In this document: positions 1-64,000 of the stretch, piece after piece | Numbering within the stretch: the first letter of the stretch is position 1 | Layout: the number at the start of each line of letters is the position of its first letter | Source of the DNA: a virus | Lineage: Duplodnaviria > Caudoviricetes | DNA: 64,000 nt | Virus record (IMG/VR): IMGVR_UViG_3300010965_000001 | Coordinates: 146,563-210,562 of that record | Reading direction: 5' to 3' (one strand) | Position numbers and translations under genes: made by a program | The notes under the pieces: model-generated | The model's database searches: none | What the model saw: the letters and a program-made list of their open reading frames with translations, nothing else | Told to the model about the DNA's origin: nothing

Positions 1-210
1 TATAGAAAATTGTACTTCAGAAGTTGCATCTGTAGTTACTGCATTGTATGCGCTGATTACATACTCACCATTTGTGGTAACTTGTGTTGATGATGTAAAT
101 ATCGTCGTGATTTCACCGACTCCATTAGTAAATAATCCTGCCGCAATTTTTGCACTACGTTCTCCAGTATCATCCCCCGAAATGAGTGGTGTATAAATTT
201 TATAAGCCAT
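1..210 (-). CDS. Virion structural protein, 5' part (runs off window edge)
   Basis: ATG at 210 after GGAG; open frame MAYKIYTPLISGDD...EVQFSI to base 1; structural context. Confidence 0.7.
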   Translation of the reverse strand, partial: MAYKIYTPLISGDDTGERSAKIAAGLFTNGVGEITTIFTSSTQVTTNGEYVISAYNAVTTDATSEVQFSI

Positions 211-238
211 TTGTTTTCTCCATTATATAATATTAAAA

Positions 239-949
239 TTATGATGCGATGTATACTGTTCCTGCTATCGTAAGTAAAAATCCGAAAGTTGCACCACTCT
301 GATTTCCAACTACCGTGATAGGAAGAATCACACTTGCGTCAACGGTTGCAACATTACTTGTAATCTGCAATGCCGTTCCTTGACGAACAATACTTGAAAA
401 ATCACCAGATGGGTCATAAGGATTTCCTGTACTGAATTGCGACATGTCAGTAATCATACCCTTTGATTCGTTGATAATATCTGCCGATGATTTGTTAATA
501 ATAAATGTGTACGATGTGTCAAGTGTCTGTGTTACATTACCCTTAATCTTTGTTGCTGGGTAGAATGTAACTGACGCTGGTTGGTCACTATTCTGTGCTA
601 AAGTAATTGAACTGCCGTAAGGAACCGTTCCGTTAAGACTATTAACTGTAAGATACGGAATGTTCACTGTAGTTGCCGTTGTAAGGGCTGTATCATCACT
701 GATAAGTTTGAATCTCATTGCCTGTGTTTCATCGACAAGAGCCTCAAGAACAGGCATGTTTTCAATTACTTTACCATAGTAATCACTACCACTTGGATGA
801 AGGGGATTCCACAATGAATAATCGATTTCATCATCTGAGAGTGCAAACCGCGTAATCTTGAATGCCACTCCATTTTTTGATAAAATTTCTCTACCTTTTT
901 TGGTCAATACCGCGTCTACAGTAATTGATGAATTATCTAAATATGCCAT
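239..949 (-). CDS. Conserved large-phage virion structural protein
   Basis: 236 aa; N-terminus MAYLDNSSITVDAVLTKKGRE resembles structural proteins of large phages; AAGGAG RBS; TATTTATA upstream. Confidence 0.6.
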   Translation of the reverse strand: MAYLDNSSITVDAVLTKKGREILSKNGVAFKITRFALSDDEIDYSLWNPLHPSGSDYYGKVIENMPVLEALVDETQAMRFKLISDDTALTTATTVNIPYLTVNSLNGTVPYGSSITLAQNSDQPASVTFYPATKIKGNVTQTLDTSYTFIINKSSADIINESKGMITDMSQFSTGNPYDPSGDFSSIVRQGTALQITSNVATVDASVILPITVVGNQSGATFGFLLTIAGTVYIAS

Positions 950-1018
950 TTGAATCTCCTTGTTGTGATACTTGTTATTTTATATAAATATAAGAAAAAA
1001 ATAAATTATACACGTTTT

Positions 1019-4000
1019 TTACAAATCTAAGTCAACACCATCAACTTTAAGACGTGGTTTATCAATATCTTGCGTATTTACTGTTGCAATATTTGGTGAA
1101 ATGAACGTTACTTCTATTACTTGGTCACCATTCAATGTAGTTGCACCATTTGGATTTTCTGGTCCTTGGGTGGTTGTTCCATTGTAATACGCCATTTGAC
1201 CTGCGCTTCTATAAATATAATGTTTAATGTGATTAGGTTCGTAATGTATGCTTGCAGTCAAGATTTGTCCTGTACTTGACGTAATATACAACGGTTCCAT
1301 TGCCGAATTTCGTTTGATGTACCATCCGATACTTCCCGTATATTCTCTTGTTTCTTTGAAATCACTAATTGGCAATATAATTGACATTGTACCATATTCA
1401 TACAACGGTGCCGTAGTTGCAAAAGTCGTGTAAAATGACACCGTATCCAAATTTGCATTACTTGAGGTAGCCTGTTGAACGATTCTTGGTTTGATTCCTT
1501 GTTCAAGGAATCTGTGTGATGCAATACCTTCACCTTTAAATTCGTTATCACCAAATATTATATTATCGGTAACATTGACAAATGTCGTATAGTCGGTAAA
1601 ACTTCCGATTGGGTCGGAAGGCATAACGTCAATCAGTGAAGTAAATAATATATACTCTGATTTAAGTGTATCTGGTGCTACATTCACACTTGATGTAAAG
1701 TAAATGTATTCTGGATAGAGTGTTGGAACCATACCTACAATAGATGAGGTATATGTCACATTCTCAATCTTTACAGACTTCACCATTACAATATTTGTTC
1801 TCTCTAAGATGTTTGGTTCAATAGAGATTCCAGCGTTTAGTATCGTTCGTTCAGAATTAAACTGATGTATATTTCTAAACAATGTTTTTGATAATTGATA
1901 TGCATTATCTACATAATTTTGAAGTGGAACTGCTGGATTGTATGTTCTGTAATACTTGTAAATATTCTCCAAGTCAGTGTATGCCCCAACCTCATCAATC
2001 ATAAATTTAGGGTCTGCAATATAATCCGTCACGTCAGGATTTAAGAACATTATGATTTGTTTGTTCTCTATATTGGTTGGTGAAAAGATGAAATCTGCTT
2101 TGTTTAAATCTTTTCCATACTTTGTAAGTGAACTTGGTTCGATGCTTTCATGCCGTGATAAGTACACCTTACCATCGGAATGTGTTACGTAGTTATTTGC
2201 AATTCTAATTTTGTTAGATGTTGGTCTACCACTAAATGCGGTTGTATTGAGTCTAACAATATTTTTCTCATATCGCTGTTCAAATGTGTTACCAACAAAT
2301 CCACTCGCAGTTCCATGATTTTTACCAAACGATGATACGTTAGCATCATAAATTGAACTTGTCAATGCTAAATTCTTATTTTCATCAAACCGAATATGCG
2401 TCACCAATGATTGTGCTGACGATGTAACATCATTTCCAATTAAGTAGATTTGTGATAATGAATGTCGTTGGAAAATATCATCACGTAAAACTTCCGTAAA
2501 TAATTTAAGGTCTGTTACATTACCAACCAATGAGCCAGAACCAACATTTAATATAGATGAGGATATATATGCACCGTTAATTAACGATGAACTCGTTATC
2601 AATGATGCACTTACATAAAAGTTAATAGTATCTGAGTTGATAGTATTGGTCTTCAATGTATACGTCTGCGATGCAGTTGGATTGCTTGTTGATATGGAAC
2701 GTTGGAACATTACATTCCAAAATGCACCGTTGAATACAGGAATCTCTTCTGTAGATACAGTATTTCCGTTGATGGTAAACTGTAGCATTCCAGTAGTAGA
2801 CTTCCAACCAGTCTTTACCGCCTTAATTGCAAACCCATCCGTAGTAAGTAGTGATTGTGTTACAGGAAGACCGTTATTTAATTTAAACTTAAATACAATT
2901 GAATCTGGTGTCTTTGAATTATAGGTCTTCCATAACAAGTTTACATTCTGACTTCCATCGAAACGAAGTGAGTATACCAAATTTGTGTAATCTACTGCTG
3001 TCTCAGGAACTACAGTCACGTCCATCTGTCGTGCTGTTACGTCTGGTCCACCATATTCACGAATTTCATAATAATCTCTGTCGATGCCGAGCATATTTGC
3101 AAATGCGTGAAGTAATTGATAACTTCCCTTTGATTTTAAGAAGAATACAATGTTACTGAAAAATCGTTTTAATAATACGTTCTTCTTAACGGCGGTTGGA
3201 AGGGTACGAATAGACGTATCATCACCTGCATTGTTAAGAAGGAATGTACCCAAATCATCCGTATCAATATCTGTGATAAGTTCACTACCAAACTGTTCTA
3301 TAAATTTTGTAATAAGACCATTGGATATTCCTGTATTTTCTTTTAATCCATGAATATCCTTGCTCGTAATATGTTGAATATACAAATGAAGTTCATCAAA
3401 ATATTCTGCAACCATATTAATAAACACCATGTAGTCCGTATTTTGTTCATCCTCTTGAATGAATGTAGGGACAGTGTTTGTTAACAGTGATATGTTTTGA
3501 CGGTCGTATAGACTTGCAGATGCATACTGTCCATCATACCAATCCTGTGCAGTTGAAGATGACACAGAATACAATATATATGGTTTTGCAGAAGTTAACT
3601 TTGGCCACGAAGAATTGAACGTTTCACCTAAACTACTTGACACATATGATGAACTTTCATAATACAAATATTTTTCATATGGAGTGAATGTAGAAATAAC
3701 ATCACTTATCAATTGATTTGTCTTCGTCAATGATTGTGATACTGCGACTGTTGGGTTACCACTAATTATTAACAAACCAATTGAACTTGAATATTGTGCG
3801 GCATCCGCTGAATAATTTTGAATGTTTGTTAATTTATTCTTAAAGTTTTCAAGACGTTTTACCGCCGATGAATAATATACAAAATTGTTATAATCGAAGT
3901 ATTCAACATTAAGAGAATCAATACTTGATGAAAAGTTAGAAAGAATTTCTGACGTGTTGGTCATACCTGTTAAGGTATCAAGACTCTTATATAAGTTATC

Positions 4001-4810
4001 GTCCGATAATTTAGAATGTGCGACTTTAATCGTGAAATTTGGTTTCAACTTTATCGAATTGTCAAGTTCCGTTGATTTCTCACCAAAAATTTCTGTAGAA
4101 AATATGTTACTGTTTATCTTCTTTGAACAAATATAGCAAAACTGTTTAACATCAACAATTGTTGGTAATGAGTCATAGAATCGTGCAATAAGTGAATCCG
4201 AAGATTCTACTAAAATATTGGTCACGGTGAATAGATTGTCATTTCCAAAGTTTACAAACACGTTCTGACCAAATGACAAATCTGTACTGCTCTGCTTTCC
4301 ACTTGTTAGTATAGAGTTAGTAGACAGTGATGGCATATTTTTGAAATTGACTTTGCCATCATTTAACGTGTATTTGATTCGTGCTTCATTCCGTGAAGGA
4401 GATATATCAAAGGTAATAAGTTCATTGTATGCGTCAGTAGATACTTCCGCTTTTATGAAGTTAAATGTTAACTTAACTTTACCTGAGAAGAATGGCTGAA
4501 AGTCTGCGAAGAACTTTTCTGAGTTAAATGACAATGCTCCACCTCTATCAGTGGAAAAATAGTCATACATTGCATGTCCGCGGCTCTCAACGTATTTCCT
4601 TAGATTTGGAAAAGAGAATAACTGCGTAAAGGTTTCATCGTCAGCATATACATGTAATTCAACGATGTCGTTATTGACATCACCAATATTCTTAGAATCC
4701 TTCGTTATCTGTAATAATTTTACATCAGTCGCAGATATAGTTTCCGCTTCAATCACAGGAACAAGTGACGTTTTTATTTCATCTATATTTTTATAATCAA
4801 GTATTGACAT
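1019..4810 (-). CDS. Large baseplate/tail protein with possible LamG-like domain
   Basis: 1263 aa, S/T/N-rich; segment NGAFWNVMFQR...GNVTDLKLF resembles LamG; baseplate context. Confidence 0.5.
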   Translation of the reverse strand: MSILDYKNIDEIKTSLVPVIEAETISATDVKLLQITKDSKNIGDVNNDIVELHVYADDETFTQLFSFPNLRKYVESRGHAMYDYFSTDRGGALSFNSEKFFADFQPFFSGKVKLTFNFIKAEVSTDAYNELITFDISPSRNEARIKYTLNDGKVNFKNMPSLSTNSILTSGKQSSTDLSFGQNVFVNFGNDNLFTVTNILVESSDSLIARFYDSLPTIVDVKQFCYICSKKINSNIFSTEIFGEKSTELDNSIKLKPNFTIKVAHSKLSDDNLYKSLDTLTGMTNTSEILSNFSSSIDSLNVEYFDYNNFVYYSSAVKRLENFKNKLTNIQNYSADAAQYSSSIGLLIISGNPTVAVSQSLTKTNQLISDVISTFTPYEKYLYYESSSYVSSSLGETFNSSWPKLTSAKPYILYSVSSSTAQDWYDGQYASASLYDRQNISLLTNTVPTFIQEDEQNTDYMVFINMVAEYFDELHLYIQHITSKDIHGLKENTGISNGLITKFIEQFGSELITDIDTDDLGTFLLNNAGDDTSIRTLPTAVKKNVLLKRFFSNIVFFLKSKGSYQLLHAFANMLGIDRDYYEIREYGGPDVTARQMDVTVVPETAVDYTNLVYSLRFDGSQNVNLLWKTYNSKTPDSIVFKFKLNNGLPVTQSLLTTDGFAIKAVKTGWKSTTGMLQFTINGNTVSTEEIPVFNGAFWNVMFQRSISTSNPTASQTYTLKTNTINSDTINFYVSASLITSSSLINGAYISSSILNVGSGSLVGNVTDLKLFTEVLRDDIFQRHSLSQIYLIGNDVTSSAQSLVTHIRFDENKNLALTSSIYDANVSSFGKNHGTASGFVGNTFEQRYEKNIVRLNTTAFSGRPTSNKIRIANNYVTHSDGKVYLSRHESIEPSSLTKYGKDLNKADFIFSPTNIENKQIIMFLNPDVTDYIADPKFMIDEVGAYTDLENIYKYYRTYNPAVPLQNYVDNAYQLSKTLFRNIHQFNSERTILNAGISIEPNILERTNIVMVKSVKIENVTYTSSIVGMVPTLYPEYIYFTSSVNVAPDTLKSEYILFTSLIDVMPSDPIGSFTDYTTFVNVTDNIIFGDNEFKGEGIASHRFLEQGIKPRIVQQATSSNANLDTVSFYTTFATTAPLYEYGTMSIILPISDFKETREYTGSIGWYIKRNSAMEPLYITSSTGQILTASIHYEPNHIKHYIYRSAGQMAYYNGTTTQGPENPNGATTLNGDQVIEVTFISPNIATVNTQDIDKPRLKVDGVDLDL

Positions 4811-4815
4811 AATTT

Positions 4816-5379
4816 TTATATTGGTAATACTAATCCAGGTCCTACAGGTGTGACCACTGGTTGTGCTAATAAATATTGAACTTGTGCCGCTGAGGCAATT
4901 CCATTTTGAACTTTATTTGCAATTTCTATGATACACGCGTCACCTTGTGACAACTTAATAAACTCATTTTGAATTGTTTGTGCCGCGTAATTCTGTGCGG
5001 CTAAAATCAATCCTCTACCAAATGCACCAAAAAGTGCGGCTACTGCAGGTGCAGGAATATCAAATGCTTTCAAGAATGACAAGTCAGGGACTTGTGGTAA
5101 CTGTGGAGCACCTGGAATTTGTGGTAAATTATTGTTATTTTGATTCAATACAGGGCATCTATTTGTCTTTAACCGTGCATTAACACTTGCCGCGTTCTTT
5201 AATCCATCTAAAGGGTCACCATCCCCATTCAACACATCGTCAAATGATATTGGAAGTAACGTATCAAGTGGATTTTCGGGGGCAACGTAACTTGCACTTG
5301 CCTGTAAATAAGTATCAAATGTCGATAAAAGATTTCCAGTATTAGTGGAAGGATATATACAATATGTTGTTAGTGTCAT
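4816..5379 (-). CDS. Hypothetical virion protein
   Basis: 187 aa ORF, coupled to upstream gene. Confidence 0.6.
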   Translation of the reverse strand: MTLTTYCIYPSTNTGNLLSTFDTYLQASASYVAPENPLDTLLPISFDDVLNGDGDPLDGLKNAASVNARLKTNRCPVLNQNNNNLPQIPGAPQLPQVPDLSFLKAFDIPAPAVAALFGAFGRGLILAAQNYAAQTIQNEFIKLSQGDACIIEIANKVQNGIASAAQVQYLLAQPVVTPVGPGLVLPI

Positions 5380-8300
5380 TATCTATATCTCATATTAACA
5401 GAAACTGCGGTGAATTTAAAGTTAATTGAACTTCCAGGTGCAATACTAAATAACTGTATCATTCCTGTGAATGTGTTTCCTGCCGTCAATCCTCTTTCTT
5501 TTTCTGGAAATGTACCATCGCCAGTATCATAATTTGTAAACGGTGACGTTATTGTCGTTGTTCCAAAATTCTTTTCATAAATATTTGGAGTTGGTGTACT
5601 TCCTTCACCAAAAACACGTCCTGGTTCTGTTTCATACCATGAACCGTTCACTGTTGGTGTTACAGCGTCTCTAAGATAAACAGGTGTAAATATATCCGCC
5701 ATTACTTGTGTATTGAATTTACTTACTTCCCATCCAAATGGAGGAATGTAAATCCAAGTATTCGCGTGAATGTACGATATACCATTTTTAGCACTGTTCT
5801 GTCCATGTCCATAATAGAATATGGTTGGATGTAAAAAATATCCTGAACCATCTACTGGAGGCGTGTATCCTTTTTGTTTGCTTGACGGCCAATTGAGTTT
5901 ATCAAGTTTTGCAATATTCTCAAAAATTGGAAGTGCCGTTCCATTGGTAACAAGTGTTGGCAAAGATACACCATTAGAGTACCACTTGTACGTGTCCATC
6001 ACCGTAATATAATCTGATACTCCTGTCTGTACAGGCGCGTTTACTTTTGCCAATGCTTCTATGATAAGACTGATATTGGTAAAGTATTGCACCATTAGAT
6101 TTGTTGCCTTATGCATGACGGTCAATACTTTTTCAGAATAAGAAGTACCGTTGAACACACGTTTTTCATTTGTCACAACTTGTGTGATATATACGGACTG
6201 TGTTGATAAACTTGCATCAATCATGTTAAACAAATCAGTGAATCCCTGTAATATAAACTTCATATCGTTGGATTTACTTATCAAATATTCAAGTGGAAAT
6301 ACTTTTAACTCTGGTCTTGCTTGTTTGTCTGCCATATCAGAAAATATCTTAGGAAACTTATTTATTGCAAAGTCAAATGCAAGAACCATATTGTAATTTA
6401 TATCTTTTGAATCTATGGTATCTACCGTTCCTAACAAAACAGACAACAAATTTTTAACTTTTGTTGAAGTTTTATTGTTTAATATTTTCTCACTGAAATC
6501 AAACAACGAACACCAAGGTAACTGCGGAGGATTTTGTGGTTTAGGCCACTTACCTTCCGATGGGTTCTGCATATGAAAATCATTGAAAATAGTTTGATAA
6601 TATTTAGTTGTTGTCCTATCTGACCAATTTTTGTTCAATTCCCAATTTGTATATGGAACTGATGTTATTCGTAACGATTCTTGAAAATTTGTCTGTGGTA
6701 TTGATATTAAAATCATATTCAGAACTTGAATGTAATTTATATAAAAATTGGCATAGATGTTTTCCAATGCAGATGTTGATAAATTTGACAAATTGAATTG
6801 TGTTATCAACGTTACCCAATTTACCTCTGTTTGGTATTTGGTTAAAAGTAAATTACTTTCAATCAATCCTTTAAGAGAGTTATTGTATGTGTCTGCGTTA
6901 TACCCATAAAAATTATCTAATGTTTTCTCTAATCCCATTAAAAAGTTTAACTGCTTACTCATTTGAATGCTCAGCGTGTTAATGTTCGCATTTAATTTAG
7001 AATTCATGTCCGTCAATTGAGTGTTTATATCAGACAATACAGATGGGTCACTGTAATCAAGTCGTGGATTTTCATAAATAAATCGCAACTCATGTGAATT
7101 TTCATCCTCTGTACCACCACTTCTAAACGGTGACTGTGGTATTCCATCTACAACAGTTCCCTTTAATGAATTCATATAATGATAACTACCATTGTATGGT
7201 TGTCCATCAAGTGTGAATATTGAACTGTTTGACGTTAGATTACTGTAATCCTTGTCACCCTTCAATATTAAGTTAACATACACAATTTCATTCTTCTTAA
7301 TTATTTCTTTATTTAGTGTTGTAACCTCATTTTTATTATTAATCAATTCGGTATATGAATCTCCAACAGTTATTTTTGGAGTATTTTGCTTTATCATTGC
7401 CGACACATCAACATATTGTATATATGGTTTTGATACGGTTGGCGCAGAATTTTGTGTGATAACAGTTGTTCCGCCACCGACCACATCACCAATAACAGTT
7501 GATACTGTAGTGAATGTCCACCACGTTGACGGATACTTACCCATTGATAAATAATTTCCAAGTCCATCATCTAATAGATAATCTACTTTACCTCTCCACT
7601 TATACACCTTATCCTTGACAAGAGTTGCTGTCACCGATGGAAATTTAAGAAGAGTGTATGATTTTATATCATTTGGTGAACCATCTGGATATATTTCAAT
7701 TGTATATTGCTTTACAACTTTTTTGGATTGACCGTCTGGTGCATTATACATCAACAATGTATGTTGTCCAGAATCAACCTGTATCTGTGTATCGTATGGA
7801 GAATTTGGTGTTAACACTGGTGCTTCATCGATTGGCGTGGTTGTTCCATCACCATCTTCTCTACCAAGTACTACATCTGTTCCACCAGTACCAGTCTTTG
7901 CATTTAAAGACAAATCTGTAGTTGTAAAATTACGTATAATACTCCACGCACCTGCTCCAGCGTTATTCGATGCTCTTACTCTCCAATAATATTTAGTAGC
8001 ATTCTGTAATCCCTGTGCAGTAACTGCGGTAGTTGCTATACCATTAACATTCATTGGAAGTACATTTGCTTCAAATGTATTCGTCTTGGAAACTTGAACT
8101 TGATATGCAAGTGCAGAAGGTGCTGCGTTCCATGACAATCCACCAGTTGCAGGGATATTCTTGCTATCATTCAATGGTAATTTCAATGTAGGAGCAGATG
8201 GTATTCCACTTGGTGTTGGTGGGGGAGGCAATACCTTATTACCCGTTGTAGTGAACTGTGCTCTTGCCCATTCACTTGCCACACCAGATGCACCAATTGC

Positions 8301-10241
8301 ACGAACTTCCCACCAATAATCGGCACCGTCTTCTAAATCAAATATACTTGAAAATCCGACTATGCCAGTCTTACCAGCGTAACCACCGCCGTAACTCGCG
8401 TCTGCATATATTCTAACTTCATAACTCGTTGCCGCAGGTGAACCGTTCCACTTGAATAATATTCCCTTAGAATTCACGTTAGTCAGTAATGTCGGTCCAA
8501 CTATTTCTGGCATAGGTGGAGGAGGATTTACTGGTGCAGGCGGTAATTCAACTGAAGTTGCAACCGAAGGTGTGTTAAAAAATATAACTGGAGTTGACGG
8601 TTGACTTGCTACGCCCATTGAGTTTACCGCTGTAATAGTTGCTTCATACTGACTTCCCAATACCAAGTCTACGATGTCTGCCGTTGTTGACATTGCCCCA
8701 TAAAATGGATATTCACTCCACTGTGGGGAACTACCAAATCTCAATTTAAGTATATACGATGCCGCATCCAATACTGAATTCCATTGGAATGAAGATACCA
8801 ATTTACCAGAAGGAGATGTTGAAAATCTCACCGTTGGATTGAGTGATGGAGTTATAGGTACACCCGGCTCAGTTGGTGGAGGTGTTGTCGTTGTCATGGA
8901 TGGTGTATGAAACTGCGTCCACGTTGGTCCAAATGACCCATAGCCATAAATATTACCAGACTGAACGTTATATTCATATGCCGTGTCGGGCGTTAATGTA
9001 TAATTTGTCGCAGTGGTTGCCATTGCACCAATAGTGGTGATATATGTTACTGGCTGGTCGGAATTTGCTCTGTGATATTGTAAGTTATACTTGTCCGCAC
9101 CAGGTTGCATGCTCCACTCAAATACGGTCTGAACTTTACCATCAACAATAGTTGTTTGTGGTACTTTTTTGACAGGTGGAAGTGGCACAGTTGCCGTTGG
9201 TGTAGGTGGTGGTTGTGTTACAGTTCCATTAGATGTTGTAAATGTATTAACTACCCAATCACTTTTTACTCCAGTACCACCAACAGAACGAACTCTCCAA
9301 TATATCAATCGATTTGGGTCAAAACCCGTATCTGATTGATTTACAACAGTTGATGTATTTACAGTTGTTATGAATACAGTGTCTCCATCAAAATACGGAT
9401 TCAAATCAAGTTCAACCTCATATGTCGTAGCACCTTGTGCTGGAATCCATGCAAGAGAAATAGTTGTACTTCCTACCACCTGCCCGTTGATAGGGGAATT
9501 GAGTGTTGGCGGTAACAATGGTGGTAATGGTGGAACATCCACCAATGCCTGTGCAGTGTTTCCCGTAGTAAATGAATATACATCTGACCAAGGGCTTCCT
9601 GTTCCACTTGCCGTAGTACTTCCCTCCGACATAACTCTCCAGTAATATGTCGTGTTTGGTTTCAATCCTCTATATGTTTTATTTGGTGTAGAACTATCCA
9701 CCACAAATTGCGTTCCAATTTCTCTAAACGGGTCTATCGGGACTTCGAAAAATTTCGATGTTCCGTTTGTTTGCATATACCAACCTGTTGACGTATACAC
9801 AAAATATGGGTCTGTAAATAATTGAACGTAATAACGTGCGGCTTGTACTGGTTGCCATTCAACAGTATAACCACCCGTTGACGGATTCGTAGAAACATTA
9901 GTAGCACCATTTGATGGTGACAATAATATAGGAGTGGTAGCCTCACCAACTTTGGTTGTTCTGAAATGATATACATCCGAACGTGGACTTTGCCCATGCT
10001 CATTTTCTGCCCACACCTGCCAATAGTAATCAAGAAATTCACCTAACCCATAAGTATATTTAGACTTTGGCAAGGTGTTGTAGTCGTACACTACACTATT
10101 TTGCATGTCGGGCGTGGTGGACACCAACGTGTAATATGCGGCGGCACCAGGTGATTCTGTCATAATAAATTGCACATTGGATACAGTCGTTAAATCATTT
10201 TCTGCTGGATACACAATGGTTGGAGTAATTGGAATAGCCAT
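5379..10241 (-). CDS. Fibronectin type III repeat virion protein with Pro-rich linkers
   Basis: 1620 aa; about seven repeats of P.L..P.N...L.W....A..Y.V....YYWRVRA..G...WS..F.T. Confidence 0.8.
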   Translation of the reverse strand: MAIPITPTIVYPAENDLTTVSNVQFIMTESPGAAAYYTLVSTTPDMQNSVVYDYNTLPKSKYTYGLGEFLDYYWQVWAENEHGQSPRSDVYHFRTTKVGEATTPILLSPSNGATNVSTNPSTGGYTVEWQPVQAARYYVQLFTDPYFVYTSTGWYMQTNGTSKFFEVPIDPFREIGTQFVVDSSTPNKTYRGLKPNTTYYWRVMSEGSTTASGTGSPWSDVYSFTTGNTAQALVDVPPLPPLLPPTLNSPINGQVVGSTTISLAWIPAQGATTYEVELDLNPYFDGDTVFITTVNTSTVVNQSDTGFDPNRLIYWRVRSVGGTGVKSDWVVNTFTTSNGTVTQPPPTPTATVPLPPVKKVPQTTIVDGKVQTVFEWSMQPGADKYNLQYHRANSDQPVTYITTIGAMATTATNYTLTPDTAYEYNVQSGNIYGYGSFGPTWTQFHTPSMTTTTPPPTEPGVPITPSLNPTVRFSTSPSGKLVSSFQWNSVLDAASYILKLRFGSSPQWSEYPFYGAMSTTADIVDLVLGSQYEATITAVNSMGVASQPSTPVIFFNTPSVATSVELPPAPVNPPPPMPEIVGPTLLTNVNSKGILFKWNGSPAATSYEVRIYADASYGGGYAGKTGIVGFSSIFDLEDGADYWWEVRAIGASGVASEWARAQFTTTGNKVLPPPPTPSGIPSAPTLKLPLNDSKNIPATGGLSWNAAPSALAYQVQVSKTNTFEANVLPMNVNGIATTAVTAQGLQNATKYYWRVRASNNAGAGAWSIIRNFTTTDLSLNAKTGTGGTDVVLGREDGDGTTTPIDEAPVLTPNSPYDTQIQVDSGQHTLLMYNAPDGQSKKVVKQYTIEIYPDGSPNDIKSYTLLKFPSVTATLVKDKVYKWRGKVDYLLDDGLGNYLSMGKYPSTWWTFTTVSTVIGDVVGGGTTVITQNSAPTVSKPYIQYVDVSAMIKQNTPKITVGDSYTELINNKNEVTTLNKEIIKKNEIVYVNLILKGDKDYSNLTSNSSIFTLDGQPYNGSYHYMNSLKGTVVDGIPQSPFRSGGTEDENSHELRFIYENPRLDYSDPSVLSDINTQLTDMNSKLNANINTLSIQMSKQLNFLMGLEKTLDNFYGYNADTYNNSLKGLIESNLLLTKYQTEVNWVTLITQFNLSNLSTSALENIYANFYINYIQVLNMILISIPQTNFQESLRITSVPYTNWELNKNWSDRTTTKYYQTIFNDFHMQNPSEGKWPKPQNPPQLPWCSLFDFSEKILNNKTSTKVKNLLSVLLGTVDTIDSKDINYNMVLAFDFAINKFPKIFSDMADKQARPELKVFPLEYLISKSNDMKFILQGFTDLFNMIDASLSTQSVYITQVVTNEKRVFNGTSYSEKVLTVMHKATNLMVQYFTNISLIIEALAKVNAPVQTGVSDYITVMDTYKWYSNGVSLPTLVTNGTALPIFENIAKLDKLNWPSSKQKGYTPPVDGSGYFLHPTIFYYGHGQNSAKNGISYIHANTWIYIPPFGWEVSKFNTQVMADIFTPVYLRDAVTPTVNGSWYETEPGRVFGEGSTPTPNIYEKNFGTTTITSPFTNYDTGDGTFPEKERGLTAGNTFTGMIQLFSIAPGSSINFKFTAVSVNMRYR

Positions 10242-10283
10242 TTATTTTTCCTTTATTTACGATGTTGGTGTTACGTTACTATT

Positions 10284-10925
10284 TTATGTATCGATTGCTC
10301 TTCCACCACCAGGAGGAGGTGCCGTTGGAATATAAGTTGGTGTAGCGTTAAACGTCTTTAAGTCTATCTTTTGATTTTCGACTAAGAATGCGTTAATTCC
10401 TTCTTGCACTATATCATTATTAAATGACTCATAATTTCCAATGAATGCTTGTAATGCTGGACTGTATTTTGTTATATTATCACCACTCATCATAAAGTCT
10501 GTTAACGATTTTGTCATTCCACCCAACACACCACCGAAGGAATTGATGATTGTGACGGATGCGTTAAGTTGTTCGTTCAACTGTATAATTCTATTTCGTA
10601 ATGTGTCATTTTGAAGTAATAATGCTTCTATTTCGTTTGGAGAATATTGTGCACTATCACCAGTTAAATAATTTACACTGTTTGCTACTAAGTATGCGTG
10701 TGTTTTATATGTGGTATTATTCGCGTCAACAGGCACTCCTGTCGGCGGCACTTTGTTTATCTTGCCAGGGTCAATACTGTCTTTTAGTTTATCATACAAT
10801 CTAAACAGCGTATCAATCTCATCTTCACCTGCCAACTCAAATATAGTGTCATCAATGATATTTTCTTCATTGATATTTGGTGGAGGTGGATTATACAATT
10901 CACTTTTAAATGGTGTGTCTGCCAT
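10284..10925 (-). CDS. Hypothetical virion protein with coiled coil
   Basis: 213 aa; ends in PPPGGGRAIDT. Confidence 0.6.
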   Translation of the reverse strand: MADTPFKSELYNPPPPNINEENIIDDTIFELAGEDEIDTLFRLYDKLKDSIDPGKINKVPPTGVPVDANNTTYKTHAYLVANSVNYLTGDSAQYSPNEIEALLLQNDTLRNRIIQLNEQLNASVTIINSFGGVLGGMTKSLTDFMMSGDNITKYSPALQAFIGNYESFNNDIVQEGINAFLVENQKIDLKTFNATPTYIPTAPPPGGGRAIDT

Positions 10926-10926
10926 A

Positions 10927-12006
10927 TTATCTTCCTACTTTAAAGTAAAATTTATCATCTAAAATAATTGTATTTGCCGTATTCTCTACCTTCAATACAA
11001 ACTTATAATACCGTTCAGGTTGAAGACCACTCATATCAAAATTGAAATAATTAATTGTTCCATCACAACTTAACTTCGTAGAATTTACGTCGAATGGAAT
11101 CAACACTTCTTCTGTATGTGCATCCATTACGGAGTAGTAAGAAGTTTGTGGAAGTGCCTGTCCAATTAAATAACGTGAACTTGTAACGAACGCTCTTGCT
11201 GGGTATCTTCCTCTTGCAAACACATCTACTCTTGCAACTTCAGATGTCTTATATTCCGCTTTCAGTTGATTCATTGAAATCAATGTGTGGTTAATATCCG
11301 CCAATGCCAAACTACCTGTAGCATATGAAGAATCATCCCACTTTACTTGAAGTAATGGTGGGTAGATTGTATGTGTATCTCTTGAAAAGAAATTAAGAGA
11401 ACCGTATTCATTTCCATCTGCTTCGAATGCGGCAGGAAATTTTAAAATAAATCCGTAATTAGGTGTGCTTCCGCTTATCCAAGCATTTACTATCTGCGTT
11501 ACATCCATTAGAATGTCAGATGTTTCATATGAGAATGCCTGCGATGCTGATGGTGATGCTGCCCACGTTCCACCCTGTAATGTCGTATCTACGGGTAGTC
11601 CACCAACCCACGGAGTAACACCATCCGTGAAATTCCAACTCACACCATCTATGATGATTGGATTTGCAAATCTATTTCCCATTCCCATTTGCCAATCTTG
11701 CGATACAGGATGTGCTTCAAGATTATACTTGATTTTCATTCTGTCCGCATGGGTTGTACTAAGTTTTAAATAAAATGCAGGATTGGTAATTCTACCTGAT
11801 GCAACTGAGCTTGAAATGTCCGTGATGTCGAATTTAATTAATGGACGAGCAATCGATGCGGATACTGCGGTAGTCTCAGTCAACGTCCCTACATTAATTT
11901 TAAGAAAACTTTTACGGATTTCTAAAATCTCATCAAGACCTGTATTTAATGTCGGAATGTCATTATATATCGTAGCATCTGATTCTACGAAAGTACTTTT
12001 AATCAT
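10927..12006 (-). CDS. DNRLRE/disaggregatase-like domain structural protein
   Basis: 359 aa; DATIY, LIKFD, DVTQIVNAW, NYGFILK, F.SRD...PP.L motifs. Confidence 0.55.
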   Translation of the reverse strand: MIKSTFVESDATIYNDIPTLNTGLDEILEIRKSFLKINVGTLTETTAVSASIARPLIKFDITDISSSVASGRITNPAFYLKLSTTHADRMKIKYNLEAHPVSQDWQMGMGNRFANPIIIDGVSWNFTDGVTPWVGGLPVDTTLQGGTWAASPSASQAFSYETSDILMDVTQIVNAWISGSTPNYGFILKFPAAFEADGNEYGSLNFFSRDTHTIYPPLLQVKWDDSSYATGSLALADINHTLISMNQLKAEYKTSEVARVDVFARGRYPARAFVTSSRYLIGQALPQTSYYSVMDAHTEEVLIPFDVNSTKLSCDGTINYFNFDMSGLQPERYYKFVLKVENTANTIILDDKFYFKVGR

Positions 12007-12016
12007 TGGTTACTCC

Positions 12017-13978
12017 TTAGTAATTTACTACACGACCAGTTATGTCTTGATTTGGGAACTTTATTTCAAATATACTTGCGTCCGCCGCTGGATAAATAAT
12101 TCCACCATCTGGTGAGAATGCCGCGGTGATACCACCTTCATATGATGCATTTGAATAATTACCACCGACTTTATTTGTAACTTTGACCGATGGAACCGAC
12201 TGTACACCGTTGACTAATGAAATCAAATTATAAATTTCCGACATGATAATCGGTTTGTTGATTTGCATATTGTCATTGTTAAAGTAATCTTTTAATGCTA
12301 AAATACAACGAAGTAATACTTCATTTTGATTGTAATTCTTCAACACAACGATGGAGAAGTCTACTCCAATGTTGATTATGTATGCGTCCATCAAATTCAA
12401 TGAATCACCGAGCATCCGATAGAATCCCAAGTATTGTGTTAAATTATATTTGGTTGCCGCGTTTACTTTCACAAAGTTCTTTGCACTGTCATATGCCAAA
12501 CAATACAAGTTAATTGCCATTGGATTGTCTGTAGACGGTGGAGTTGGAAGTACCGCCGTTGTAGGTGTGCTGTTTCCAATCTCAGTATCAATTGCTCTTC
12601 CACCGCCAGCGGGTGGTTGAGTTGGAGTATACGTATTGACAATTGGTGTGGATGAATGAATTTGGTCATCTCTAATCGCAAATACTTTTGCAATACTTCC
12701 AAGTTTTTGTGGAAGTGCCAATGTACGAATCATGTAATCTTGAGCAGTTACACATCGATTCTGTGCGTTGAAATACGCCATTGCGTTCTGTCGAATCTCT
12801 TCATCCGATTCTGCCTCTCTACCGCCCTGTGCAGGTTCTTCATTCGTTGCGGTGATACTATTTTGAACAAATGTAAGAATTCCACTATTTAATCCAGTTG
12901 AATTCATCTCACCAAGTTGGATGGATTGTAACTCCGTTATACTTCCTGCACTCACGTTTGACTGAAATCCTCCACCAGCATAATAACGAACCGTCAATGT
13001 AACATCAGAGGGAACTTCACCATTTGCCTTCATATAAAGAAAGTTAGTAGGGTCCAATGCTCTGTTGTTTACGGCGGTTGTTTCGAATCCACTGTTAATT
13101 GTTTCTTGATTTGCAAACAATATTGAGTCTGCATCAATAGCAACACCCGAACCAAACATCAATTCGGTTGTATTATCCACGTTAACTTTCTTAACAAACT
13201 TTTTATTGGTTAAGATGTAATTTAACAAATATGGTGTTTCACGTTCGAATGCAGAAAATACATTATACATACTTGCGTTATTTTCATTGAGTTGTAATAT
13301 AGTCTGTTGTGCAAGGTATGGAACTTCATACCACACATAACCACGACTATCTACCACGTCCATAATTTCAATAACATCCGTTCTATTAATTTTTATAGAT
13401 GGATTTGGTTGTGTGTTCTGTGGAAAGTAAAATGTTTCCGTAATCAACGACCCCGCAGACGCCATTACTTTTTGTTTTAATAACCAATATGGGTCTTGAT
13501 ATAAATCTGCGGATGCACCTAACGAAGAAGTCATTGCAAAATTAACATCTGTAAGAGTTCTAAACGTTACTCCACCAGAAGTTCCTATCAACGAATTTGC
13601 CTTAATGGTCATAGCGTAATCTAAGTCTGGATATGCACCACTTCCTGTGCCTGGTACCAACTGATACAAACTTAACTGCGTTGCCGCGGGTGTAATATTC
13701 TTATGAGTATAACCCAACATGTTTGCAATCTGAATAATATTTTCACGTTCCGTCGCCGTCTGAATGTATGTCTCTTGAATCTGCTTATCAATATAGAATG
13801 AAAGTAAGTCACCAACATACGCCGTCATTTCAATAAACATCGTTCCAGGTGAAGCAGGTGAAAAATCATTTCCTGTCGTTGGGAAATATGTCTTGGCATA
13901 ATTAAACAAATCTTCTCTAATCTTTGAGAAATCTTTGTTGTAATAATTTATTCGGGTGTTGTTGTTTGGAGTTGCCAT
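12017..13978 (-). CDS. Baseplate wedge subunit (T4 gp6 / baseplate J-like)
   Basis: 653 aa; NDFS.ASPG.MFIEM.AYVGD.LSFY.D.Q and QNRCVT.QDY motifs. Confidence 0.85.
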   Translation of the reverse strand: MATPNNNTRINYYNKDFSKIREDLFNYAKTYFPTTGNDFSPASPGTMFIEMTAYVGDLLSFYIDKQIQETYIQTATERENIIQIANMLGYTHKNITPAATQLSLYQLVPGTGSGAYPDLDYAMTIKANSLIGTSGGVTFRTLTDVNFAMTSSLGASADLYQDPYWLLKQKVMASAGSLITETFYFPQNTQPNPSIKINRTDVIEIMDVVDSRGYVWYEVPYLAQQTILQLNENNASMYNVFSAFERETPYLLNYILTNKKFVKKVNVDNTTELMFGSGVAIDADSILFANQETINSGFETTAVNNRALDPTNFLYMKANGEVPSDVTLTVRYYAGGGFQSNVSAGSITELQSIQLGEMNSTGLNSGILTFVQNSITATNEEPAQGGREAESDEEIRQNAMAYFNAQNRCVTAQDYMIRTLALPQKLGSIAKVFAIRDDQIHSSTPIVNTYTPTQPPAGGGRAIDTEIGNSTPTTAVLPTPPSTDNPMAINLYCLAYDSAKNFVKVNAATKYNLTQYLGFYRMLGDSLNLMDAYIINIGVDFSIVVLKNYNQNEVLLRCILALKDYFNNDNMQINKPIIMSEIYNLISLVNGVQSVPSVKVTNKVGGNYSNASYEGGITAAFSPDGGIIYPAADASIFEIKFPNQDITGRVVNY

Positions 13979-13980
13979 TG

Positions 13981-14406
13981 TTATCCTAAATTAGTATTAA
14001 GTGTGAGACTCACAGTTTGTTGTGGTGCGGCACCGAACAACGTGTTGCTTGAGTTTTTCAATCTAAAAGTTACATCAATGTCAATTCGATAGTTGTTGTT
14101 ATCGGGAAATGTTACATCGATTAAAAGTACGTCAACATATGGAAAATACAAATCCATCAAATTTTGAATATTGGAAATGATTGTTGCAGTAACATCTTGC
14201 TCCGAAGTTATCTGCTCAAATAACAATCGATGTAGTTGTGAACCAAAACCAACGTTCATCCTACGTTCACCAACCATTGTAAGAAGTAAATTCTTTATGT
14301 TAGAATATGCTTGGTCAATCGTTGAAAAGTTTTGATTAAAATATCCCAAGTTACCTCTTGTCAAGGGAAGTTTCAAACCAACTGCTATTTTATTATTAGT
14401 TGCCAT
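13981..14406 (-). CDS. Baseplate wedge subunit, gp25/GPW-like
   Basis: 141 aa; NIKNLLLT..GER.M...FGS.L..LLFE. Confidence 0.85.
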   Translation of the reverse strand: MATNNKIAVGLKLPLTRGNLGYFNQNFSTIDQAYSNIKNLLLTMVGERRMNVGFGSQLHRLLFEQITSEQDVTATIISNIQNLMDLYFPYVDVLLIDVTFPDNNNYRIDIDVTFRLKNSSNTLFGAAPQQTVSLTLNTNLG

Positions 14407-14891
14407 TATATTTTCTTCTTGTCTTTAAGTGTTTTCATTACAGCGGAATAGTCACGAGTAATTGCTTGTTCCACTACGGGGTCAAGTTGTGTGACGGGTC
14501 TACCCTCAATGTCTACTTGTGGAATTCTTGTTTCGGGAACCGCAGAACGTCCCATCCTCATTGACGATGCATCACCGTATCCAAACATCGCTGGATTGAT
14601 TCCTCTTCCTTGAAAATTCTGAGCATCCTTTGAAGTGAACTGCATCACACCAGCCTCTTCCATCATCTCTTCCTTTGTCTCATTGAGAATATCCATGAGG
14701 GATGGCTTTGCTGGAAGTGGTTTCCGTGGTTGTCGAACTTGTTCTTGTAATTTTGCAACATGTACCATGTCTTGCTTAAATGACGTTTGTTGTGTAGGTT
14801 GTACTGATTCCTTTAGTAAATTTCTAACTGCGAAAGTTACTTCCTCACGAATCATCTTACGTAGTTCTTTTAAAAATGTTTTATCGTCCAT
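14406..14891 (-). CDS. Hypothetical protein
   Basis: 161 aa; AAGGAG RBS; TATTTATA upstream. Confidence 0.7.
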   Translation of the reverse strand: MDDKTFLKELRKMIREEVTFAVRNLLKESVQPTQQTSFKQDMVHVAKLQEQVRQPRKPLPAKPSLMDILNETKEEMMEEAGVMQFTSKDAQNFQGRGINPAMFGYGDASSMRMGRSAVPETRIPQVDIEGRPVTQLDPVVEQAITRDYSAVMKTLKDKKKI

Positions 14892-14926
14892 AATACTCCT
14901 TCGTTTCTATATAAATATAAGGATAC

Positions 14927-16168
14927 TTATAAAGTAAACGTTGTTTTACTTGAAAATACCGTTGAATTGTCTTTCTTTGATAATAGTGATTTTAACTGTC
15001 TTAACTGCGTGTCTGTGCCTGGTATGAGTGTACCATAATTGTCGTATTTCAGTGACAATATTGCATCAATCATTGATTTTAGAAAATTCATCATATCGTA
15101 TCCCTTTACCACAGGTTGACCAGATGCTTTTGCACGTTCACCCAAATTGATAACACTTCCATGAACTTCTAACGTATTTTGGGTTTTAAAATATATGTTT
15201 TTGTTGGATAACCCTATCAAATTATTGTAACTTGACAATACAATGTCAGATGCCTTTGAATTGAAAATCAATCTATCCGAATTTAATATAATTAAATTAT
15301 CATTATATTCCGATGGTAACTTTACATCAGATGGAATGTTATTTTTTATCGCAGACAGCAAGAATGGTAAAGTTATACCATTTGGACCACCTTGTGATAT
15401 TAATATAGTAGATGGGTCATGTTGAATATCTTCTATTGTATAAAACTGTGAAATGTTTGATTTGCCTGCACCAATGACAATGTATGGATTACCACCTACC
15501 GTATCTGACTTGGAGTATATCCACTTAGAGTTTGGGATTAGTTGTGAATAGTTTGGGTTGCCGAAAGTAATCTTCTTTGGAATTGCACTACCAAACCGAA
15601 TCGACTGTCCAGATCGTCCCTCATAAATCAAATCTCCTTCAAACATCACAGAACGTTTGTCGGACTCTTGTTTATATTCAAAATATTTACCAACGTAAAA
15701 TACTTTTGAATTTATACTCGATGGTATTCCTTTTATTTTTTCAATGTCTATCCCATGTTTCCGTAAATCTTCCACCGATGCCACAATTAAGTCGGCAAAT
15801 CCTTGGTCATTCATATGAACCGAATAATTCCAACTAAGTGGTTCATAAAAACTACTAAAAAGTGGTGTGGGGTTTCCAGCAACCGTAACAGGATTTTTCA
15901 ATAATCGGTGATTTCGGAATGTAACAATTTCACCTGGTAAAGGATTACTACGAAGGTTCATGTTCGAAGGCATCGCCTCAACTATAACCTTACTAAATAA
16001 TCCATACGCACGAATTTTGTCAACACTTCCACTAAATTCAGTATCAAGCACGATGGCTGGTTCTATCTCGTAGAAGTAATTCATTTTCTCTACAATGGAT
16101 GAACCAACTTCATATCCAGATGGATTGACGATGTTTGAATTTTGAGATGTAGTTTCGGTGTATGCCAT
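14927..16168 (-). CDS. Putative baseplate hub / gp5-like protein
   Basis: 413 aa; GDLIYEGRSGQSIRFGS, IILNSDRLIFNS and INLG...QPVVKG motifs; position before gp25. Confidence 0.45.
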   Translation of the reverse strand: MAYTETTSQNSNIVNPSGYEVGSSIVEKMNYFYEIEPAIVLDTEFSGSVDKIRAYGLFSKVIVEAMPSNMNLRSNPLPGEIVTFRNHRLLKNPVTVAGNPTPLFSSFYEPLSWNYSVHMNDQGFADLIVASVEDLRKHGIDIEKIKGIPSSINSKVFYVGKYFEYKQESDKRSVMFEGDLIYEGRSGQSIRFGSAIPKKITFGNPNYSQLIPNSKWIYSKSDTVGGNPYIVIGAGKSNISQFYTIEDIQHDPSTILISQGGPNGITLPFLLSAIKNNIPSDVKLPSEYNDNLIILNSDRLIFNSKASDIVLSSYNNLIGLSNKNIYFKTQNTLEVHGSVINLGERAKASGQPVVKGYDMMNFLKSMIDAILSLKYDNYGTLIPGTDTQLRQLKSLLSKKDNSTVFSSKTTFTL

Positions 16169-16542
16169 TATGCGCTAGTCCCAATTTGTCCACTATCTTG
16201 CATTACCTTATCGTAGTAATTTTCCGCTTCCTTAATCAACTGTCTCTTCTCTTCTTCAGTGATGAGTGTTTCGTCTCCACCCTTTGACGTTGCCGCGGCC
16301 GCAAGGCGCTGGACGATTACGGCAAGTTTAATGAGATGTTCATCATTCTTGACGGAAACGTCCATGTATTCTTTGATAATGGGGACAAGCATTGCGGCAT
16401 CACCAATATTCTTGATGAAAGGGCGTAGGTCTTCGATTAGACTGTGAATACGTTCACGTTTGTCTACCGAATTAGTGTATATCTCTTTGAAGAGGTCAGC
16501 AAGAGTCTTGCCCGAAAAAACTTCAATTTCATTAATATCCAT
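16168..16542 (-). CDS. Conserved hypothetical protein
   Basis: 124 aa; GGAG RBS. Confidence 0.7.
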   Translation of the reverse strand: MDINEIEVFSGKTLADLFKEIYTNSVDKRERIHSLIEDLRPFIKNIGDAAMLVPIIKEYMDVSVKNDEHLIKLAVIVQRLAAAATSKGGDETLITEEEKRQLIKEAENYYDKVMQDSGQIGTSA

Positions 16543-16595
16543 ATAGTTCTCCTTATATGAATAAATATTAAAATTAAAGTTTTTTCAGGCGCTTT

Positions 16596-17306
16596 TTACT
16601 CATATATGAAGAAGTTTTCCGATTGAATATCACCTGTATTTTGGAACTCATAATGTGCTTTAACATATGATGACTTAAGAGTGTTGATAACTTTGGTTAT
16701 CTGTTGGGTTTTGGCTCCCGTCATCTCCCTTAGTTGTAGATACAATGCCTTCTTATTGAAGTTTTCAATTGAATCTATACTCCTAAACAACTGTAACACA
16801 CAGTCGGCAATTGTGATGTCCCTTTTATGTTTAAATATGAATGGAAGTCTTCCTTCCAAATAGGGAACCATCCTTTGGATAAGTTCCTTGTTGTATAAAC
16901 CTGTATCTGTTTCGGTTTCCTCCGTTGCGAAATCTCGTTCAGCATCAATGACATCAAGTGTATTGTGAATCTTAAGTTTCTTGTAGTTATTGTTATTATG
17001 AAGTATCAAATAGTTCTTTGCTACGATACTAAAATAAGAGAAAGCCTTACCCTTGTCTTGGTTATACTTTTCAATATTGATTAACATAAATGCGACAACT
17101 TCATGCTTCAAGTCGGTGAAGGACATATCGAAGTATTGAAACTTAAACGTGTTTATAATATTTTCTGCCAATTTGTCGAACGCGTATTCAATACCTTCTT
17201 TATATATCTGATTCTTTTTTATTTTATCTTTTTCTTTTACGTACTCTACAATAGCATTTTCTGTATCCTGCGTAAAATAATTTTTACTCTTCTTTTTTAT
17301 CAACAT
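16596..17306 (-). CDS. Phage RNA polymerase sigma-like factor
   Basis: 236 aa; region-2-like DLKHEVVAFM...KYNQDKGKAFSYFSIVAKNYL. Confidence 0.7.
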   Translation of the reverse strand: MLIKKKSKNYFTQDTENAIVEYVKEKDKIKKNQIYKEGIEYAFDKLAENIINTFKFQYFDMSFTDLKHEVVAFMLINIEKYNQDKGKAFSYFSIVAKNYLILHNNNNYKKLKIHNTLDVIDAERDFATEETETDTGLYNKELIQRMVPYLEGRLPFIFKHKRDITIADCVLQLFRSIDSIENFNKKALYLQLREMTGAKTQQITKVINTLKSSYVKAHYEFQNTGDIQSENFFIYE

Positions 17307-17577
17307 AATTCACATTAAAAACTTGCAATTGAGAAATGACCAATTTAATTGTTTTGAATGCGAAACCGACTTCATCGTCAGCCGCAAACACGCCTCGGTT
17401 ATCAATTTCGGTCAACTGTGAATCTATTGTAGAAAGACTGTTCGAAAATTCGCCGATAAAATTTTGTAATAGGAGAACTCTTTCTTCCAACTTTTCATTT
17501 TTTTTCAGCATGTTAATGCAACCAAATACGGCGGCACCTAATAATATTAAAAGTAACACGATAATAAACCATTCCAT
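17284..17577 (-). CDS. Small membrane-anchored coiled-coil protein
   Basis: 97 aa; N-terminal hydrophobic helix. Confidence 0.6.
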   Translation of the reverse strand: MEWFIIVLLLILLGAAVFGCINMLKKNEKLEERVLLLQNFIGEFSNSLSTIDSQLTEIDNRGVFAADDEVGFAFKTIKLVISQLQVFNVNYVDKKEE

Positions 17578-17586
17578 AACGACTCC

Positions 17587-18375
17587 TTATTTTCTGAACA
17601 AGTCTTCAAATATTTGCTGACCGTTCGTTGTTCCAGTCTTGTTTACGATTTGTGAAATCTTTTCAAGATTTTGTTTCTTGTGCATGACAACAGGTTCATC
17701 TTTACCTTTTTGAACCATTCCAATAAGTGATTTGGATGTAGCCCATCGTTCATATTCCAAACGAGTTGCCGTCATGTCAGCGTGATGTAAAATGTGAACG
17801 ATGTTAGTCTTGACGATTTGCTCAGGATAACTTGTCTTGAGATATTTGCCATTCTCTTCATCGTACATTCCATCGGTACACTTGATACCAATAAATTCTG
17901 TCTCAGTATACTTGATACCAAAATATTGAAGTATGAAGAATGTTCTATCGGCAGTAGACATGTTAATGATTTTGGGATTGTACGAATACATCTTCCCTTG
18001 ATGCTCTCTGTGCCACTGCGAATCATTTGGAATGTAAAACTCTTCATCGACACTTCCAAGTTTACCTAAATCGTGATGCATAGCACAAAAAATCAGTGTC
18101 TCTTTAGTGAAATTAAAGACGGCACCGTTTCGTTCCCACACATCAAACAACTGTAAACTTAAATCGATAACACGTAAAACATGGTCAATGTATCCACCAG
18201 GAAATGCATTATGATAATGTTCGATACTTGAAGCAGGTGCCATTACGGCTCTTTCCTCAAAGTGTTCGTACATTTTGTTTAACAAATCACGTTTTTCACC
18301 AGTGAATGTTGTATTGATTATTTCTTTTAACTTTTCCCAATTTTCTACAAGTTTCGTGTCTGATAACATAACCAT
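17587..18375 (-). CDS. HD-domain metal-dependent hydrolase
   Basis: 262 aa; APAS...YH...GG..DH, HHDLGK, HHAD. Confidence 0.8.
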   Translation of the reverse strand: MVMLSDTKLVENWEKLKEIINTTFTGEKRDLLNKMYEHFEERAVMAPASSIEHYHNAFPGGYIDHVLRVIDLSLQLFDVWERNGAVFNFTKETLIFCAMHHDLGKLGSVDEEFYIPNDSQWHREHQGKMYSYNPKIINMSTADRTFFILQYFGIKYTETEFIGIKCTDGMYDEENGKYLKTSYPEQIVKTNIVHILHHADMTATRLEYERWATSKSLIGMVQKGKDEPVVMHKKQNLEKISQIVNKTGTTNGQQIFEDLFRK

Positions 18376-18383
18376 TTCTCCTT

Positions 18384-18950
18384 TTACTGATTGATATATC
18401 TCTTGTAAACTACTCTTGCATATTTATTAAACTGTCTTTTGTGTTTGTTGAAACTACCCTCACCTGTATTGTATGCTGTAAGGGTTGCCATCCAAATAGA
18501 ATCTTGTGATGTATACTCCTGTGAATACTTGTCATACAATAATTTTATAAATTTGGTCGCAGTCGCAACGTTGAATTGAATGTCGTACTTTAACTTTTTT
18601 CCCGTAACGGCGATTGAAGAATCTTTCCACAACGACTTTGCGGTATTCAATTTTATCTGTCCAACACCGTATGAAGTTCCACCGTCACCAACAACATTCG
18701 CACTGTATGAGGTATCACCCAACTGCCATCGGCTCTCTTCATAAAAAACCGATTCCATAATTCCGCGTGGGACTTGATACATCACCGAATATATTCCAGT
18801 CCAATAATTAACGCTATCGGCGTGTGTAACCAAAACAACGGCTGGTGCGGGCATGGGCACGGCAGCAGGATTGTTTAACTTTTTTACACCATAAACTGCA
18901 ACACTTCCCAAAAATAATATAACAATTGCTCTGATTAAAAGGCTTCTCAT
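18384..18950 (-). CDS. Lytic transglycosylase (SLT) with N-terminal membrane anchor
   Basis: 188 aa; catalytic EES, SYGVGQI, AYNTG. Confidence 0.8.
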   Translation of the reverse strand: MRSLLIRAIVILFLGSVAVYGVKKLNNPAAVPMPAPAVVLVTHADSVNYWTGIYSVMYQVPRGIMESVFYEESRWQLGDTSYSANVVGDGGTSYGVGQIKLNTAKSLWKDSSIAVTGKKLKYDIQFNVATATKFIKLLYDKYSQEYTSQDSIWMATLTAYNTGEGSFNKHKRQFNKYARVVYKRYINQ

Positions 18951-18964
18951 ACAACTTCCCCCAT

Positions 18965-19171
18965 TTATTGAATAAAGATTTCCGTTGATAAATCCAACGG
19001 AATATATGTTTCATCGTCCTCATCTGTGGACTCAATAGATGATAATTCGATGTCACTGATTATTTCATTTAGAAGTTGTAGACTTTCTTCCAAATATTCG
19101 TGATTGTACTCGGAGAGCACCACTTGAATTAAGTTTTCTACTTTATATAATATGTCTAAGTTATTTTCCAT
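18965..19171 (-). CDS. Hypothetical acidic protein
   Basis: 68 aa ORF in operon. Confidence 0.55.
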   Translation of the reverse strand: MENNLDILYKVENLIQVVLSEYNHEYLEESLQLLNEIISDIELSSIESTDEDDETYIPLDLSTEIFIQ

Positions 19172-19190
19172 AATATATAAGTATTATAAA

Positions 19191-19565
19191 TTATTTAATT
19201 TCATTTAGTTTCTCCTGAAACTCGCGAACTTTGTCATTCACTCGCTTTATTATGTTTTTGTTATATTCCAATTTTTTCCCATCAGATGTTTGTTGATTCT
19301 TGTTGAATACTTCGTAAAACACCGCATCAATTTCTTGTCTAAACTGCTCACGGTCAACACCAATCCCCGAGAGATACTGTTCATAGACAAACATCGATGC
19401 CATTACATAATTTAATGTGTTGGTTGTAATGTTCATCAACTTGGTATATTCAGTATCTCTCAGTTCCAATGTGTGAAGACGGTTATTCAATTCGTCAATT
19501 ACTTTTGCTATGCCTACAATGTCTTCATCCACTTCATCTGCTCTTGTTACCTTTTTCTTTGCCAT
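19191..19565 (-). CDS. Hypothetical protein
   Basis: 124 aa ORF. Confidence 0.65.
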   Translation of the reverse strand: MAKKKVTRADEVDEDIVGIAKVIDELNNRLHTLELRDTEYTKLMNITTNTLNYVMASMFVYEQYLSGIGVDREQFRQEIDAVFYEVFNKNQQTSDGKKLEYNKNIIKRVNDKVREFQEKLNEIK

Positions 19566-19871
19566 TTACTTCTCCGATTGAGATTCATCTCTCTTGTTAA
19601 TATCGTCAACCGAGATGTTCATTCTTGTCAACAAATCACGCAACGGCTTTTGAACATCGTCTTGTATATAAATAGTCTTATCTTTTTCTACAACGTCCAA
19701 ATTTACCAAATACTGAACAACAAAATCATAATGGTCTAATGTCTGTAGAAACTCTTCCGCTGAATAATTCTTCTGTTGTAACTCAACTGACCTCTTCAGA
19801 GTCTTGAAGACTTCGACTAAGATAATTACTGCCCAACCATCTATTGTATAATGTTTATTATTGTCTATCAT
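19566..19871 (-). CDS. Hypothetical protein
   Basis: 101 aa ORF. Confidence 0.65.
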   Translation of the reverse strand: MIDNNKHYTIDGWAVIILVEVFKTLKRSVELQQKNYSAEEFLQTLDHYDFVVQYLVNLDVVEKDKTIYIQDDVQKPLRDLLTRMNISVDDINKRDESQSEK

Positions 19872-19880
19872 GTGGTTTCC

Positions 19881-20339
19881 TTATTCGAAAAATTGTTCAA
19901 CGTGCTCAGCGCGCGCGTCTTCTTGTGCTTTCTTTTCTTTCTTCTTCTTCACTTTGTCCTTCTTATCCATCTTCTTCTCATACTTCGCAGCAAGTTTCTT
20001 TTCCTTTGCAATACGAGCCTGCTCCTTGTGATACTTTGAGATTTTAGGTTTGGCAGTAATAACGGTGGCATCCAACGTTCCCTTCAAGGATTCGTCTTCC
20101 ACACCACTTATATAAACTCGTCCATCCGTATGGACAAATTGTTTGTACAATTTCCATCCACGCGGGAATCCAGAAGATTCTTTCACTGCCTTAACAGTTA
20201 CCTTCCCACCATAATGTGAGCAACATGTTGAACAAATCACACCAACCGATTCACTGTCAACATTTTTTACTGTCTTGCCGCATTGCGAACAATTCAATTT
20301 CTTGATGCTGTGTATAGTAAGTGTAAATTTCTTTTTCAT
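19881..20339 (-). CDS. Zn-binding hypothetical protein with basic C-terminus
   Basis: Start moved to MKKKF (AGGAG RBS); CxxC...CxxC; FPRGW....FVH.DG.VY. Confidence 0.65.
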   Translation of the reverse strand: MKKKFTLTIHSIKKLNCSQCGKTVKNVDSESVGVICSTCCSHYGGKVTVKAVKESSGFPRGWKLYKQFVHTDGRVYISGVEDESLKGTLDATVITAKPKISKYHKEQARIAKEKKLAAKYEKKMDKKDKVKKKKEKKAQEDARAEHVEQFFE

Positions 20340-20340
20340 G

Positions 20341-20826
20341 TTAGGCTCCTGTGCTTCCAAAACCATCCGCACCACGGGTTGTTTCAGATAATGAAGTAAC
20401 GATTTCCACGTTGATTGGTTCAAGTGTTGCGGCGACAATTTGTAACAGTCGCGTTCCACCTTTTATAAAATATTCTTCGTCTGAATTATTAAACAACTTC
20501 CCCATAATTTCTCCACGATACATCGAATCAATGATGCCAGGACTGTTTGCCATAAGCAACGGAGTCTTTGTCATGGAACTTCGTGGGACTAAAAAGTACG
20601 AATTGAAGTTGGAGTGATATACGCGGGTAAAACTGTCCTGCACGACTTCTTTCATTTCACATGCGATGTCGTGATGAATAGTTGTAACTTGTCGTGGTGA
20701 ACAGATTGTATCATTCTGCACGATTAAGTCAAATCCTGCGTCACCGTGATGAACACCACCCAAAGTTGTATATGGATAATTCACCAATGATGAATCGAGA
20801 AGATATTTCACGTAGAGTGTTTTCAT
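20341..20826 (-). CDS. dut: dUTPase (trimeric)
   Basis: GDAGFDL, PRSS, GIIDSMYRGEI, RLLQ, RGADGFGSTG; start moved to MKTLY. Confidence 0.92.
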   Translation of the reverse strand: MKTLYVKYLLDSSLVNYPYTTLGGVHHGDAGFDLIVQNDTICSPRQVTTIHHDIACEMKEVVQDSFTRVYHSNFNSYFLVPRSSMTKTPLLMANSPGIIDSMYRGEIMGKLFNNSDEEYFIKGGTRLLQIVAATLEPINVEIVTSLSETTRGADGFGSTGA

Positions 20827-21008
20827 TAACGAGGGCTCCTGTGTTTGAATTGCTGATAGAAGAATCGTTTGCAATCGACAGTAAGATACAATGTCTCTTT
20901 GCCGTTCGTCATTTCAGCAGGTGTAAGATTATAGGTAGGTGTATTAGACAAGTCGGCGAATTTCGCTTCAATCCATCGTCTAAGTGTTTTTGCTTTTTTC
21001 AAGTTCAT
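20826..21008 (-). CDS. Hypothetical protein
   Basis: 60 aa; AAAGGA RBS; sigma70-like promoter upstream. Confidence 0.65.
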   Translation of the reverse strand: MNLKKAKTLRRWIEAKFADLSNTPTYNLTPAEMTNGKETLYLTVDCKRFFYQQFKHRSPR

Positions 21009-21035
21009 AGGTATTCCTTTCTATTATGTGTATAT

Positions 21036-21064
21036 AATATAAGGAAAAAATCTATTAAAGTCAA
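21036..21064 (-). promoter_or_regulatory. Sigma70-type early promoter
   Basis: TTGACT-N17-TATATT. Confidence 0.75.
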
Positions 21065-21067
21065 GTA

Positions 21068-22111
21068 TTAAAAACTTGACGTTTGACTTGGCATAGGATG
21101 ATATGGTTCTTCGTACTTCTGCTCCAACGCTTTTGCTACTTCAGTCTTTTCGACTTTTGGAGTCTCTATGATAGGTTCCAAAGGTGTGTCAATTATCTCC
21201 GACATGACATTTTTCGGTCTTTCAGGTGCCGAATCCTTCCAAAACTTGGTCAGAACCCCATCCCCCGTGGTTTGCACCGCAGGAACGGGCTCTAATTGCG
21301 TCTCAGGCGTGAAATTGGCAAAGATTTGACCTCTTTCTTCCCTGTCGGAAGTCATTGTAATCTTGTTAAATGCGATAATTAACGCAAGTGCAAGGGGGTC
21401 AAACACGATAATAAAGAGAATAATCAAATACTGAACTGCGGTTGTAACGGTGATGTCAAATGCTCGTGCTACGAAGATAATTGGACCGACATCTGAACCT
21501 GTATCAATCATTTTGACTTTTGCATCGGAAATTCCTTGTGAAAGATTTCCAATTTTTTGATTGTTAACAGTTATCTGCTTATCTTTGTCAGAAATTAATG
21601 CTTGATAACGTTTCTGTACGCCTGCTCTACGTTGAACATCGGAATACCGTGTCTCTTCTTTTATAACAAGACCATTTAATTCTTGTGCTAAATTGCTCTG
21701 ATAGTCCTTCTTCTCTAATTTAAGAGTTTCATTATCACTTTTAATTCGTGTAATTTCATCTTCTTGAAGGGTAAGCGTTGCAATTTCCTTTTCCAATCCT
21801 AATGTAGAACCTTGAAAGGCGTTACTTAAAAAGCCGTAGATACCAATACTTGTAATTAACATTAAGATAAGTAAAGCCGAAACCATATAAGACTTGAAGA
21901 GTAAACCTAAATCTTTCCAATATCGATACACATATGACGCAGTAATAACCTTTGCGAACTCAAGACTTGATGCCATGATTCCAACATAAATTGCCGCTCC
22001 TGCGAACAACTTTGTAAGTCCATATACACTAAAAAAGGTTGCACAAATTTCTACTATTGCAGCAGACGTTAATAACAATATTGGAAAGTATTTAGTTTTG
22101 ATATGAACCAT
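21068..22111 (-). CDS. Membrane protein with long coiled coil
   Basis: 347 aa; three N-terminal TM helices, coiled coil, C-terminal TM (IIVFDPLALALI). Confidence 0.75.
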   Translation of the reverse strand: MVHIKTKYFPILLLTSAAIVEICATFFSVYGLTKLFAGAAIYVGIMASSLEFAKVITASYVYRYWKDLGLLFKSYMVSALLILMLITSIGIYGFLSNAFQGSTLGLEKEIATLTLQEDEITRIKSDNETLKLEKKDYQSNLAQELNGLVIKEETRYSDVQRRAGVQKRYQALISDKDKQITVNNQKIGNLSQGISDAKVKMIDTGSDVGPIIFVARAFDITVTTAVQYLIILFIIVFDPLALALIIAFNKITMTSDREERGQIFANFTPETQLEPVPAVQTTGDGVLTKFWKDSAPERPKNVMSEIIDTPLEPIIETPKVEKTEVAKALEQKYEEPYHPMPSQTSSF

Positions 22112-22296
22112 TAAACGTTGTCACTTTCCAATTCCATTCGTTCAAGAATAAACTCAAGTGTCTTACCGATGTTTGCAGTAAGTTGAGCAAGTTCCTGTTG
22201 TGTTGCGGGCTTGTTGCCGAGCAATACTTGATGGACTGTTTCCGTGAGATTCAATGCGGCTTCTAATCGTGATACATATTCCTGTTTGTATTTCAT
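22111..22296 (-). CDS. Hypothetical protein
   Basis: 61 aa; GGA RBS. Confidence 0.6.
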   Translation of the reverse strand: MKYKQEYVSRLEAALNLTETVHQVLLGNKPATQQELAQLTANIGKTLEFILERMELESDNV

Positions 22297-22320
22297 AATA
22301 CTGTTCCTTTTAGTTTGTTA

Positions 22321-22899
22321 TTACCATTCTGGATGTGTTATATGGTTCCAGTACCATTGCCAAGTTCTGTCTTTTCTAAATGCAAAACTGTAATAAAACG
22401 TGAAAGTGAAACCTTCAACTGCGTACAAGAATACGTAGGACAATAAACCATATCCCCACTCCCTCGGTAAAATTAATGCCGCCATAACTGCAGTTGTTAC
22501 TGTTGCACTTATACATAACGTCCACATCCATTTACACCAATGCCAAAAATCACACTTGAAAGGATTTCCTGGTGGGAATTTGTAGTTACCACCTATGAAC
22601 CATTTTTCTGCTGGAGAGTATACACTGCTTTCCATTGTATAATCGGTCATTGTTAATTTGTTCGTCCAAAATTTGGATTGCTCAGGTGCGTCTTTTCTAA
22701 CAGTCTGTGCTCCATCAAACATTCCAAATAAGTGAGTCAATAATATTGGAAGAAGTACTACAAGTAAATTTGTGATGAAGTTGTAATCTACATATACACC
22801 AAAATACAATGTTAAAAACGTTTGGAATGTAGACAGTATAATTATTAAACATAATGCCAATGTGACAATAAATTTATATCTATAAACAGTGTTTAACAT
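22321..22899 (-). CDS. Hypothetical membrane protein
   Basis: 192 aa; four hydrophobic segments; AGGAG RBS. Confidence 0.65.
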   Translation of the reverse strand: MLNTVYRYKFIVTLALCLIIILSTFQTFLTLYFGVYVDYNFITNLLVVLLPILLTHLFGMFDGAQTVRKDAPEQSKFWTNKLTMTDYTMESSVYSPAEKWFIGGNYKFPPGNPFKCDFWHWCKWMWTLCISATVTTAVMAALILPREWGYGLLSYVFLYAVEGFTFTFYYSFAFRKDRTWQWYWNHITHPEW

Positions 22900-22906
22900 A
22901 TGTCTC

Positions 22907-23140
22907 CTAATTAATTGTAGTCTTTGTACCGTACATAAAATCGTAAATTGTATTTATCTGAGCCAACAACAATGGAAAATATTGTGGGTCATTTGATAAT
23001 AGATTTTCAACTGTTAATGCAAACACATCGTTCACGTTTTTATTTGTAATATTTGTATGTGTTATTTGTGGTATTGAATTATTCTTTTCCCATGTAAACG
23101 CGATGGTAGCATCGATATTGTCTTTTTTGATTTTTTTCAT
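22907..23140 (-). CDS. Hypothetical protein
   Basis: 77 aa ORF. Confidence 0.55.
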   Translation of the reverse strand: MKKIKKDNIDATIAFTWEKNNSIPQITHTNITNKNVNDVFALTVENLLSNDPQYFPLLLAQINTIYDFMYGTKTTIN

Positions 23141-23141
23141 A

Positions 23142-23378
23142 TCATTTTATGAATCTAAGTGGAAACCAAAAACAACGATTGTTTGGTATTATATGAATCT
23201 TATATACAATTCTATGTTGTAAAAACCAAATTGAAAATAAATACGTCTTGAAATTTGGTATATTCTTTATCTTTGCATAACTAAATGCAGGTAAAAGATA
23301 CACATTGTATTCACAGGAATTATATTCAATCTTTTCCATTACATATTTTATCACCATTATATGTTTTAATCTTCTCAC
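23142..23378 (-). CDS. Hypothetical protein (start uncertain)
   Basis: ORF fills the gap between neighbours. Confidence 0.4.
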   Translation of the reverse strand: MRRLKHIMVIKYVMEKIEYNSCEYNVYLLPAFSYAKIKNIPNFKTYLFSIWFLQHRIVYKIHIIPNNRCFWFPLRFIK

Positions 23379-23399
23379 TCATACTACCTCATCTATGTG

Positions 23400-23600
23400 C
23401 TACATTTTTGGGATAATTGTTTCGATGACTTCTTGTGCTTCTGGTATTTTATAACAAAAATGATACACTACATCATTCTTCACCACAATATCATAATCAT
23501 ACTCTTTTCTAATAGCAATGCTATCTTCTTCCGTAATGATATTTGTAGGGCGAGAATATGCTACATAATACTTCTCACCATTCAAATCAATAAACTGCAT
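23400..23600 (-). CDS. Hypothetical protein
   Basis: 66 aa; GGAGG RBS; TATTTATA upstream. Confidence 0.65.
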   Translation of the reverse strand: MQFIDLNGEKYYVAYSRPTNIITEEDSIAIRKEYDYDIVVKNDVVYHFCYKIPEAQEVIETIIPKM

Positions 23601-23612
23601 ATATCCTCCAAA

Positions 23613-23644
23613 TAAAAAGGGAGAAGCAGTGATGCGTTCTCCCT
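23613..23644 (-). terminator. Intrinsic terminator
   Basis: GGGAGAA/TTCTCCC hairpin followed by a T run on the minus strand. Confidence 0.65.
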
Positions 23645-23668
23645 TATAAATATAACGAATTGTTTGTT

Positions 23669-23800
23669 TTATGCGTCAAAAACATTGTCTAACCAGTCAT
23701 AATTAACTTTTTTTGGCGAATTAATATAATAAGCCATTACAAGTACTATGACGATTGGACATATGATTGTGGCGATAACTATTGCCGATATTTTTTTCAT
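23669..23800 (-). CDS. Small membrane peptide
   Basis: 43 aa, MKKISAIVIATIICPIVIVLVMAYY...; begins just after the tmRNA 3' end. Confidence 0.5.
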   Translation of the reverse strand: MKKISAIVIATIICPIVIVLVMAYYINSPKKVNYDWLDNVFDA

Positions 23801-23810
23801 AAGTTGCCTC

Positions 23811-24193
23811 GGTGGACTAGGAGGGGTTCGAACCCTCGTGTTGAACAAACACCAATTAAAAGACTACATGCTTAGTTTGATTCTGCGGAACGTCATAAAC
23901 TTGTAAGAATCTAACAAGATACAAGAAAATCTATTCTGCTTTTGAATGGTACAGATAAACCATTTGTATCTACAACGTCTTATTTTTTGTTCTGACTAAG
24001 GTAAATAAGAACCTTAGGCTGCGTACGCGTATTCGGCGTTCACTGCTTCACCCATGATGAACGCCATAGCATCATCAAATGTGAATGAAGATTTCTCTTC
24101 TGCGTTTATTTGTTTTGCACCTTTTAAAGAGTTTATTGCTCCCTCTGCATGCCTTCTAATCTATACTTATCCAGTCGATTCCATATCTAGCCC
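23811..24193 (-). ncRNA. ssrA: tmRNA
   Basis: 5' GGGCTAG pairs with 3' CTAGTCC-A (G3:U70); T arm GAGGG-TTCGAAC-CCCTC; resume context AATAAAC-GCA; tag ORF 24014-24103 ends YAYAA*. Confidence 0.95.
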
Positions 24194-24202
24194 AAACCGC
24201 TG

Positions 24203-24514
24203 TTAGACGATTTCTTCACCAATAAGTGTTGCTGTAAGACCTGTTGCTGCAGTTAAGACGGTTGGTAATACAATGTCTTTAACCTTGATTTCAAGTGCAA
24301 CTGAATACACTGTTGACTGTCCATCAGCCTTTGAACCAATTCTAACTAATACAGATGCCAACGTTGCATCAAACAATACAATATTGTCTGCAACATCTTT
24401 TAACATATCATCAAATACAACTGAATACGTTACACCACCATCAATTGACTGTTCAAGAACCTGTGTATCATTTCCACCAGGAATCCATGCAATATTAAAC
24501 TTTTTCATCAACAT
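24203..24514 (-). CDS. Hypothetical beta-rich protein
   Basis: Start moved to MLMKKF (GGAGG RBS); TATTTATA upstream. Confidence 0.6.
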   Translation of the reverse strand: MLMKKFNIAWIPGGNDTQVLEQSIDGGVTYSVVFDDMLKDVADNIVLFDATLASVLVRIGSKADGQSTVYSVALEIKVKDIVLPTVLTAATGLTATLIGEEIV

Positions 24515-24657
24515 AATAATTATCCTCCACAATAATCTAATTAAGTAATATAAGAATTTTATAACTGTTTTCATGTCTATAAATATCAACTTAAAATTAT
24601 TTAATGGCTTCGCACAGCAAAGAACGCTGTGTTTATTTTTCAATTATTTAATAACTC

Positions 24658-24908
24658 TTTACAGCCTAAAAGCCATTCTTCACCCTTGAAGGGAATAATT
24701 TTGATTGTGCCTTATCAACGTAAGGGGTTTCGACCGTTGAGTTTACATCAAATCTTTCGGTAGACAACGATAACTTATCTTATATACTAAGACTACAAAC
24801 CGTTTGTGGCGTCACAGTTACGAATAACTTCTACCTCTTCACAATGCCTTCGCATTCACCTTACGGTGCCTCCATTTTTACGCTCTTGGTGCGTTCACTG
24901 TGTGCTCT
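24658..24908 (-). ncRNA. Unassigned structured RNA, ~250 nt
   Basis: Closing TACAG/CTGTA, inner CACAG/CTGTG; hairpins CACC-GTAA-GGTG, AATGC-GAAG-GCATT, AGTTA-TTCG-TAACT, TCAACG/CGTTGA. Confidence 0.55.
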
Positions 24909-24911
24909 GTA

Positions 24912-25115
24912 TTACGATTGTGGGTGGTCTTTATACCAATCTGCTTCTGACTTTTCAAACCATTCTTGTGCCATTCTGTCAAATTCTTCCCTAGAAATCG
25001 GAGGAGAGTTTTCTCCATCCAACGATTCAATTAAAATTTGTTCAATCTCTTCTTTTGTAAAATGTGGTCTATCTTTCCATTCAATTGTATGTACCTTCAT
25101 TCTCATCTTGACCAT
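24912..25115 (-). CDS. Hypothetical protein
   Basis: 67 aa; overlaps thyX stop. Confidence 0.55.
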   Translation of the reverse strand: MVKMRMKVHTIEWKDRPHFTKEEIEQILIESLDGENSPPISREEFDRMAQEWFEKSEADWYKDHPQS

Positions 25116-25768
25116 CCCATTGCTTTTGCAATATCGGGAAACTGTTCATTGAATATAACCATTATTTGTTTTGCGATTTCTGTATGTTCAAGTTGTGTGC
25201 CGTGTTCCATTCTCAAATCAAGATAGTGTATCCAACTCCGTGCGCTTCCCGTCATATACATCGTTGTGGCTAAGTTCGTGGGTAAAAGGAATCTCGCACA
25301 TTCTTTTGCGATACCCTTATCAAGTGCATTTTGATACTTGTCAAATGCTACATTCCAAACTGTTTCCTGTGCATCTAAGAACCATTGTTTAGTAGCATCA
25401 TCCAAATCATCGACACTATTCTGTCGATTCTTTTCATCTTGTCGCCTTGCTTGTTGTGGGAGATAGTTAGTCATTTTTGCATAACGACCAGAAAATTTTT
25501 GGAAGGTAAAGGAGCGGTGACGGAGCATCTGCTCTGCGATAGGCATCGTTGTGGTAATTTCCACCGTCATAAATGCGTGTTCAAAGATTGACCAATGATT
25601 GTGTTGAATACAATAACGGAGCAACCCCGAGACAGTATCAAAATTCATTTGATTACTTGGATTACTTACTCTTGCTACAAAGCCAGTAACTTCTTGGGCA
25701 CTCTTATTAATCAAATCTCCAGCCCCTTGTGTGATACTAACTAATTTAGTAGTTGGTTGCTCTGTCAT
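25103..25768 (-). CDS. thyX: FAD-dependent thymidylate synthase
   Basis: HWSIFEH, RHRSFTFQKFSGRY, ARFLLP; start moved to MTEQP (GGAGG RBS). Confidence 0.95.
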   Translation of the reverse strand: MTEQPTTKLVSITQGAGDLINKSAQEVTGFVARVSNPSNQMNFDTVSGLLRYCIQHNHWSIFEHAFMTVEITTTMPIAEQMLRHRSFTFQKFSGRYAKMTNYLPQQARRQDEKNRQNSVDDLDDATKQWFLDAQETVWNVAFDKYQNALDKGIAKECARFLLPTNLATTMYMTGSARSWIHYLDLRMEHGTQLEHTEIAKQIMVIFNEQFPDIAKAMGWSR

Positions 25769-26033
25769 ACGCCTCCGTCCAATCTTTATCTTCAACAAAA
25801 TAGTTATCTAACAAGTACGAACAGAGTAAAAGTAAATCCTCTGGTTTTTCTGGAAGAATTAACCAACCAGCACACCATTCGTCTGCTGAGTATTCACGGT
25901 ATGCGAATTGTATATCAAGGTCATCCACTACCGCATTGAGTTCATTAAATCCTACACGGAATCGCTCAACATCATCGGGATAGTCAATCATTGTAGGAGT
26001 ATTTTTTAATCTATATTTCTTAATTAATCCCAT
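25746..26033 (-). CDS. Hypothetical protein
   Basis: 95 aa; YS.DEWCAGWL. Confidence 0.55.
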   Translation of the reverse strand: MGLIKKYRLKNTPTMIDYPDDVERFRVGFNELNAVVDDLDIQFAYREYSADEWCAGWLILPEKPEDLLLLCSYLLDNYFVEDKDWTEAYDRATNY

Positions 26034-26632
26034 AAGTTATCCCACACATCAATGATTCGTTTCATTCGTTTCTTAATATTGTTATGGATAACAAGTTCAT
26101 CATCCCAAAACTTTTTGTATACGTCACGGGGAAGTTTGTATTTAGGATTGTTCAAATAATCAGTAAACTTTCCCAACTCACCACTTGCGACTTCTTGCCA
26201 CGTAGGAATATTGTGTTGTTTATGTAGTACATCCAATCGAGCGTGAGAATTATCATCGTAATTCTTATAATCATCAAATGCCTTAATGATTTCATCCAAC
26301 TCAGTCTGCCATTCCTGTAAGGAATTAAACTGACATGGATGCCCCATTGGATTACTGCGCAATTTCGTAACAGAACCGATTATAACGTCTGTCAAATAAC
26401 TGTTCAATCCCCAAACATCATTGTCTGCGAAACCATATTTGATACGTTGATAGGGATACTTGAAATGGCACCGCACCCAATAATGGATGTTGTGATAGTT
26501 GTCTTTGAAATATTTAGAAATGATACCAAAACCTTTTGGTTCCACATAACGATGAATCTCTTTGTCTATCAATTGAAGTTCTTCATCAGACCATTCGACA
26601 GGTTTCTCAAACAATTCAAGTTGTTCACCCAT
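26024..26632 (-). CDS. Hypothetical protein
   Basis: 202 aa ORF. Confidence 0.7.
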   Translation of the reverse strand: MGEQLELFEKPVEWSDEELQLIDKEIHRYVEPKGFGIISKYFKDNYHNIHYWVRCHFKYPYQRIKYGFADNDVWGLNSYLTDVIIGSVTKLRSNPMGHPCQFNSLQEWQTELDEIIKAFDDYKNYDDNSHARLDVLHKQHNIPTWQEVASGELGKFTDYLNNPKYKLPRDVYKKFWDDELVIHNNIKKRMKRIIDVWDNLWD

Positions 26633-26652
26633 GATAATAACCTTTATAAAAT

Positions 26653-26729
26653 TGGAGCGAGCCGAAGGAATTGAACCTCCATCCTCATGCTGGATTTAGC
26701 ATGCCATCTTAACATTAGACGAAGCCCGC
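26653..26729 (-). tRNA. tRNA-Gly-like with aberrant anticodon loop
   Basis: GCGGGCT/GGCTCGC, U73, encoded CCA; anticodon arm CATGC-TAAATCCA-GCATG. Confidence 0.7.
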
Positions 26730-26744
26730 ATATGTAACTGTAAT

Positions 26745-26773
26745 AATATACAAAATAAATCAATCAATGTCAA
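26745..26773 (-). promoter_or_regulatory. Sigma70-type promoter
   Basis: TTGACA-N17-TATATT. Confidence 0.8.
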
Positions 26774-27005
26774 GTCGTTTTTTTAATTCAAGAACTTGTT
26801 CTTCCAACCAAACAGTGTAGTCGTAGATATACCAAAAATCATATCCGTCCGTTTCAATTATATTTGAAAATCCTTCATGGACACGATTACCAAATAATTT
26901 ACGATTGACATGTGTTAATCCTTCTTCACGTAACCGTTCAACATCAGTCATCATCTTCATCACCGTCACCGTTGATTCCCTGTACACCAATGGAGTAAAA
27001 TTCAC
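26760..27005 (-). CDS. Hypothetical protein (true start probably further downstream)
   Basis: ORF overlapping neighbour stop. Confidence 0.5.
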   Translation of the reverse strand: MNFTPLVYRESTVTVMKMMTDVERLREEGLTHVNRKLFGNRVHEGFSNIIETDGYDFWYIYDYTVWLEEQVLELKKRLDID

Positions 27006-27258
27006 CGTTGTTTACATCAAACACGACACCACCTGCATTAGCACCCTTACCGAAATTTTTCCGTACATAATTTTCGAAGGACGCCCATGCCTCATTTGCA
27101 ATCTTCATAGCGTCTTCACTGTTAAGGTCAAAATATTTGGAGAATGTTTCGGATTTGTAAAGGGAAATGAGAAGTAATCCCTTTGGGGTCAGTGTATACT
27201 TTGGTTCTTCTGCGGGTTCACCGTCTGTCGGTTCCACATAATCATCATCTAAGTTCAT
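26944..27258 (-). CDS. Hypothetical acidic protein
   Basis: Start moved to MNLDDD (AAAGGAG RBS). Confidence 0.65.
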   Translation of the reverse strand: MNLDDDYVEPTDGEPAEEPKYTLTPKGLLLISLYKSETFSKYFDLNSEDAMKIANEAWASFENYVRKNFGKGANAGGVVFDVNNGEFYSIGVQGINGDGDEDDD

Positions 27259-27280
27259 CGTAACTCCTTTTGTTTGTAAA

Positions 27281-27358
27281 TGGTATCCCGAATAGGATTT
27301 GAACCTACATTCTCCAATTATGCACCTATCGTTTAGGAAACGCGGCCAATATCGGGAC
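27281..27358 (-). tRNA. Rewired tRNA-Arg(CCU)
   Basis: GTCCCGA/TCGGGAT-A-CCA; loop TTCCTAA; D-loop-like TAATTGGA lies after the anticodon arm; canonical T arm. Confidence 0.75.
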
Positions 27359-27429
27359 ATTTTATTAAATGTACTGTCTTTCTGATTCGAAAATTAAAAT
27401 TCATTATACTTATATTAAAGGAGAATATT

Positions 27430-28056
27430 ATGAAAATTAATTGTGCATATTGTGGTAAAGAAACTGATAAACGCCCATGTAGAGCAAAGGTTGAAAATAA
27501 TTGTTGCTCTATTCAATGTAAACATTTATTAATGACAACTAAATTGTTAGTTCATTGCTTACATTGTAATTTTGAATTTTATAAAAAACAATCCGAAATA
27601 AAAAAATCTAATAAACATTTCTGTAGTAAATCGTGTGCTGCAAGTTATAACAATACACACAAAACCAAAGGAAATCGAAGGTCTAAACTTGAGTCATGGA
27701 TTCAATCTAAATTAACTGAAATATATCCAAATTTAGAAATCCACTACAATCGAACTGACACAATTGATGCTGAACTTGACATCTATATTCCATCATTAAA
27801 ACTTGCATTTGAATTAAATGGAATTTTTCATTATGAACCAATTTACAGTCAATCTAAATTAGAACGAACCAAAATGAATGATTCCAAGAAATTCGTAGCA
27901 TGTCATCAGCATGACATTGGATTTTGTGTAATAGATACATCAAAACAAAAATATTTTAAAGAACAAACTTCATTGCAATATCTGAAAATAATTACAGATA
28001 TAATCAGTAGGCACGGAGAGACTCGAACTCTCATGGTTTTACCCGCAACGGTCTAA
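27430..28056 (+). mobile_element. Free-standing Vsr/DUF559-like PD-(D/E)XK endonuclease with Zn-binding N-terminus (copy 1)
   Basis: CxxC clusters; ELDIYIPSLKLAFELNGIFHY; antisense to array; C-terminus overlaps tRNA-Leu. Confidence 0.7.
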
Positions 28057-28092
28057 ACGTTGTGCGTCTATGTCCAATTTCGCCACGCGCCC
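28008..28092 (-). tRNA. tRNA-Leu(UAG)
   Basis: Cloverleaf; CAACG-TTTAGAC-CGTTG; variable arm. Confidence 0.92.
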
Positions 28093-28097
28093 ATACA

Positions 28098-28451
28098 TTA
28101 CTTATAATCGAACGGAATCCTGAGACTTCTAATTCCAGCATCATCGAAGGTGTGTTGCATACTTTGCGCTCCGACGGGATTAAAACTGTGAATGATGATT
28201 CTCTTAGGGAGTTTATCAGCAGGCAACGTAGTGATGAATTTAGCAACTTCGTGTCCACTCACCTCATCACTTGGGCAATACACATTCCCACCTAAGTCAT
28301 GGTCAAGAGAAACCAAATCGAACGGAGAATGCTCAGTTAACACTTTTATTGCATCTTCCGCTGTCTCCGCTTCAAACCATTCACAACCAATAAAATTTGG
28401 TTTTGCCTTTTTAAGACGAATTTTATCATCGTCCAAGAAAAATACTTTCAT
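28098..28451 (-). CDS. Cyclic-phosphate-processing receiver domain protein
   Basis: 117 aa; FLDDD, SLDHDLG, G.EVAKFI, IIHSFNPVG. Confidence 0.75.
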   Translation of the reverse strand: MKVFFLDDDKIRLKKAKPNFIGCEWFEAETAEDAIKVLTEHSPFDLVSLDHDLGGNVYCPSDEVSGHEVAKFITTLPADKLPKRIIIHSFNPVGAQSMQHTFDDAGIRSLRIPFDYK

Positions 28452-28546
28452 TGTTTATTATTTCTCCTATTCCGCCTAACAAGATAGTCGATACCTAAAA
28501 ATATACAAATAGTTCCAACAAACAATAAAACCGTCATATAACCTCC

Positions 28547-29023
28547 TCAACGTTCTTTATTCAAAATGTATTTTGCTTTGTAACAATTCCGTGGTGTTAA
28601 ACCACTAAATCCATCCACATGAATGAAGTTGTATTGTTGCCAAAGTAACATATCCGAATCATCATCAAAAATTACATACGTGTCAAATTCAGAGTCTCTT
28701 TTACCAAGTAATGCAAAATTATCTTGAATCCATACACGTATTTCGTTTCCACGAACTGTTCCACGTCCAAGAAAAGGTGTGTAGTCAATTATCTCACCCA
28801 CAAATCCAGCCTCTGCAAACAACTCACACAATCTGTCAATTGCAGTGCTTCGTCTCCACGATGAACTAATTACAATCTTACAATCCGTATCTTTTACAAG
28901 TTCATTGAGTAATTTAATACACCGTGGGTCTAAAGGATACCGTGTATTATCACTCTTTGGATTGGTTTGGCTGAACAGTTCACTATTAAGAACACCGTCA
29001 ATATCTAAGAATACAATTTTCAT
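28547..29023 (-). CDS. HAD-family phosphatase (RNA-repair 'Swiss army knife' type)
   Basis: 158 aa; FLDIDGVLN, IVISSSWR, IFDDDSDM. Confidence 0.8.
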   Translation of the reverse strand: MKIVFLDIDGVLNSELFSQTNPKSDNTRYPLDPRCIKLLNELVKDTDCKIVISSSWRRSTAIDRLCELFAEAGFVGEIIDYTPFLGRGTVRGNEIRVWIQDNFALLGKRDSEFDTYVIFDDDSDMLLWQQYNFIHVDGFSGLTPRNCYKAKYILNKER

Positions 29024-29042
29024 AGTAACCCTTTTTTGTTTG

Positions 29043-29117
29043 TAGCGTTCGTGGGATTCGAACCCACACGTAAGTAATTTTTGAGACTACATCCTCTGCC
29101 AGTTGGGATAGAACGCC
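29043..29117 (-). tRNA. tRNA-Leu(CAA) with short variable loop
   Basis: GTAGT-CTCAAAA-ATTAC; variable region only about 6 nt. Confidence 0.85.
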
Positions 29118-29352
29118 ATAAATTCTTCCATATACTAATGTGTTGCTCCGCACCGATTTCTACCCGACGAACGGCGAGACTCCTATAGAATACACCGTGA
29201 GACAGCAGGTGTTGACAGCCAAGCTCTCTGTCTTTATTGTCGTGTTTCGTTAGTATATGGAAGAATAAAATCACCTCTATGTGAACTCACTCATTTCAGA
29301 GATTTCTGATTCACTTTCAATCTTTTACTTTCGCAGTCAGATTAGAGGTTAG

Positions 29353-29438
29353 TAGGGATGGTCGGGGTCGAACCGACACGGTTGTTTAGACCTCCAGATT
29401 TTAAGTCTGGTGCGTGCTACCAATTTCGCCACACCCCC
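29353..29438 (-). tRNA. tRNA-Leu(UAA)
   Basis: CCAGA-CTTAAAA-TCTGG; variable arm. Confidence 0.93.
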
Positions 29439-29581
29439 ATAAAAAGTTGATAATTTAAATTTAAGGTTGAAACCCAACTGCGTCCGCGCTCGAAGTCATT
29501 CACAGTGGTCAATATCCGCCCGCTCTATTTACTTTTTTCCAGAGTCAGTCTCGCGGGTTGGCTGAAATTATCACACTTTTG

Positions 29582-29655
29582 TACACTTATCGGGATTTGA
29601 ACCCGATTTGCCTTCTTGAGAGGAAGGTATCCTAACTCATATAGATGATAAGTGC
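29582..29655 (-). tRNA. tRNA-Glu(CUC)
   Basis: CCTTC-CTCTCAA-GAAGG. Confidence 0.9.
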
Positions 29656-29659
29656 ATGG

Positions 29660-30079
29660 TTATATACACCATACGTATGGTAAATTGTCTGGAACATCTG
29701 TAAATTTACTTGAATAAAAACTATAATCCTTACGCAACAGATTTGATTGATGTGAACGATGAAAATCTTCTCTACCTAACCACTTTGGACGTTCGATTTC
29801 ACTAAATATCCTATCTCCGAGTTCTGCCAAAAAGAAGTCACGTTGAGTATCTTTGTAACCTCTCATTCTCCATTCTGTGCACATTTCGAATCCGTACAAC
29901 AACAACGCATCTTCATAACCTTTCCACATTTTAACCGCAGGGTGATTCTTCCATCCGTATTCATCCTTAGTCAATGCGAAGTAAATCTGCTTTGCTTCCA
30001 CTCGTTGCTTACCCAGTCTACGATAATCCAAAGACTTTGCAGATTGTGCGAAGTTTGGAAAAGGTAAGAAGGTTTGCAT
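29660..30079 (-). CDS. MSMEG_6728-family / pyrimidine-dimer glycosylase-like protein
   Basis: MQTFLP...LD..RLGKQRVE..QI, W.NHPAV.MW.GY, H.SHQSNLLRKD. Confidence 0.75.
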   Translation of the reverse strand: MQTFLPFPNFAQSAKSLDYRRLGKQRVEAKQIYFALTKDEYGWKNHPAVKMWKGYEDALLLYGFEMCTEWRMRGYKDTQRDFFLAELGDRIFSEIERPKWLGREDFHRSHQSNLLRKDYSFYSSKFTDVPDNLPYVWCI

Positions 30080-30199
30080 ATTAAATATCTCCCTTTTCAG
30101 ATTTGCCGTATTTAATAAAACAAACAATGCCGACGATTACTGCAATGGATGTTATCGTACCCAAAAATGATTTCCATAGTATAACCTTTTATTGTATAG

Positions 30200-30271
30200 T
30201 ATTCTCAGTTGGAATCGAACCAACATTAGAGGTTTAGAAGACCGCTGTCCTATCCGTTGAACGATGAGAAC
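30200..30271 (-). tRNA. tRNA-Arg(UCU)
   Basis: Loop CTTCTAA; D loop AACGGATA with A20. Confidence 0.9.
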
Positions 30272-30283
30272 ATATTATTTCAG

Positions 30284-30359
30284 TAGGCGTGGTAGGAGTC
30301 GAACCCACCTAACAAGGAGATATAAGCTCCTTTCCTGCAACCACGCTTGATTCACGCCC
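30284..30359 (-). tRNA. tRNA-Ile(UAU)
   Basis: AAGGAG-CTTATAT-CTCCTT. Confidence 0.85.
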
Positions 30360-30392
30360 GATTTAACATATATAAATATACGAAATTTTAAT

Positions 30393-30650
30393 TTAATAAT
30401 CAAGTGATTTTAACAATTCTTTTAACTTGTTTTTATCGAGTAAAATCTCATCAAAATCACCGAATTTACATCTATAACCGAAGATATACTTCAATCCGTA
30501 CCATATCCGTTCAAAGAATGGGCGCGGCGTCAGGTGAATTTCAACATCAATTTCATCCTCATACCCGTCCACTACTTGGAATATTACAATATGTTCCGTA
30601 GAGTTACATTCACATACCATCAATTTTCGCGTAACCATGATTATCTCCAA
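30393..30650 (-). CDS. Hypothetical phage protein
   Basis: 85 aa; CEC...EH and RIW.GLKYIFGY. Confidence 0.65.
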   Translation of the reverse strand: MEIIMVTRKLMVCECNSTEHIVIFQVVDGYEDEIDVEIHLTPRPFFERIWYGLKYIFGYRCKFGDFDEILLDKNKLKELLKSLDY

Positions 30651-30861
30651 ATATTCTGTTTAATATTTTATAGTGTTCATACAACATTGCATTTTCATTT
30701 GACCACCACATATACTGCTTGCCTATTCGTATATAGATATTTTTATTAGTCGCCCTATACACTTCGGATATGGTATCCTCAATTACGACACGTTCGTCAC
30801 TTTCTGGATTGTGCCCTCCCAACAGTATAACAATGTCACCATTTTTGAATTTGTGGTTCAT
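30610..30861 (-). CDS. Hypothetical protein
   Basis: Start MNHKFK overlaps upstream TGA. Confidence 0.5.
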   Translation of the reverse strand: MNHKFKNGDIVILLGGHNPESDERVVIEDTISEVYRATNKNIYIRIGKQYMWWSNENAMLYEHYKILNRIFGDNHGYAKIDGM

Positions 30862-31754
30862 ATGATACTCAAATATTTGCAATACATTGTGTCAGATGAT
30901 AAATACATTTCTGCTAACTTTCGATTTATGTCACCCATAAATATACTGTAGTTCTTAATTTCATTTGATACTACATCATCATCCCATGCACCATCTACAA
31001 GATACGCCATATTCATATTATAATAGAACAACTCATTAAAATTACGTTCTGTGACCCACGTGCTAAGTGTTCTACCATCCGAAACAAACACGGCTTTACC
31101 ACATGCCATGCCTTCATATGCAGACCGCCCAATCCCAATTACAAAGTCAGATAAATGAATCATATCTCTAATTTCACGTTGTCCAAAGTCATTGCCAACA
31201 AATTGTAATTCAATATCATTTTGCTTAAAAGAATTTATCAGTTGCTCTGTAAAATGTGTAGAATATCGTGATAGAACCAATCCTCTTTTTAATTTCACTG
31301 CGGAACAACCCATGTAATCAAACAAATCCAAATCTATTCCATTTGGTATACTGTAATTTGCATTAATCAAATCATACAAATATTGACTTACTGCGATAAC
31401 TTTTCCATTGAAATTATAATCATATAAACCTTCACACATTGCTTTGCCATGTGCCACAAATATTTTCTTAGCGGTAACGGTATTAAATTCTTCTAAATGA
31501 AAAAGATAATTTAAAAATATTACATCGAACTTATTATAGTTAGCAGATTCGTCAGGAAGGATAATAGAAATATTCGCGGATTTGCAGTAATCAAAAAACT
31601 TCGGCTTGCTTACATCATAATAAGGACGAAACTTTTCAGGAATAATCTTAAAAGATACAAAATGCCCATCATCAATAAAGTGTTTAGCAAGCGTGTAAGC
31701 CCACGTATTTACTCCTGTGAACCGATTATGTTGTAACACAAGTAGAATTTTCAT
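30858..31754 (-). CDS. Glycosyltransferase (GT-B, GT4-like)
   Basis: 298 aa; TG..TW..TLA, IPNGIDL, GIGRSAYEGMACGK. Confidence 0.75.
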   Translation of the reverse strand: MKILLVLQHNRFTGVNTWAYTLAKHFIDDGHFVSFKIIPEKFRPYYDVSKPKFFDYCKSANISIILPDESANYNKFDVIFLNYLFHLEEFNTVTAKKIFVAHGKAMCEGLYDYNFNGKVIAVSQYLYDLINANYSIPNGIDLDLFDYMGCSAVKLKRGLVLSRYSTHFTEQLINSFKQNDIELQFVGNDFGQREIRDMIHLSDFVIGIGRSAYEGMACGKAVFVSDGRTLSTWVTERNFNELFYYNMNMAYLVDGAWDDDVVSNEIKNYSIFMGDINRKLAEMYLSSDTMYCKYLSII

Positions 31755-31774
31755 TGTAGACCTTATATTGTTAG

Positions 31775-31847
31775 TACCCTAGTGCGGAATCGAACCGCCG
31801 TCTCAGCTTTGTAAGAGCCACGCCTTATACCACTAGACCACAAGGGC
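31775..31847 (-). tRNA. tRNA-Val(UAC)
   Basis: Loop CTTACAA; cloverleaf. Confidence 0.88.
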
Positions 31848-31858
31848 ATTTGTTGTTG

Positions 31859-31930
31859 AGAACGAAATGGGAATTGAACCCATCTAAATGGTTTTGCGGA
31901 CCATCACCTCAGCCTCTCGGTCATTCGTTC
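31859..31930 (-). tRNA. tRNA-Cys(GCA)
   Basis: ATGGT-CCGCAAA-ACCAT; U73; C at position 33. Confidence 0.88.
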
Positions 31931-31941
31931 ATGTTTTATTG

Positions 31942-32013
31942 AGCCCCTTACCCGCATCGAACGGGTGACTTAACTTTACGAGAGTCACATTTTACCAACT
32001 AAACTAAAAGGGC
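31942..32013 (-). tRNA. tRNA-Thr(CGU)
   Basis: TGACT-CTCGTAA-AGTTA. Confidence 0.88.
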
Positions 32014-32021
32014 GTTTCTTG

Positions 32022-32092
32022 CAGTCCTAAATGGTGTTGAACCACTGTTTTTCGGTTCAGAGCCGAATGTAATACCGTTATACTATAGGACT
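32022..32092 (-). tRNA. tRNA-Gln(CUG)
   Basis: TTCGG-CTCTGAA-CCGAA; G73. Confidence 0.9.
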
Positions 32093-32097
32093 ATTTG

Positions 32098-32170
32098 CAG
32101 AGGCAGCAGGGCTCGAACCTACACTTGTACGCCTTCAAAGGGCGTTGCCATACCATTAGGCGATACCTCT
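32098..32170 (-). tRNA. tRNA-Gln(UUG)
   Basis: ACGCC-CTTTGAA-GGCGT; G73. Confidence 0.9.
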
Positions 32171-32180
32171 AAACCTTTTA

Positions 32181-32549
32181 TTACTTGAACAACTGAGAAG
32201 AAATTATAAAATTTGCAGTTGCACGATTACACGCTGTTGGAACATCATACAGAACTGCAAGTCTAAGTAATGCCTTAACGTCTGGGTCATGTGGATGTGC
32301 GTTCATCGGGTCCCAAAAAAATATTAATGCATCGACTTGTTTATTTGCAATCATTGCACCTATTTCTTGGTCGCCACCGAGCGGTCCAGATTTTTTACGT
32401 TCAACCACCAAATCAGTTGCATCGGTGATTAATCCACCCGTAGTTCCTGTAGCGACTAATGTGTGTTTACTTAAAGTTAATTTATTGAAGACTGCCCATT
32501 CCAATAAATCTTTCTTTTTTTCATCATGTGCAATTAGTGCTATATTCAT
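32181..32549 (-). CDS. mgsA: Methylglyoxal synthase
   Basis: [31 protein letters not shown]...[11 protein letters not shown]. Confidence 0.95.
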
Positions 32550-32710
32550 TCAGTCACTTCCTTAGATTTTAACCACTTAAAATACATTTCCAACCAATCT
32601 CCAGACGTATGTTCATCTTTCCACGATGTTTCATCCATAAATTGGCTGATGAGGTTTTCCATGTGACATTGAAATTCGACCATTCCCATTTCTTCGTTAG
32701 TCTGCTCCAT
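32546..32710 (-). CDS. Hypothetical protein
   Basis: 54 aa from MEQTNE; overlaps both neighbours. Confidence 0.5.
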
Positions 32711-33240
32711 GACCTGCCATTTTCTTTTCCTTACCACGGCAAACATGGTCACTTGCATAACTTGCTGCAGGCGAGTCAGGCTTTGCGTATGCATCGAAAC
32801 CCATACTCTGAATATATCCCATAGCCTGCTTGTGGATAACATTGCTTTCGAAGTTTTCATTTGGGTTTACATCCAAGTGAACTTCAAATGCGGTGATTTT
32901 CTTATTATCAAACAAATCAGAATCAGTTAAAATGGACGCAATATCAACTACTCTGTAAACTTCATCCCAAAGACGATTCTTTAACCTATCTCCCTTTGCC
33001 TTACCGTAAATCTTAACATTGTTATCACGCGAAAAGACAACGTGTGCACCACGACCAACCTTGTAGATACAAACAACTGTTACATATGTTGCGGCGTCAA
33101 AACGACGGGGCTGACTGTCACATCCTACGTAAATTTTAAATTCAGAAGTAAGTTCATCCTTACGAATGTATTCTTTAATATACTCCGCGATGTTTGGAAT
33201 CTTCGTTCCCTCTACCGTTTCCCATTTGAATTCTCGCATA
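32697..33240 (-). CDS. YkuK/DUF458 RNase H-like protein
   Basis: YVGCDSQ, RL..EV, EVHLDVN, KP.S.AAS.A.DH; start moved to MREFKW (AAGGAG RBS). Confidence 0.8.
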
Positions 33241-33266
33241 ACCTTACTCCTTTGTTTTGTTAGTTG

Positions 33267-33341
33267 TCGGAGTGACAGGATTCGAACCTGCGACCTCATG
33301 GTCCCAAACCACGCGCTCTACCAAACTGAGACTACACTCCG
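33267..33341 (-). tRNA. tRNA-Pro(UGG)
   Basis: C1:G72; loop TTTGGGA. Confidence 0.93.
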
Positions 33342-33574
33342 ATATATTTACCTTTTAGTGCATTAAAACTTTCTAAATACAATGGTCCTTTACAATTGGG
33401 ACATCCATGAGAATAATATAATAGATACCAATTCTCATACAAACTGTCAACGAATCGAAATCTATGCTCATGGTTTATAAATGCTTTGCAATTGTAACAC
33501 CTTATCAGTGGAGCATTTCCAGCATTTATAATTCTAACACAACGTTCTCTAAATTCTTTATATGATAGAGTCAT
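33332..33574 (-). CDS. Small Zn-finger protein (paralog 3)
   Basis: MTLSYKEF...CYNC...CPNC; stop codon lies inside tRNA-Pro. Confidence 0.6.
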   Translation of the reverse strand: MTLSYKEFRERCVRIINAGNAPLIRCYNCKAFINHEHRFRFVDSLYENWYLLYYSHGCPNCKGPLYLESFNALKGKYIGV

Positions 33575-33591
33575 AATCATTTTGTTTATTG

Positions 33592-33666
33592 TCGGGATAG
33601 AGAGACTTGAACTCTCACGATACCTTCGCCCCAAACGAAGTGGCTTGCCAATTAGCCCACATCCCG
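33592..33666 (-). tRNA. tRNA-Pro(UGG), second copy
   Basis: CTTCG-TTTGGGG-CGAAG. Confidence 0.88.
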
Positions 33667-33668
33667 TA

Positions 33669-33896
33669 TTAAAATGCCCTTACAAACTTGTCACCACGTT
33701 CATCTTTAGCACATTCTAAATACTTTTGTGAATTACATCTAACACATTTACGAATATAGTTATAATTATATAACATATGGAAATCTCCACCAACCTTTAT
33801 CCACGTTCCACAATAATAACACTTTAATATTGGTATGTGACGTGCTTTTCTAATTCGGTCAATTCTATCACAAAATTCTTCATAAGATAGTGTCAT
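33669..33896 (-). CDS. Small Zn-finger protein (paralog 2)
   Basis: MTLSYEEF...CYYC...CVRC. Confidence 0.6.
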   Translation of the reverse strand: MTLSYEEFCDRIDRIRKARHIPILKCYYCGTWIKVGGDFHMLYNYNYIRKCVRCNSQKYLECAKDERGDKFVRAF

Positions 33897-34084
33897 CTTG
33901 GTTTTCCCGCAGTAAAACTTTTTAAATATAATTGAGAACCACACCGTTTGCATCCACGTTCATATCGAATATATCCACCAGCATTTTCATGTTGAATACA
34001 TTTATAACAGAATAACAGTGGTGCATGCTGTGCAAGACGTATTCTATTAATCCTGTCGTAATATTCATTAAAAGAAAGCATCAT
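33893..34084 (-). CDS. Small Zn-finger protein (paralog 1)
   Basis: MMLSFNEY...CYKC...CKRC. Confidence 0.6.
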   Translation of the reverse strand: MMLSFNEYYDRINRIRLAQHAPLLFCYKCIQHENAGGYIRYERGCKRCGSQLYLKSFTAGKPR

Positions 34085-34182
34085 AACATTTATCAATTTT
34101 AAAGGTAATCGACATTAGTATGTAACAACATAACTCGTGTAGTTAGAGGTTTGTCAGGATACTACTCCACAATTACCAATTG

Positions 34183-34260
34183 TACACACAGAAGGACTCG
34201 AACCTTCATTTTCAACCATTACCTATAGTCCCGCGTATCAGACGGGCTGGATATGTGTGC
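34183..34260 (-). tRNA. Rewired tRNA-Ile(GAU)
   Basis: GCACACA/TGTGTGT-A; CCCGT-CTGATAC-GCGGG only 7 nt after the acceptor strand; TAATGG after the anticodon arm; canonical T arm. Confidence 0.78.
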
Positions 34261-34267
34261 ATTGTTG

Positions 34268-34350
34268 CTCATTAGGTAGGATTCGAACCTACAGGGGCGT
34301 TAGCCGTCCGCTTAACAGGCGGGGGAGTTTACCAGTTCCTCTACTAATGA
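34268..34350 (-). tRNA. tRNA-Asn(GUU) with long variable arm
   Basis: Loop CTGTTAA; V arm GGC-TAAC-GCC; U1:A72, G73. Confidence 0.85.
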
Positions 34351-34364
34351 ATATAAATTTTTTG

Positions 34365-34446
34365 TGCATTCGGAAGGAGTCGAACCCTCGTTGGATTTCT
34401 CCACCGCTTAAGAGGCGGGTGCATAATGCCGTTCTGCCACGAATGC
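34365..34446 (-). tRNA. tRNA-Lys(CUU) with long variable arm
   Basis: Loop CTCTTAA; V arm GGA-GAAA-TCC. Confidence 0.85.
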
Positions 34447-34454
34447 TTGTTTTG

Positions 34455-34527
34455 TACACCCAGTAGGAGTCGAACCCACCTAATACAATTTAAAAGATTG
34501 TTACCTAAACCGCTCGGTCACGGGTGC
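34455..34527 (-). tRNA. tRNA-Lys(UUU)
   Basis: ACAAT-CTTTTAA-ATTGT. Confidence 0.9.
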
Positions 34528-34533
34528 GTGTTG

Positions 34534-34604
34534 TGCACCCACAGGGAATCGAACCCTGGTCAATTGATTAAAAGTCAACTGCTTTGCCACTAAGCTATGG
34601 ATGC
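34534..34604 (-). tRNA. tRNA-Lys(UUU), second copy
   Basis: GTTGA-CTTTTAA-TCAAT. Confidence 0.92.
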
Positions 34605-34642
34605 GTTTATTAACGTCACACCCACTACTTAGTGAATGCGAC

Positions 34643-34669
34643 CTACCGTTTAGTCATCTTCTTTTTCAT
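34643..34669 (-). CDS. Lys-rich mini-ORF MKKKMTKR
   Basis: AAGGAGA RBS; followed by a 12-bp hairpin (34615-34642). Confidence 0.4.
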   Translation of the reverse strand: MKKKMTKR

Positions 34670-34733
34670 TGTGTATATCTCCTTAATTGTCTTTCGCCCC
34701 GCTACCATAAGCAATATGCTTAATTTCTTGTTG

Positions 34734-34805
34734 AGCCCCAGATGGGAGTTGAACCCATGTCTCATCCTTACCAAAGACGCGTTCTACCGTTAGTACTACA
34801 AGGGC
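34734..34805 (-). tRNA. tRNA-Thr(GGU)
   Basis: CGTCT-TTGGTAA-GGATG. Confidence 0.88.
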
Positions 34806-34948
34806 AAATCTGTTAAAAATTTTGTGAGTTTCGGTGTCCTACGAAGTGCTCTGTTATTTTTCTTTTTATTAAAAACTGCACGTTCATTGGAATCTGCATA
34901 CTTATTTGTTGCCTTTGTAACAATCTTTTTATACAGTGCTTTTTGCAT
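34796..34948 (-). CDS. Small basic protein
   Basis: 50 aa MQKALYKK...TDLPL*; AAGGA RBS; stop inside tRNA-Thr. Confidence 0.4.
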   Translation of the reverse strand: MQKALYKKIVTKATNKYADSNERAVFNKKKNNRALRRTPKLTKFLTDLPL

Positions 34949-34967
34949 AAAAATCCTTTTTTGTTTG

Positions 34968-35038
34968 AGCCCACTATCGGAGTCGAGCCGATGTCACAAC
35001 TTTACAAGAGTCGCGTTTTACCGTTAAACTAAGCAGGC
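34968..35038 (-). tRNA. tRNA-Thr(UGU)
   Basis: CGACT-CTTGTAA-AGTTG. Confidence 0.88.
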
Positions 35039-35053
35039 ATGCTGTGTTACTTG

Positions 35054-35128
35054 TAGTGCGTACGGGATTCGAACCCGTGATACCTACCTTGAAAGGGTAG
35101 TGACTTAAGCCAGCTTGTCGAACGCACC
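35054..35128 (-). tRNA. tRNA-Glu(UUC)
   Basis: CTACC-CTTTCAA-GGTAG. Confidence 0.92.
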
Positions 35129-35133
35129 ATATA

Positions 35134-35279
35134 ATATTTTATAATAGGATTTTCACCTATACGGTCTACCTCTCTCCTAGCTGACCCACTTGGAATTTTA
35201 CTTCCGTGCCCGACTCGAACGGGGATGGGTGTGACCTCGATTCAGCTCTAGCGTCTAAATATTTCGCCATATAAAATAT
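35134..35279 (-). ncRNA. tRNA-scaffold RNA with a second T arm replacing the anticodon loop
   Basis: All-A/U closing stem, Leu/Ser-type D arm, outer T arm ATAGG-TGAAAAT-CCTAT, inner CCCG-TTCGAGT-CGGG. Confidence 0.6.
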
Positions 35280-35281
35280 TG

Positions 35282-35370
35282 CGGAAGAAAAGAGAATTGA
35301 ACTCTTAGGACACTTTCATGCCCGACTGTTTAGCAAACAGGTCCGACTAACCAATATTCGGCTTTCTTCC
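35282..35370 (-). tRNA. tRNA-Ser(GCU)
   Basis: Loop TTGCTAA; long V arm; G73. Confidence 0.92.
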
Positions 35371-35376
35371 ATGTTG

Positions 35377-35445
35377 TACGGTATTTTGGTTCCGACCCAA
35401 ATCAACAAGTTTATGATACTCGTTTCGTCTCCTGACGTATACCGC
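35377..35445 (-). tRNA. Minimal tRNA-Met-like RNA (CAU)
   Basis: GCGGTAT/ATACCGT; mini D arm GTC-AGGA-GAC; AACGAGT-ATCATAA-ACTTGTT; T arm TTTGG-GTCGGAA-CCAAA. Confidence 0.6.
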
Positions 35446-35461
35446 GTTAAAACTAATTTGG

Positions 35462-35528
35462 TAGCGGGGCTGGGAACCGCCCCCAGGTAATCTCGGTTAT
35501 GAGCCGGACTGGCACTCTGCTCCCCGCA
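35462..35528 (-). tRNA. Short initiator-like tRNA-Met(CAU), non-canonical D and T loops
   Basis: U1xU72; loop CTCATAA; D arm GCA-GAG-TGC; T loop GGCGGTT. Confidence 0.7.
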
Positions 35529-35541
35529 ATATATTCTTTTG

Positions 35542-35614
35542 TAGCGCGAACGGGATTCGAACCCGTGGTCTGAAGGTTATGAGCCTACTGAGATGACCTC
35601 TTCTCTATCGCGCA
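35542..35614 (-). tRNA. tRNA-fMet(CAU)
   Basis: U1xU72 mismatch; loop CTCATAA; canonical T arm. Confidence 0.9.
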
Positions 35615-35626
35615 GTAATTTCTTTG

Positions 35627-35697
35627 AGCACCGTATCGGTGTCGAACCGATGACCGTAGTTTGGAAGACTACTATTTTACCGTTAAACTAACAGTGC
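35627..35697 (-). tRNA. tRNA-Gly(UCC)
   Basis: GTAGT-CTTCCAA-ACTAC; U73. Confidence 0.92.
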
Positions 35698-35715
35698 GTT
35701 ATTTCTGACACTTAT

Positions 35716-35744
35716 AATATACAACTAATTTTCATCAATGTCAA
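35716..35744 (-). promoter_or_regulatory. Sigma70-type promoter
   Basis: TTGACA-N17-TATATT. Confidence 0.8.
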
Positions 35745-35931
35745 GTTTTTCTTTTCTACGTATTCTTTTTTTACATCGTTCGTATGGAATACCATCTTCC
35801 ACCTTATAATCTGTTTCTATTACATTTTCACAATCCCAACATTCGTGACCCCAATGTCCACCTGCGTTAAACCAATTCCAACAAACATAGATAGATTTAC
35901 AGTACGGACATTTACGAAATCGATTTTTCAT
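35725..35931 (-). CDS. Small Zn-ribbon protein
   Basis: CPYC...CWDC; AAGGG RBS. Confidence 0.6.
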   Translation of the reverse strand: MKNRFRKCPYCKSIYVCWNWFNAGGHWGHECWDCENVIETDYKVEDGIPYERCKKRIRRKEKLDIDEN

Positions 35932-35932
35932 A

Positions 35933-36232
35933 TTATCCCTTGTAGAATTTGTTGAGAATTTCTTCTATCTCACCACTTGCCAACATTGTTCCACATTCAC
36001 AAATGGCTTGAATGTCATATTGATGGTCAATTCCTCCATCTGGATTCCACAATGGAGTTTCTTTAATACGTAACTTCCATGTGTGTACATGTTTTTCTTT
36101 TTTATCATGTCCCATAATAGAACCCTTTATAAATATAAAAGAATAAAAAATACCCACGATTCTGTATAACGGATACCATTTCTCTATTGGCCGCAACCCG
36201 CTCTCATCAATAACAGGAAATGAGTATCTCAA
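35933..36232 (-). CDS. Hypothetical protein (start uncertain)
   Basis: 99 aa ORF. Confidence 0.4.
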   Translation of the reverse strand: MRYSFPVIDESGLRPIEKWYPLYRIVGIFYSFIFIKGSIMGHDKKEKHVHTWKLRIKETPLWNPDGGIDHQYDIQAICECGTMLASGEIEEILNKFYKG

Positions 36233-36383
36233 GCTGTTTGCGTTGCACGCTCTCTTGTAGTTAAACGATTTTCATCAATTCATCGTCTCCGATGGTTGAG
36301 ATAATCTCCTACTCTTCCTGTTGCGTGTCGTGAGGTTCCTCACATCCTTTTACAAGGGTAGTGCGGTATCCTATTTTATTCTT

Positions 36384-36456
36384 GTTGCTCGACAGGCTTC
36401 GAACCTGTAGTCTCTCGGGTCGCAGCCGAGCATTTTACCAATTAAACTACAAGCCA
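36384..36456 (-). tRNA. tRNA with GCG anticodon (Arg) on a His-like body
   Basis: CTCGG-CTGCGAC-CCGAG; C73; U20. Confidence 0.75.
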
Positions 36457-36635
36457 ATTTTCATTCCACCAGCCATAATAACTTGTAATGCCATTTGGTG
36501 ATGTTCTGGTTTTATTTTTGAAAAATCAAATACCGCGTCTACTTCTGCACCATTTCCAAAATCAACATATCCTTTTACCATGACTTTTGGTTCTGTCATT
36601 ACTATACAAATATTATCAATGTCTGCCGTAATCAT
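36447..36635 (-). CDS. Hypothetical protein
   Basis: 62 aa from MITADI; stop inside the downstream tRNA. Confidence 0.5.
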   Translation of the reverse strand: MITADIDNICIVMTEPKVMVKGYVDFGNGAEVDAVFDFSKIKPEHHQMALQVIMAGGMKIGL

Positions 36636-36658
36636 AATATAACCTTTATGTTGTTCTG

Positions 36659-36749
36659 CGGAAAAGAGAGGATTCGAACCCCCAACCCAGCTTTCGCCAA
36701 GAACTGTTTTCGAGACAGTAGCGGTCATCCAGTTACGCTTTACTCTTCC
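36659..36749 (-). tRNA. tRNA-Ser(CGA)
   Basis: ACTGT-CTCGAAA-ACAGT; long V arm. Confidence 0.92.
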
Positions 36750-36876
36750 ATTTTCGTTCCCATACAGAAACCAATATTGCAAGTGGAAATGCAAACGGTA
36801 ACAAAAATAATGCTTCTCTACTTGTATATGGTGAACATAAATATTTTATGTTATTCCAAAAATTTCTAAATCCCAT
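36733..36876 (-). CDS. Small membrane peptide
   Basis: 47 aa from MGFRNFW; one TM; stop inside tRNA-Ser(CGA). Confidence 0.45.
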   Translation of the reverse strand: MGFRNFWNNIKYLCSPYTSREALFLLPFAFPLAILVSVWERKWKSKA

Positions 36877-36899
36877 GATATAACCTTTTTGTTGTTCTG

Positions 36900-36987
36900 C
36901 GGAAAGTGAGGGGCTCGAACCCGTCAACTGATTTTTCAACCAGCATCTGATTTCCAATCAGACTCCTTGCCAATTCGGTTACTTTCC
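36900..36987 (-). tRNA. tRNA-Ser(GGA)
   Basis: TCTGA-TTGGAAA-TCAGA; long V arm. Confidence 0.9.
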
Positions 36988-36988
36988 A

Positions 36989-37111
36989 TTATTTTTTACT
37001 ATCCCACAATGCCCAAATCAATCCAACTAATACGATAGCGGGTATTGTCCACCAAGGGTCTTCTTTGTTAATCTTAATCTTATTCCAAAATTCTTTTAAC
37101 AGTTCATTCAT
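36989..37111 (-). CDS. Small membrane peptide
   Basis: 40 aa from MNELLKEFW; one TM. Confidence 0.45.
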   Translation of the reverse strand: MNELLKEFWNKIKINKEDPWWTIPAIVLVGLIWALWDSKK

Positions 37112-37134
37112 TGAAAACCTTTGTTTGTGTATTG

Positions 37135-37217
37135 CGGAAGATATAGGAGTCGAACCTATACATCCTTTCGGACGGCAGTTTTCAAGACTGCTGCAATAGC
37201 CATTATGCGAATCTTCC
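37135..37217 (-). tRNA. tRNA-Ser(UGA)
   Basis: GCAGT-CTTGAAA-ACTGC; V arm TCC-GAAA-GGA. Confidence 0.93.
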
Positions 37218-37219
37218 AT

Positions 37220-37363
37220 TTAACAATTTGTTTTATACTTTCTCACACGACCTTTCCATCTTCGAATACAAATCAAACATGCTTTACTTTCTTTTATCAT
37301 TTTGCGTATTTTTAACTTCTTGTAGACAGAAGAATTTGTCGTATTTTTCAAAGTATCAGTCAT
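37220..37363 (-). CDS. Small basic peptide with CxxC
   Basis: 47 aa from MTDTLK. Confidence 0.35.
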   Translation of the reverse strand: MTDTLKNTTNSSVYKKLKIRKMIKESKACLICIRRWKGRVRKYKTNC

Positions 37364-37494
37364 AGTATATTCAGTTATGCGATAGTGAACAGTAATTAAA
37401 CCTTTACCTCCATAACTCGTTTTGAGTGAGTCAGCGCTCTGATTTGAACAGGCGATTCGTAGCGTGCAAGGCTCGCGAGGTTTCTCATATTTTG

Positions 37495-37574
37495 TAGACT
37501 TGATAGGATTTGAACCTACATTTTCAGCTCCAGTTACGATTAAATGTTTCGAAGACATACTCGGCTACAAGTCC
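37495..37574 (-). tRNA. Rewired tRNA-Arg(UCG)
   Basis: GGACTTG/CAAGTCT-A; ATGT-CTTCGAA-ACAT; TAACTGGA after the anticodon arm; canonical T arm. Confidence 0.78.
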
Positions 37575-37586
37575 ATATAAAATTAA

Positions 37587-37785
37587 ACCCAATTGATGCC
37601 GTATTCATCTCTGCGGGGTTGCAATGCCTTACGTAAAGAATGTCTGATAGCACCATCGCCTTTACTACCAAACTGCTCTCGGCTACTGAACTATAAAACC
37701 GTCAACCTACACATTAAAGTGCCCAGCCTCCCGATAACGATTATGTGATGACCAGGAATCGTTAGTTCATTTACATCTCTTGGGT
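37587..37785 (-). ncRNA. Unassigned structured RNA, ~200 nt
   Basis: ACCCAA/TTGGGT, GATG/CATC, TGAACTA/TAGTTCA, AACGATT/AATCGTT. Confidence 0.5.
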
Positions 37786-37789
37786 ATTG

Positions 37790-37860
37790 AGCATCGTATC
37801 GGTTACGCTCCGATTTTTGTAACTTGGCAAGTTACCATTCTACTATTAAATTAACGATGC
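37790..37860 (-). tRNA. tRNA-Gly(GCC) lacking D-loop GG and T-loop TTC
   Basis: GTAAC-TTGCCAA-GTTAC; D loop AATAGTA; T loop AGCGTAA; all stems intact. Confidence 0.75.
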
Positions 37861-37914
37861 ATTTGTGATTCGAAAATTAAAATTCATTATACTTATACAT
37901 ATAAGGAGAATACT

Positions 37915-38514
37915 ATGAAAATACCAATTATATGTGATTATTGTGGAAATCCGTCAACAAAATTAAAATATAGCATTACACGATATAAAAATCATTTCTG
38001 CTCCAATACCTGTGCTTCCATGTTTCATAGGAATAAAATTGAAGTAGAATGTAAATTTTGTGGAAATAAATTTCTAAAATTTGCAAATCAACTAAAAAAA
38101 CATCCAAACAGTTTTTGTAATAAATCATGTGCTGCTAAATACAACAACACACATAAAACACATGGGTCATCTCGTTCTAAACTTGAAGTGTGGTTGGAAA
38201 ACGAACTTATTACATTATATCCAACTTTGGATTTTCATTTCAATCGTAAAGATGCCATCAATTCTGAACTCGACATTTATATTCCATCGTTAAAACTTGC
38301 ATTTGAACTAAATGGAATCTTTCATTTTGAACCAATTTTTAGTGAATCTGGGTTAAAGCGAACCAAAGAAAACGATTCAAAAAAATTTAAATTATGCCAT
38401 GACAATGGAATCAGTTTATGTGTAATCGACACTTCAAAACAAAAATATTTTAAAGAACAAACTTCATTACAATATCTAAAAATAATTACAGATATTATTA
38501 ATATGAAAGTTTAA
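37915..38514 (+). mobile_element. Free-standing Vsr/DUF559-like endonuclease (copy 2)
   Basis: Paralog of 27430-28056 (ELDIYIPSLKLAFELNGIFH; DTSKQKYFKEQTSLQYLKIITDII identical); shared 32-bp upstream sequence. Confidence 0.7.
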
Positions 38515-38519
38515 ATATT

Positions 38520-38590
38520 TGCGGTGTGTTGTCATTTACACTATTAATTCCGATTTCGAAATTAAATTGAATTTGAGCCAATATCTCCGC
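38520..38590 (-). pseudogene. Possible decayed tRNA-Ser
   Basis: Starts GCGGAG, ends CCGC, contains TTCGAAA; other stems lost. Confidence 0.25.
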
Positions 38591-38735
38591 ATTTACAACT
38601 AAATTGTGTCCGTATGCTATCCAGTACATCACGATTTTCAATCTATCATTTAGGTGCTCATGCATTAGCACAGTAATGGATTTCACGTTGTTCTGAAAAT
38701 CGAGAGGAATCGAACCTCTTCAACGGACTGTTATT

Positions 38736-38764
38736 AATATACAAAATCTTTTTATCAATGTCAA
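38736..38764 (-). promoter_or_regulatory. Sigma70-type promoter
   Basis: TTGACA-N17-TATATT; followed by an isolated T arm (AGAGG-TTCGATT-CCTCT, about 38703-38719). Confidence 0.8.
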
Positions 38765-38815
38765 CAACTTATTCTGTGATTAAATTGGAGTCGAAATTTA
38801 ATTTCCAGATACTTG

Positions 38816-38888
38816 TGCGACAGACTTGAGTTGAACAAGTTCCTGTGGTTTTTCAGACCACCGTGCATACCACCTACACCACTCTCGC
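38816..38888 (-). tRNA. tRNA-Phe(GAA)
   Basis: GTGGT-CTGAAAA-ACCAC. Confidence 0.88.
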
Positions 38889-39096
38889 ATAAAAACGTAG
38901 GAATCACGGGTTGTACATGCACGGGTATTTCACTCCCCACTATTTCCCGTTGCCCAGTTTAATTGCAACCTATTATATTCACTGTTCGTATACTCTTCTT
39001 GCCGCTAAGCAAGTACCCTCTACTTTAAAATGTATTCGTGAATATCCACTTTACCATACATTGGGATTTTCGTGTTTTAATAGGTATACAGTATAT

Positions 39097-39387
39097 CTAT
39101 AAAATCTCTACTACCTTTCCATACACACTGCGTGTCCATCCATTTATACCACCTCTGTTATTTCCAATCAAACAACCTTTGTGTAAGTCCGTTGCTTTAA
39201 CTAAGTGCGTATAATAATTTCCATGAACTTTGCAATATACAATGTCTCCAGTCTTAACTTCTAAGAATGTTACAGGAGCGAGTTTATGCTCTTGACCAGA
39301 CTTAATTAGTGGAACCATTGAATTACCTTTTTCACTGGTGATAAACGTCTCACCATTTTGTAACTTCTCTAATTTGTAGTTTCTCAT
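39097..39387 (-). CDS. S24/S26 peptidase-like protein
   Basis: KGNSMVPLIKSG, GDIVYCKVHG...HLVK. Confidence 0.7.
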   Translation of the reverse strand: MRNYKLEKLQNGETFITSEKGNSMVPLIKSGQEHKLAPVTFLEVKTGDIVYCKVHGNYYTHLVKATDLHKGCLIGNNRGGINGWTRSVYGKVVEIL

Positions 39388-39389
39388 AG

Positions 39390-39471
39390 TGCAGTTACAG
39401 AGACTCGAACTCTGACGGATTACTCCACGGGCTTCTTAGACCCGCATGTTTACCAATTACATCATAACTGC
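39390..39471 (-). tRNA. tRNA-Leu(AAG)
   Basis: CGGGT-CTAAGAA-GCCCG; V arm. Confidence 0.9.
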
Positions 39472-39480
39472 GTTTTGTTG

Positions 39481-39563
39481 TGTATCGCCAGGGAATCGAA
39501 CCCCGCGTGTCCTTCCGAACGGGTGGGTTACAGCCACCTGCCACACCTTGTAGCCTGCGATAC
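39481..39563 (-). tRNA. tRNA-Tyr(GUA)
   Basis: GGTGG-CTGTAAC-CCACC; V arm. Confidence 0.88.
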
Positions 39564-39575
39564 ATATTATTACTT

Positions 39576-39647
39576 GACATCCAGAGAGCCTTGAACTCTC
39601 ATTCCCCACTGAAATGTGAGTTCTTAGTCCGTTTAGAAGATAGATGT
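39576..39647 (-). tRNA. tRNA-like RNA with 6-nt anticodon loop (Glu-like)
   Basis: ACATCTA/TGGATGT; CTCAC-ATTTCA-GTGGG; GAGAG-TTCAAGG-CTCTC. Confidence 0.65.
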
Positions 39648-39684
39648 TCCGTGTTATTCACCTGCCCGATGAGGTAACACATTC

Positions 39685-39915
39685 TTAGAATCTTGAAGTA
39701 TATCTCATTGTTTCTGTTTCGATAGCCTTCTTAATCCATTTCATAAAATAAATTGCTTTTTCATCACGAAGGAGAACACCAGTTCCAACTTCTTCAATTG
39801 GAATAGGAAATTCATACATATCATTCTCAACCGAAATTGAGTAATACACTTTTCCTTCTTGATAAAAGGAAAATTGTGCCGTGTTGTTTTCTATAATTTG
39901 TTTAATTGTATGCAT
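39685..39915 (-). CDS. Conserved phage hypothetical protein
   Basis: 76 aa from MHTIKQ; G..YY...FPIPI.EVG.G.LL..EKAIYFMKWI. Confidence 0.65.
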   Translation of the reverse strand: MHTIKQIIENNTAQFSFYQEGKVYYSISVENDMYEFPIPIEEVGTGVLLRDEKAIYFMKWIKKAIETETMRYTSRF

Positions 39916-39933
39916 TGTTTTTCTTTCTGTTTG

Positions 39934-40011
39934 TAGGAAGAGATGGATTCGAACCATCAGTCTCCGAGTCAATGATTCCCCGGCGTTTTGCGCTTATTAA
40001 ACTATCTGCCT
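39934..40011 (-). tRNA. tRNA-like RNA with 10-nt anticodon loop (Trp-like body)
   Basis: AGGCAGA/TCTTCCT; CCGGG-GAATCATTGA-CTCGG; canonical T arm. Confidence 0.65.
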
Positions 40012-40017
40012 ATGTTG

Positions 40018-40088
40018 CGCGTCCTACAGGAGTCGAACCCGTGTGAGGAGATTTGGAGTTTCCCATGTTTCCGTTACATCAAGGACGC
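40018..40088 (-). tRNA. tRNA-Trp(CCA)
   Basis: Loop CTCCAAA; G73. Confidence 0.9.
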
Positions 40089-40429
40089 ATTTTTACGTGA
40101 CGTATTTTATGACAATTTGCACAAATTAAATCACATTTTTCAATTTCAGTGTTAAAATATGTTTTACCACTATGAATTGCACCAGACACGGACGATAATT
40201 TTTTAGACGGCTCTCTGTGATGGAACTCTGCAATTTCTGGATGCTCATTAAATGATACATTACAGTCCATACAAAATTGTGTTTTTTTCCATTCTATTAA
40301 TTCTTCTTTTTTCTTTCGTCTGACATCTAACTGCGAATCAATTTGATGTTTTTTATTGCGGTAATACCAATCTCTACGGTATTGTCGCATTTTATCTATA
40401 TTTTCTTCTTTCCATTCTAATGTCGCCAT
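40079..40429 (-). mobile_element. Free-standing HNH endonuclease
   Basis: CMDC...EFHHREP...EKCDLICANCHKIRH; GGAG RBS; stop inside tRNA-Trp. Confidence 0.8.
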
Positions 40430-40551
40430 GATATTCTCCATTTGTTTAACCACTATATATAAATAGTAGTATCCAAATGGAAAGTTGTGTTTGGAGACAT
40501 TATTTGTTAATAAATTTTGGATGCTGTTTTACCATTGCCACTACAAAAAGT

Positions 40552-40636
40552 CGTTAGACAATCTGGTGGGAGTCGAACCCACAACTTCATCCTTGTTAAA
40601 TCCTGCCATATGTCCTATCCGTTAGACGATGTTACC
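40552..40636 (-). pseudogene. Degenerate tRNA
   Basis: D arm and T arm intact; anticodon and acceptor stems unpaired. Confidence 0.5.
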
Positions 40637-40641
40637 CCGAA

Positions 40642-40719
40642 GGGCACCACTGGGATTCGAACCCAGATTTTCCAGCCTGTTAAACACGTAGAGTGCTCTG
40701 ACCACTGAGCTACCGTGCC
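40642..40719 (-). pseudogene. tRNA-like gene lacking an anticodon stem
   Basis: GGCACGG/TGGTGCC, canonical D and T arms, no anticodon pairing. Confidence 0.6.
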
Positions 40720-40726
40720 GTCTTTT

Positions 40727-40770
40727 GAACGAACACAGGTGGGATTCGAACCCACGACCTCTCTACTCCT
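40727..40770 (-). pseudogene. Isolated tRNA 3' half
   Basis: GTGGG-TTCGAAT-CCCAC with no 5' half. Confidence 0.45.
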
Positions 40771-40779
40771 TTTCTTAAA

Positions 40780-40869
40780 TGGGGTGACGAGTGGAATTTG
40801 AATCCACGATAGGGTATTATCCCAACGAGGGCCACAACCTCGCGCAATTGACCGCTCTGCCATCGTCAC
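40780..40869 (-). tRNA. tRNA-His(GUG) with long variable arm
   Basis: CGAGG-TTGTGGC-CCTCG; V arm GGG-ATAATA-CCC; C73; encoded CCA; no genomic G-1. Confidence 0.85.
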
Positions 40870-40871
40870 AG

Positions 40872-40948
40872 CGGTCTGTACGGAGAATGATTCCGTCTGT
40901 TTCTCTTCATTGACAGTGAAGCGTCCACACCAAGCAGACCCACAGACC
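40872..40948 (-). tRNA. tRNA-Asp(GUC), atypical T loop
   Basis: CTTCA-CTGTCAA-TGAAG; G73; T loop ATCATTC. Confidence 0.82.
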
Positions 40949-40959
40949 ATATTTATTTC

Positions 40960-41274
40960 TTATTCAATGTATTTATAAAGTGGTAAAAATTTCACGAACT
41001 TTGGAAAATTTTCTCTTGGTAAAAGAACACACGCTACTTCTTGATTACCAAGAGAACTTTCCGTAATTATAACAGACCGTTCAAGATTTTTACATTGTTC
41101 AAATGCTTCGTTAGAAACTTTACATACGACTTTTTTGAACGAATTCTGCATCCATTCGATGACTTCTGCATCTTCTTTATTCTTGTGGTATGCCGACAAT
41201 GCCGCATGCGCGCATACAACAGGAACATAATTTGAAGGAACGTCATCTCTAACTACAATATACATTTTAGACAT
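40960..41274 (-). CDS. Peptidyl-tRNA hydrolase, PTH2-like
   Basis: KMYIVVR.D....V.CAHA, W....FKKVVCKV. Confidence 0.72.
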   Translation of the reverse strand: MSKMYIVVRDDVPSNYVPVVCAHAALSAYHKNKEDAEVIEWMQNSFKKVVCKVSNEAFEQCKNLERSVIITESSLGNQEVACVLLPRENFPKFVKFLPLYKYIE

Positions 41275-42071
41275 TATTGTTTCTTTCGTTTACCAATATC
41301 TTTAACAACCGCTTTCGTATGGAACTTCCTAATGTCAACATCTTGATGACCCTTGAGAAATTCTACAATCCCTTTTAATACACCTACCAACGATTGAACG
41401 TCTGCGATTGCCGAATGCCAATTATCAACATTGACTTCAAGTGCGGTTGATAATTGACCAAGATTAGAATTAATTCTACCGTTTCTTGTCAATGCTCCCA
41501 ACATTTTTGTTATACCTTCATCACCAGACTTTTCTAATGACTGTAATGCCGGGGCGAAATACAACTGTGCAATTTTCAAAGAATCAAGAACTCTAAATCG
41601 GTTCATTCGTATTCCATAGTGTTGCCCACGTTGGTTGATATATTTCATATCAAATGATGCGTTGTGAGCGATTAATAATGGATTCTCAAATGTTCCTAAC
41701 CAACCATTAAACTCTTGTAAAACTTGTTGTTCACCTTTGAATTTTGCGTGACGTTCACCATACTTCGTCATCTTCATAATGTCACGCATCTTCATCGAAC
41801 CTTTTTTCGGAGGTTCTGTATCTTGAACCTTCATCTTTGCCTGTGCGTCTTTTCTAAGACTTACTTTTTCATGGAAGATACCAACTTGTTCAAAGGTAGT
41901 TCCATCAAATGCGATTGCGGCAACTTCTGTTACTTGTGTATCAAGATTTTGCGGTTTCAATCCAAGTGTTTCTGTGTCAAAGAATATTAACGTCTGTCCT
42001 TCGAACGCCAAAAACTTTTCTAATACTTCCTTGATTGATAGTCCGTATATCTTTTTTTCCTGTAATTTCAT
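41274..42071 (-). CDS. DEDDh 3'-5' exonuclease (DnaQ/RNase T-like)
   Basis: FFDTETLG, AHNASFD, HSAIAD. Confidence 0.88.
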   Translation of the reverse strand: MKLQEKKIYGLSIKEVLEKFLAFEGQTLIFFDTETLGLKPQNLDTQVTEVAAIAFDGTTFEQVGIFHEKVSLRKDAQAKMKVQDTEPPKKGSMKMRDIMKMTKYGERHAKFKGEQQVLQEFNGWLGTFENPLLIAHNASFDMKYINQRGQHYGIRMNRFRVLDSLKIAQLYFAPALQSLEKSGDEGITKMLGALTRNGRINSNLGQLSTALEVNVDNWHSAIADVQSLVGVLKGIVEFLKGHQDVDIRKFHTKAVVKDIGKRKKQ

Positions 42072-42302
42072 TTGATTCTCCCATTAGTGTATATATAAAT
42101 ATGAGTGAATCAAAGTAAAACTATTATAAACGGAGCCGATGGGCGGGAATTTTAGTGTCCCGAACATACCGATGTAACATATCCCATCAAAAGGGATATT
42201 GCATGCGGATTCTTGTGCCTCATCGGCAAATTGAGGTTCTTTGTAAATTTTCGATTTCTGGTTCATGCACCTAAGTGAAATGTACGATTTACAAGAAACT
42301 TG

Positions 42303-42378
42303 TGGAAGATAAGGGATTTGAACCCTTCTGAAATCCTCATTGCAAGTGAGGTGTCCACCCCGAGCAGACCCATCCCCC
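42303..42378 (-). tRNA. tRNA-Ala(UGC)
   Basis: G3:U70; CCTCA-CTTGCAA-TGAGG. Confidence 0.9.
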
Positions 42379-42412
42379 AAGTTTATTTCTATTTTAAAGT
42401 AATTGGATTTTT

Positions 42413-42611
42413 GCGACATCAGAGTTATCGTCGCCCCACTTTTTACAACACCAACTACTTTTTTGCTTTGGTGTTACGCCAGTGGGGCTTGATAAAATTC
42501 AGGTGTATTACCGTTCGCAAACATGACTCCACTATCAGCAATGGATGCCGACTGCCATGAGCGTTTTGATTCGGTATGTAAATTCGTCTTTTTCACGATA
42601 ATCACCTTGAA
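42413..42611 (-). ncRNA. Unassigned structured RNA with its own promoter
   Basis: TTCAAGGTG/CACCTGAA, GCCCCACT/AGTGGGGC, AACACCA/TGGTGTT, GCGAC/GTCGC; TTGACG-N16-TATACT at 42640-42667. Confidence 0.5.
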
Positions 42612-42667
42612 TGAATTTGTTGTTTGTGTATATAATATAAGTATAAAGAAAAAAAATAAAACGTCAA

Positions 42668-42829
42668 TTATTTTACAACTTCCTTGACTTTTTTAATGTC
42701 ACGAACTGTCACCTTCCAGTCCCGCTTGGGAACGTAGATGTGCGTCTTGTCGAGTGTGACGCGGTGTTCTGCGGTATAATCCGAAACCTTAGTGATTTCG
42801 TTTGTTTCAATGGATTTAATGCACTTCAT
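42668..42829 (-). CDS. Small hypothetical protein
   Basis: 53 aa from MKCIKSIET; GGAG RBS. Confidence 0.6.
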   Translation of the reverse strand: MKCIKSIETNEITKVSDYTAEHRVTLDKTHIYVPKRDWKVTVRDIKKVKEVVK

Positions 42830-42955
42830 AATTGAATCTCCGTGATTAATGGTTGACAACTTTTTGAGATGAATAGAATTAACAACTTGTAAACTACTTG
42901 TAAACAATATAGGTATTGCTCCTATCAAGTGCTCATTGCAATTGTTTATAAAAAA

Positions 42956-43815
42956 TTAAAAGGTTGAGAGATTACACCTTCTACGCATTTCCTTTTCGTA
43001 GATTATAGTGACCTTGCGGGTCAGTTTCCTACTTTCTCCACCAGCGTTCAGCTCGAGTAGAAATGCATGACTTCCGTTGTTTTTAACGGTGACGGTACCG
43101 ATATGTATGAGCCTACTCAATCCTTGTCAATTCTCCCTGCCTTGCGAGCAGTTAATCCTTGCGGGGAATAGATGCAGACTTGAATTAAATTCCTACGCCT
43201 TGCGGGTTTCAGAACTCTCCATTCCTTTCGGTGGAGATTTAAGCCATTTTTGTTCTCATACATGACCACGACTTTGCTGTTTTTAATTGTCTTGGGATTT
43301 GAACCCAATCTTTAGTTCCATATACTAACGCTCAACCATTTGAGCTAAGACTGTGCAACTCACAAAAGACGTGCGTGGTCAGTGGTTCCATTCTCTTTTG
43401 GAAAACGATATGCCACACGCCCTGTATCTTTCGTCTGCTCGACTACTCAACGGATTTTCAAGATTTTGGTGCTTATGGAACAACCACACCAACACCAACC
43501 TCTTTCAATCTAAATAGAAGCCCTTATTTTGCATCACTCGGACAACTACTCTCCCCTTCATTTCTCGTTCATCGTCTCGTTTGGTATCTGCTTACTCGGC
43601 ACCACCCGCTAGTCCAGTCCTACGGAGTTACCCTCGGTCTGTTCGCAGCGAAACTTCTGACATACTTCCAGCAGGATTAGTGGCTGAAAGACTCCGAAAC
43701 TCGGTTTGCATAAGTGACCAATTGAGATTGGCGACGCCCTGTGAGCGGGTTAAGTCTTTTACCATATTACTACGGCTTATCTTCTCCCTTGCGGGAATGG
43801 ATGTCATACCACCCA
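42956..43815 (-). ncRNA. Large ornate ncRNA, GOLLD-like (~860 nt), with embedded tRNA-like module
   Basis: GC-richer, no credible CDS, five cGCAAg tetraloop hairpins, tandem promoters upstream, T-run end, flanks the tRNA array; family inferred from size and context only. Confidence 0.6.
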
Positions 43816-43844
43816 TTTTAAACTTTATAATTCAAAGAACAATT

Positions 43845-43984
43845 TTGTTTCAACTTGATGTATTAAATATACAAAACTTTTATTACAATGTCAAGCCTTA
43901 TTTCAAAATTCTTTTATTTCTTTTTCGTTACGACTTGTTTCAACTTGATGTATTAAATATACAAACTTTTTATTACAATGTCAA
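43845..43984 (-). repeat. Duplicated 50-bp promoter unit (90-bp period)
   Basis: 43845-43894 and 43935-43984 nearly identical; each carries TTGACA-N17-TATATT. Confidence 0.85.
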
Positions 43985-44272
43985 CGCCTTATTTGCTTTT
44001 TTATATAATGCGTTAAAAAGAATCATGTCCCACCCATTTATACTCTGCGCCGAGACCCCATTCACCTGACCAGCAATATGAATAGAATTCGTTTCATTCA
44101 ACATCCATTGCTCACTTGCTAAATTAAAGAATGCAAACTCTCGCATACTCTCATAAATAGGATTTGAACATTTTAGCAGAAATTCCGTTGTAACAGTTAT
44201 ATTGAACGTTGTGGTTTTGTTATTTTTTAGTAAATAAAACAAGTCCACAGTTTTCTCATATGCTGATTTCAT
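43973..44272 (-). CDS. Doubtful hypothetical protein
   Basis: 99 aa ORF, but the ATG lies only 2 nt from the -10 box of the promoter at 44275-44303. Confidence 0.3.
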   Translation of the reverse strand: MKSAYEKTVDLFYLLKNNKTTTFNITVTTEFLLKCSNPIYESMREFAFFNLASEQWMLNETNSIHIAGQVNGVSAQSINGWDMILFNALYKKANKALTL

Positions 44273-44274
44273 AT

Positions 44275-44303
44275 AATATAACCTTTATTTATTGGAAAGT
44301 CAA
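44275..44303 (-). promoter_or_regulatory. Sigma70-type promoter
   Basis: TTGACT-N17-TATATT. Confidence 0.75.
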
Positions 44304-44321
44304 CGCCTAAATAAAAATAAA

Positions 44322-44391
44322 TTCAAGGCGACCCGCTTACGGATTGGCTTACTCTATCGTCAGATTTTTCGGAGTCTGACCGAGCCTTGAA
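44322..44391 (-). ncRNA. 70-nt three-way-junction RNA
   Basis: TTCAAGGC/GCCTTGAA, GTCAGA/TCTGAC, CCG-TAAG-CGG; starts at the predicted TSS. Confidence 0.55.
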
Positions 44392-44403
44392 CTTTATGTA
44401 TTA

Positions 44404-44432
44404 AATATAGTAACTTTTTAGGCAAATGTCAA
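44404..44432 (-). promoter_or_regulatory. Sigma70-type promoter
   Basis: TTGACA-N17-TATATT. Confidence 0.8.
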
Positions 44433-44441
44433 CGCCTAAAA

Positions 44442-45488
44442 TTAACTTGTTGCTTCACCAAAATGAAGACAGAATGGGTGACCGTAATCCTGTGTTTCAC
44501 AAGGAGGAACTCTACCAAAAATAAGACACCAAATATGTTCTGGGTCAGTTGGCAGTGGGTCATATGATACAGTATTTCCATCTGCAACATACATACCACT
44601 TCCAGTAGGTTCCCATCCATAACTCAAATTCTCACCCCACCATATACGTGTTTTTGGATTTGGGTTGACCATAGTGATAGTGTGTTTAAGTCTTCCATAT
44701 GCACCAGGGCTTGTAGACCGCACATAAGTAACTACATCTGGAATACGTTGTTTAGTTATATTAAAATTATTATATGCAAAACATTGTCCATGATTTTGGC
44801 TTGTAATCATCGTGTTTACGAGAACATCCTCATCACCAAATAATGGGAGTGTAACTTTAACAGTCCATGTTTTTGAAGTAGTACACCAATCATCCGAAGA
44901 TAAGAGTTGATACGATGCACCGTTATTCGCAGCAATTGCCAGCGTGTACGGTTCATTGTCAATTCCATATCCAGAATTAGTAATGTCAAATGAATATATG
45001 TTTTCAATCATACCAGTATATTGACCAGTCTGAGTTGTAACACTTGACTGTAAAGTACGGTTAAAAACAGGAATCACATGTGTTGGTTCTGGTGGAGGTG
45101 GTGGAGTAAACAATGGATATTGAACGCCAACAAGCGTACATCCAACTACATACCAATTACCATAAATCACCACATATATCTGGCACGAACCTGGGGATGC
45201 ATTTGCCGTCAACGCTCTCCACGAATGTGTAGATGGATTACATCGTTGTGAGTAATAATTGTAAGTTCCACCCACTCCACCTGTTCCCTCTATGGCTTCG
45301 GGTCCATACGGCCAGAACACATCCGAATTGGCAATCGGAATATTTGGGAATGTGACATCGTACACTTCCGCTGTGAAATCAATTCTATATGATGTGTTTG
45401 TGTTTGTTACTGTTTGTACATACCGAACCCAATACTCCGCTTCACCCACGGGTGTACCACCTACCGCAACTGCTACTGCTTCTGTCAT
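44442..45488 (-). CDS. Hypothetical beta-rich (possibly virion) protein
   Basis: 348 aa; AGGAG RBS; TATTTATA upstream; Pro linker. Confidence 0.7.
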   Translation of the reverse strand: MTEAVAVAVGGTPVGEAEYWVRYVQTVTNTNTSYRIDFTAEVYDVTFPNIPIANSDVFWPYGPEAIEGTGGVGGTYNYYSQRCNPSTHSWRALTANASPGSCQIYVVIYGNWYVVGCTLVGVQYPLFTPPPPPEPTHVIPVFNRTLQSSVTTQTGQYTGMIENIYSFDITNSGYGIDNEPYTLAIAANNGASYQLLSSDDWCTTSKTWTVKVTLPLFGDEDVLVNTMITSQNHGQCFAYNNFNITKQRIPDVVTYVRSTSPGAYGRLKHTITMVNPNPKTRIWWGENLSYGWEPTGSGMYVADGNTVSYDPLPTDPEHIWCLIFGRVPPCETQDYGHPFCLHFGEATS

Positions 45489-45536
45489 TTATTTCTCCTA
45501 TGTTTAAGTTTTTAAATATGAAAACCGTTTAACGTC

Positions 45537-45577
45537 TATAAATATCTGTATTTTTTTTAAACTGTATGATATTTATA
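45537..45577. promoter_or_regulatory. Divergent pair of putative late-promoter motifs (TATTTATA)
   Basis: 45537-45544 faces the minus gene; 45570-45577 faces the plus gene. Confidence 0.55.
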
Positions 45578-45666
45578 GACAAAGGTTCACAACACACTTA
45601 TTTCGACTTTAAATAATTAACATTCTCACTAGTCGATGGGAATTAAACTAAATAAGGAGACATATC

Positions 45667-46443
45667 ATGTACAAGAATAAATTCCTCGCTATAATCAAAA
45701 AAGACGGTAAACCAGTTAGAGAACTTGCTGGAGCATATATCGGACTTCCATTTAATACCGAATACACAATTGAACTTAGAAATGACAATTATCAACGTGC
45801 TTTAGCCAAAATCTACATTGATGGCATGGAAGCGGTGATGGGTGGTATCGTAGTTGATGCCAAAAGTGCAGTTACATTAGAAAGATTTGTATTAGATGGA
45901 AATATGACTGAAGGGAAACGATTTAAATTTGTAGAACTTACCGATGCAACTGGGATGGACCCACAAGACATGAAAAATGGTATAGTGGAAATTATATTTA
46001 CTTTAGAAAAGGCTGTGGCAAGACCAAGACCTGAACCCTTCCCCTCAACAACATGGTACCATTCTAGTTCAATATATAACGAAGGAAGATATGGTTATAA
46101 CGGCACTACTTTCAATCGTTCCGTATATGAACCATCGGTCACATGTACAAGTAATACACTACATTCAAATACAAGTAAAACATTATTGTTCGATTCACAG
46201 GTAAACTATTCGGCTCATCCCGTTCAAAAGCAAGGAGTCACCGCGGAAGGGAGTGTAAGTCATCAACAGTTTACAGAAACTACGATGGGAGAATTGGAAA
46301 AAGATTCCACAACAATTACTTTCTTCTTAAAGGGTGTTGATAATACTGTAACAATTAAAATTTACTGTACAAAGTGTGGTAAAAAGACTAAATCTGACCA
46401 CACATTCTGTCCTCATTGTGGTGCGAGGATAGAACTTGAATAA
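45667..46443 (+). CDS. Conserved phage hypothetical protein with C-terminal Zn ribbon
   Basis: 258 aa; EY.I.LRN...IDG...LERF...KRFKF; CTKC...CPHC. Confidence 0.75.
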   Translation: MYKNKFLAIIKKDGKPVRELAGAYIGLPFNTEYTIELRNDNYQRALAKIYIDGMEAVMGGIVVDAKSAVTLERFVLDGNMTEGKRFKFVELTDATGMDPQDMKNGIVEIIFTLEKAVARPRPEPFPSTTWYHSSSIYNEGRYGYNGTTFNRSVYEPSVTCTSNTLHSNTSKTLLFDSQVNYSAHPVQKQGVTAEGSVSHQQFTETTMGELEKDSTTITFFLKGVDNTVTIKIYCTKCGKKTKSDHTFCPHCGARIELE

Positions 46444-46452
46444 ATTACATAA

Positions 46453-46478
46453 TCCTCCCGTAAAACGGAGGATTTTTG
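46453..46478 (+). terminator. Intrinsic terminator
   Basis: CTCC(C)G-TAAAA-CGGAG hairpin followed by TTTTT. Confidence 0.65.
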
Positions 46479-46522
46479 TTTATAAAATGATATTTATAAC
46501 TACATTACAGTAATATCATCAA

Positions 46523-47101
46523 ATGGAGAAAACAATGGCAGACTATGTAGTTTATACGGACAAAGAAGGTTTATTTGAATGCAGTGTTGACGTAAAAGGT
46601 GCGTCTACTAAGAATGCAATCGCACGTCTAATCTTTGAAAATACTAAGATGAACGTTATGTTCAACGGAGAAATCAAAGATAACAAATGCACGATTCCTC
46701 TTACTAAATTTAAAGACATTTTAGATGAAAATTCTAAAGGTGAAGTTAGATTAGAAATCATTGTCGAAGATACATACTTCACACCGTGGAAATCACAATA
46801 TTTGGTAGATGTAGCCAAGACTGTTACGGCAGAAGTTAAGCCATCAATCACTGAATCTAAGAAAGTATCAGTTACAGTGGTTACTCCAAAGGTGGCACCT
46901 ATTAAAGTTGAGATTAATCATTCCACTGTATTAAAGGAACAGATTGTTGGTAAAGGAATCAACAAGAAAAACATCAAGACGCATGTCACGAAATTAAAAC
47001 AAATTGTTGAATCATATTTCAATGACAAGTATCCAACTGTTGATGCACAGGAAAAGAAGAACATCATTCGTGACACATTACTTTTAATCAAAAAGAGCTA
47101 A
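46523..47101 (+). CDS. Hypothetical protein
   Basis: 192 aa; TATTTATA upstream. Confidence 0.65.
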   Translation: MEKTMADYVVYTDKEGLFECSVDVKGASTKNAIARLIFENTKMNVMFNGEIKDNKCTIPLTKFKDILDENSKGEVRLEIIVEDTYFTPWKSQYLVDVAKTVTAEVKPSITESKKVSVTVVTPKVAPIKVEINHSTVLKEQIVGKGINKKNIKTHVTKLKQIVESYFNDKYPTVDAQEKKNIIRDTLLLIKKS

Positions 47102-47104
47102 TAC

Positions 47105-47752
47105 ATGCCAACCTATCCACAATATGATTTAACAGTACAATATATCTCCGAGAGTTATCCGAGAGTATTACAGACGATAGGTGCAGGACAGGTATTGGAT
47201 GGTGTTGGTAATACTGTTTTTAACACAAATGATTTTGTAGTAAGTTCGCAGACATCTTCTATTTTAGTTGTCTCAGCATCGTACTCACTTACTGCATCGT
47301 ATGCACTTAACAGTGGTGCTACAATTGATTCAAGTTCGTTCATTACCAATTCACAAACAGCATCACTACATGTGTTAAGTAGTAGTTATGCAGTATCTGC
47401 ATCATGGGCACCTGCGGCAAATGTCGATTTTAGTTTGTATGTGTTAACATCACAAACAAGTTCAATGTCAGTTGCAACTGCATCATACGCCCTCAACGGT
47501 GGAACTGGCGGTTCTCCATTAGATACAGGTTCTCTTCAAGATGTTACCGCAACAGATTTTATTAAGACACGAAGCGGAACAATAACAAGAGATGTAAATG
47601 GACGCATTCAGTCCATAAACAAAATTGGCGGTAGGACAATCACACTAAGTCGTGATGGTAATAACAATATCACATCTGCAACGGACGGGAAATATACATA
47701 CTCATACGTAAGAGATATAAATAATAAAATAATTTCATGGGCGGTAATATAA
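47105..47752 (+). CDS. Fibre-like protein with S-A-S-Y-A repeats and YD-like C-terminal repeats
   Basis: 215 aa; repeated SASY/TASYAL; TRDVNG, SRDGNN, VRDINN. Confidence 0.55.
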   Translation: MPTYPQYDLTVQYISESYPRVLQTIGAGQVLDGVGNTVFNTNDFVVSSQTSSILVVSASYSLTASYALNSGATIDSSSFITNSQTASLHVLSSSYAVSASWAPAANVDFSLYVLTSQTSSMSVATASYALNGGTGGSPLDTGSLQDVTATDFIKTRSGTITRDVNGRIQSINKIGGRTITLSRDGNNNITSATDGKYTYSYVRDINNKIISWAVI

Positions 47753-47753
47753 T

Positions 47754-50700
47754 ATGGCAACATACACTGTCACATCAAGTGCAAATATAGATATTTATGG
47801 AACCAAATCTGGTTCAGACACATACAATATTAATGCTGGTTACTTAACAGTTGACCAAGATTATAGGTATGGTCTTAATGGAGTATTGACATCGTGTTTT
47901 GGAAATATTACACTTTCAGATACCCTCGGTGGTACTATATTATTTGATAGTACGGGTATTAGATTATTTCCATATATTTCAGGGGCTGGAAATGTTCCAG
48001 TCGGAAATACGTTAATCACCCAAGGGACTGCGACAGGTAAGTTGATTGGTGCGTATCCAACATTAACAGCACGCCCACAGGTAGCAGGTACAGTAATTTC
48101 AAGTTCTGGATACCTAAAAGTCAAACAATGGAATGGTGTTCCGTTTGGAACTGGTTCATTAACTGGTGCTCCCATATCATGTTCCACTGCAGACGTTGCT
48201 GGATGGATGGAAATTCCTGCAATGGAAGCTCTTACTGCAACAGTTAATAGATTAAATACATTTGTTGTCAGGGGTGCATGGTATAACTTAGGAACTACCG
48301 ACGGGGATAGGAATACACCATATCAAATTCCTACAAATGGTTCAGTTGTAAATTATTTTCCTGGTGTTTGGGTAGAAAAAACTACTGGGTCTTTAAAAAC
48401 AGATGACGATTATGAATTTTATCCATGTGCAGGAACCGTTGCAGCACTGTCTGCATCAATTGCAACTGACGCAATGAGAGGTAAAGTGTGTTGGATAACC
48501 TCATCAACTGCACAAGTTAGATTTGGAAGTAATGGTCTTGTTTCTACTGGTGGATACATTCCAGATGCTGGATTAAATGTAAGAATACCAAATATATTTT
48601 TCGTAAATGTTACACCAGTTTCAAACAACACTGGTCAGAATGTTCTACCAAATGCGACATTAGCAACACGTTATGACTTCACTACGACAAATGCTGGAGT
48701 TATTGATATTGATAAGTGTAGTATGAGTTGGTATCCAAGTTTTACTCAGCCATTCTCCGTACGTATTTCAAGTTCAGCATTTATGACACAGTTGTTTGTT
48801 CAAGAAATCGCATCACCAATTAACTGGTATCAAGTTGGTGTAGGACAGGAGGCGGCGAATGGTCAACTTGGATTGTCGATGGCAACATGTTTTGCTGGTG
48901 GTAAAATGGATAAGTGTACGTGGACGGCAGCTTCCCTTGGTGCATCTGGACGATATGTAACTTCATTAACGGACTTGTCAGGATTTACAGTTACGAATGA
49001 ACGATGTGTCACCCTTGCAAATAAACTTAATTCGGCAGCTGGTGTAGGAACATTCACAAGAGTCGCAAATAGTTCATGGACTAATACTTTAATTGGTGGT
49101 GGTAGAATATTATTAACAACATGCACGGATGTTTCATTCATATCCTCATCGTATTATGATGCACCATCACTTAACACGTTGTCTGTAAACCCAATGTACA
49201 TGTTCGATTTGACAACGAACTGTCTTAGAATCACAATGGACAATATAAATTTTGGTGGATTGGTGATGAATCAACCCTACAACGGTTTATTAAACGTTGG
49301 TTCTGCGGGATGTACTGATATTAAATTACGAAATATTGGAACGTATGAGAATCAACTTGAACTTGGTTCACCAAGAATAAAAGACGCACCGTGGACTCGT
49401 GTAACAACAACTGCAACCGTTACATCTCCAAATCACGGACTACTACCTGGTAATATTATTTATGTGATTATATCAAATGACCCTTCCGCAATTGCGGTTG
49501 GTCTTAAAACAATTGTGGGAATACCCACCGTAAATACATTTACGTTTGCGGCGACTGCAGCGTCTACGGCAGGTGGTACGTTGTCATATTACGGTGTGAT
49601 GTCTGCGTATGTTTTTGCATTGGCTAGCAGTGCCGCGGCGAATACAGTAAAAATTCAGAGAGTATATACAGACCACTCTCGCACCAATATATGTATTACG
49701 GACAACTCAAGTAAAAATATCCTCATCGAAAATACATTTGGTGACCCAGTGGATGCACCAGTTTCTGCACAATTAAACGGTACTCATAGAGGTCTCGGTG
49801 CAACGCACGCACTTACTGGACAGACATCATGTTATGGTACACATTGGATTGATAATTACATCGCACATCCTACACTTAGTACATCTAGTATGAGATGGAC
49901 AAGGAATGTTGCAATTATTTCCGCGTCTGCCGTTGACCATAGATTACGTACGGGTATTCCTATAACTGTAATCTCATCAAGTGATATATATGCAGTAAAT
50001 CTTGGATACAAAACTATAAACGCTGTGACAGAAAACACATTCTCATTTATTGGTGTTAATGTTAGTGGTTCATCTGGAACAATATCATATCAAGTACACA
50101 ATGGTAGAATTGGATTATTGATGAATGAATCTACATCCGATACAATTGACCAATATACTATTGATTCTGGTTCCACCGCGTTCACATCAGTTGGTGGTCT
50201 TTTCATGCCATCGGTAGGTGACCAAATTACATTTACTACACCATATTATATTCTTGGTCATCGTGCATTTCCAATTTCCGATGTAACCATTGCTGGTGGT
50301 CTATTCCCAAATTATGATATTACATATGCAATGGATAAGGGTACTGGTGTCTTCGGTGACTTCCATAATTTATCATATATCAGAACTGGTTCGTCAGGGG
50401 TCTCAGGGTCATTGACATTTAATGTGTCTGGTGCTGCAGGCGTTCAGATTGGTGATTACATCTCAGGTTCAGGAATTAGATGTACGTCAATAGTGACGAA
50501 CGTGTCTGGAAATACCATAACAACAAATCTTCCAACATACTCAGTTGTGTCTGGAAGTATTAGATTCAATCACATACCAACGGAAGAAATAAATCCTGCA
50601 GTTGGTGTTAAGTTAAAGATACGAATTAAGACAATGGTGCCAAACACGACAGCAATTACATCATTGTTTACACCTACAACAAGTGATGCCGACAGTAGAG

Positions 50701-50993
50701 CATATCAATACGTATTAGAATCAAATACTGCATTACTTAAATTGACTGGATTGATAAGTGGTTCAGAAATCAGAGTATTCCCATCGGGGTCAAGGAACGC
50801 ATTGGCATCTGTGGAAGATTCTGGAACAGAATTTACATATTCATACACTTGGGCAGGTACAGACATCCCCGTTGACATCGTAATACATAACGTAAGTTAC
50901 GAATATATACGATATTCAAATACGTTGTTAGGCACAAGTGGATTGACGATACCTATTCAGCAAAGATTTGATAGGAATTTCTCCAATGTGTAA
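47754..50993 (+). CDS. Large tail-fibre/adhesin-like protein
   Basis: 1079 aa; G/S/T-rich beta-helix-like; two related W.R....A.V...H.L..G..I.VI.S.D modules. Confidence 0.55.
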   Translation: MATYTVTSSANIDIYGTKSGSDTYNINAGYLTVDQDYRYGLNGVLTSCFGNITLSDTLGGTILFDSTGIRLFPYISGAGNVPVGNTLITQGTATGKLIGAYPTLTARPQVAGTVISSSGYLKVKQWNGVPFGTGSLTGAPISCSTADVAGWMEIPAMEALTATVNRLNTFVVRGAWYNLGTTDGDRNTPYQIPTNGSVVNYFPGVWVEKTTGSLKTDDDYEFYPCAGTVAALSASIATDAMRGKVCWITSSTAQVRFGSNGLVSTGGYIPDAGLNVRIPNIFFVNVTPVSNNTGQNVLPNATLATRYDFTTTNAGVIDIDKCSMSWYPSFTQPFSVRISSSAFMTQLFVQEIASPINWYQVGVGQEAANGQLGLSMATCFAGGKMDKCTWTAASLGASGRYVTSLTDLSGFTVTNERCVTLANKLNSAAGVGTFTRVANSSWTNTLIGGGRILLTTCTDVSFISSSYYDAPSLNTLSVNPMYMFDLTTNCLRITMDNINFGGLVMNQPYNGLLNVGSAGCTDIKLRNIGTYENQLELGSPRIKDAPWTRVTTTATVTSPNHGLLPGNIIYVIISNDPSAIAVGLKTIVGIPTVNTFTFAATAASTAGGTLSYYGVMSAYVFALASSAAANTVKIQRVYTDHSRTNICITDNSSKNILIENTFGDPVDAPVSAQLNGTHRGLGATHALTGQTSCYGTHWIDNYIAHPTLSTSSMRWTRNVAIISASAVDHRLRTGIPITVISSSDIYAVNLGYKTINAVTENTFSFIGVNVSGSSGTISYQVHNGRIGLLMNESTSDTIDQYTIDSGSTAFTSVGGLFMPSVGDQITFTTPYYILGHRAFPISDVTIAGGLFPNYDITYAMDKGTGVFGDFHNLSYIRTGSSGVSGSLTFNVSGAAGVQIGDYISGSGIRCTSIVTNVSGNTITTNLPTYSVVSGSIRFNHIPTEEINPAVGVKLKIRIKTMVPNTTAITSLFTPTTSDADSRAYQYVLESNTALLKLTGLISGSEIRVFPSGSRNALASVEDSGTEFTYSYTWAGTDIPVDIVIHNVSYEYIRYSNTLLGTSGLTIPIQQRFDRNFSNV

Positions 50994-51065
50994 GGATTCG
51001 TACACTTAATTACTTTTACTTTATATTTATTAATAATACTAACGATACATTATTCGGAGAACCCC

Positions 51066-52391
51066 GTGGGAAAAATTACAGACCCAGATTTACTCATTAG
51101 AAACACACATTTAATATTTGATACGGGAAGCCTTCGTATTCAACTTTCTGCCAGCGGTGTATTAACCGCCTCTGAGGGTGTTACATTACAGGCAGTCTAT
51201 TCGAAATGTAAAGAATTATGGAAATCACAAGATGACCTTATCAAATTCACATTCCCATTGACCGCTATTACGGAACAGAAATTTGACGTAGTTGGTGGAT
51301 GGGATTGGGCAGATACAGCAACCAAAACTTACATTAGAGATGGTGGATGGGCTGTAAAAAATGCAAGTAATGTGTCTACGGAAGAGTGGATGGGATTCAA
51401 GACTCTTGGTACCATAGGTGATACAGACCAAGTTTATATTCAACAGACTGGTTCGATTACATCATCAAATACAGTCTTCCAAGGACAAGTCAATGAGGCG
51501 GTAAAAATTTATACATCTGGTTCAAACGACTATAGAAATTATTTTAAGTGTTTCGTTAGAGAACAAGGAAAAGTGTATGACCAATCACAGTTATCTGCAA
51601 TTGGTATCGGTGCAGTTACTTATCAGGTATACGCATTCCCTCTTGCAAACGCAACCGACACTAAAATTACTGCTACCGATGCGACAATAACAGGTAGTCA
51701 ACCGTTTGTGTCTATGTCGATTACATATTATACTGGTTCCGTGTTACGTGCGGTCGGTGGTAACAGTTATCACTTCAATACTATCATCGATGGTAACAGT
51801 GGAACCAAAACACAAATCTATGAGGGTATACAATACAGACTTAGAACTTCGGCTGATATTGATTCTGGTTCAGGTGTTGTTATTGGAAAGACCGCCGACT
51901 CATTGTTAAAGTTTGTTGGTGATACACTTGTTGGTAGTCCCGGAGTATTCATAGATAACTATCTTCCAGCCGACATTAACAGTTTAGAATTCTACGACAC
52001 GGGAAGTAATAAACGTGTATTCCCATTCGTTGCAGCAGGAACAATTACATTCAACGATAACATGGTTGCAGATTCTAATGCAATTTACAAAATGTATTTT
52101 ACATCAGTTCCACTTGGAGCGTTTGGTTCAAGTTCCGCAGTCATCGTAAATAACAATGCTGGTTCACCAATAACAGGTAGTGTTAGTGGTAGTACAAGTG
52201 TATCATTTACATTTGATTATGACTTTAATAGCCAAGGTGGACGTACCTCTGGTTCAGATGCCGCAGTTACAATCGTGGCAATTGGATTAGATACGGCACA
52301 ATATGTAAAAACAACTGGAACAATCGTACGTTCAAACGCAAACGCATTCTCTCTTGTGTCTTCACTTGAAAGAAACTATAGTAATATTTAA
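51066..52391 (+). CDS. Hypothetical virion protein
   Basis: 441 aa; GTG start after GGAG. Confidence 0.65.
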   Translation: MGKITDPDLLIRNTHLIFDTGSLRIQLSASGVLTASEGVTLQAVYSKCKELWKSQDDLIKFTFPLTAITEQKFDVVGGWDWADTATKTYIRDGGWAVKNASNVSTEEWMGFKTLGTIGDTDQVYIQQTGSITSSNTVFQGQVNEAVKIYTSGSNDYRNYFKCFVREQGKVYDQSQLSAIGIGAVTYQVYAFPLANATDTKITATDATITGSQPFVSMSITYYTGSVLRAVGGNSYHFNTIIDGNSGTKTQIYEGIQYRLRTSADIDSGSGVVIGKTADSLLKFVGDTLVGSPGVFIDNYLPADINSLEFYDTGSNKRVFPFVAAGTITFNDNMVADSNAIYKMYFTSVPLGAFGSSSAVIVNNNAGSPITGSVSGSTSVSFTFDYDFNSQGGRTSGSDAAVTIVAIGLDTAQYVKTTGTIVRSNANAFSLVSSLERNYSNI

Positions 52392-52409
52392 TAATAAGGA
52401 ACTTAAATA

Positions 52410-53771
52410 ATGTCCAATTCATATATACAAGTGCCACCAGATGGTTCTGGAAAAAAGGTTTATTCAGAACAACATGTGATAAGTGGTTCGACGGTACAGG
52501 CACAGATAATACATATCGCAGACCATCTCAATCCAACATATTTACAACATGTAAATGTAAAGGGAGCGGCATCAGTTACCTATGCCGAAGGTGAACCATC
52601 AATGGATGCATTTGGAAACTTAAGAGTAGGTCATGCAAATGCAATAGCAACATATGACCACACTACAGATGCAATGGATGATTTATATACAACAGTTCTA
52701 ACAAACGGAGGAACTTCTGTACATGACACAAATATGTCATCCATTGTAGTAGCGGTTACAAATGGAAGTGGGTCAAAAGTCACTAGAACAACTGACCGAT
52801 ACCACTACTACCAACCGGGAGTTGGGGTATTGGTTATTCAGACGATGGGAATGGGAGATTCCGGAAAAAATGGTAACATTCGTAAGTGGGGATTATATGA
52901 CGATAATGATGGACTGTATTGGGAATTAAGTGGGTCAACTTTATGTGTGGAAATTCGTTCATCTACAAGTGGAGTAGTCGATTCATCAAACGTTCCACGT
53001 TCTTCATGGAATGGTGATAAATTAGATGGCACGGGTATTTCTGGAATGGTATTAGACTTGACAAAAGAAAACTTTTATTGGATTGACTTTGCATGGTTGG
53101 GAGTTGGAGTAGTTAGATTTGGAGTGTTGGCACCAGATGGTTCGCGTGCAGTGTGTCATACATTCCAAAATCCAAATGCCAATACAGGTCCATACATGCG
53201 CACCGCCACACTACCGATTCGATATGAGAATTACAACAAGAGTGGAACCGCGGGCATTACGCAGATGAGAGCAGTTTGTGCGGCAATTTACGCAGAATCA
53301 CAGACAGATTATACATATTGGAGATTCTCTGATATTGAATCGTTAAATAAGACAGTCACTACAAACACTCCAATACTGTCAGTTCGTAGTACAGGAAGTT
53401 TCAATGGTATAGTAAATAGAGTTACTGTTTACCCTGACACATTATCAGTATATGTTTCTGGTAGTGATGTTAAATTGGACATATACGATGGTGTAACAAC
53501 ATTTACAGGAGAAACTTTTACGGCTGGATATTCTACATTAGAATCTGACGTATCTGCAAGTGCAATTGGGGACGGATATAAGTTCGTCACACAATATATA
53601 CCACAAGGTTCACATAACATAGATTTAAAATCATACTTTGAATTGAATGATGCTGGTATTGCAACATCGGCTGGTACATCACAAGGGTCAGCACTTAGTT
53701 TTCTTGGAACTTCATTAAACGGTATACCCTCTAAAGTAACAATGACACTAACATACAGAGAGTTAAGATAA
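52410..53771 (+). CDS. Hypothetical virion protein (lectin-like core)
   Basis: 453 aa; YQPG.G...WG.YD..DG.YWE, YWIDFAWLGVG.VRFG. Confidence 0.65.
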   Translation: MSNSYIQVPPDGSGKKVYSEQHVISGSTVQAQIIHIADHLNPTYLQHVNVKGAASVTYAEGEPSMDAFGNLRVGHANAIATYDHTTDAMDDLYTTVLTNGGTSVHDTNMSSIVVAVTNGSGSKVTRTTDRYHYYQPGVGVLVIQTMGMGDSGKNGNIRKWGLYDDNDGLYWELSGSTLCVEIRSSTSGVVDSSNVPRSSWNGDKLDGTGISGMVLDLTKENFYWIDFAWLGVGVVRFGVLAPDGSRAVCHTFQNPNANTGPYMRTATLPIRYENYNKSGTAGITQMRAVCAAIYAESQTDYTYWRFSDIESLNKTVTTNTPILSVRSTGSFNGIVNRVTVYPDTLSVYVSGSDVKLDIYDGVTTFTGETFTAGYSTLESDVSASAIGDGYKFVTQYIPQGSHNIDLKSYFELNDAGIATSAGTSQGSALSFLGTSLNGIPSKVTMTLTYRELR

Positions 53772-54311
53772 ATGTTGGCATGGATTGCATATGGTGACCA
53801 GTGGAATCTCAATCATAAAGTAACATTTGATGGGGAGGCTAAGTTAATAACTGTATCACCTACGATTTCAGAAATTGATGTTAAAAATGACGTATACTCT
53901 TCTTGGAAAGAGTGGAGTTTACTTTATGATAACTTAAAGTTCGCGTCTGCAATGCGTGTTATCGGTGGTGACCCCATCGGTGGTGGTCAATATGCAGGTG
54001 ACCTGTACTTTATGATTAATGGGTGGAGACTTAAAATAGACCACACATTCAACATTACAGGAGTTATATTTAGTGATGATTATGCAAGTCCATTCTATTC
54101 AGATGGAACTACAAGTCTCGTAACTAACAAAGTGTCAAGTCTTGTTCTAACACAAGGAATCACAACAGCAAGTGGGTCTACTTCTCCAACTGCCGATGAA
54201 ATCGCTACCGCAGTATGGAATCGTGTATTATCTACAGTAACCGCAGGTCAACTATTACAAAATGTTGCACAGACAGTTGATGACAATCAAGCACTTATTA
54301 TAGCACAATAA
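53772..54311 (+). CDS. Hypothetical virion protein
   Basis: 179 aa; VTFDG..K.I...IDV..DVYS.WKEW; IATAVW. Confidence 0.65.
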   Translation: MLAWIAYGDQWNLNHKVTFDGEAKLITVSPTISEIDVKNDVYSSWKEWSLLYDNLKFASAMRVIGGDPIGGGQYAGDLYFMINGWRLKIDHTFNITGVIFSDDYASPFYSDGTTSLVTNKVSSLVLTQGITTASGSTSPTADEIATAVWNRVLSTVTAGQLLQNVAQTVDDNQALIIAQ

Positions 54312-54313
54312 TT

Positions 54314-54655
54314 ATGGCAGTCATAAAAACGACATGGACAGGCACAGATACATTGTGGTCTGAAACTCATTATACTTGGGGAGAGATTGCTACTGCCGAA
54401 GAGGTTGCCAAAATTATCACCAATCAATATGGTGGAGGGGGAGTAAAGAGTCATCCACAGGCTATTCAGCAGTGGCAGATGCAGAACCCTGAGAAGAAAA
54501 AGAAGTTAATCCAATTGTATTGTAAAGTAATGGGTCAAAAGTATGAAGCCTCCAAATATAAGAAGGACTTCACACTCTCAACCCATCAAGTAAAACTTGT
54601 TATTAATGAAGTGTTACATAAGAAGAAAATCACCGTTGATGTGATTGTTAACTAA
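54314..54655 (+). CDS. Hypothetical protein
   Basis: 113 aa; last gene of plus block. Confidence 0.6.
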   Translation: MAVIKTTWTGTDTLWSETHYTWGEIATAEEVAKIITNQYGGGGVKSHPQAIQQWQMQNPEKKKKLIQLYCKVMGQKYEASKYKKDFTLSTHQVKLVINEVLHKKKITVDVIVN

Positions 54656-55166
54656 TCAGTTCCTCAAAGGTTTTTGGAGTATAATTAAGATGCTCCACAC
54701 AACAGTTGATTGCTTTTGGAAACTGTTTAGTGAGTATCTTTTCGTGAACATGCCCATGTAAAAGATACTTACATTCTTCATGTCTCTCTGTGAGAGTAGC
54801 ACTTCCATCCATTTCATTTAAGATGTAAATACTCATTGGGTCATGGATGATTAACACTTCATCTTTGTAAATGTAATTCACGACTTTATCAAAACCTAAT
54901 CTAAGCATGTAATCTTTACCGCCATCGTGATTCCCATTTACCAATATCTTATAACCATTCAACATTTCTAAGATACCCTTTGCTCTCTCAAAATTGCAGA
55001 GAGCAAAGTCACCAATATGTATAACGGTATCCTCTGGAGTAACCACCTTATTCCAATTCTCAATCATGGTTGCGTCCATTGTAAGAGCATCTTCAAATGG
55101 TCTATTACAATATTTGATGATATTCTTATGTCCAAAATGTGTGTCTGCTATGTAAAATGTTTTCAT
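54648..55166 (-). CDS. Calcineurin-like metallophosphoesterase
   Basis: ADTHFGH, GDF, GNHD, HGHVH. Confidence 0.88.
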   Translation of the reverse strand: MKTFYIADTHFGHKNIIKYCNRPFEDALTMDATMIENWNKVVTPEDTVIHIGDFALCNFERAKGILEMLNGYKILVNGNHDGGKDYMLRLGFDKVVNYIYKDEVLIIHDPMSIYILNEMDGSATLTERHEECKYLLHGHVHEKILTKQFPKAINCCVEHLNYTPKTFEELIS

Positions 55167-55170
55167 ATTA

Positions 55171-56484
55171 TCACCAATGGTCGGATTCTACTGTTTCTCT
55201 ACCGAATCCAAATCCCTTTCCTTTACCTGTTAATTTTTTAATACTATTTGCGTCTGCATATTTGTACGCTTCACTTAGATTCTTTGCAAATATATCCTTC
55301 ACTTCTTTAATGAGTGGGATGTCAATCTCCCGCCCTGACGATGCCGCAAAACTCATACTTGCAAGTGACAACTCCTTAATCTGTGCACCTGTCATACCAG
55401 TGACAACAGGTTTAAGGTCAATCTCATTCACTTTAACATCAAAGAAATCTGAGAAGTACAACTCTGCACACTTAATTGCCCAATCACCTTCAAGTGCTTC
55501 GAATCTGTAGATTTTATCAATACGTCCTGGACGTGTTAAGATACGTGCTTCAATCTTGTCGGGGAAGTTCGTTGACATCATAATAAGACTTCCCATTGGA
55601 TTGAAAGGTGTGTCCACTCCATCTAAGAAGTTTAATACACCTGAGTTACCCTGTGAATTGCCAAGTGTTGCATCGGCATCTTCAATGAAAATCAGTGTGC
55701 TCACGTTATGTTTTGCACAACTTGCCATATGTTCCGCAGCGGCGGAAATATCCGTACAGAATACAATACTCTTTTCCTTCGCATATTCTTTTGCAATCTT
55801 GTAAAACAAACTACTCTTACCAGTGCCAGGTTCACTAATCAACATGAACTTTCTAACACCATTTTGTTTATAACGTGTGAACAAATCAACATTATTGTAA
55901 TAATATCGGATGTCACCCAAAATTTCATCTACCTTCGGATGAATTACAGGTGATTCGGGTAGATTATCAATTGGATAATATTCCAATCCAATCAGCCCCA
56001 TTGCCGCACGCATGATTCCAACTTTTGGTTTACGATTTGCTTTCGCCTGAACGTCAAATGCCTTCAAGTATGCGGAGTAAGAAGAATACTCTCCAATGAC
56101 AAGTGTGTTGATGGACATATTCTTACCAAATCCTTCAAGCCACCGTCCGACAAGCAACACACTTCCATCGGAGAATGTCATCTTGAATAGACCTGTCTTA
56201 TTACGTGACACCAACTTTTTATACGTACCATCGGAAGTCTTGTTGCCGTTGATGTACGGTGCAATGTGATACGGAACAATGAACTTAAATTCAATCTGCT
56301 CATATGCGGTAGGGAAGGGCTTCTTTGACTTACTCTTTTTATAACGATGAATAAGTCCTTGAATCGCCCTATCCTCAAATTCAGATTCACTTGATGGGGA
56401 GAAAACATTGACGAACTTTGTCGTTTTTGTAATATCCCTGTAAACTTGGATGATGTCAAAGCATATTCTATCCATTTGTTTCAT
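55171..56484 (-). CDS. AAA+ ATPase
   Basis: SEPGTGKS, FIEDAD, LNFLDG, STN, RPGRID; start moved to MKQMDR. Confidence 0.88.
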   Translation of the reverse strand: MKQMDRICFDIIQVYRDITKTTKFVNVFSPSSESEFEDRAIQGLIHRYKKSKSKKPFPTAYEQIEFKFIVPYHIAPYINGNKTSDGTYKKLVSRNKTGLFKMTFSDGSVLLVGRWLEGFGKNMSINTLVIGEYSSYSAYLKAFDVQAKANRKPKVGIMRAAMGLIGLEYYPIDNLPESPVIHPKVDEILGDIRYYYNNVDLFTRYKQNGVRKFMLISEPGTGKSSLFYKIAKEYAKEKSIVFCTDISAAAEHMASCAKHNVSTLIFIEDADATLGNSQGNSGVLNFLDGVDTPFNPMGSLIMMSTNFPDKIEARILTRPGRIDKIYRFEALEGDWAIKCAELYFSDFFDVKVNEIDLKPVVTGMTGAQIKELSLASMSFAASSGREIDIPLIKEVKDIFAKNLSEAYKYADANSIKKLTGKGKGFGFGRETVESDHW

Positions 56485-56530
56485 GTAGTAACCCTTTAGG
56501 AAGTGTAAGAAGTGTGTTATTGATGTATAT

Positions 56531-56566
56531 AATATAAGAAAATTCCCCTTAAAAGTCAAGGGGAAT
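56531..56566 (-). promoter_or_regulatory. Sigma70-type promoter overlapping a terminator hairpin
   Basis: TTGACT-N17-TATATT (56531-56559); TTCCCCTT/AAGGGGAA hairpin then TTTT. Confidence 0.72.
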
Positions 56567-56571
56567 GTTTT

Positions 56572-57264
56572 TTAAAGCGTCATTTGCTCAAACGTGTCTT
56601 TAGTTTGGTCAAATTTGAGAAATTGACCACGATGGATTGCATCGATGTTATAATTTCCACCATCGGTAAATTCAATTTCACCTTTGAGGTGTGTATGCCC
56701 GAACACCTGACGTAATCCTTCAACGGGAATGAACTCTTGATTCCAATCATTCCAAAAAATACCACCATAAGGATACGGTCCACCACGTGCTCTACCACAA
56801 TAATACAGTGGGCTTTCATCTGCATACAGTCCATCAAACGACACAAGTTTCTCTTCAAGAGTTTCAAGCGTGATTCCGTGCGGTTCTGCGAATCGTGCAC
56901 TAAGTCCCGCGTGAGTGATAAGAAGATTTGCGTCCTTAATGTAAACATACGACTTGAAGAGGTCTTCCATGTCTCGTCTGCGTCCGTCTTGCATGAGGAG
57001 CATGTTCGTGATAGGATTCCAACCAGTACATACCATCATGGGACGAAGATAACTGATTTCGTGATTGCCTTTGATAATAATCGCACGATTCTCTTGAGCA
57101 AGTCGAATTGCAAAATCGATACATTTGATTTGGTCATAAGGGTCGTATTCAAAACTGTCAAGGAAGTCACCTACAAATATCATCAACTCATCGTTCTCTT
57201 TTGCAAGATGTGCGATTTGCTGCATTCGTGTAATATCCCCGTGGATGTCTCCGATAATATACAT
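56572..57264 (-). CDS. Calcineurin-like metallophosphoesterase
   Basis: GDIHG, GDFLD, GNHE, THAG, GHTH. Confidence 0.88.
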   Translation of the reverse strand: MYIIGDIHGDITRMQQIAHLAKENDELMIFVGDFLDSFEYDPYDQIKCIDFAIRLAQENRAIIIKGNHEISYLRPMMVCTGWNPITNMLLMQDGRRRDMEDLFKSYVYIKDANLLITHAGLSARFAEPHGITLETLEEKLVSFDGLYADESPLYYCGRARGGPYPYGGIFWNDWNQEFIPVEGLRQVFGHTHLKGEIEFTDGGNYNIDAIHRGQFLKFDQTKDTFEQMTL

Positions 57265-57276
57265 AACCTTTATTCC

Positions 57277-57399
57277 TTATTTACGTCTGTGTGATTTTAC
57301 AGTAGAACTTTTAACAATGACACTTCGTTTAGTGCCTGTTCTTTTGTTTGTTATAGTCTTATATGTAGATTTACGTTTGTGACCTTTTACAGATGCCAT
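57277..57399 (-). CDS. Small highly basic protein
   Basis: 40 aa MASVKGHKRK...VKSHRRK; AAGGA RBS; absent from the ORF track. Confidence 0.6.
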   Translation of the reverse strand: MASVKGHKRKSTYKTITNKRTGTKRSVIVKSSTVKSHRRK

Positions 57400-57410
57400 A
57401 ACCGTTTTCC

Positions 57411-58475
57411 TTATAAACTATTTGTAGTTTTTACCACCTGTTTAGTTGATATTTGTAAATTCTTCGCGTCTTCCATTGCCTCACTACCAATGAAATCTCT
57501 TTTTTTATTATTTTCTTCAACAAAAAATTCAGTTAAATGCGATGTAAACTTTCCAAGATTGTCATAAATTGGTGAAAGTTTATTTTTAATGGAATTCAAA
57601 TTTGAACGAACATATTGAAGTGTTCGTTCTGTATCCAATGACAGTGTGGCGAACGGTGCTTCTCCAGCACCAAATCCCTTACTTCCCCATCGAAGAACAA
57701 ATTGTGCGTTATTAGTACCACCAGAATTTCTAAACAATCTGTCGAATGTTTCCATATCAACATCATATTTATAAAAATTCAATGTAGTATCATCATCCGC
57801 CCGCCCAATCATAATATACGTTACAACACCATTATATGATGGGTCTTTCAACGAACGTTCCAATCCATGTTTACTTCCCTTAACAATGAGGTATTTACCA
57901 CCACCAGTATATGATAATAATTTTGCACTATACGCTCTGCCACCAGCCTCAAAGTCAACAATACTAACGTTACTTTCCTTTGCTTCCGAAAGTAAGTTAA
58001 CAGTTAAATCGTCCTGACCTTCTGCGATTTTCAATTGCTTACCACCTGTGATTGCCGCGAGCAATGCTTCCCATATAAATCCCGCACCACTATATGAAAA
58101 ACCTTTTATAATTCTTGTAACAGTCTGAATGCTGAGAAGTGTTCTGAATACTTCGGAAATATCACTCTTTGAAGTATTTCTTGCCACGTTCCGATTAATT
58201 GAATTTATAAAATTTTCAATCTTTAATTCGGGTGTAGACCCATGACAGTACTTGCCAATAATTGACTGTAACTGCATTCTATCCCTTTCCTCTGGTGTTC
58301 CCCAATTTTCACTAATAGTTAACGATGGAAGATTGTTGAGTAAGGTTTCCAACTTCGTTCGTGTCTTCACTGACATTTCTTCACCTGCGACTGGACCACG
58401 TTCATCAATCTCTCCATTGGCAAATGAGTTAAAATTTTTACGATATTTCGATATATCTTCTGATGCGTATCTCAT
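57411..58475 (-). CDS. Hypothetical protein (possible PD-(D/E)XK-like core)
   Basis: 354 aa; AGFIWEALLAA...VDF...YSAK; TATTTATA upstream. Confidence 0.6.
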   Translation of the reverse strand: MRYASEDISKYRKNFNSFANGEIDERGPVAGEEMSVKTRTKLETLLNNLPSLTISENWGTPEERDRMQLQSIIGKYCHGSTPELKIENFINSINRNVARNTSKSDISEVFRTLLSIQTVTRIIKGFSYSGAGFIWEALLAAITGGKQLKIAEGQDDLTVNLLSEAKESNVSIVDFEAGGRAYSAKLLSYTGGGKYLIVKGSKHGLERSLKDPSYNGVVTYIMIGRADDDTTLNFYKYDVDMETFDRLFRNSGGTNNAQFVLRWGSKGFGAGEAPFATLSLDTERTLQYVRSNLNSIKNKLSPIYDNLGKFTSHLTEFFVEENNKKRDFIGSEAMEDAKNLQISTKQVVKTTNSL

Positions 58476-58521
58476 TGTATCTCCTTATTGTTATATGATA
58501 TAAATATCAATTTCATAACAA

Positions 58522-59070
58522 TTATGCACTCTCAACCTTCTTTTTTATGCGTTTTAATTTAGTAATTAACGCACCAATCTTGTTTTTGGTGTAACCTGTA
58601 ACGACAATAAACCATCTCGTCTGTGTCTCCGCTTCCTCAACCTTCCAAACACCTAAGAAGAACGGGATTCCGTACTTAATTATCTGTCCCTTTGCAGGGT
58701 CACACAAGTAAACAAATTCTGCATCAAATCCAACAAACACCATATAGTGACCACATCCATCTTCAACAACAAGATGGACGATTGGTAGACAGTCTTTAAG
58801 TAACCATGCCTTAAGTTTATTCAACGTTCCTTTATCAACCTGCTTCACCTTAAATCCAAGAGTTTTTAGTCCTAATTCAAAGTTCAATTCATCCGTTCCA
58901 TTTGCATCAATCCCCGACACCAAACAAATTTCTCTGTCCGTTAAATCGATTCCATAATCGTGATACAAGACCGTACGAATCGCACTCGGACCGCAGGACC
59001 ACGGGAGTTGCTGTTCAAATGGTTTGACATCGATGATATATTTTTCTTCCGATTTCTCTTCATCTGACAT
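58522..59070 (-). CDS. C39-like cysteine peptidase
   Basis: QQ...SCGP, GHYMVFVG, YLCDP. Confidence 0.82.
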   Translation of the reverse strand: MSDEEKSEEKYIIDVKPFEQQLPWSCGPSAIRTVLYHDYGIDLTDREICLVSGIDANGTDELNFELGLKTLGFKVKQVDKGTLNKLKAWLLKDCLPIVHLVVEDGCGHYMVFVGFDAEFVYLCDPAKGQIIKYGIPFFLGVWKVEEAETQTRWFIVVTGYTKNKIGALITKLKRIKKKVESA

Positions 59071-59079
59071 ATAATCTCC

Positions 59080-59532
59080 TTAGACGGCAAGTGCTTGCAA
59101 ATATTCCATTGCTTCTCTTTCATTATCAAACACAATGTCGGACGCTTCCAACACAAATGCGTGCTGGTGAATATTTTCCTTTTCCATAACCGTTACGGTG
59201 TGTTTACCCAACTGATGTGCCCACGCCAATTCCATACACGTTCCAATCGATACTCTGTCTACTTTTAATAGATTTGCAAAAATAACATCTGCGTTACTGA
59301 CCATCCAACGGTCGCGTTCAATGATTGCATGATTTGTGGTGATTGGATTACCTTCTATACCATGCGCCTTCAATGAAATTTCTGTACGCAGGTTAGTCTT
59401 CCCAACCATTGGACTGAAAACATCATATCCCATATTTTCACAGTACTGTTTATAATCAGTATAATAATCTATAACCTCTTGGCCCGTGCATCCACTGATA
59501 GGACGAGCCAAGTATATTTTTAATTTTTTCAT
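59080..59532 (-). CDS. Nucleoside 2-deoxyribosyltransferase-like protein
   Basis: KIYLA.P, RD..MV..AD, S.GT.MELAWA..LGK. Confidence 0.75.
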   Translation of the reverse strand: MKKLKIYLARPISGCTGQEVIDYYTDYKQYCENMGYDVFSPMVGKTNLRTEISLKAHGIEGNPITTNHAIIERDRWMVSNADVIFANLLKVDRVSIGTCMELAWAHQLGKHTVTVMEKENIHQHAFVLEASDIVFDNEREAMEYLQALAV

Positions 59533-59832
59533 TTAATCCTCTTTTGTGATTCTTGAAAATTCATCAACGTAAATGAACAACACACCATCGTCACTGACAG
59601 AAATTGTACAATAATCACCATTATATTTAAAATAATTCGGGTTGTAAACCTTTCCATGTGCTGACGTGGCTTGGTCAATTCCAATCTCTTTCAATTCTTC
59701 GTTTACAGCGAAGCCACCAGACCACTGAATGGTGAGTGATTCGTTGACATTGTAAGTAGACAATATCACCTTACAATTTTTCTTAAATGTTATGTATGCA
59801 CCGCTGGTGTTTGGTAACGATAAAATGTTCAT
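59533..59832 (-). CDS. Hypothetical protein
   Basis: 99 aa; coupled. Confidence 0.6.
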   Translation of the reverse strand: MNILSLPNTSGAYITFKKNCKVILSTYNVNESLTIQWSGGFAVNEELKEIGIDQATSAHGKVYNPNYFKYNGDYCTISVSDDGVLFIYVDEFSRITKED

Positions 59833-60122
59833 TTTGTTCTCCCTAAATAATCTTCAACTGTTTCCGTATTAAACGGTTCTTTCTTTACATTGGGTCCGAA
59901 TGCTTCCTCAATTTCTTTCTCATACTGTTCCATCTCTTCTGGAGTTGCCACCTTCCATTTATACGTATCCCAATTCTGATTTTCCATATCATCGTCCACG
60001 GGTTCTTGTAACGCATTAACATTAATTCGTTTTTTACTTCCCTGTACATATCCAAGTCCAAAGAAACATCCAGCAAACACGGTGAGTAATATCAACAATT
60101 CCCAATCTATCATTCTATCCAA
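59829..60122 (-). CDS. Hypothetical membrane protein
   Basis: N-terminal TM. Confidence 0.6.
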   Translation of the reverse strand: MDRMIDWELLILLTVFAGCFFGLGYVQGSKKRINVNALQEPVDDDMENQNWDTYKWKVATPEEMEQYEKEIEEAFGPNVKKEPFNTETVEDYLGRTK

Positions 60123-60313
60123 TCCTCCGTTCCAGCCTCCGCGGCTTCTTTAGATGTCCATTTTACACCACTACTTCGGTAATGTTTTAATTCAGACTCA
60201 AGACACCGTACCTTATAAAGCAGTGCTCGACATTCATTTGCATAATCTACTCTAAGTTGAAATTCTTCATTTAAGATTCGATATTTTTCTTGCAATTCTT
60301 CAAGTTCTGTCAT
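60110..60313 (-). CDS. Hypothetical protein
   Basis: 67 aa; coiled coil. Confidence 0.55.
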   Translation of the reverse strand: MTELEELQEKYRILNEEFQLRVDYANECRALLYKVRCLESELKHYRSSGVKWTSKEAAEAGTEDWIE

Positions 60314-60747
60314 TAATAGACACTCCCTTCTTGTCCCGTGGAGTTACTGTTGGTGCATTCATATAAATGATTAGAAGCATGTGGGCATCGTTTATTTCCA
60401 CAAATCGGACATACAATGAATATCAGTCCAACTACCTTTGGGTTACACATTTTGCATGTACATGCACCGTTTCTACCGTAATTCTCAATTAGAAGTCGGT
60501 GTTCCTCGTGAAATCTGCGGGACTGTTCTTCCAATTCAGATTTCTTGAGTTCTGCATTTAATATACCTTGCAGTTGTTCCTTTAACGCAAAGTTCTCACC
60601 CTCCAACTCAAGATTCTTTTGTGACAGTTCTTGAATACGCTGAACTAATTCGGATGTGAATGCGACTTGTGAACTTCGATATTCCACTGCACGTTCATTA
60701 CTCCGTATAATCATTTCTGCATCTCCACTTGGCATGTTAGTCTCCAC
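60313..60747 (-). CDS. Coiled-coil protein with Cys/His C-terminal domain
   Basis: CTCKMC...CPICGNKRCPHASNH..C. Confidence 0.65.
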   Translation of the reverse strand: METNMPSGDAEMIIRSNERAVEYRSSQVAFTSELVQRIQELSQKNLELEGENFALKEQLQGILNAELKKSELEEQSRRFHEEHRLLIENYGRNGACTCKMCNPKVVGLIFIVCPICGNKRCPHASNHLYECTNSNSTGQEGSVY

Positions 60748-60928
60748 TTATTATTAACACCATTCCTGTAAATCCAGACGTAAGTCCCAATACTGCACAT
60801 GTAGCACCGATTGCAGGATTTGCGCCAATTTTGTCTGCTACTAATGCCAACACCAAACAAATACTGGTAAATATGAATACTTTAATTGAGTTCTTCATCT
60901 CAGTCTCCTTCAAGTTCCGCGGTTTCAA
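60737..60928 (-). CDS. Small two-TM membrane protein
   Basis: Two hydrophobic helices; true start probably MKNSIK. Confidence 0.5.
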   Translation of the reverse strand: MKPRNLKETEMKNSIKVFIFTSICLVLALVADKIGANPAIGATCAVLGLTSGFTGMVLIISGD

Positions 60929-61130
60929 TTACAACCCATCCTTTACCTTCACGCAAATCATATGGAATAAATGGAGAGTAACCATCGTCTGGAGGAGGAA
61001 CCATAAATCCTGTGGGTTCCCCTTCATCATCTCCGACAACCACGTCTACTCCATCTGCATTACGGAGTGCATCACCAAAGTAAATACCAACTCCATTATC
61101 ATCATAATACCCAGTGAATAGTTTATCCAT
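60900..61130 (-). CDS. Hypothetical acidic protein
   Basis: 76 aa; TG..D.NG..IY.GD. Confidence 0.55.
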   Translation of the reverse strand: MDKLFTGYYDDNGVGIYFGDALRNADGVDVVVGDDEGEPTGFMVPPPDDGYSPFIPYDLREGKGWVVIETAELEGD

Positions 61131-61395
61131 GTAGAACTCCCTTCTTCTTATTCAACTCTGCAATTTTTTTAAGACGTTTCTTATTACCCCGTGCTTCTAC
61201 AATTGCCATGATAGCCGCGACTCCCCCCGCCACAAGAAGTATGACGAGAATTAATGCCAAGACAATCCAGATAGGACTCAACACCCACCACCATGACCAA
61301 TCGATTTGATTTGTTAATTTCAGTCCGATGAAAAGAAGCGTCAATGCACCACCGAACCCAATTCCACCACTGCTTGATGAAGATGTATTGCTCAT
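61123..61395 (-). CDS. Conserved phage membrane protein
   Basis: GGIGF...LTLLFI.LKLT..IDWSWWWVLSPIW; start moved to MSNTSS. Confidence 0.7.
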   Translation of the reverse strand: MSNTSSSSSGGIGFGGALTLLFIGLKLTNQIDWSWWWVLSPIWIVLALILVILLVAGGVAAIMAIVEARGNKKRLKKIAELNKKKGVLHG

Positions 61396-61396
61396 A

Positions 61397-61768
61397 TTAT
61401 TTCCCCCATTTTTTATTTGATACAATCCGCGCGATAACCCCATAGACGGACAAGTCAAGGAAACTATCATCAACTGATTCGTTTAATCCTTCTTTGCGAT
61501 TTATAACCACTAGATTTTTAATGCGACTAATCTTATCATTCATACGGAAGAAAATTCCACAGAGACTTAACCAAATCGATGTTTCATCTTCAAGTTTAGA
61601 ACCAAGAGAAATATTCTCCGTCCCATAATCAAGTTGTTTACTACAGAATGTATATAAATCACGTTTCTGCAATCGTTTAAATTCTTCAACCATTTGAGGA
61701 CACTTGGCTCCAAGCAACCCTGTCATAGTTTCCAACTGTTCATCTGTAACATACTGTGGTATTTCCAT
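61397..61768 (-). CDS. DUF1599 / nucleotide-modification-associated domain protein
   Basis: KQLDYG, R.NDK.SR.KNL, ES..DSF.DL..YG.IA. Confidence 0.75.
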   Translation of the reverse strand: MEIPQYVTDEQLETMTGLLGAKCPQMVEEFKRLQKRDLYTFCSKQLDYGTENISLGSKLEDETSIWLSLCGIFFRMNDKISRIKNLVVINRKEGLNESVDDSFLDLSVYGVIARIVSNKKWGK

Positions 61769-61786
61769 AAATTATTTTCTTTCTGA

Positions 61787-61963
61787 CTAGTGTTCGCCAC
61801 AAAGGACGATTGTGTGACCGTTTTTAATTAGACAGCGTTTGAGCTCTTCAATATTATTGAAGTAACCTGAGAATCCCATGATTTGGCGAGTATGATCGTC
61901 ATAGACGTATTCGTTCAATCGGAACCCTTCGGGAACATCTTCGGGACTTTCCGTAATAACCAT
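61787..61963 (-). CDS. Small hypothetical protein
   Basis: 58 aa from MVITESPED; GGAGG upstream; absent from the ORF track. Confidence 0.45.
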   Translation of the reverse strand: MVITESPEDVPEGFRLNEYVYDDHTRQIMGFSGYFNNIEELKRCLIKNGHTIVLCGEH

Positions 61964-62001
61964 CTACTTCATGTTACCTCCCATTGTTTAGTAGTGTATA
62001 T

Positions 62002-62030
62002 AATATAGGAAATTTTTCGGCAAAAATCAA
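62002..62030 (-). promoter_or_regulatory. Sigma70-type promoter
   Basis: TTGATT-N17-TATATT. Confidence 0.65.
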
Positions 62031-62137
62031 GGATAAAAAAACAAAAAGGAAGGATATTATGAGCAAAAAAGGGGTCAAATATGCGCCAATTGTCAGTAAT
62101 TTGTCTTTTGTCTTATTTTGTATCATAATAACTCATA

Positions 62138-62350
62138 TTAACTAAAGGGATGTGACCGTTTATAGTACATTGCTTTTGAATTTTTTCTACCACACTTTCT
62201 CGGTGTGTATTTTCTCTTGAGATTTGCTCTAATATTGTAATTCAACCATTTCATCTTCCATTCATCCGTATCCAATTCAGCCTTTGCCCAACGCATCACC
62301 GCGTATCCCCACAATAGAGATAGTACAACTATAATCAAATATTCTATCAT
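62138..62350 (-). CDS. Small membrane protein
   Basis: 70 aa; N-terminal TM, basic tail. Confidence 0.5.
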   Translation of the reverse strand: MIEYLIIVVLSLLWGYAVMRWAKAELDTDEWKMKWLNYNIRANLKRKYTPRKCGRKNSKAMYYKRSHPFS

Positions 62351-62535
62351 TTTGATTGTCTCCCATCATTATATACGTCACGACAATAAACTTCCTTGTC
62401 AATATATTTACACTGACCTTTTTCTGTACATGGTCTATTTACTCCGTGATATTTTATAGAATGTTGCACATTATGACAACATGCATATTTTTCACATTGA
62501 GAATTTCCAGCGTATTCACAAATCAATATTTTCAT
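62347..62535 (-). CDS. Small Cys-rich protein
   Basis: 62 aa from MKILIC. Confidence 0.45.
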   Translation of the reverse strand: MKILICEYAGNSQCEKYACCHNVQHSIKYHGVNRPCTEKGQCKYIDKEVYCRDVYNDGRQSK

Positions 62536-62756
62536 TGAAAAACCCCCATAAGATATAAAAATAATGATGTAAATGTTGCTCCCACTACAGTAGCAACGGT
62601 GTATATAATCCACTCCAAAGTAGGGGAGATTTCAACTGGACCATACATTTCCACTCTTGTATATCGTTCATCACACGGATGTACTTTCCATCCATCATCC
62701 GTCAGGCACCAGTTACCACCTTTGAATTGTCGATACCACCTGCTACGTTCTATCAT
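62532..62756 (-). CDS. Small membrane protein
   Basis: 74 aa; C-terminal TM. Confidence 0.5.
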   Translation of the reverse strand: MIERSRWYRQFKGGNWCLTDDGWKVHPCDERYTRVEMYGPVEISPTLEWIIYTVATVVGATFTSLFLYLMGVFQ

Positions 62757-62938
62757 TTTTCATATGTCCTTTCGTGAATAGCACCTTCTAAGAATCCTCT
62801 TGTATATTCCTTTTCAATTAACGCAGAAACAACTTCTCTGAAGCGGTGAAAGTGCATAACGTATTTCAACTCTCCCCACTCACCACGAATCTCAGAGTTT
62901 TCCTTAAAGATTTTTTCCAGTTCGTCGGCTTCTATCAT
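62753..62938 (-). CDS. Small hypothetical protein
   Basis: 61 aa; ends EKEYTRGFLEGAIHERTYEK. Confidence 0.55.
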   Translation of the reverse strand: MIEADELEKIFKENSEIRGEWGELKYVMHFHRFREVVSALIEKEYTRGFLEGAIHERTYEK

Positions 62939-63042
62939 TTCTGATAAGTCCTTTCGTATGTTGCACCCTCTAAAAAACCACGAGTGTATTCTTTTTCTAA
63001 CAATTCTGAAACTGATTTTACAAATATTTTTTTATAGAGCAT
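62935..63042 (-). CDS. Small hypothetical protein
   Basis: 35 aa from MLYKKI; ends EKEYTRGFLEGATYERTYQK. Confidence 0.45.
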   Translation of the reverse strand: MLYKKIFVKSVSELLEKEYTRGFLEGATYERTYQK

Positions 63043-63055
63043 CAGTATATTATAA

Positions 63056-63205
63056 TTATAGGAATCGCCATTTGTTGCCAAAACGTTTATCGCAGTGTGG
63101 ACATTTCTCAGGATACTTCCCCCATTCAACGATGTTACCTTTACAGTCTTGGGAAATTCCATGACCGCAGTGAGTATATACACATACGTTCTGTTTAACT
63201 TTCAT
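63056..63205 (-). CDS. Small Zn-binding protein
   Basis: 49 aa from MKVKQN; HCGH...CPHC. Confidence 0.4.
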   Translation of the reverse strand: MKVKQNVCVYTHCGHGISQDCKGNIVEWGKYPEKCPHCDKRFGNKWRFL

Positions 63206-63536
63206 CTGTTGTGGTCCTGTCAAGTTCATTAATGATTTCATCGGCATAAAATACAACGTCATTGTATGTATACTTACCACTTTGTACCATCGTTAATATC
63301 AACTTCCTACGATAATCGTCCTGCATCTTCCTCCACTCTTTAACATACCATTCCCGTGAAAGTGATTCCTCTAAGAACATACCCTTCAACTTCTGAATCT
63401 CTATCTCCTTCTCCAATAAACGACGAGCATATTCTTCGTGAATCTTCATAACATCTTCTGCGGTGATTGTTCGTTCTGATGTAGAAACAATTGACCTGTG
63501 GTTATCACCCCACAATAAATCACGAATTTTACCCAT
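63195..63536 (-). CDS. Hypothetical protein
   Basis: 113 aa; AAAGGA RBS. Confidence 0.6.
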   Translation of the reverse strand: MGKIRDLLWGDNHRSIVSTSERTITAEDVMKIHEEYARRLLEKEIEIQKLKGMFLEESLSREWYVKEWRKMQDDYRRKLILTMVQSGKYTYNDVVFYADEIINELDRTTTDES

Positions 63537-63548
63537 TGTGTTGTCCTT

Positions 63549-63749
63549 TCATAATATATCTAATATGATTTTAATAAGAAACCAAAATCCACCGAATATT
63601 ACGGCGAGAACAAATAGTGCCCCAGTCGTGGCTACATCCGTAATCATTGATAGGATGGTAAAGATTGCAACGAATGATGTCATTATAATCAATGCTTTAA
63701 TACTATTACTATATGAATTATACTTCTCTTTTACTTGTGTAAGTGTCAT
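63549..63749 (-). CDS. Small two-TM membrane protein
   Basis: 66 aa from MTLTQV. Confidence 0.5.
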   Translation of the reverse strand: MTLTQVKEKYNSYSNSIKALIIMTSFVAIFTILSMITDVATTGALFVLAVIFGGFWFLIKIILDIL

Positions 63750-63970
63750 TGTAATAATACTCCTATACCAAATCCGATTATAGTTCCTGTGATTGCAGCG
63801 GTTATTACAACTAACAGTAATTTCCGTTTCTCTGGCGATAAATTCTTCCACTTGTTACGTTCATAATTCTCCTTCTGAATTTTCCGCATCATCACTTCTA
63901 ATTCATCGTCAGTGATATTTGCAAGAGAATCATCAATCGCTTTTCCCAATTTCTCTAAATCAAGTGCCAT
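63746..63970 (-). CDS. Small membrane protein
   Basis: 74 aa; GGAG RBS; C-terminal TM. Confidence 0.55.
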   Translation of the reverse strand: MALDLEKLGKAIDDSLANITDDELEVMMRKIQKENYERNKWKNLSPEKRKLLLVVITAAITGTIIGFGIGVLLQ

Positions 63971-64000
63971 TATTTCTTCTCCCTCATATCTGTATAGTCT

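Follow-up and report, generated by a model that had tools for sequence, protein, structure and literature searches.

The window, the whole 64,000-nt stretch of DNA analysed here, is the last 64 kb of a phage record that is complete in IMG/VR (210,562 bp) and that represents a large, uncultured freshwater myovirus. Its nearest cultured relatives, Microcystis phage Mel-JY01 and Flavobacterium 'immuto' phages, together with one 484-kb uncultured phage, are only 35–39% identical to it in the baseplate protein. We studied a gap in a gene series in which every feature lies on the minus strand and the order of transcription is thyX, a 67-aa ORFan, the gap, a 103-aa gene and tmRNA:

25103–25798, minus: thyX (Pfam Thy1)
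24912–25115, minus: orf67, a 67-aa acidic ORFan that overlaps the end of thyX and lies directly upstream of the block
24517–24911, minus: intergenic gap of 395 nt that contains the candidate RNA block
24646–24908, minus: candidate structured RNA block of 263 nt, marked by the absence of an ORF, a GC step, a low coding score and the point at which relatives diverge
24612–24632, no strand assigned: terminator-like hairpin CACAGCG/CGCTGTG, with a T-run on the plus strand, between 11-nt direct repeats
24203–24514, minus: 103-aa gene for a single Ig-like domain protein, downstream of the block, with its own GGAGG ribosome site
23811–24193, minus: phage tmRNA (Rfam RF00023 at 111 bits, also found by ARAGORN)

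As a sequence-only reading of this DNA had placed it, the block directly follows a stop codon and is close to the tmRNA: orf67 ends with TAA at 24912–24914, the block starts 3 nt past it and the tmRNA is 465 nt off. The tmRNA itself starts 9 nt past the stop of the 103-aa gene. Further along are a 35-gene tRNA array, 3 kb from the block, and a genuine GOLLD RNA (RF02032, at 42961–43425 of the window).

Both small proteins that flank the gap can be described further. The orf67 product is strongly acidic (net charge about −6) and its frame has a coding score of +6.3; among 5.8 billion proteins it has no homolog but itself, and neither Pfam nor PHROG gives a match. The 103-aa protein consists of one Ig-like or FN3-like domain. 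It has three small homologs (102–105 aa), and it also matches repeated domains (5–18 stretches) in giant proteins of 818–3356 aa, with E values down to 4e-16; it may be a capsid-decoration or adhesion-type domain.

A non-coding block of distinct composition

The block is non-coding, compositionally distinct and modular. Its GC content is 40.3%, against 24.0% in the adjoining spacer (24517–24645) and 35.9% in the two flanking genes, and this step in composition, together with the divergence point in relatives described below, suggests about 24646–24908 as its better limits. Under a three-periodic Markov coding model trained on 81 long ORFs of the phage, the best of the six frames scores −14.5 bits per 100 nt, within the lowest 2–3% of genome windows and akin to tmRNA (−10.4) and GOLLD (−17.4), whereas real genes score +4 to +17, with +6 to +17 for orf67, the 103-aa gene, thyX and orf95 in their true frames. 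The earlier statement that there is no credible CDS is borne out, with 4, 7 and 8 stops in the minus-strand frames of about 24646–24911 and a negative coding score. The same model detects no hidden reading frame in either half of the block, and its two longest open pieces have no tblastn match in 50,697 phage records. With neither residual coding signal nor such a match, a recently decayed gene is unlikely.

Known RNA classes and related phages

None of the known RNA classes searched for accounts for the block. A cmscan search of Rfam 15 (4227 models), proposed with the sequence-only reading as a check, gave no match: at gathering thresholds the scan of the window is empty in 24517–24911, and a permissive scan of 24450–25000 (551 nt, E ≤ 10) returned only noise (a nematode snoRNA, 11.6 bits, E = 7.6). 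Among the classes without a cmscan match are RNase P, SRP, 6S RNA, tmRNA and tRNA-like RNAs, and ARAGORN finds no tRNA or tmRNA in the block. That RNase P and group I core motifs are lacking, as had been noted from the letters, agrees with the absence of any RNase P or RF00028 model match at E ≤ 10.

Group I introns of phage thymidylate-synthase and nucleotide-metabolism genes are a natural comparison, being likewise about 250 nt long, with GNRA-type loops, and placed beside a thymidylate synthase gene. We rejected this candidate on several grounds. Nothing is interrupted at the locus: orf67 ends cleanly, the gene downstream brings a GGAGG of its own and begins with MLMKK, a start common to its homolog, and stops occur in all frames between the flanking ORFs. 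In addition, there is no RF00028 match at E ≤ 10 and no endonuclease gene. Two further classes were rejected through their protein partners, with positive controls in both cases: Y RNA or YrlA, since the complete 210-kb record has no Ro60 (TROVE, PF05731), and retron msr/msd or group II intron RNA, since it has no reverse transcriptase (PF00078) either. A type III toxin–antitoxin RNA or origin iterons were rejected because there are no tandem repeats, only a two-copy 11–24-nt repeat around the hairpin that follows the block.

Looser parallels exist. T4 encodes RNA C and RNA D ('species 1 and 2'), small stable phage RNAs beside tRNA genes that have no known function. These are like the block in being phage-encoded, in having no ORF, in belonging to the RNA-gene part of a large myovirus genome and in apparently being co-transcribed with their neighbours. 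They differ in being about half its size and inside the tRNA cluster, whereas the block lies between thyX and tmRNA, 3 kb from the tRNA array. GOLLD, ROOL, raiA, OLE and HEARO resemble it as multi-domain folded RNAs on phages near tRNA genes, but the block is two to three times shorter than GOLLD and the other large ornate RNAs, has no model match at E ≤ 10 and lacks a family of relatives. Structured 3′ UTRs with intrinsic terminators share its position directly after a stop codon with a hairpin next; the block far exceeds known protective 3′ hairpins in length and also branches more, and here the terminator-like hairpin is a separate, exchangeable module.

The collection of homologs that had been suggested for a covariation test yielded none beyond strain variants at about 90–99% identity. 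Searches for the block found no homolog in IMG/VR, JGI metagenomes, GTDB genomes or GenBank phages, and no paralog in the phage's own genome by blastn or covariance model. Nothing useful came from blastn of the gap and the tmRNA against GenBank phages, and no useful locus from the flanking proteins as queries in IMG/VR and JGI metagenomes. Exact 20–24-mers from three parts of the block had no match in IMG/VR, and we discarded as chance two 20-mer matches, one in a JGI metagenome contig that is a GC-rich IS (L045) and one to Nocardia in GTDB. Neither did nhmmer with the block over 333 kb of related loci find anything. We also built a covariance model on domains 1 and 2 (described below) from the single sequence and ran it over the genome of this phage, Mel-JY01, a Flavobacterium immuto phage, LR756508, an IMG/VR relative and 12 loci; apart from itself it picked up just one match, of 14 bits and inside a coding gene. 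A published set of 10,006 viral structured-RNA candidates was obtained with an approach that needs clusters of homologs, of which the block has none (PMC10690425).

Syntenic phages place the block in a narrow lineage. The nearest ThyX, in ENA, is 83% identical, and the other ThyX contexts belong to unrelated phages. In the syntenic contigs L061–L064 ThyX is 65% identical and the tRNA-rich neighbourhood is common to both, and thyX is followed there by two small ORFs, tRNA-Leu(CAA) and tmRNA, with nothing that resembles the block. In L061 those small ORFs are not similar to orf67, and its tmRNA and tRNAs show no likeness to the block by nhmmer. Homologs of the 103-aa gene in two other contigs (L058, L059) lie directly after another gene, with no upstream gap. 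Absence from syntenic relatives and the gapless 103-aa homologs together suggest that the block, with orf67, is an accessory of a narrow lineage.

The L061–L064 contigs (ENA and JGI, up to 62 kb) are of interest in themselves as a second, better-sampled lineage of at least 24 contigs, which shares with this genome the tRNA island, a YkuK RNase H-like gene, thyX and the phage tmRNA, and which could serve as a comparison set for this phage's other odd RNAs. At 4960–5070 of L061, between the small ORFs and tRNA-Leu/tmRNA, four to five GTTGTACA-like words stand behind G-rich runs; they may form an array of binding sites or mark a promoter region.

Predicted fold and strain-level variation

The minus strand of the block is predicted to fold into three separately closed domains and a tail:

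24840–24902, minus: domain 1, a possible four-way junction, in which CACA/UGUG closes the hairpins ACGC..GCGU, CACC-GUAA-GGUG and AUGC-GAAG-GCAU
24759–24835, minus: domain 2, a four-way junction, in which GGUAGA/UCUACC closes the UUCG hairpin, GUG-ACGC-CAC and a long bulged hairpin
24816–24829, minus: the UUCG hairpin, with a compensatory change in one X3 contig (24829 T>C, 24816 A>G, 24817 G>A)
24702–24750, minus: domain 3, a hairpin on a weak basal stem, UCAACG-[14-nt loop GUCGAAACCCCUUA]-CGUUGA
24646–24696, minus: 3′ tail with small hairpins, CCCU-UCA-AGGG at 24683–24693

The hairpins first noticed in the letters, including those with GUAA, GAAG and UUCG loops, are all present, these three on stems of 4–5 bp. 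The small hairpins are ACGC/GCGU, CACC-GUAA-GGUG, AUGC-GAAG-GCAU, AGUUA-UUCG-UAACU and GUG-ACGC-CAC, to which are added GUCUUA-GUAUA-UAAGAU nested in AACGGU/AUCGUU, UCAACG-[14 nt]-CGUUGA and CCCU-UCA-AGGG. The nested long-range helices of that reading also reappear in the partition function as two predicted enclosing helices, GGUAGA/UCUACC (P = 0.80) and CACAGUG/CAUUGUG (P = 0.51), each of which contains three hairpins. In domain 1 the first two hairpins have pair probabilities of 0.91 and 0.99, and the closing helix, at 0.51, competes with the GAAG hairpin; for this domain z = −2.0 when folded as the minus strand, against −0.4 as the plus strand. Helix probabilities in domain 2 are 0.66–0.98 (z = −1.95), and the 6-bp helix of domain 3 has P = 0.89 (z = −1.65).

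Over the whole length the predicted structure is unexceptional. The minimum free energy z-score is −0.59 for 24658–24908, −0.65 for 24646–24908 and −1.47 for 24590–24915, and 56/200 shuffles fold as well as the block. Calibration within the same genome gave −3.8 for tmRNA, −0.8 for GOLLD and −1.0 for a coding piece of thyX, and since an undoubted GOLLD is also weak by this measure, whole-length z cannot decide for or against a real RNA. The nine tetraloop hairpins of the block correspond to about the 90th percentile of genome windows, two GNRA/UNCG hairpins per 263 nt are seen in 6% of this genome's minus-strand windows, and the long-range complements CGUAAGG/CCUUACG are at chance level only. 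The description of a multi-hairpin structure thus holds for the predicted hairpins and helices, while neither fold energy nor hairpin count goes beyond chance.

Strain-level relatives were found in 15 other sequencing runs from lake water, sediment and other habitats that carry small shares of the locus 31-mers (one sample, probably the source, has the locus in full); among the runs carrying parts of the stretch, none is recorded as RNA. The four runs we examined gave short, low-depth contigs with 90–99% identity to the window. The block is conserved at 90–99% in the short contigs of runs X3 and X7, and similarity stops at 24642/24646. In X3, two contigs match from 24642/24646 rightwards and continue into unrelated sequence leftwards, and two others match up to 24589 with unrelated sequence rightwards. 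X3 contig 5 is identical over 24646–24694 and X3 contig 6 is unchanged over 24700–24778. In the more distant X4 contig 8, which aligns over 24596–24696 before turning into unlike sequence, the 3′ tail is the only part of the block that can be aligned.

One of these variants bears on pairing. A 120-nt X3 contig (24749–24868, depth about 3) has six differences, four of them listed. Two of the four, 24829 T>C and 24816 A>G, fall on paired partners and turn A-U into G-C on the minus strand; 24817 G>A turns the neighbouring G-C into G-U on the minus strand, which is an A-C mismatch on the plus strand; and the fourth, at 24810, lies in the ACGC loop. When four substitutions were placed at random in simulation, a double compensatory change came up at least once with p = 0.014, and at least once without any disrupted pair with p = 0.005; for six substitutions, the value for one or more compensatory pairs is p = 0.037. 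Domain 2 with the four listed changes keeps an identical minimum free energy structure (−17.9 vs −18.5 kcal/mol), and on the plus strand the variant loses the UUCG hairpin. Because the hairpin is kept on the minus strand and lost on the plus strand, where G-U becomes A-C, the variant points to the minus strand. Two listed changes outside this contig's span, at 24695 and 24699, fit no confident predicted helix. These data argue for a minus-strand pairing constraint on one helix, the UUCG hairpin, as read from one contig of depth about 3 with 4/6 differences listed.

The hairpin that follows the block behaves differently. It is flanked by 11-nt direct repeats, AATTATTTAAT, at 24595–24605 and 24642–24652, and in the X3 relatives the 52-nt piece 24590–24641 is replaced by other sequence, the swap being bounded by the window's AATTATTTAAT repeat. 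The visible ends of the replacing sequence, GAGAAAAAAGCAAGAA and TTCTTGCTTTTTTCTC, are reverse-complementary, which suggests that a different, longer hairpin stands there. With similarity ending at 24642/24646 and a different hairpin next, the block behaves like a self-contained module with an interchangeable hairpin after it, and 24590–24652 resembles a small terminator cassette that can be swapped. The ATTAAATAATT repeat does not amount to a motif of the whole genome (9 matches vs 8.7 expected).

Alternative readings and a putative role

Our preferred reading takes the block, about 24646–24908, for a genuine structured RNA element of the minus strand that is non-coding and confined to this phage lineage, and we consider its chances evenly balanced. 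Of the earlier proposal of a new phage ncRNA, the non-coding and structured character is supported by the coding score, GC content, boundary and compensatory change; a discrete functional transcript is putative, and the next-closest syntenic phages are without the block.

The block could also be non-functional, either a worn remnant of a lost gene or mobile cassette or plain spacer, with hairpins such as any 260-nt sequence would have. The fold statistics (z −0.6, 56/200 shuffles folding as well) and a hairpin census at only about the 90th percentile are consistent with this, as are the lack of homologs in the collections searched, the absence of the stretch from syntenic relatives and the mosaic nature of the region, where cassettes are swapped at short repeats. 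However, no residual coding signal is left in any frame or half and no tblastn match was found, GC content is 16 points above that of the adjoining spacer in a phage whose spacers are AT-rich, and the phage genome is densely packed. The compensatory double change with its wobble-preserving neighbour also argues against it, and we regard this explanation as unlikely on balance, if well short of negligible.

A cis-acting element has a smaller probability again. It would be a 3′ UTR that, with the terminator, shields the thyX-orf67 mRNA from 3′ exonucleases, or a read-through leader controlling the 103-aa gene and tmRNA. Its start 3 nt past a stop codon and the presence of a hairpin at the same place in two variants would suit a cis-acting role, and since the tmRNA also lies 9 nt past a stop, co-transcription with mRNA appears usual in this phage. 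A 7-bp complement to the downstream ribosome site, at 24917–24934, would suit it too, but a complement of this length is expected by chance. Moreover, 260 nt in three multi-branch domains far exceed what mRNA protection needs, the 103-aa gene has its own promoter-like and ribosome sites and homologs elsewhere without such a leader, and the X3 relatives swap the sequence between the block and this gene.

A promoter scan around the block found none of good quality, and the hairpin after the block has its T-run on the plus strand; both count against the preferred reading. Promoter-like sites occur at chance density (10 found vs 7.5 expected). One weak candidate on the minus strand, picked out from the letters and missing from the scan's list because the last base of its second hexamer is not T, is placed as follows:

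24930–24958, minus: weak promoter-like site TTGAAA-17 nt-TATAAA, inside orf67

On the plus strand, a 10-of-12 promoter-like match at 24761–24788 and a terminator-like site at 25409–25428 would allow an antisense RNA running into orf67 and thyX. We consider a functional plus strand very improbable: sites of this kind are no denser than chance predicts, the minus-strand fold is 8 kcal/mol more stable than the plus-strand fold, only the minus strand tolerates the change from G-C to G-U, and the hairpin of the variant is lost on the plus strand. Slimmer still is the prospect of one or more micro-proteins, from a 20-codon frame at AUG 24855 or a 33-codon TTG frame at 24666–24767, for although a GGAGG (24869–24873) stands 13 nt before AUG 24855 and two of the four X3 changes listed are silent in the 20-codon frame, that spacing is long, the remaining two replace Cys by Arg and Ala by Ser, coding scores are negative in all frames and the 37-residue open stretch 24669–24779, which includes the 33-codon frame, has no tblastn match. 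The 20-codon frame inside the block, MRRHCEEVEVIRNCDATNGL at 24855–24794 on the minus strand, is probably not a gene. Even jointly, the antisense and micro-ORF readings carry little probability.

If the block is the minus-strand structured RNA that we prefer, its RNA would most likely be the 3′ end of the thyX-orf67 transcript, or might start at the weak internal promoter at 24930–24958, and it would end at the hairpin following the block. Its fold would comprise two four-way junctions and a hairpin with a large loop, each closed as a domain of its own, and it may persist as a stable RNA, which would fit a phage with about 35 tRNAs, a tmRNA, GOLLD and other odd RNAs. As for its putative role, our best guess is an RNA that acts in trans or as a decoy, rather than one that regulates neighbouring genes. 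In a bolder version the block would found a new class of phage-encoded RNAs with several domains that act in trans, for example as a decoy or sponge or a small ribozyme; we hold this to be unlikely. As a decoy or sponge it would have as putative target a host RNA-targeting defence or an RNA-processing enzyme, and would be part of an arsenal of tRNAs, tmRNA, GOLLD and re-threaded tRNAs.

If real, the block would add a new RNA family to the orphan stable RNAs of large phages, though not demonstrably a new kind of system. As a single-lineage candidate, thinly supported, it has its immediate value as a target for deeper read recruitment and transcript mapping. Large phages that bring tRNA sets, a tmRNA and giant RNAs such as GOLLD seem to devote much to RNA, and for most of these RNAs no job is known; a further orphan folded RNA beside tmRNA would add to this picture of RNA-heavy large phages. 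Should it prove to be a stable trans-acting molecule, it would open a new way of learning how such phages manipulate RNA metabolism or defence in the host.

Follow-up and report, generated by a model that had tools for sequence, protein, structure and literature searches.

Bacterial-type elongator tRNAs are, to our knowledge, taken to share one cloverleaf connectivity, a premise that underlies gene finders, Rfam and identity rules. Three genes in the tRNA array of a 210-kb metagenomic jumbo phage raise the question of whether a tRNA can be threaded differently and still decode. The genes lie on the minus strand of a 64,000-nt window (IMGVR_UViG_3300010965_000001:146563-210562, the whole stretch of DNA that was analysed) and carry the anticodons CCU (27281-27358), GAU (34183-34260) and UCG (37495-37574). 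The surrounding array (26656-43354, minus strand) comprises 34 tRNAs called by ARAGORN and several atypical ones, about 40 genes on a single strand, interspersed with small ORFs and with RNA-processing, RNA repair and RNase genes. When the array was searched at near identity against deposited phages, only single canonical tRNAs came back, and no close cultured relative was found in the collection.

The layout that the sequence-only reading had described for the three genes was seen at all three loci. A 7-bp acceptor stem including G1·U72 is followed by U8-A9 and a run of 5-6 nt into the anticodon stem. Between nt 9 and 26 there is no D-arm hairpin, the distance from A9 to the anticodon stem being only these 5-6 nt. 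The anticodon loops of the CCU, GAU and UCG genes all have 7 nt, with U33 and A37 in each. The segment 3' of the anticodon arm spans 19-23 nt and contains UAAUUGG, UAAUGG or UAACUGG, and 3' of it come a T arm whose loop reads UUCRANU, then the acceptor 3' strand and a discriminator A. All seven acceptor pairs and all five T-stem pairs form in each of the three genes (T loops UUCAAAU, UUCGAGU and UUCAAAU). Encoded CCA, which had been noted for one gene, is found in Arg-CCU only (27281-27283).

Standard tools handled this layout poorly. ARAGORN called none of the three genes, and in a search with the Rfam tRNA model (RF00005; gathering score 29) only Arg-UCG passed with 34.8 bits, Arg-CCU reaching 26.5 bits and the Ile gene giving no tRNA match at E-values up to 10. 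The cmscan fit deleted the D arm, for which 5 nt stood against 15 model positions, and inserted 20 nt in the V loop. When its threshold was lowered or its mitochondrial mode was used, ARAGORN called Thr(GGU), Asn(AUU) or mt-Ile(AAU). These calls take the D-loop-like segment for the anticodon loop, and they were rejected because this segment is invariant across members with differing true anticodons. Single-sequence minimum free energy (MFE) folds had z-scores of -0.3 to -1.6, no better than shuffles, and differed among the three genes. With the three genes alone as input, MAFFT did not align the core correctly, so homologues were needed.

One sequence pattern retrieved 92 IMG/VR loci, corresponding to 64 distinct sequences with the same layout, and only 17 stretches, mostly from MAG contigs, in 596 Gb of prokaryotic genomes. 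A search with a covariance model (R1), which the sequence-only reading had proposed, raised the total to 91 distinct members and also picked up unannotated ones in the cultured Vibrio phage D260 (86.9 bits) and Pseudomonas phage vB_PaeM_Ty (92.3 bits). The class is widespread and mostly phage-borne. The D-loop-like UAAYUGG(A/U) stands 3' of the anticodon arm in all 91 members, its conservation and that of the T arm being partly built in by the seed pattern, which fixes both motifs. CCA is encoded by 61 of the 91. ARAGORN detected 5 of 113 rewired genes across the family; it called the same anticodon in the locus for 11 of the 113, and in 4 of these the call was the rewired gene itself, leaving 7. 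In the window, R1 gave 89.6 bits for Arg-UCG (a gene included in the seed alignment), 48.5 for Ile and 36.3 for Arg-CCU. The next match (43284-43360, 26.3 bits) was considered as a fourth member and rejected; it is a canonical cloverleaf with anticodon AUG inside a GOLLD RNA, and its D hairpin mimics the anticodon hairpin of the model.

The enlarged family allowed the pairing between the linker and the bases preceding the D-loop-like segment (helix A) to be examined for covariation, and the earlier proposal that these pairs covary was borne out. In a MAFFT alignment of 52 sequences with no structure fitted (A6), the middle pair of helix A (13:38) was CG in 22, GC in 17, UA in 7 and AU in 3, and covariation was also observed in a second subtype. 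The model-fitted alignment of 76 distinct rows (A4) gave GC 35, CG 24, AU 7 and UA 7 at 13:44. The earlier fold model was thus supported in helix A and incomplete in that it missed a second helix (helix B), formed by nt 8-11 with the bases after GGA. In a MAFFT alignment of 19 sequences (A3), helix B pairs were AU 9, GC 7, CG 1 and UA 1 at 10:50 and CG 14, UA 2 and AU 1 at 11:49, alongside GC 15, AU 3 and CG 1 at 13:39 of helix A; overall, 95.4% of cells were paired, compared with 33-44% when the partners were slid. Helix B covaries in the long-linker subtype and is short or absent in other subtypes, and its U8·G and A9-U pairs show no variation, so that covariation is mute on both.

The register of helix A was fixed. 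At positions 7-9 from the anticodon loop, which is where nt 25-23 lie in a normal tRNA, at least two of the three pairs form in 89 of 91 members (3/3 in 54, 2/3 in 35), whereas any other register yields at most 10 members with 3/3. The third pair is unpaired in approximately 40-50% of members. Acceptor cells are paired in 98.5-98.9% across the family, with compensatory changes at all 7 pairs; every helix shows such changes, with 94-95% of cells paired. These counts come from related sequences, so shuffle controls overstate their significance. The same layout with compensatory changes in 91 distinct sequences is far beyond chance. As predicted from these alignments, the supported secondary structure is fully nested, with all pairs nesting and no pseudoknot.

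Within this framework, the three genes differ in how completely they form the predicted fold. Arg-UCG (37495-37574, 80 nt) is the best formed. In RNA numbering, its acceptor stem (1-7/73-79) encloses a 4-bp helix B (8-11 with 47-50; U·G, A-U, G-C, C-G), a helix A with all three pairs (12-14 with 36-38; C-G, G-C, A-U) and a 6-bp anticodon stem (15-20/28-33) with one U·U. The anticodon is at 37550-37552, the D-loop-like UAACUGGA at 37529-37536 and the T arm at 37503-37519, preceded by AAAAU; the discriminator is A and the 3' trailer CAA.

Ile-GAU (34183-34260, 78 nt; anticodon 34237-34239) has a complete acceptor stem and a 5-bp anticodon stem. Two of the three helix A pairs form, C11 and C12 with G38 and G39 (34249-34250 with 34222-34223), and G14-C33 and A13-U34 are possible extra pairs. 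Its D-loop-like UAAUGGU is located at 34215-34221, helix B is reduced to A9-U47 and U8·G48, and the 3' part again consists of AAAAU, T arm, discriminator A and trailer CAA. The gene belongs to a tight tandem run (Lys-Lys-Lys-Asn), with 6-7 nt separating it from the tRNA-Asn upstream.

Arg-CCU (27281-27358, 75 nt plus the encoded CCA; anticodon 27335-27337) is the weakest of the three. It lacks helix B, because only GAAU stands between the D-loop-like UAAUUGGA (27313-27320) and the T arm. Its linker pairing is ambiguous: it may be UG/CA (U11-A38 and G12-C37, two of three) in the register of the family, or the GC/GC proposed earlier, which is shifted by one step. The sequence-only reading, which gave this gene the same anticodon hairpin as the others, was too favourable to it: the stem is irregular, with three Watson-Crick pairs next to the loop and then G·A and C·U, or an alternative pairing with bulges. 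A similar member of the short subtype (L015:1601-1676) scored 52.5 bits with R1. Within the class, Arg-CCU may be weaker than other members or have decayed in part.

Positions that make tertiary contacts in canonical tRNAs are retained. U8 and A9 are present in 91 of 91 members, the equivalents of A14, G18 and G19 are invariant, those of the 15:48 pair are A:U in 87, G:C in 2 and G:G in 1, and the family T loops read UUCRANU. The identity argument of the sequence-only reading also stood. Arg anticodons occur in 83 of the 91 members, and 80 of these 83 have A after GG; members with GAU and CAU anticodons have U there, and every Ile-type member has A as its discriminator. Of the further IleRS argument, the pairs C4:G69 and C29:G41 are indeed present in the Ile gene of the window and are absent from the other Ile members.

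The repertoire of the phage gives these anticodons a place. The absence of canonical tRNAs with anticodons CCU, GAU or UCG, noted earlier for the window, extended to the whole 210-kb genome in searches with ARAGORN and the Rfam tRNA model. The only canonical Arg tRNAs have UCU and GCG, and a canonical Ile GAU is lacking, leaving the rewired gene as the sole phage tRNA for AUU/AUC. These codons together are used 52.7 times per 1000 in the phage, CGA 5.6 and AGG 2.3 times. The rewired trio fills the gaps of an otherwise near-complete canonical set, namely AUU/AUC, CGA/CGG and AGG.

The best explanation, to which we assign a probability of roughly 0.8, is that the three genes encode working decoder tRNAs of a widespread, differently threaded phage class; this assignment to a decoding role is made with good confidence for Arg-UCG and Ile-GAU and with less for Arg-CCU. 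The supported secondary structure consists of an acceptor stem and one long composite arm with a continuous 5' strand (nt 8-11, 12-14 and the anticodon stem); the 3' strand of this arm is interrupted twice, by a bulge of 2-4 nt and by the 8-nt bulge UAAYUGG(A/U) that bears the D-loop signature. The canonical T arm comes after an A-rich stretch of 4-5 nt whose last base is U. Helix A would replace the D-stem pairs 10-12:23-25 at their normal height above the anticodon, and the displaced loop would keep the U8:A14, R15:Y48 and G18/G19:T-loop contacts and still offer position 20 to ArgRS. Host ArgRS or IleRS would then charge the RNA, which would read CGA/CGG, AGG or AUU/AUC for the phage. The tertiary picture is uncertain, because with helix B coaxial on helix A a canonical elbow contact would probably be out of reach for the single base from G19 to helix B; furthermore, the U8·G and A9-U pairs of helix B would compete with a U8:A14 contact.

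Why such a layout is kept may be answered in two ways. It could evade enzymes that recognise the normal D arm, or it could be a tolerated rearrangement that was inherited. The fuller proposal, of a non-cloverleaf tRNA that is charged by bacterial ArgRS or IleRS, decodes, and is kept because its core escapes enzymes recognising the D arm or elbow, is tentative, and we would sooner doubt it than assert it. The candidate enzymes would be tRNA-cleaving defence nucleases of the host or the phage's own activities that deplete host tRNAs.

Among the alternatives, the best survivor, although improbable, is that the RNAs are tRNA mimics acting outside translation, for example as decoys or sponges for anticodon nucleases of the host or other tRNA-binding defence proteins with a preference for Arg or Ile anticodon loops, or in regulation through binding to ArgRS or IleRS. 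Conservation is strongest in the anticodon stem-loop and the acceptor/T minihelix, the core being remodelled; the members are found mainly in phages; and RNA repair and RNase genes lie inside the array. All of this a mimic would accommodate. A decoy, however, needs no completion of a tRNA set, yet the rewired anticodons are those that the canonical set lacks. The identity marks at position 20 and the discriminator follow the anticodon, most members encode CCA, and the canonical distance between helix A and the anticodon is retained. The member in vB_PaeM_Ty, moreover, stands between two CDSs, away from annotated tRNA genes.

Still less probable is a reading as tRNA pseudogenes, decaying or rearranged, that are tolerated since the host supplies the real tRNAs. 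Rejection by standard finders, the unremarkable folding energies and the anticodon-stem mismatches of Arg-CCU point that way, and the single Arg-CCU copy could still fit such a reading. Against it stand the one non-canonical layout shared by 91 distinct sequences from very different contigs, the compensatory changes in every helix and the invariant tertiary positions; decay would not yield one shared architecture. It is scarcely credible that the genes are permuted or intron-bearing and give ordinary cloverleaves after processing: every D-arm part is present in changed order, an arrangement that recalls the permuted tRNA genes known from some algae, but the acceptor 5' and 3' strands lie at the gene ends in normal order, which excludes circular permutation, restoration of the cloverleaf would require the anticodon hairpin to be excised and re-inserted, Rfam returned neither a bulge-helix-bulge nor a group I intron signal, and the covarying rewired helices indicate selection on the fold as encoded.

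The reading as working decoder tRNAs was then compared with known systems. The rewired class has in common with canonical class I tRNA-Arg and tRNA-Ile of bacteria and phages (RF00005) the 7-bp acceptor, the discriminator, often CCA, the UUCRANU T arm, the 7-nt anticodon loop with U33 and R37, the equivalents of U8, A14, R15, G18, G19 and Y48, the A (Arg) or U (Ile) after GG, and a location in phage tRNA arrays. In contrast to them, the rewired genes have no D hairpin, nt 10-14 being joined to the anticodon stem without interruption; 3' of the anticodon arm, the D-loop sequence bulges out between two short helices, and the junction is three-way instead of four-way. Mitochondrial tRNAs lacking the D arm (mammalian tRNA-Ser(AGY) and those of nematodes) likewise have no usual D hairpin and a short acceptor-anticodon connector. 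They have lost the D-loop together with its contacts to the T loop and are flexible (PMC7609411), whereas the rewired class, carried by bacterial phages, keeps the full D-loop signature with invariant GG and a canonical T loop. tRNA-Sec, allo-tRNAs (8/4, 9/3) and tRNA-Pyl are also natural departures from the 7/5 cloverleaf that standard finders miss; they keep the cloverleaf arm order and vary in stem lengths (PMC5389517, PMC7609411), while the rewired class changes the strand connectivity of the core. The sequence-only reading knew of no published description of this layout, and none was found in the full-text literature covered, which takes in few of the subscription journals, or in a 2020 review of non-canonical tRNAs.

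If the decoder reading is correct, an L-shaped core could be built from a different secondary structure with the tertiary-contact nucleotides kept, and phage tRNA repertoires would be systematically under-counted, as the low ARAGORN recovery suggests. The class would provide a natural test of the D-arm needs of ArgRS, IleRS, EF-Tu, RNase P, modification enzymes and the ribosome, and a scaffold ready for orthogonal tRNA engineering. Should the layout protect against tRNA-targeting defence, it would represent a new counter-defence strategy. As further support for the decoder reading, the rewired Ile and Arg-UCG genes share the processing context of the array, where CAA directly follows the discriminator in 27 of 42 genes, these two included.

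The same layout was found in three minus-strand genes of the window, Arg-CCU (27281-27358), Ile-GAU (34183-34260) and Arg-UCG (37495-37574), in which a D-loop-like segment lies 3' of the anticodon arm. Each starts with an acceptor stem of 7 bp whose first pair is G1.U72, followed by U8-A9, 5-6 nt from A9 to the anticodon stem, and a 7-nt anticodon loop with U33 and A37. The anticodon hairpin is followed by 19-23 nt holding UAAUUGG, UAAUGG or UAACUGG, and the 3' part consists of a T arm (5-bp stem, loop UUCRANU) and the 3' strand of the acceptor stem, with A as the discriminator base. The sequence-only reading had correctly described this shared layout, as well as the presence of an encoded CCA in one gene only, which is Arg-CCU; the single weak point is the Arg-CCU anticodon stem, where three Watson-Crick pairs are followed by G.A and C.U. 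None of the three genes was called by ARAGORN in the window, and in forced calls the D-loop-like segment was misread as the anticodon loop. The Rfam tRNA model aligned Arg-UCG (34.8 bits) and Arg-CCU (26.5 bits) with the D arm deleted and 20 nt inserted in the variable loop, and gave no match for the Ile gene. A covariance model of the rewired class (R1), built from 19 members of its long-linker subtype, retrieved exactly these three genes from the window, with scores of 89.6 (Arg-UCG), 48.5 (Ile-GAU) and 36.3 bits (Arg-CCU). The next R1 match was a canonical tRNA and was discarded as a non-member. Arg-UCG is a textbook member of the class and Ile-GAU a good one, of the short-linker subtype; Arg-CCU qualifies on its layout and score.

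The search pattern for relatives combined the D-loop motif with the T arm and cannot be matched by a normal tRNA. It identified 92 loci in IMG/VR, nearly all with the same rewired layout and comprising 64 distinct sequences. Across 596 Gb of prokaryotic genomes this pattern matched just 17 stretches, most of them on MAG contigs, in which R1 recognised 15 genes. Searching the same loci with R1, a covariance search of the kind proposed by the sequence-only reading, revealed further copies, up to four per locus, and raised the total to 91 distinct sequences, mostly phage-borne. BLAST and R1 also located members in two cultured phages. That of Vibrio phage D260 (about 66332-66411 of OZ195864; 86.9 bits) occupies a 95-nt gap without annotation inside an annotated tRNA array, and that of Pseudomonas phage vB_PaeM_Ty (about 4932-5011 of OQ555403; 92.3 bits) lies between two CDSs. 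ARAGORN calls overlapped only 5 of 113 rewired-family genes. Among individual loci, L015 carried four rewired tRNAs (1601-2571 and 8617-8694), and three lay in tandem on L103 (1650-1926), a MAG contig assigned by binning to Saccharofermentanales.

Besides the standard three helices, two further helices were supported by comparison of sequences in MAFFT alignments that were not fitted to any structure. In helix A, the 3 nt immediately 5' of UAA pair with linker nucleotides. Its middle pair was CG in 22, GC in 17, UA in 7 and AU in 3 of the 52 short-linker sequences, and GC in 15, AU in 3 and CG in 1 of the 19 long-linker sequences, indicating compensatory changes in both alignments. Helix B joins nt 8-11 to the bases that immediately follow GGA. 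Within the long-linker subtype, 10:50 was AU in 9, GC in 7, CG in 1 and UA in 1, and 11:49 was CG in 14, UA in 2 and AU in 1. The flanking U8.G and A9-U never varied and therefore provide no evidence for or against those two pairs, and outside this subtype helix B comprised 0-3 bp. Helix A had been part of the fold drawn from the sequence alone and was upheld, and helix B was missing from that fold. Overall, 94-95% of the paired cells could pair, versus 33-44% when the partners were slid by 1-3 columns. All supported pairs nest, with a 5' strand that is continuous between nt 8 and the anticodon loop and a 3' strand interrupted by a 2-4 nt bulge and then by the 8-nt D-loop-like bulge. With its irregular anticodon stem and without helix B, Arg-CCU may be impaired.

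The register of helix A was always at positions 7-9 counted from the anticodon loop, where 54 of the 91 members formed 3/3 pairs and 35 formed 2/3; every other register gave 3/3 pairs in at most 10 members. In the cloverleaf, positions 7-9 from the anticodon loop are nucleotides 25-23, and position 6 is nucleotide 26. Helix A therefore occupies the place of the D-stem pairs 10-12:23-25, and the D-loop sequence starts at its normal height. U8 and A9 were invariant across rewired members, as were the equivalents of A14 and G18/G19, which the seed pattern itself fixes. The equivalents of 15:48 were A:U in 87 members and G:C in 2, as a Levitt pair would predict, the exception being a single G:G. 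Our inference is that the strands are connected differently but probably preserve the usual tertiary contacts.

Several independent lines, all drawn from sequence, point to the rewired genes being real decoder tRNAs. Arg anticodons occurred in 83 of the 91 members (UCU 41, ACG 28, UCG 7, CCU 5 and CCG 2, one UCU member having C33), and the non-Arg anticodons were GAU (5), CAU (1) and UAU (1). The base after GG is equivalent to position 20, which in E. coli is the main determinant for ArgRS; it was A in 80 of the 83 Arg members and U in the GAU and CAU members, in agreement with the identity mark noticed earlier. The discriminator was A in every Ile-type member. By core similarity, the Ile members were closest to different Arg subtypes; within the limits of such short sequences, this comparison suggests repeated switches between Arg and Ile identity, each with matching marks. 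CCA was encoded by 61 of the 91 members. The canonical tRNAs of the phage cover Arg UCU and GCG and include no Ile GAU, consistent with the earlier claim that the flagged anticodons have no canonical copy; UCG, CCU and GAU are added by the rewired genes. AUU and AUC together account for 52.7 per 1000 codons in its long ORFs. Across the family, an ARAGORN call with the same anticodon was present in the same locus for 11 of 113 rewired genes, of which 4 were the rewired gene itself, leaving 7, and a typical locus contained nine canonical tRNAs.

We rate the kind of molecule, a tRNA, as known and its structural layout as new. Rfam held no family matching the rewired layout, and a full-text literature search found no description of it, as the sequence-only reading had supposed. 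The natural non-canonical tRNAs in a 2020 review were only tRNA-Sec, allo-tRNAs, tRNA-Pyl and armless mitochondrial tRNAs, and phages were not mentioned (PMC7609411). Confirmed charging and decoding would be very surprising for tRNA specialists.

The window forms the final 64 kb of one 210,562-bp contig (G+C ~37%). Its PHROG matches included a baseplate wedge gene, a virion structural gene and few others, and the DNA runs containing its sequence were metagenomes, together indicating an uncultured jumbo myovirus-like phage. All tRNA genes of the phage lie within the window on the minus strand, at ~26.6-43.4 kb. ARAGORN identified 34 tRNAs and one tmRNA in the phage. The tmRNA lies just upstream of the array (23811-24193, minus strand; Rfam 111.4 bits) and encodes a long tag peptide whose last residues are AYAA. 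Beyond these, Rfam detected several weak tRNA matches and a full-length GOLLD RNA (RF02032; 42961-43425, minus strand; 180.5 bits). Inside the GOLLD RNA was a canonical tRNA with anticodon AUG (43285-43354, minus strand), called His(atg) by ARAGORN. CAA directly followed the discriminator in 27 of the 42 tRNA genes of the array (26656-43354, minus strand), including rewired Ile and Arg-UCG; CCA was found in only 3, and CTA, CTG or CAG in 8. Many 5' leaders end in AU, and these common trailers and leaders look like a shared processing signal. Rewired Ile follows tRNA-Asn by 6-7 nt in a tight tandem run, and this placement, like the CAA trailers of rewired Ile and Arg-UCG, is a further pointer to a decoder role.

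Protein-coding genes are interspersed among the array tRNA genes, encoding a HAD domain of 'Swiss Army Knife' RNA repair proteins (28547-29023, minus strand; PF18143, 1.9e-27), a pyrimidine dimer DNA glycosylase (29660-30127, minus strand; PF03013, 3.7e-23) and an RNaseH-like protein (32697-33263, minus strand; PF04308, 1.4e-24). An RNase T-like exonuclease gene (41274-42071) also lies inside the array. The RNA-repair and RNase genes, like the concentration of the class in phages (92 viral loci versus 17 stretches in a far larger prokaryotic collection), fit the proposal of the sequence-only reading that the fold would evade host tRNA nucleases, an adaptive explanation we regard as rather unlikely. 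These observations are just as compatible with a tolerated rearrangement that has been passed on by inheritance and transfer.

Other atypical tRNA-like genes were present on the minus strand of the array. ARAGORN missed a tRNA gene at 39934-40011 (Rfam 45.8 bits) with a 5-bp anticodon stem, a 10-nt loop containing CAU, a D loop without GG and one acceptor-stem mismatch. Two more tRNA genes escaped it, a class II Ser(CGA) gene (36659-36749) and one resembling Glu(UUC) (39576-39647). It also missed a tRNA-like gene at 30284-30359 with anticodon UAU (Ile, AUA), which has G1.U72, A8 replacing U8 and an irregular D region and matched only tRNA-Sec in Rfam (27.4 bits). Another tRNA-like gene with an encoded CCA (26656-26729; Rfam 34 bits) is predicted to fold with a D stem beginning immediately after the acceptor stem and with a 6-bp stem and 6-nt loop, AAAUCC, replacing the normal anticodon arm; it is tentatively the sole Asp candidate in the array. 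Right after tRNA-His, weak Rfam matches to YrlA (Y RNA-like; 36.2 and 21 bits) were observed at 40491-40767 (minus strand), accompanied by T-arm-like motifs.

Follow-up and report, generated by a model that had tools for sequence, protein, structure and literature searches.

Five small genes of a T4-like phage end inside the next tRNA gene, probably as a by-product of tight packing of the tRNA array

The window, a stretch of 64,000 nucleotides of phage DNA, covers a tRNA cluster of a 210-kb T4-like phage. In this cluster, five small genes have their stop codon within the following tRNA gene, no further in than base 17. The tRNA genes and the open reading frames (ORFs) that run into them are listed below.

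33266-33341, minus strand: tRNA-Pro(TGG), called by ARAGORN, Rfam tRNA score 56.2 bits, positions 8-10 are TAG (33332-33334).
33332..33574, minus strand: Zn-ribbon-like ORF of 80 aa (CxxC...CxxC), stop TAG in tRNA-Pro.
34733-34805, minus strand: tRNA-Thr(GGT), called by ARAGORN, Rfam 50.2 bits, positions 8-10 are TAG (34796-34798).
34796..34948, minus strand: very basic ORF of 50 aa, stop TAG (34796-34798) at tRNA-Thr positions 8-10.
36384-36456, minus strand: tRNA-Arg(GCG), called by ARAGORN, Rfam 53.5 bits, positions 8-10 are TAG (36447-36449).
36447..36635, minus strand: acidic ORF of 62 aa from a small uncatalogued protein family, stop TAG (36447-36449) at tRNA-Arg positions 8-10.
36657-36749, minus strand: type II tRNA-Ser(CGA), positions 15-17 (D arm) are TAA (36733-36735).
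36733..36876, minus strand: ORF of 47 aa with one hydrophobic stretch, stop TAA (36733-36735) at tRNA-Ser(CGA) positions 15-17.
40017-40088, minus strand: tRNA-Trp(CCA), called by ARAGORN, Rfam 47.8 bits, positions 8-10 are TGA (40079-40081).
40079..40441, minus strand: HNH endonuclease gene of 116-120 aa, stop TGA (40079-40081) at tRNA-Trp positions 8-10.

All five pairs lie on the minus strand with the coding sequence upstream of the tRNA, and all five stop codons are located 3' of the RNase P site, within the mature tRNA. The original prediction was that ORFs ending in the Pro, Thr-GGU, GCG and Trp tRNAs, the last being the HNH gene, stop at tRNA positions 8-10 and that a fifth ends in the D arm of the Ser-CGA tRNA. 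ARAGORN, the ORF list and a frame walk agreed on the first four, and the TAA at 36733-36735 was found to occupy positions 15-17 of tRNA-Ser(CGA). The observation that five ORFs borrow a tRNA stop codon is thus confirmed. Four of the tRNAs were supported by Rfam scores of 47.8-56.2 bits. The tRNA-Ser(CGA) was called neither by ARAGORN nor by Rfam at the gathering score, and is supported by its minimum-energy fold, a type-II cloverleaf whose variable arm is long and whose anticodon loop reads CUCGAAA. Two of the longest listed ORFs (100 aa and 115 aa, both with TTG starts) open inside upstream tRNAs; the plausible genes are instead the 80-aa ORF starting at ATG 33574 and the 62-aa ORF starting at ATG 36635.

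Sequence features suggest that the five ORFs are genuine genes, with the weakest support for the Zn-ribbon and 47-aa ORFs. The HNH gene matched phrog_3106 and phrog_2255 (E 1.2e-17), carries the motif ...CANCHKIRH at its C-terminus and probably starts at ATG 40429, which is preceded by GGAG. The 62-aa ORF (codon score +28.6) has 11 distant homologues detected with HMMER, with a family core TEPK...VDAxFDFSKLPPEHHxMALQ. The basic 50-aa ORF (net charge +11, pI 10.7) had a codon score of +18.8, equalled by none of 2000 non-coding controls, and AAAGGA is found upstream of its ATG. The 47-aa ORF scored +9.1, has AAAGG upstream of its ATG, and is a weak paralogue of a 40-aa ORF at 36989-37111 (FWN-IK motif, pairwise E 0.046). 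The Zn-ribbon ORF has two paralogues within the window that share its invariant cysteines.

It is quite unlikely that some of the five are not genes and so have nothing to terminate. Such a reading could draw on the Zn-ribbon ORF, whose codon score is near zero (-0.5, matched or beaten by 1.9% of non-coding controls) and for which no SD-like motif was found upstream, and on the 47-aa and 50-aa ORFs, which have no homologues outside this genome. At 37% G+C, chance open frames of about 50 codons are moreover estimated at a few per 111 tRNA frames. Against it stand the PHROG matches, the 11 homologues of the 62-aa ORF, the conserved paralogues of the Zn-ribbon ORF and a relative of it in ENA (P0002/P0005) of equal length and 96% identity. 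By codon score, the HNH gene and the 50-, 62- and 47-aa ORFs outrank at least 99% of non-coding controls, and the Zn-ribbon ORF outranks 98%. Finally, the IMG gene calls are identical for three of the ORFs, and the IMG version of the 62-aa ORF starts further upstream, giving the 93-aa P0009.

The tRNA array is very tightly packed. At 12 of the 18 gene-to-tRNA junctions the gap is 10 nt or less, with gaps of 9, 5, 4, 10, 2, 1 and 2 nt and overlaps of 10, 10, 10, 10 and 17 nt; the seven ORFs without overlap stop 1-10 nt ahead of a tRNA or tmRNA. Positions 8-10 (U8-R9-G10) form a stop triplet, TAG, TGA or TAA, in 20 of 37 tRNAs, and the D loop often contains TAA or TAG. With random frames at the 12 tight junctions, 4.2 early stops supplied by tRNAs are expected by chance, 2.2 of them at positions 8-10, where four were observed (binomial P 0.16). 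The use of one common frame by four of the five overlaps gave P 0.045 against an expectation of 1/3, which rose to 0.20 after the frames were weighted by how often they hold an early stop inside the tRNA. An in-frame tRNA stop by positions 15-17 was on offer at six of the 12 tight junctions and was used by five of the six ORFs. The remaining six tight-junction ORFs, in which read-through would extend 23-229 nt into the tRNA, have kept their own TAA. The caution given with the original prediction, that any ORF entering a tRNA is fairly likely to meet the conserved TAG at positions 8-10, therefore holds, given 4 stops against 2.2 expected and the weighted frame P of 0.20. Once packing is allowed for, the pattern of overlaps is not beyond chance.

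The choice of stop codon fits this well. TAG terminates none of the 80 ORFs of at least 250 aa and 7 of 218 ORFs of at least 100 aa, but three of the four stops at positions 8-10 (P 1e-4). It is therefore the tRNA, not the gene, that determines these stops.

Two junctions of the same array, each with a paralogue of an overlapping ORF, serve as controls.

33669..33896, minus strand: paralogous Zn-ribbon ORF of 75 aa, own TAA 2 nt before a second tRNA-Pro (33591-33666).
36989..37111, minus strand: paralogous membrane-peptide ORF of 40 aa, own TAA 1 nt before tRNA-Ser(GGA) (36899-36987).

One copy of each ORF-tRNA module thus stops 1-2 nt short of the tRNA, whereas its paralogue stops within it, and the overlap is not conserved between paralogues in the same genome. 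The 75-aa Zn-ribbon ORF has the same frame with respect to the second tRNA-Pro, whose positions 8-10 are TGG. In the 80-aa Zn-ribbon ORF, the final three sense codons and the TAG stop fall within tRNA-Pro positions 1-10. In the 62-aa family, the conserved core is complete before the tRNA-encoded residues, and the C-terminal tail can be as short as 3 aa or as long as about 40 aa. A search of IMG/VR and JGI metagenomes for the locus in relatives returned none, and the one relative compared was the 96%-identical ENA protein, which ends in ...HIGM at the same stop position.

The overlaps are best explained as a by-product of extreme packing in the phage tRNA array, a reading to which we assign a probability of about 0.7. 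Small genes, some of them mobile, would have become squeezed in among the tRNA genes, leaving spacers of 0-10 nt, and the 5' region of the tRNA would supply conserved stop triplets at positions 8-10 and in the D loop. Where such a triplet follows in frame within a few codons, the stop of the gene itself would be redundant and no longer kept by selection, while the borrowed stop would be maintained by selection on the tRNA; the reading frame would therefore slide to the stop inside the tRNA, adding 3-5 residues dictated by the tRNA to a non-conserved tail. As the two overlap, ORF and tRNA would necessarily be co-transcribed. RNase P cleavage would then be predicted to leave an upstream fragment without a stop codon, and late ribosomes on it would need rescue by tmRNA. 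Such stop loss may be a tolerated cost, common to neighbours ending 1-10 nt before a tRNA, and not a tuned switch. Three points run against packing as the whole explanation. Stops at positions 8-10 occur at 4 of 18 junctions here versus 2 of 54 in the pooled comparators (Fisher P 0.03), whose ORFs came from a crude pipeline. At seven of the 12 tight junctions the ORF is in frame with positions 8-10 (P 0.066). Lastly, the stop position is unchanged in the near-relative. None of these points was judged to reach significance, and Pro and Pro2 are not independent.

For the HNH gene, the most likely reading by analogy is that the overlap is a scar left when a homing-endonuclease gene inserted immediately before a tRNA, as in T5. 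The gene encodes a nuclease domain and is intergenic in the tRNA array, between the tRNA-Asn/His group and tRNA-Trp, overlapping the latter by 10 nt, as expected for a free-standing homing endonuclease. The T4 homing endonuclease SegB likewise resides in a tRNA cluster and recognizes a conserved T-loop sequence of tRNA genes (PMC2330249), which explains why homing-endonuclease genes lodge beside tRNAs. In both phages a nuclease gene sits among tRNA genes; SegB is a GIY-YIG enzyme, whereas the gene of this phage is of the HNH type.

A comparable architecture is found in phage T5. In its RefSeq record (NC_005859) the stop lies inside the next tRNA at 4 of 12 junctions, including two with HNH genes: T5.057/tRNA-Met (6 nt), hegD/tRNA-Gln2 (23 nt), hegC/tRNA-Ser2 (14 nt) and T5.069/tRNA-Asn (24 nt). 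Six further T5 junctions have gaps of 0-15 nt. Many T5-like phages lack T5.069, and one phage of this group has it annotated as a homing endonuclease. Both phages thus have small ORFs and HNH genes between same-strand tRNAs with spacers of 0-15 nt, and about one third of the junctions overlap (4 of 12 in T5 versus 5 of 18 here). T5 differs in that its overlaps reach deeper into the tRNA (6-24 nt) and include none at positions 8-10, and its ORFs have no sequence relationship to those of this phage. Single stops at positions 8-10 were found in S-CBWM1, where gp162 ends in tRNA-Thr, and in one ORF of LR756508. Five comparator phages were also searched for tmRNA. No match over the cut-off was found in T5 or S-CBWM1, whereas Bxz1 carries a tmRNA but lacks overlaps; among these five phages the presence of overlaps does not follow that of tmRNA.

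Two further genes of the phage provide context for the idea that the overlaps yield non-stop mRNA.

23811..24193, minus strand: phage tmRNA with tag end ...EYAYAA, called by ARAGORN, Rfam tmRNA score 111.4 bits.
40960..41274, minus strand: PTH2-type peptidyl-tRNA hydrolase of 104 aa, Pfam PF01981 (E 2.2e-8, 34.7 bits against a cut-off of 23).

The original prediction was that RNase P, cutting at +1, removes the stop codon and that this acts as an ArfA-like expression limiter suited to the phage tmRNA and PTH2. The first part is sound and in print. Hudson, Lau and Williams (2014, PMC4131195) predicted non-stop mRNA from bacterial overlaps of coding sequences with t(m)RNA genes, including the Carsonella smpB-ssrA pair. 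The five pairs agree with the cases of these authors: a coding sequence upstream on the same strand ends in the mature t(m)RNA, 3' of the RNase P site, and maturation is predicted to leave a stop-less mRNA. Such overlaps are however very rare in bacteria, with 250 upstream overlaps per 115,660 t(m)RNA genes (PMC4131195), compared to five of about 37 tRNAs in this phage.

The second part, a selected limiter tied to tmRNA and PTH2, is unsupported. It would require that the overlaps were selected, with ribosomes stalling on the stop-less message and phage or host tmRNA tagging the product, for limiting or timing expression. We consider this unlikely. The position of the stops 3' of the RNase P site, the common transcript that follows from the overlap of ORF and tRNA, the two phage genes listed above and the mild comparator excess of stops at positions 8-10 speak for it. 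However, packing and chance frames explain the count, and the five ORFs are functionally unrelated (HNH nuclease, Zn-ribbon, membrane peptide, acidic 62-aa protein and basic peptide). Paralogous modules do not keep the overlap, and overlaps and tmRNA are found apart, with four overlaps in T5, one in S-CBWM1 and none in Bxz1. Stops located 1-10 nt before a tRNA would also be expected to fall to 3' exonuclease trimming of the RNase P product. Nothing here shows a regulatory device in these overlaps.

The genes arfA (through an RNase III site) and brfA (through an internal terminator) are expressed from stop-less mRNAs and are repressed by tmRNA. The likeness is that RNA processing is predicted to remove the stop in this phage too and to leave the product open to tmRNA tagging; the difference is that the five ORFs have no similarity to ArfA or BrfA and encode five unrelated proteins versus one rescue factor. 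In mitochondria, coding regions directly adjoin tRNAs or overlap them, and the upstream mRNA gets its 3' end through excision of the tRNA, but incomplete stops are completed there by polyadenylation. We know of no such mechanism for bacterial or phage mRNAs.

Non-stop mRNA from an overlap of coding sequence and tRNA has already been published for bacteria (PMC4131195), and the same type of overlap is present in T5 and others. The main value of the present finding is a lesson for annotation: genes of phage tRNA clusters may legitimately end in the next tRNA, and gene callers and curators should not trim them. If tRNA maturation does strip stops from a quarter of the array genes, such arrays would keep producing stalled ribosomes, which could help account for the tmRNA, peptidyl-tRNA hydrolase and RNA-repair genes in some large phages. 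An ORF-tRNA junction placed in a reporter would offer an inexpensive way to study how RNase P and translation compete.

A last alternative concerns the ORF at tRNA-Thr(GGU). It is very unlikely that this 50-aa protein is a ribosome-rescue or translation factor gated by tmRNA capacity or, more broadly, that RNase P switches arrays between tRNA and upstream protein. A factor of the ArfA/BrfA design, made from a stop-less message and accumulating only when trans-translation is saturated, is highly improbable, even though the ORF is tiny and very basic, has a strongly coding score and an SD-like motif, and lacks its own stop before the tRNA, and even though a basic 50-aa ORF of LR756508 likewise stops at tRNA positions 8-10. 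No match to known rescue factors was found in Pfam (E<=0.1; ArfA is PF03889), NCBIfam (E<=1) or PDB chain sequences (E<=10), and no homologue of any kind was found in these, PHROGs, a word-index search or Atlas; similarity to the LR756508 ORF was not detectable. Small basic ORFs are in any case common in phages, and another one of about 43 aa in this phage (37220-37351) retains its own stop.

The window forms the terminal 64 kb of one 210,562-bp virus record. The phage is T4-like, as judged from its Gp23 capsid gene, which matches Pfam PF07068 with an E value of 4e-77. The closest annotated capsids, at 58-60% identity, are those of Microcystis phage Mel-JY01, Flavobacterium phage immuto and the uncultured 484-kb phage LR756508. 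Across the genome ARAGORN called 34 tRNAs and one tmRNA, every one of them encoded on the minus strand within the 23.8-43.4 kb interval of the window; the tmRNA had also been named in the original prediction. Two tRNAs beyond these, and a GOLLD RNA, were contributed by Rfam. The coordinates were checked by stepping through each reading frame from the 5' end of each tRNA, and the five ORFs originally predicted to stop inside the next tRNA gene were confirmed to do so.

Stop codons inside tRNA genes, and tRNA genes additional to the ARAGORN calls
33332-33334, (-), stop TAG of the Zn-ribbon ORF, positions 8-10 of tRNA-Pro
34796-34798, (-), stop TAG of the basic 50-aa ORF, positions 8-10 of tRNA-Thr(GGU)
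36447-36449, (-), stop TAG of the 62-aa ORF, positions 8-10 of tRNA-Arg(GCG)
36733-36735, (-), stop TAA of the 47-aa ORF, positions 15-17 of tRNA-Ser(CGA)
40079-40081, (-), stop TGA of the HNH gene, positions 8-10 of tRNA-Trp
36657-36749, (-), tRNA-Ser(CGA), named in the original prediction, uncalled by ARAGORN and Rfam; its fold is a type-II cloverleaf whose anticodon is CGA
37495-37574, (-), tRNA overlooked by ARAGORN, Rfam 34.8 bits
39934-40011, (-), tRNA overlooked by ARAGORN, Rfam 45.8 bits

For two of the five, the longest ORF call starts within an upstream tRNA, and the plausible genes are of 80, 50, 62, 116-120 and 47 aa. All five are probably genes on the sequence evidence, the Zn-ribbon and 47-aa ORFs being the least secure. 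Using a codon log-odds score trained on the long ORFs of the phage, the 50-, 62- and 47-aa ORFs and the HNH gene scored higher than 99% or more of the non-coding controls, and the score of the Zn-ribbon ORF was marginal. Four of the five ORFs are preceded by an AAGGAG-like motif, typical of the long genes of this phage. The 120-aa HNH endonuclease matched PHROGs 3106 and 2255 (E 1.2e-17). Two paralogues of the 80-aa Zn-ribbon ORF lie just upstream of it and share an invariant CxxC...CxxC, and a protein of equal length in ENA contigs is 96% identical to it, ending in ...HIGM rather than ...YIGV. For the 62-aa ORF (36450-36635, minus strand), 11 distant homologues were found in metagenome proteins (P0010-P0020). 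They form a family of uncatalogued small proteins with the core motif VDAxFDFSKLPPEHHxMALQ and tails that range in length from 3 to about 40 aa, certain members having a WW or basic tail at the C-terminus. The conserved core of the 62-aa ORF stops short of the tRNA-encoded residues.

TAG is a rare stop codon in the whole 210-kb genome, terminating none of the 80 ORFs of at least 250 aa, 2 of 142 of at least 150 aa and 7 of 218 of at least 100 aa. Despite this rarity, three of the four ORFs ending at positions 8-10 use TAG (P about 1e-4 against the genome background), which shows that the tRNAs dictate the borrowed stops. Recoding of TAG was rejected, since treating it as a sense codon extends the coding length only slightly, less so than for TGA or TAA, and no tRNA with a CTA anticodon is present; TAG is thus a rare stop and not a recoded codon. 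TAG stops cluster in the tRNA region, at the ends of small genes (39097, 35725 and 23400, besides the three borrowed ones).

The original prediction carried the caveat that an ORF running into a tRNA may well meet a stop at positions 8-10, and a null model with random frames over the twelve tight gene-to-tRNA (or tmRNA) junctions bears this out. A stop triplet occupies positions 8-10 in 20 of 37 tRNAs, and an in-frame stop there was expected at 2.2 junctions and observed at 4 (P 0.16). These twelve tight junctions, of 18 listed in all, have gaps of 9, 5, 4, 10, 2, 1 and 2 nt and overlaps of 10, 10, 10, 10 and 17 nt. Any early tRNA-internal stop in frame was expected at 4.2 junctions and observed at 6, and five of these six are used. 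All six tight junctions without such a stop retain their own TAA; read-through at these would extend 23 to 229 nt into the tRNA. The paralogous modules follow the same pattern. One paralogous Zn-ribbon ORF stops 2 nt before a tRNA-Pro with TGG at positions 8-10, and the other, in the same frame, reads on to the TAG at 8-10 of a second tRNA-Pro. One of the membrane-peptide ORFs ends 1 nt before tRNA-Ser(GGA) and the other inside tRNA-Ser(CGA). Stop usage and paralogous modules together match neutral loss of a redundant stop. With a backup stop three to five codons downstream, selection would no longer maintain the gene's own stop, and selection on the tRNA would maintain U8-R9-G10 and hence the borrowed one. 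The duplicated ORF-tRNA modules have diverged too far at the DNA level for an alignment to retrace the mutational event. Packing together with the insertion of mobile genes, as in T5, is considered the best explanation of the overlaps, with a probability of about 0.7.

The same architecture is found in the curated genome of T5, where T5.057, the HNH genes hegD and hegC, and T5.069 extend 6, 23, 14 and 24 nt into the next tRNA, and six further junctions have gaps of 0-15 nt. Many T5-like phages lack T5.069 (NC_005859 34006-34524, overlapping tRNA-Asn), and in phage DaisyDussoix it carries the annotation of a putative homing endonuclease; this patchy distribution and annotation indicate that at least the T5.069 overlap derives from a mobile gene. 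The annotated S-CBWM1 gene gp162 stops at positions 8-10 of tRNA-Thr. LR756508, the nearest tRNA-rich phage by capsid, carries a very basic 50-aa ORF (LR756508.1 437719-437871, net +13) ending with TAG at 8-10 of tRNA-Glu(UUC). No overlap was seen with the ORF pipeline in Aeh1 and Bxz1, and in KVP40 only one of 2 nt. Overlaps occur at 5 of 18 junctions here versus 7 of 54 in the pooled comparators (Fisher P 0.16), and stops at 8-10 at 4 of 18 versus 2 of 54 (P 0.03), the comparator junctions being derived from an ORF and codon-score pipeline except for curated annotation in T5 and the S-CBWM1 case; against T5 alone there was no difference. Stop placement in relatives, a check proposed in the original prediction, is represented here by the one near-identical ENA protein and the in-genome paralogues. 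Megablast and tblastn against the phage collection returned unrelated tRNAs or no match and no diverged relative, IMG/VR scans no relative and a single HNH locus at 28% identity, JGI metagenome scans no matches, and the genome-contig scan only motif matches of 16-18 residues.

The overlaps were originally proposed to act as an ArfA-like expression limiter, in which tRNA maturation yields non-stop mRNA and tmRNA tagging. The non-stop idea has been published for bacteria by Hudson, Lau and Williams (PMC4131195), whose survey of 115,660 t(m)RNA genes yielded 250 overlaps with an upstream CDS and who also considered the smpB-ssrA case of Carsonella. A proposal that tRNA trimming removes stop codons in T4 was looked for in PMC2330249 and PMC13096335 and not found. 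The rate in this phage array, 5 of about 37 tRNAs, is some 60-fold higher. All five stop codons are on the 3' side of the RNase P site. Given what is established about RNase P and trans-translation, cleavage would leave an upstream fragment without a stop. Late-loading ribosomes would reach the end of this fragment and need tmRNA or another rescue path, and the share of protein affected would depend on the relative timing of translation, tRNA folding and cleavage. Nearly the same fate would await the seven neighbours whose stops precede a tRNA or tmRNA by 1-10 nt, since the cleaved 3' end would be unprotected and a terminating ribosome would cover the tRNA 5' arm. The PTH2 gene cited for the limiter was confirmed. 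Its neighbours include RNase T-like, cREC_REC and RNase H-like genes, and the group forms an all-purpose RNA-handling set that is not linked specifically to the five ORFs. Of the five comparators searched for tmRNA, Bxz1, which has no overlap, and LR756508, with one in 22 junctions, gave a match above the Rfam cut-off; T5 (four overlaps), S-CBWM1 (one) and KVP40 gave none. With an overlap count within chance and overlaps occurring without tmRNA, a regulatory device is unproven and not favoured by the evidence here. It is very improbable that the basic 50-aa ORF (net +11) is itself an ArfA/BrfA-style factor, as Pfam, NCBIfam, PDB sequences, a word-index search and Atlas gave no support for an ArfA-like protein, and direct comparison with the basic LR756508 ORF revealed no detectable similarity.

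As the ORF and tRNA genes overlap, each pair must lie on one common transcript. A promoter and terminator scan found sites no more numerous than in shuffled sequence. Only three promoter-like matches stand out (11/12 each), and none of them separates an overlapping ORF from its tRNA. Two near-consensus sigma-70-like promoters (TTGACA-17-TATATT, 11/12) are located at 35716-35744 and 38736-38764, both on the minus strand. The first is directly before the tRNA-Gly(UCC)/Met run, an arrangement that suggests a dedicated promoter for some of the tRNA runs.

At its upstream end the tRNA array carries the GOLLD RNA (RF02032, 180.5 bits, full length; 42961-43425, minus strand), which contains an embedded tRNA-like element, called His-atg by ARAGORN (43285-43354). 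RNA-handling genes are interspersed in the array at 28098-28451, 32697-33239 and 40960-42071 (minus strand); the set comprises cREC_REC (cyclic-phosphate processing receiver, PF20274), RNaseH_like PF04308, PTH2 and, directly upstream of PTH2, the RNase T-like exonuclease. A Lys-rich mini-ORF of eight codons, MKKKMTKR, lies behind a strong AAGGAG at about 34640-34670 (minus strand), with three tRNA-Lys genes in a row beginning some 40 nt downstream. A start-side counterpart to the stop-side overlaps is provided by a well-scoring 96-aa ORF (39097-39387, minus strand), whose ATG is 1 nt past the 3' end of tRNA-Leu(AAG) (39389-39471), so that any ribosome-binding site would fall within the tRNA acceptor and T arm.

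Follow-up and report, generated by a model that had tools for sequence, protein, structure and literature searches.

The 210,562-bp IMG/VR record of an uncultivated freshwater phage very probably holds, on its minus strand, the complete gene for an RNA of about 900 nt from the cage-forming GOLLD family, which heads a tRNA/tmRNA island and carries a probably tethered tRNA-like module. Positions refer to the window, by which we mean the whole 64,000-nt stretch of this record that was analysed. A GOLLD with a tRNA-like unit in its linker is real but not new in kind, because tRNAs and pseudo-tRNAs in the GOLLD linker have already been published. What is new is a modest point: the linker module is common to nine members of one GOLLD subfamily, at the same site.

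The Rfam covariance model of GOLLD (RF02032) matches positions 43425 to 42961 of the minus strand from end to end (model positions 1–416), with 180.5 bits against a gathering score of 150 and an E value of 4e-49 in the 64-kb window. The same match was returned when the whole genome record was searched. A sequence-only reading had called the tract GOLLD or a related giant RNA, perhaps a candidate new class. The first name holds up under cmsearch with the GOLLD model, and a full-length match above the gathering score makes the hedge unneeded. No Rfam match to ROOL was found in the window, and when the element was compared by blastn with 50,697 phage records, none matched. The features that the sequence-only reading had listed are all present, and all lie on the minus strand: GAAA loops, a T-run end, a GC-richer tract (G+C 0.41–0.50 inside, 0.25–0.37 in the flanks) and five cGCAAg hairpins. 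The hexamer CGCAAG occurs at 43013–18, 43141–46, 43158–63, 43199–204 and 43788–93, all five on the minus strand, compared with about 0.15 expected per 860 nt (Poisson P about 7e-7); the whole window has 13 matches, both strands counted. Hairpins with this tetraloop are about 30-fold enriched in the element.

The locus is phage-borne and lies beside tRNA genes. Downstream, on the strand that encodes GOLLD, ARAGORN places 33 further tRNA genes plus one for tmRNA, so the GOLLD RNA heads a tRNA island, the usual setting of the family. The free-standing tRNAs of the phage include a Leu(AAG) with A34, and the His, Asn and Lys tRNA genes are unusually long at 83–90 nt, which suggests extra arms or inserts (39389–39471, 40780–40869 and 34267–34446 for both observations). 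Searches with the flanking proteins (348 and 265 aa) found no related loci in IMG/VR. The 348-aa ORF, upstream of GOLLD at 44442–45488 on the minus strand, matched only itself among 5.8 billion proteins and has no Pfam or PHROG match.

A small protein encoded on one strand has in its favour ORFs of 54–162 aa, which occur by chance on both strands. Against it, no ORF on either strand has a Pfam match, a search of 5.8 billion proteins returned no homologue of the 101-aa ORF, the tract matches the covariance model strongly, and the substitutions seen in a relative are compensatory in RNA helices. A protein gene is vanishingly improbable here; coding is excluded for practical purposes, and the tract is non-coding, as first described.

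The architecture follows the family order (Table 1). P13 leads into an unpaired linker, named J13/15 after PMC12990946, and AACAGCAAAGUC at 43280–43270 corresponds to the family's AAAGCAAAGUC entry into the 3′ domain. Within the 3′ domain, a 10-pair long-range helix (43263–43254 with 43112–43103; nine of the ten pairs are standard) is accompanied by multiple hairpins with GNRA-type loops. This 3′ domain belongs to a less common GOLLD subfamily that shares UUAACUGCUCGCAAGGCAGG. A 97.7 %-identical relative, known from a 397-nt contig, differs from it at nine positions, which we placed by hand on the Rfam alignment and which represent one haplotype. Two of these changes form a compensatory replacement of C43148–G43140 by U–A. 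Among the other seven, four are one-sided and preserve their pairs as wobbles, one disrupts its pair and two fall at unpaired positions.

Table 1 Features of the GOLLD locus, in window coordinates.
Feature	Position	Strand	Basis
Distal sigma-70-type promoter, TTGACA-17-TATATT	43956..43984	-	11/12 consensus matches
Proximal sigma-70-type promoter, TTGACA-17-TATATT	43866..43894	-	11/12 consensus matches
GOLLD 5′ domain, conserved core motifs in a lineage-specific sequence	43426..43859	-	Motifs A and B; compensatory changes
Variable 5′-domain hairpin, CCC/GGG stem	43733..43754	-	Seven clustered changes in relative
8-bp 5′-domain hairpin with covariation	43665..43690	-	Closing pair C43683–G43672 to U–A in relative
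Motif B, conserved 5′-domain hairpin CCGAGGGUAACUCCGUAGG	43619..43637	-	Covariance model R1, only match in the window
5′-domain hairpin with covariation	43512..43551	-	Relative: 43546/43517 G–C to A–U, 43536/43527 U–A to C–G
P13 hairpin, CAAAAG loop	43364..43425	-	Rfam GOLLD model positions 1–62
Variable linker J13/15	43264..43363	-	Unpaired model columns and 27-nt insert state
tRNA-like module	43285..43354	-	Rfam tRNA 41.1 bits (cut-off 29); ARAGORN tRNA-His atg
Conserved GOLLD 3′ domain	42961..43263	-	RF02032 alignment
U-rich tail UUUUAAUUUUUUAUAA after the last hairpin	42945..42960	-	Sequence; possible weak terminator

Upstream of the element, both promoters lie within repeat D2, a 50-nt direct repeat (43845–43894 and 43935–43984, 90 nt apart, 96 % identical). 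This tandem duplication comprises the GOLLD promoter and the first ~22 transcribed nucleotides. A third promoter of similar type (TTGACT-17-TATATT, 44275–44303) precedes a 99-aa ORF just upstream. From promoter spacing, transcription is predicted to begin near 43859, some 19 nt ahead of motif A of the 5′ domain (see below), and host sigma-70 RNA polymerase would transcribe the gene from the two tandem near-consensus promoters. With motif A at 43840 and the proximal start at ~43859, the element extends over about 42961–43859, or ~900 nt. The sequence-only reading had placed it at 42956–43815 (~860 nt), about 45 nt short at the 5′ boundary. The GOLLD model ends at 42961, where the RNA reads CAACCU and then UUUUAAUUUUUU; a terminator scan called no canonical terminator at this 3′ end.

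Near-identical sequence is present in public sequencing runs, including three freshwater-sediment metatranscriptome libraries from one study. Contigs from these RNA libraries that fall on 42300–44500 are in part identical to the window and in part 85–98 % identical to it. They cover 42990–43853 piecewise, as contigs that show no strand, ends or level and that may contain DNA. None was found on the flanks 42300–42965 and 43854–44500, where lack of cover proves nothing. The 397-nt contig (43074–43470) bridges P13, the tRNA-like module and the 3′ domain, so an unexcised form exists in that library.

The Rfam model leaves about 400 nt upstream of P13 undescribed. If GOLLD were the 465-nt matched stretch alone, these 400 nt would be an unrelated leader or a separate RNA, and several results are of the kind this would predict. 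No significant alignment of the 5′ domain was obtained with nhmmer or sensitive blastn against some 45 IMG/VR GOLLD loci and 11 more from metagenomes, and a conserved 21-mer from the domain had no match in IMG/VR or metagenome contigs. Its MFE z-score is not significant either, at −1.44 (opposite strand, +0.69). Against a separate origin stand two short motifs at canonical spacing. Motif A is the 5′-terminal GUUCUUUGA, which starts at 43840, 415 nt before P13, compared with 412–496 nt in about 28 other GOLLDs. Motif B, at 43637–43619, lies 210 nt before P13, compared with 262–295 nt in canonical members. When 29 canonical (‘lake-type’) 5′ domains were combined into a profile, it gave three collinear matches, to motif A, motif B and P13, and within the 5′ domain it detected these short motifs only.

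GAGGGYAAC, which forms the core of motif B, is found only once in the window. The fetched loci, about 1 Mb in all, contain it 24 times, and about 20 of these sites fall in tabulated GOLLD 5′ regions. A covariance model, R1, built from 14 canonical GOLLD sequences around motif B gave a single match in the window, on motif B itself (14.8 bits), with an E value of 0.14 over 128 kb and of roughly 4e-4 when the search space is restricted to the 400-nt domain. R1 matched the 19-nt motif alone; the flanking helices did not align. Three further observations tie the upstream part to P13: helices upstream of P13 covary, no promoter-like site is found on the minus strand between 43866 and P13, and a 414-nt RNA-library contig (43389–43802) spans the junction of P13 with the 5′ domain. 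An unrelated leader or separate RNA is therefore highly improbable.

Natural variation supplies the covariation. The 414-nt contig comes from a relative that is ~92 % identical and carries 32 substitutions, and the same changes recur in a second sample on a contig of 267 nt. Folding the reference alone by minimum free energy, we counted three to four compensatory double changes against 0.25–0.28 expected from random placement (P 0.0004–0.002), in a single haplotype rebuilt from 28 of its 32 substitutions and drawn from one study whose RNA libraries can contain DNA. At least three 5′-domain hairpins carry such changes. In the hairpin at 43512–43551 (Table 1), the relative also replaces G·U by A–U at 43537/43526 and U·G by C–G at 43512/43551. 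In the variable hairpin with the CCC/GGG stem, the stem is remodelled and extended, including a change of 43754/43735 from C–G to G–C. Since motifs A and B are shared while their surroundings cannot be aligned, the core motifs appear to be familial and the peripheral helices lineage-specific. The resemblance of the 5′ domain to the structured P1–P12 region that precedes P13 in the family is seen in its size of ~400 nt, two motifs and covarying hairpins, not helix by helix. GOLLD 5′ domains are less conserved than the 3′ domain and evolve separately from it (bioRxiv 10.1101/2024.12.08.627333), and the domain described here agrees with that.

Before the next promoter, at 44319–44394 on the minus strand, lies a 76-nt candidate three-way-junction RNA with an MFE z-score of −2.77. 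Its first hairpin has in its loop AGACUCCGAAA, the exact complement of UUUCGGAGUCU at 43689–43699 (minus strand) in the 5′ domain of GOLLD; neither this 11-mer nor its complement occurs a second time in the window. Within the UUUCGGAGUCU target, G43692 is changed to U in the ~92 %-identical GOLLD relative.

The tRNA-like module lies wholly within J13/15, where the GOLLD model partly absorbs it in an insert state. Both the Rfam tRNA model and ARAGORN call it, at 43285–43354; the sequence-only reading had recognised the unit and set its limits at 43289–43351. Cargo of this kind in the linker has already been described for GOLLD (PMC6582537; bioRxiv 10.1101/2024.12.08.627333; PMC12990946). The fold is that of a cloverleaf, with all three arms (D, anticodon and T) and the nucleotides of the elbow in place: a 4-bp D stem, a D loop with GG, a 5-bp anticodon stem, a 7-nt anticodon loop (AUAUGGA) with U33 and the nominal anticodon AUG (A34), and a T loop UUCAAAU on a T stem of only 4 bp. 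In the acceptor, pairs 1, 4, 5, 6 and 7 form, with C–A at 2:71 and A–A at 3:70. These are five of seven pairs with four contiguous, in keeping with the original description of a 4-bp acceptor. The module thus lacks the 7-bp acceptor and 5-bp T stem that make up a 12-bp coaxial stack, and it encodes no CCA. Identity as tRNA-His depends on G−1 and C73, where the module has C at −1 and U at the discriminator position 73.

One explanation holds that the module is a working tRNA gene and GOLLD its precursor or store; RNase P, together with a nuclease acting at the 3′ side, would free a tRNA to be CCA-tailed and charged. The score above the Rfam tRNA cut-off, the ARAGORN call, the D-loop GG, U33, the 7-nt anticodon loop and the T loop are all as expected of such a gene. 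RNase P can cut substrates with imperfect acceptors, and a storage role has been raised by Kretsch et al. and in a 2026 review, which proposes ‘inhibited storage’ of the linker tRNA (PMC12990946). In addition, one relative in the same subfamily (L123) has six of seven acceptor pairs and an encoded CCA. The mismatches at 2:71 and 3:70, the short T stem and the absence of G−1 and C73 argue against release. Decoding argues the same way, since an AUG anticodon with A34 would read only CAU or, if deaminated to inosine, would misread CAA (Gln), and the phage already carries a regular tRNA-His(GUG). Five of nine subfamily modules have no scorable acceptor, and a pseudo-tRNA inside the GOLLD of M. aubagnense was not detected as a separate RNA (Behra et al. 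2019, PMC6582537). We consider a working tRNA improbable for this phage. For the family, release is conceivable in view of L123, a near-canonical tRNA-Lys (CUU) and the one module that looks ordinary, and of L128, whose acceptor has 7 bp, all A/U.

The subfamily defined by UUAACUGCUCGCAAGGCAGG gives the module a comparative setting. Scans for this sequence returned two records from IMG/VR together with eleven stretches of metagenome, among them duplicates of each other or of earlier loci. Nine subfamily members have a tRNA-model match at a common relative position, some 70 nt downstream of where P13 starts; the nine modules comprise the one described here and those of eight relatives, with contig L125 contributing two tandem GOLLDs. 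When the nine are aligned, the D, anticodon and T arms are kept, with compensatory changes in nine of 14 pairs, and RNAalifold predicts no consensus acceptor stem. The tRNA alignment is local and leaves out the acceptor in five of the nine linker modules (model positions 3–68, 3–68, 4–67, 6–65 and 7–64), compared with two of 141 free-standing tRNAs from the same loci (Fisher P 4e-6). The anticodons across the nine are AUG, UGU, AUU, an 8-nt loop, UUU, UUU, UAG, UCA and CUU. A trend towards A34-U35 anticodons, seen in three of ten modules (P about 0.02), was too weak to keep, and the free tRNA-Leu(AAG) of this phage also has A34.

Several individual loci deserve mention. The tandem GOLLDs (L125:395-1805, CEUN01427126.1; duplicate L131) are both complete and each has a linker module, one with the 8-nt anticodon loop and the other Lys-UUU. 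In L126:714-774, the linker module has the anticodon loop CUUCAAA (UCA, opal-reading) and a largely unpaired acceptor. A truncated tRNA-model match (positions 9–63) lies at L048:7820-7873, 20 nt past the 3′ end of the GOLLD of another phage.

A second explanation treats the module as a functionless passenger, a tRNA copy that recombined from the neighbouring array into a tolerant linker and is now decaying. No part of GOLLD is less constrained than the linker (Kretsch et al.), linker tRNAs are missing from most of the roughly 42 IMG/VR GOLLDs, anticodons differ among the relatives, and one linker copy, in L122, is clearly degenerate, with the T loop UGCGAUA and no U33. Against decay, nine subfamily members have a module at one and the same position, with arms and elbow preserved by compensatory changes even though the acceptor is lost. 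The module is also at most 69 % identical to the phage’s own tRNAs, which leaves no recent copy among them. It is unchanged in the 97.7 %-identical and 100 %-identical relatives, a weak point given that only 1.6 changes were expected. Contig joints and loose ends (43283/43357, 43306 and 43340) are a hint of a different module, or of none, in more distant relatives. Taken on both sides, a passenger seems somewhat unlikely.

Tentatively, we favour a third possibility, that the module stays tethered as a tRNA mimic which binds or baits a tRNA-recognising factor, instead of being released as a decoding tRNA. The truncated acceptor, the 4-bp T stem, the missing G−1/C73 and CCA, and A34 are the grounds for this reading. 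By homology to two GOLLDs studied by cryo-EM, the RNA probably self-assembles into a nanocage of 12–14 protomers in which the 5′ domains would form the caps and the linker would point into the lumen. The two are GOLLD env-38, a 14-mer (Kretsch et al., bioRxiv 10.1101/2024.12.08.627333), and the Streptococcus agalactiae GOLLD, given as a 12-mer in PMC12990946. As published, the linker is directed towards the inside of the cage and in some cases contains tRNAs (bioRxiv 10.1101/2024.12.08.627333). With one module per protomer, the lumen would be lined with a dozen tethered tRNA-like L-shapes.

A more specific proposal is that in this subfamily the module is neither cargo nor a stored tRNA but an acceptor-less, integral tRNA mimic, present in a dozen copies per cage, whose changeable anticodon loop would follow the tRNAs that host anticodon nucleases, or other defences directed at tRNAs, attack. 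The cage may then act as a multivalent decoy or sponge that complements the phage’s tRNA and RNA-repair island. The anticodons that can be cited for it are Lys UUU/CUU, A34-U35 His/Asn/Asp, Thr, Leu and opal. We regard this as a long shot.

Comparison with known systems places the element within GOLLD and apart from other tRNA-like RNAs. It resembles described GOLLDs in having P13, linker and 3′ domain matched at full length, a 5′ domain of ~400 nt with the GUUCUUUGA and GAGGGUAAC..GUAG motifs, a total of ~900 nt, a variable linker and a phage-borne position at a tRNA island. It differs in a 5′ domain that, apart from the two short motifs, cannot be aligned to the canonical ‘lake’ type, and in a 3′ domain of the rarer UUAACUGCUCGCAAGGCAGG subfamily; cages are known from cryo-EM of two other members. 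The closest parallels to the module are the linker tRNAs of Mycolicibacterium, where a tRNA-Phe lies in J13/15 (Morgado 2020, as relayed in the 2026 review, PMC12990946), and of M. aubagnense. Those also place a tRNA-shaped unit between P13 and the 3′ domain, and ours is likewise pseudo-tRNA-like. Unlike them, it belongs to a freshwater phage and has a nominal AUG anticodon, in a subfamily whose acceptor is usually truncated and whose anticodon varies.

ROOL, a nanocage RNA of phages and prophages, is likewise a large phage RNA near tRNA islands and forms a cage with an internal disordered linker, to be compared with that of GOLLD (Kretsch et al.), but its sequence and fold are unrelated to those of GOLLD. 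The tRNA-like domain of tmRNA, that of YrlA/Y-RNA and the 3′ tRNA-like structures of viruses are L-shaped mimics embedded in a larger RNA for recognition, a role that the module may share by analogy. Those mimics keep an acceptor end on which enzymes act, whereas the module is internal and continues into GOLLD at both ends.

GOLLD, which reportedly goes back to Weinberg and colleagues in 2009, is among the largest natural RNAs for which the literature gives no function, and the structure of its cage is a recent result. The locus described here adds no new principle. It provides a clean natural case in which each protomer has a folded, probably unreleasable tRNA-like domain at a site that would face the lumen. 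Eight relatives with a common architecture and different anticodons offer a handle on what the cage holds or binds.
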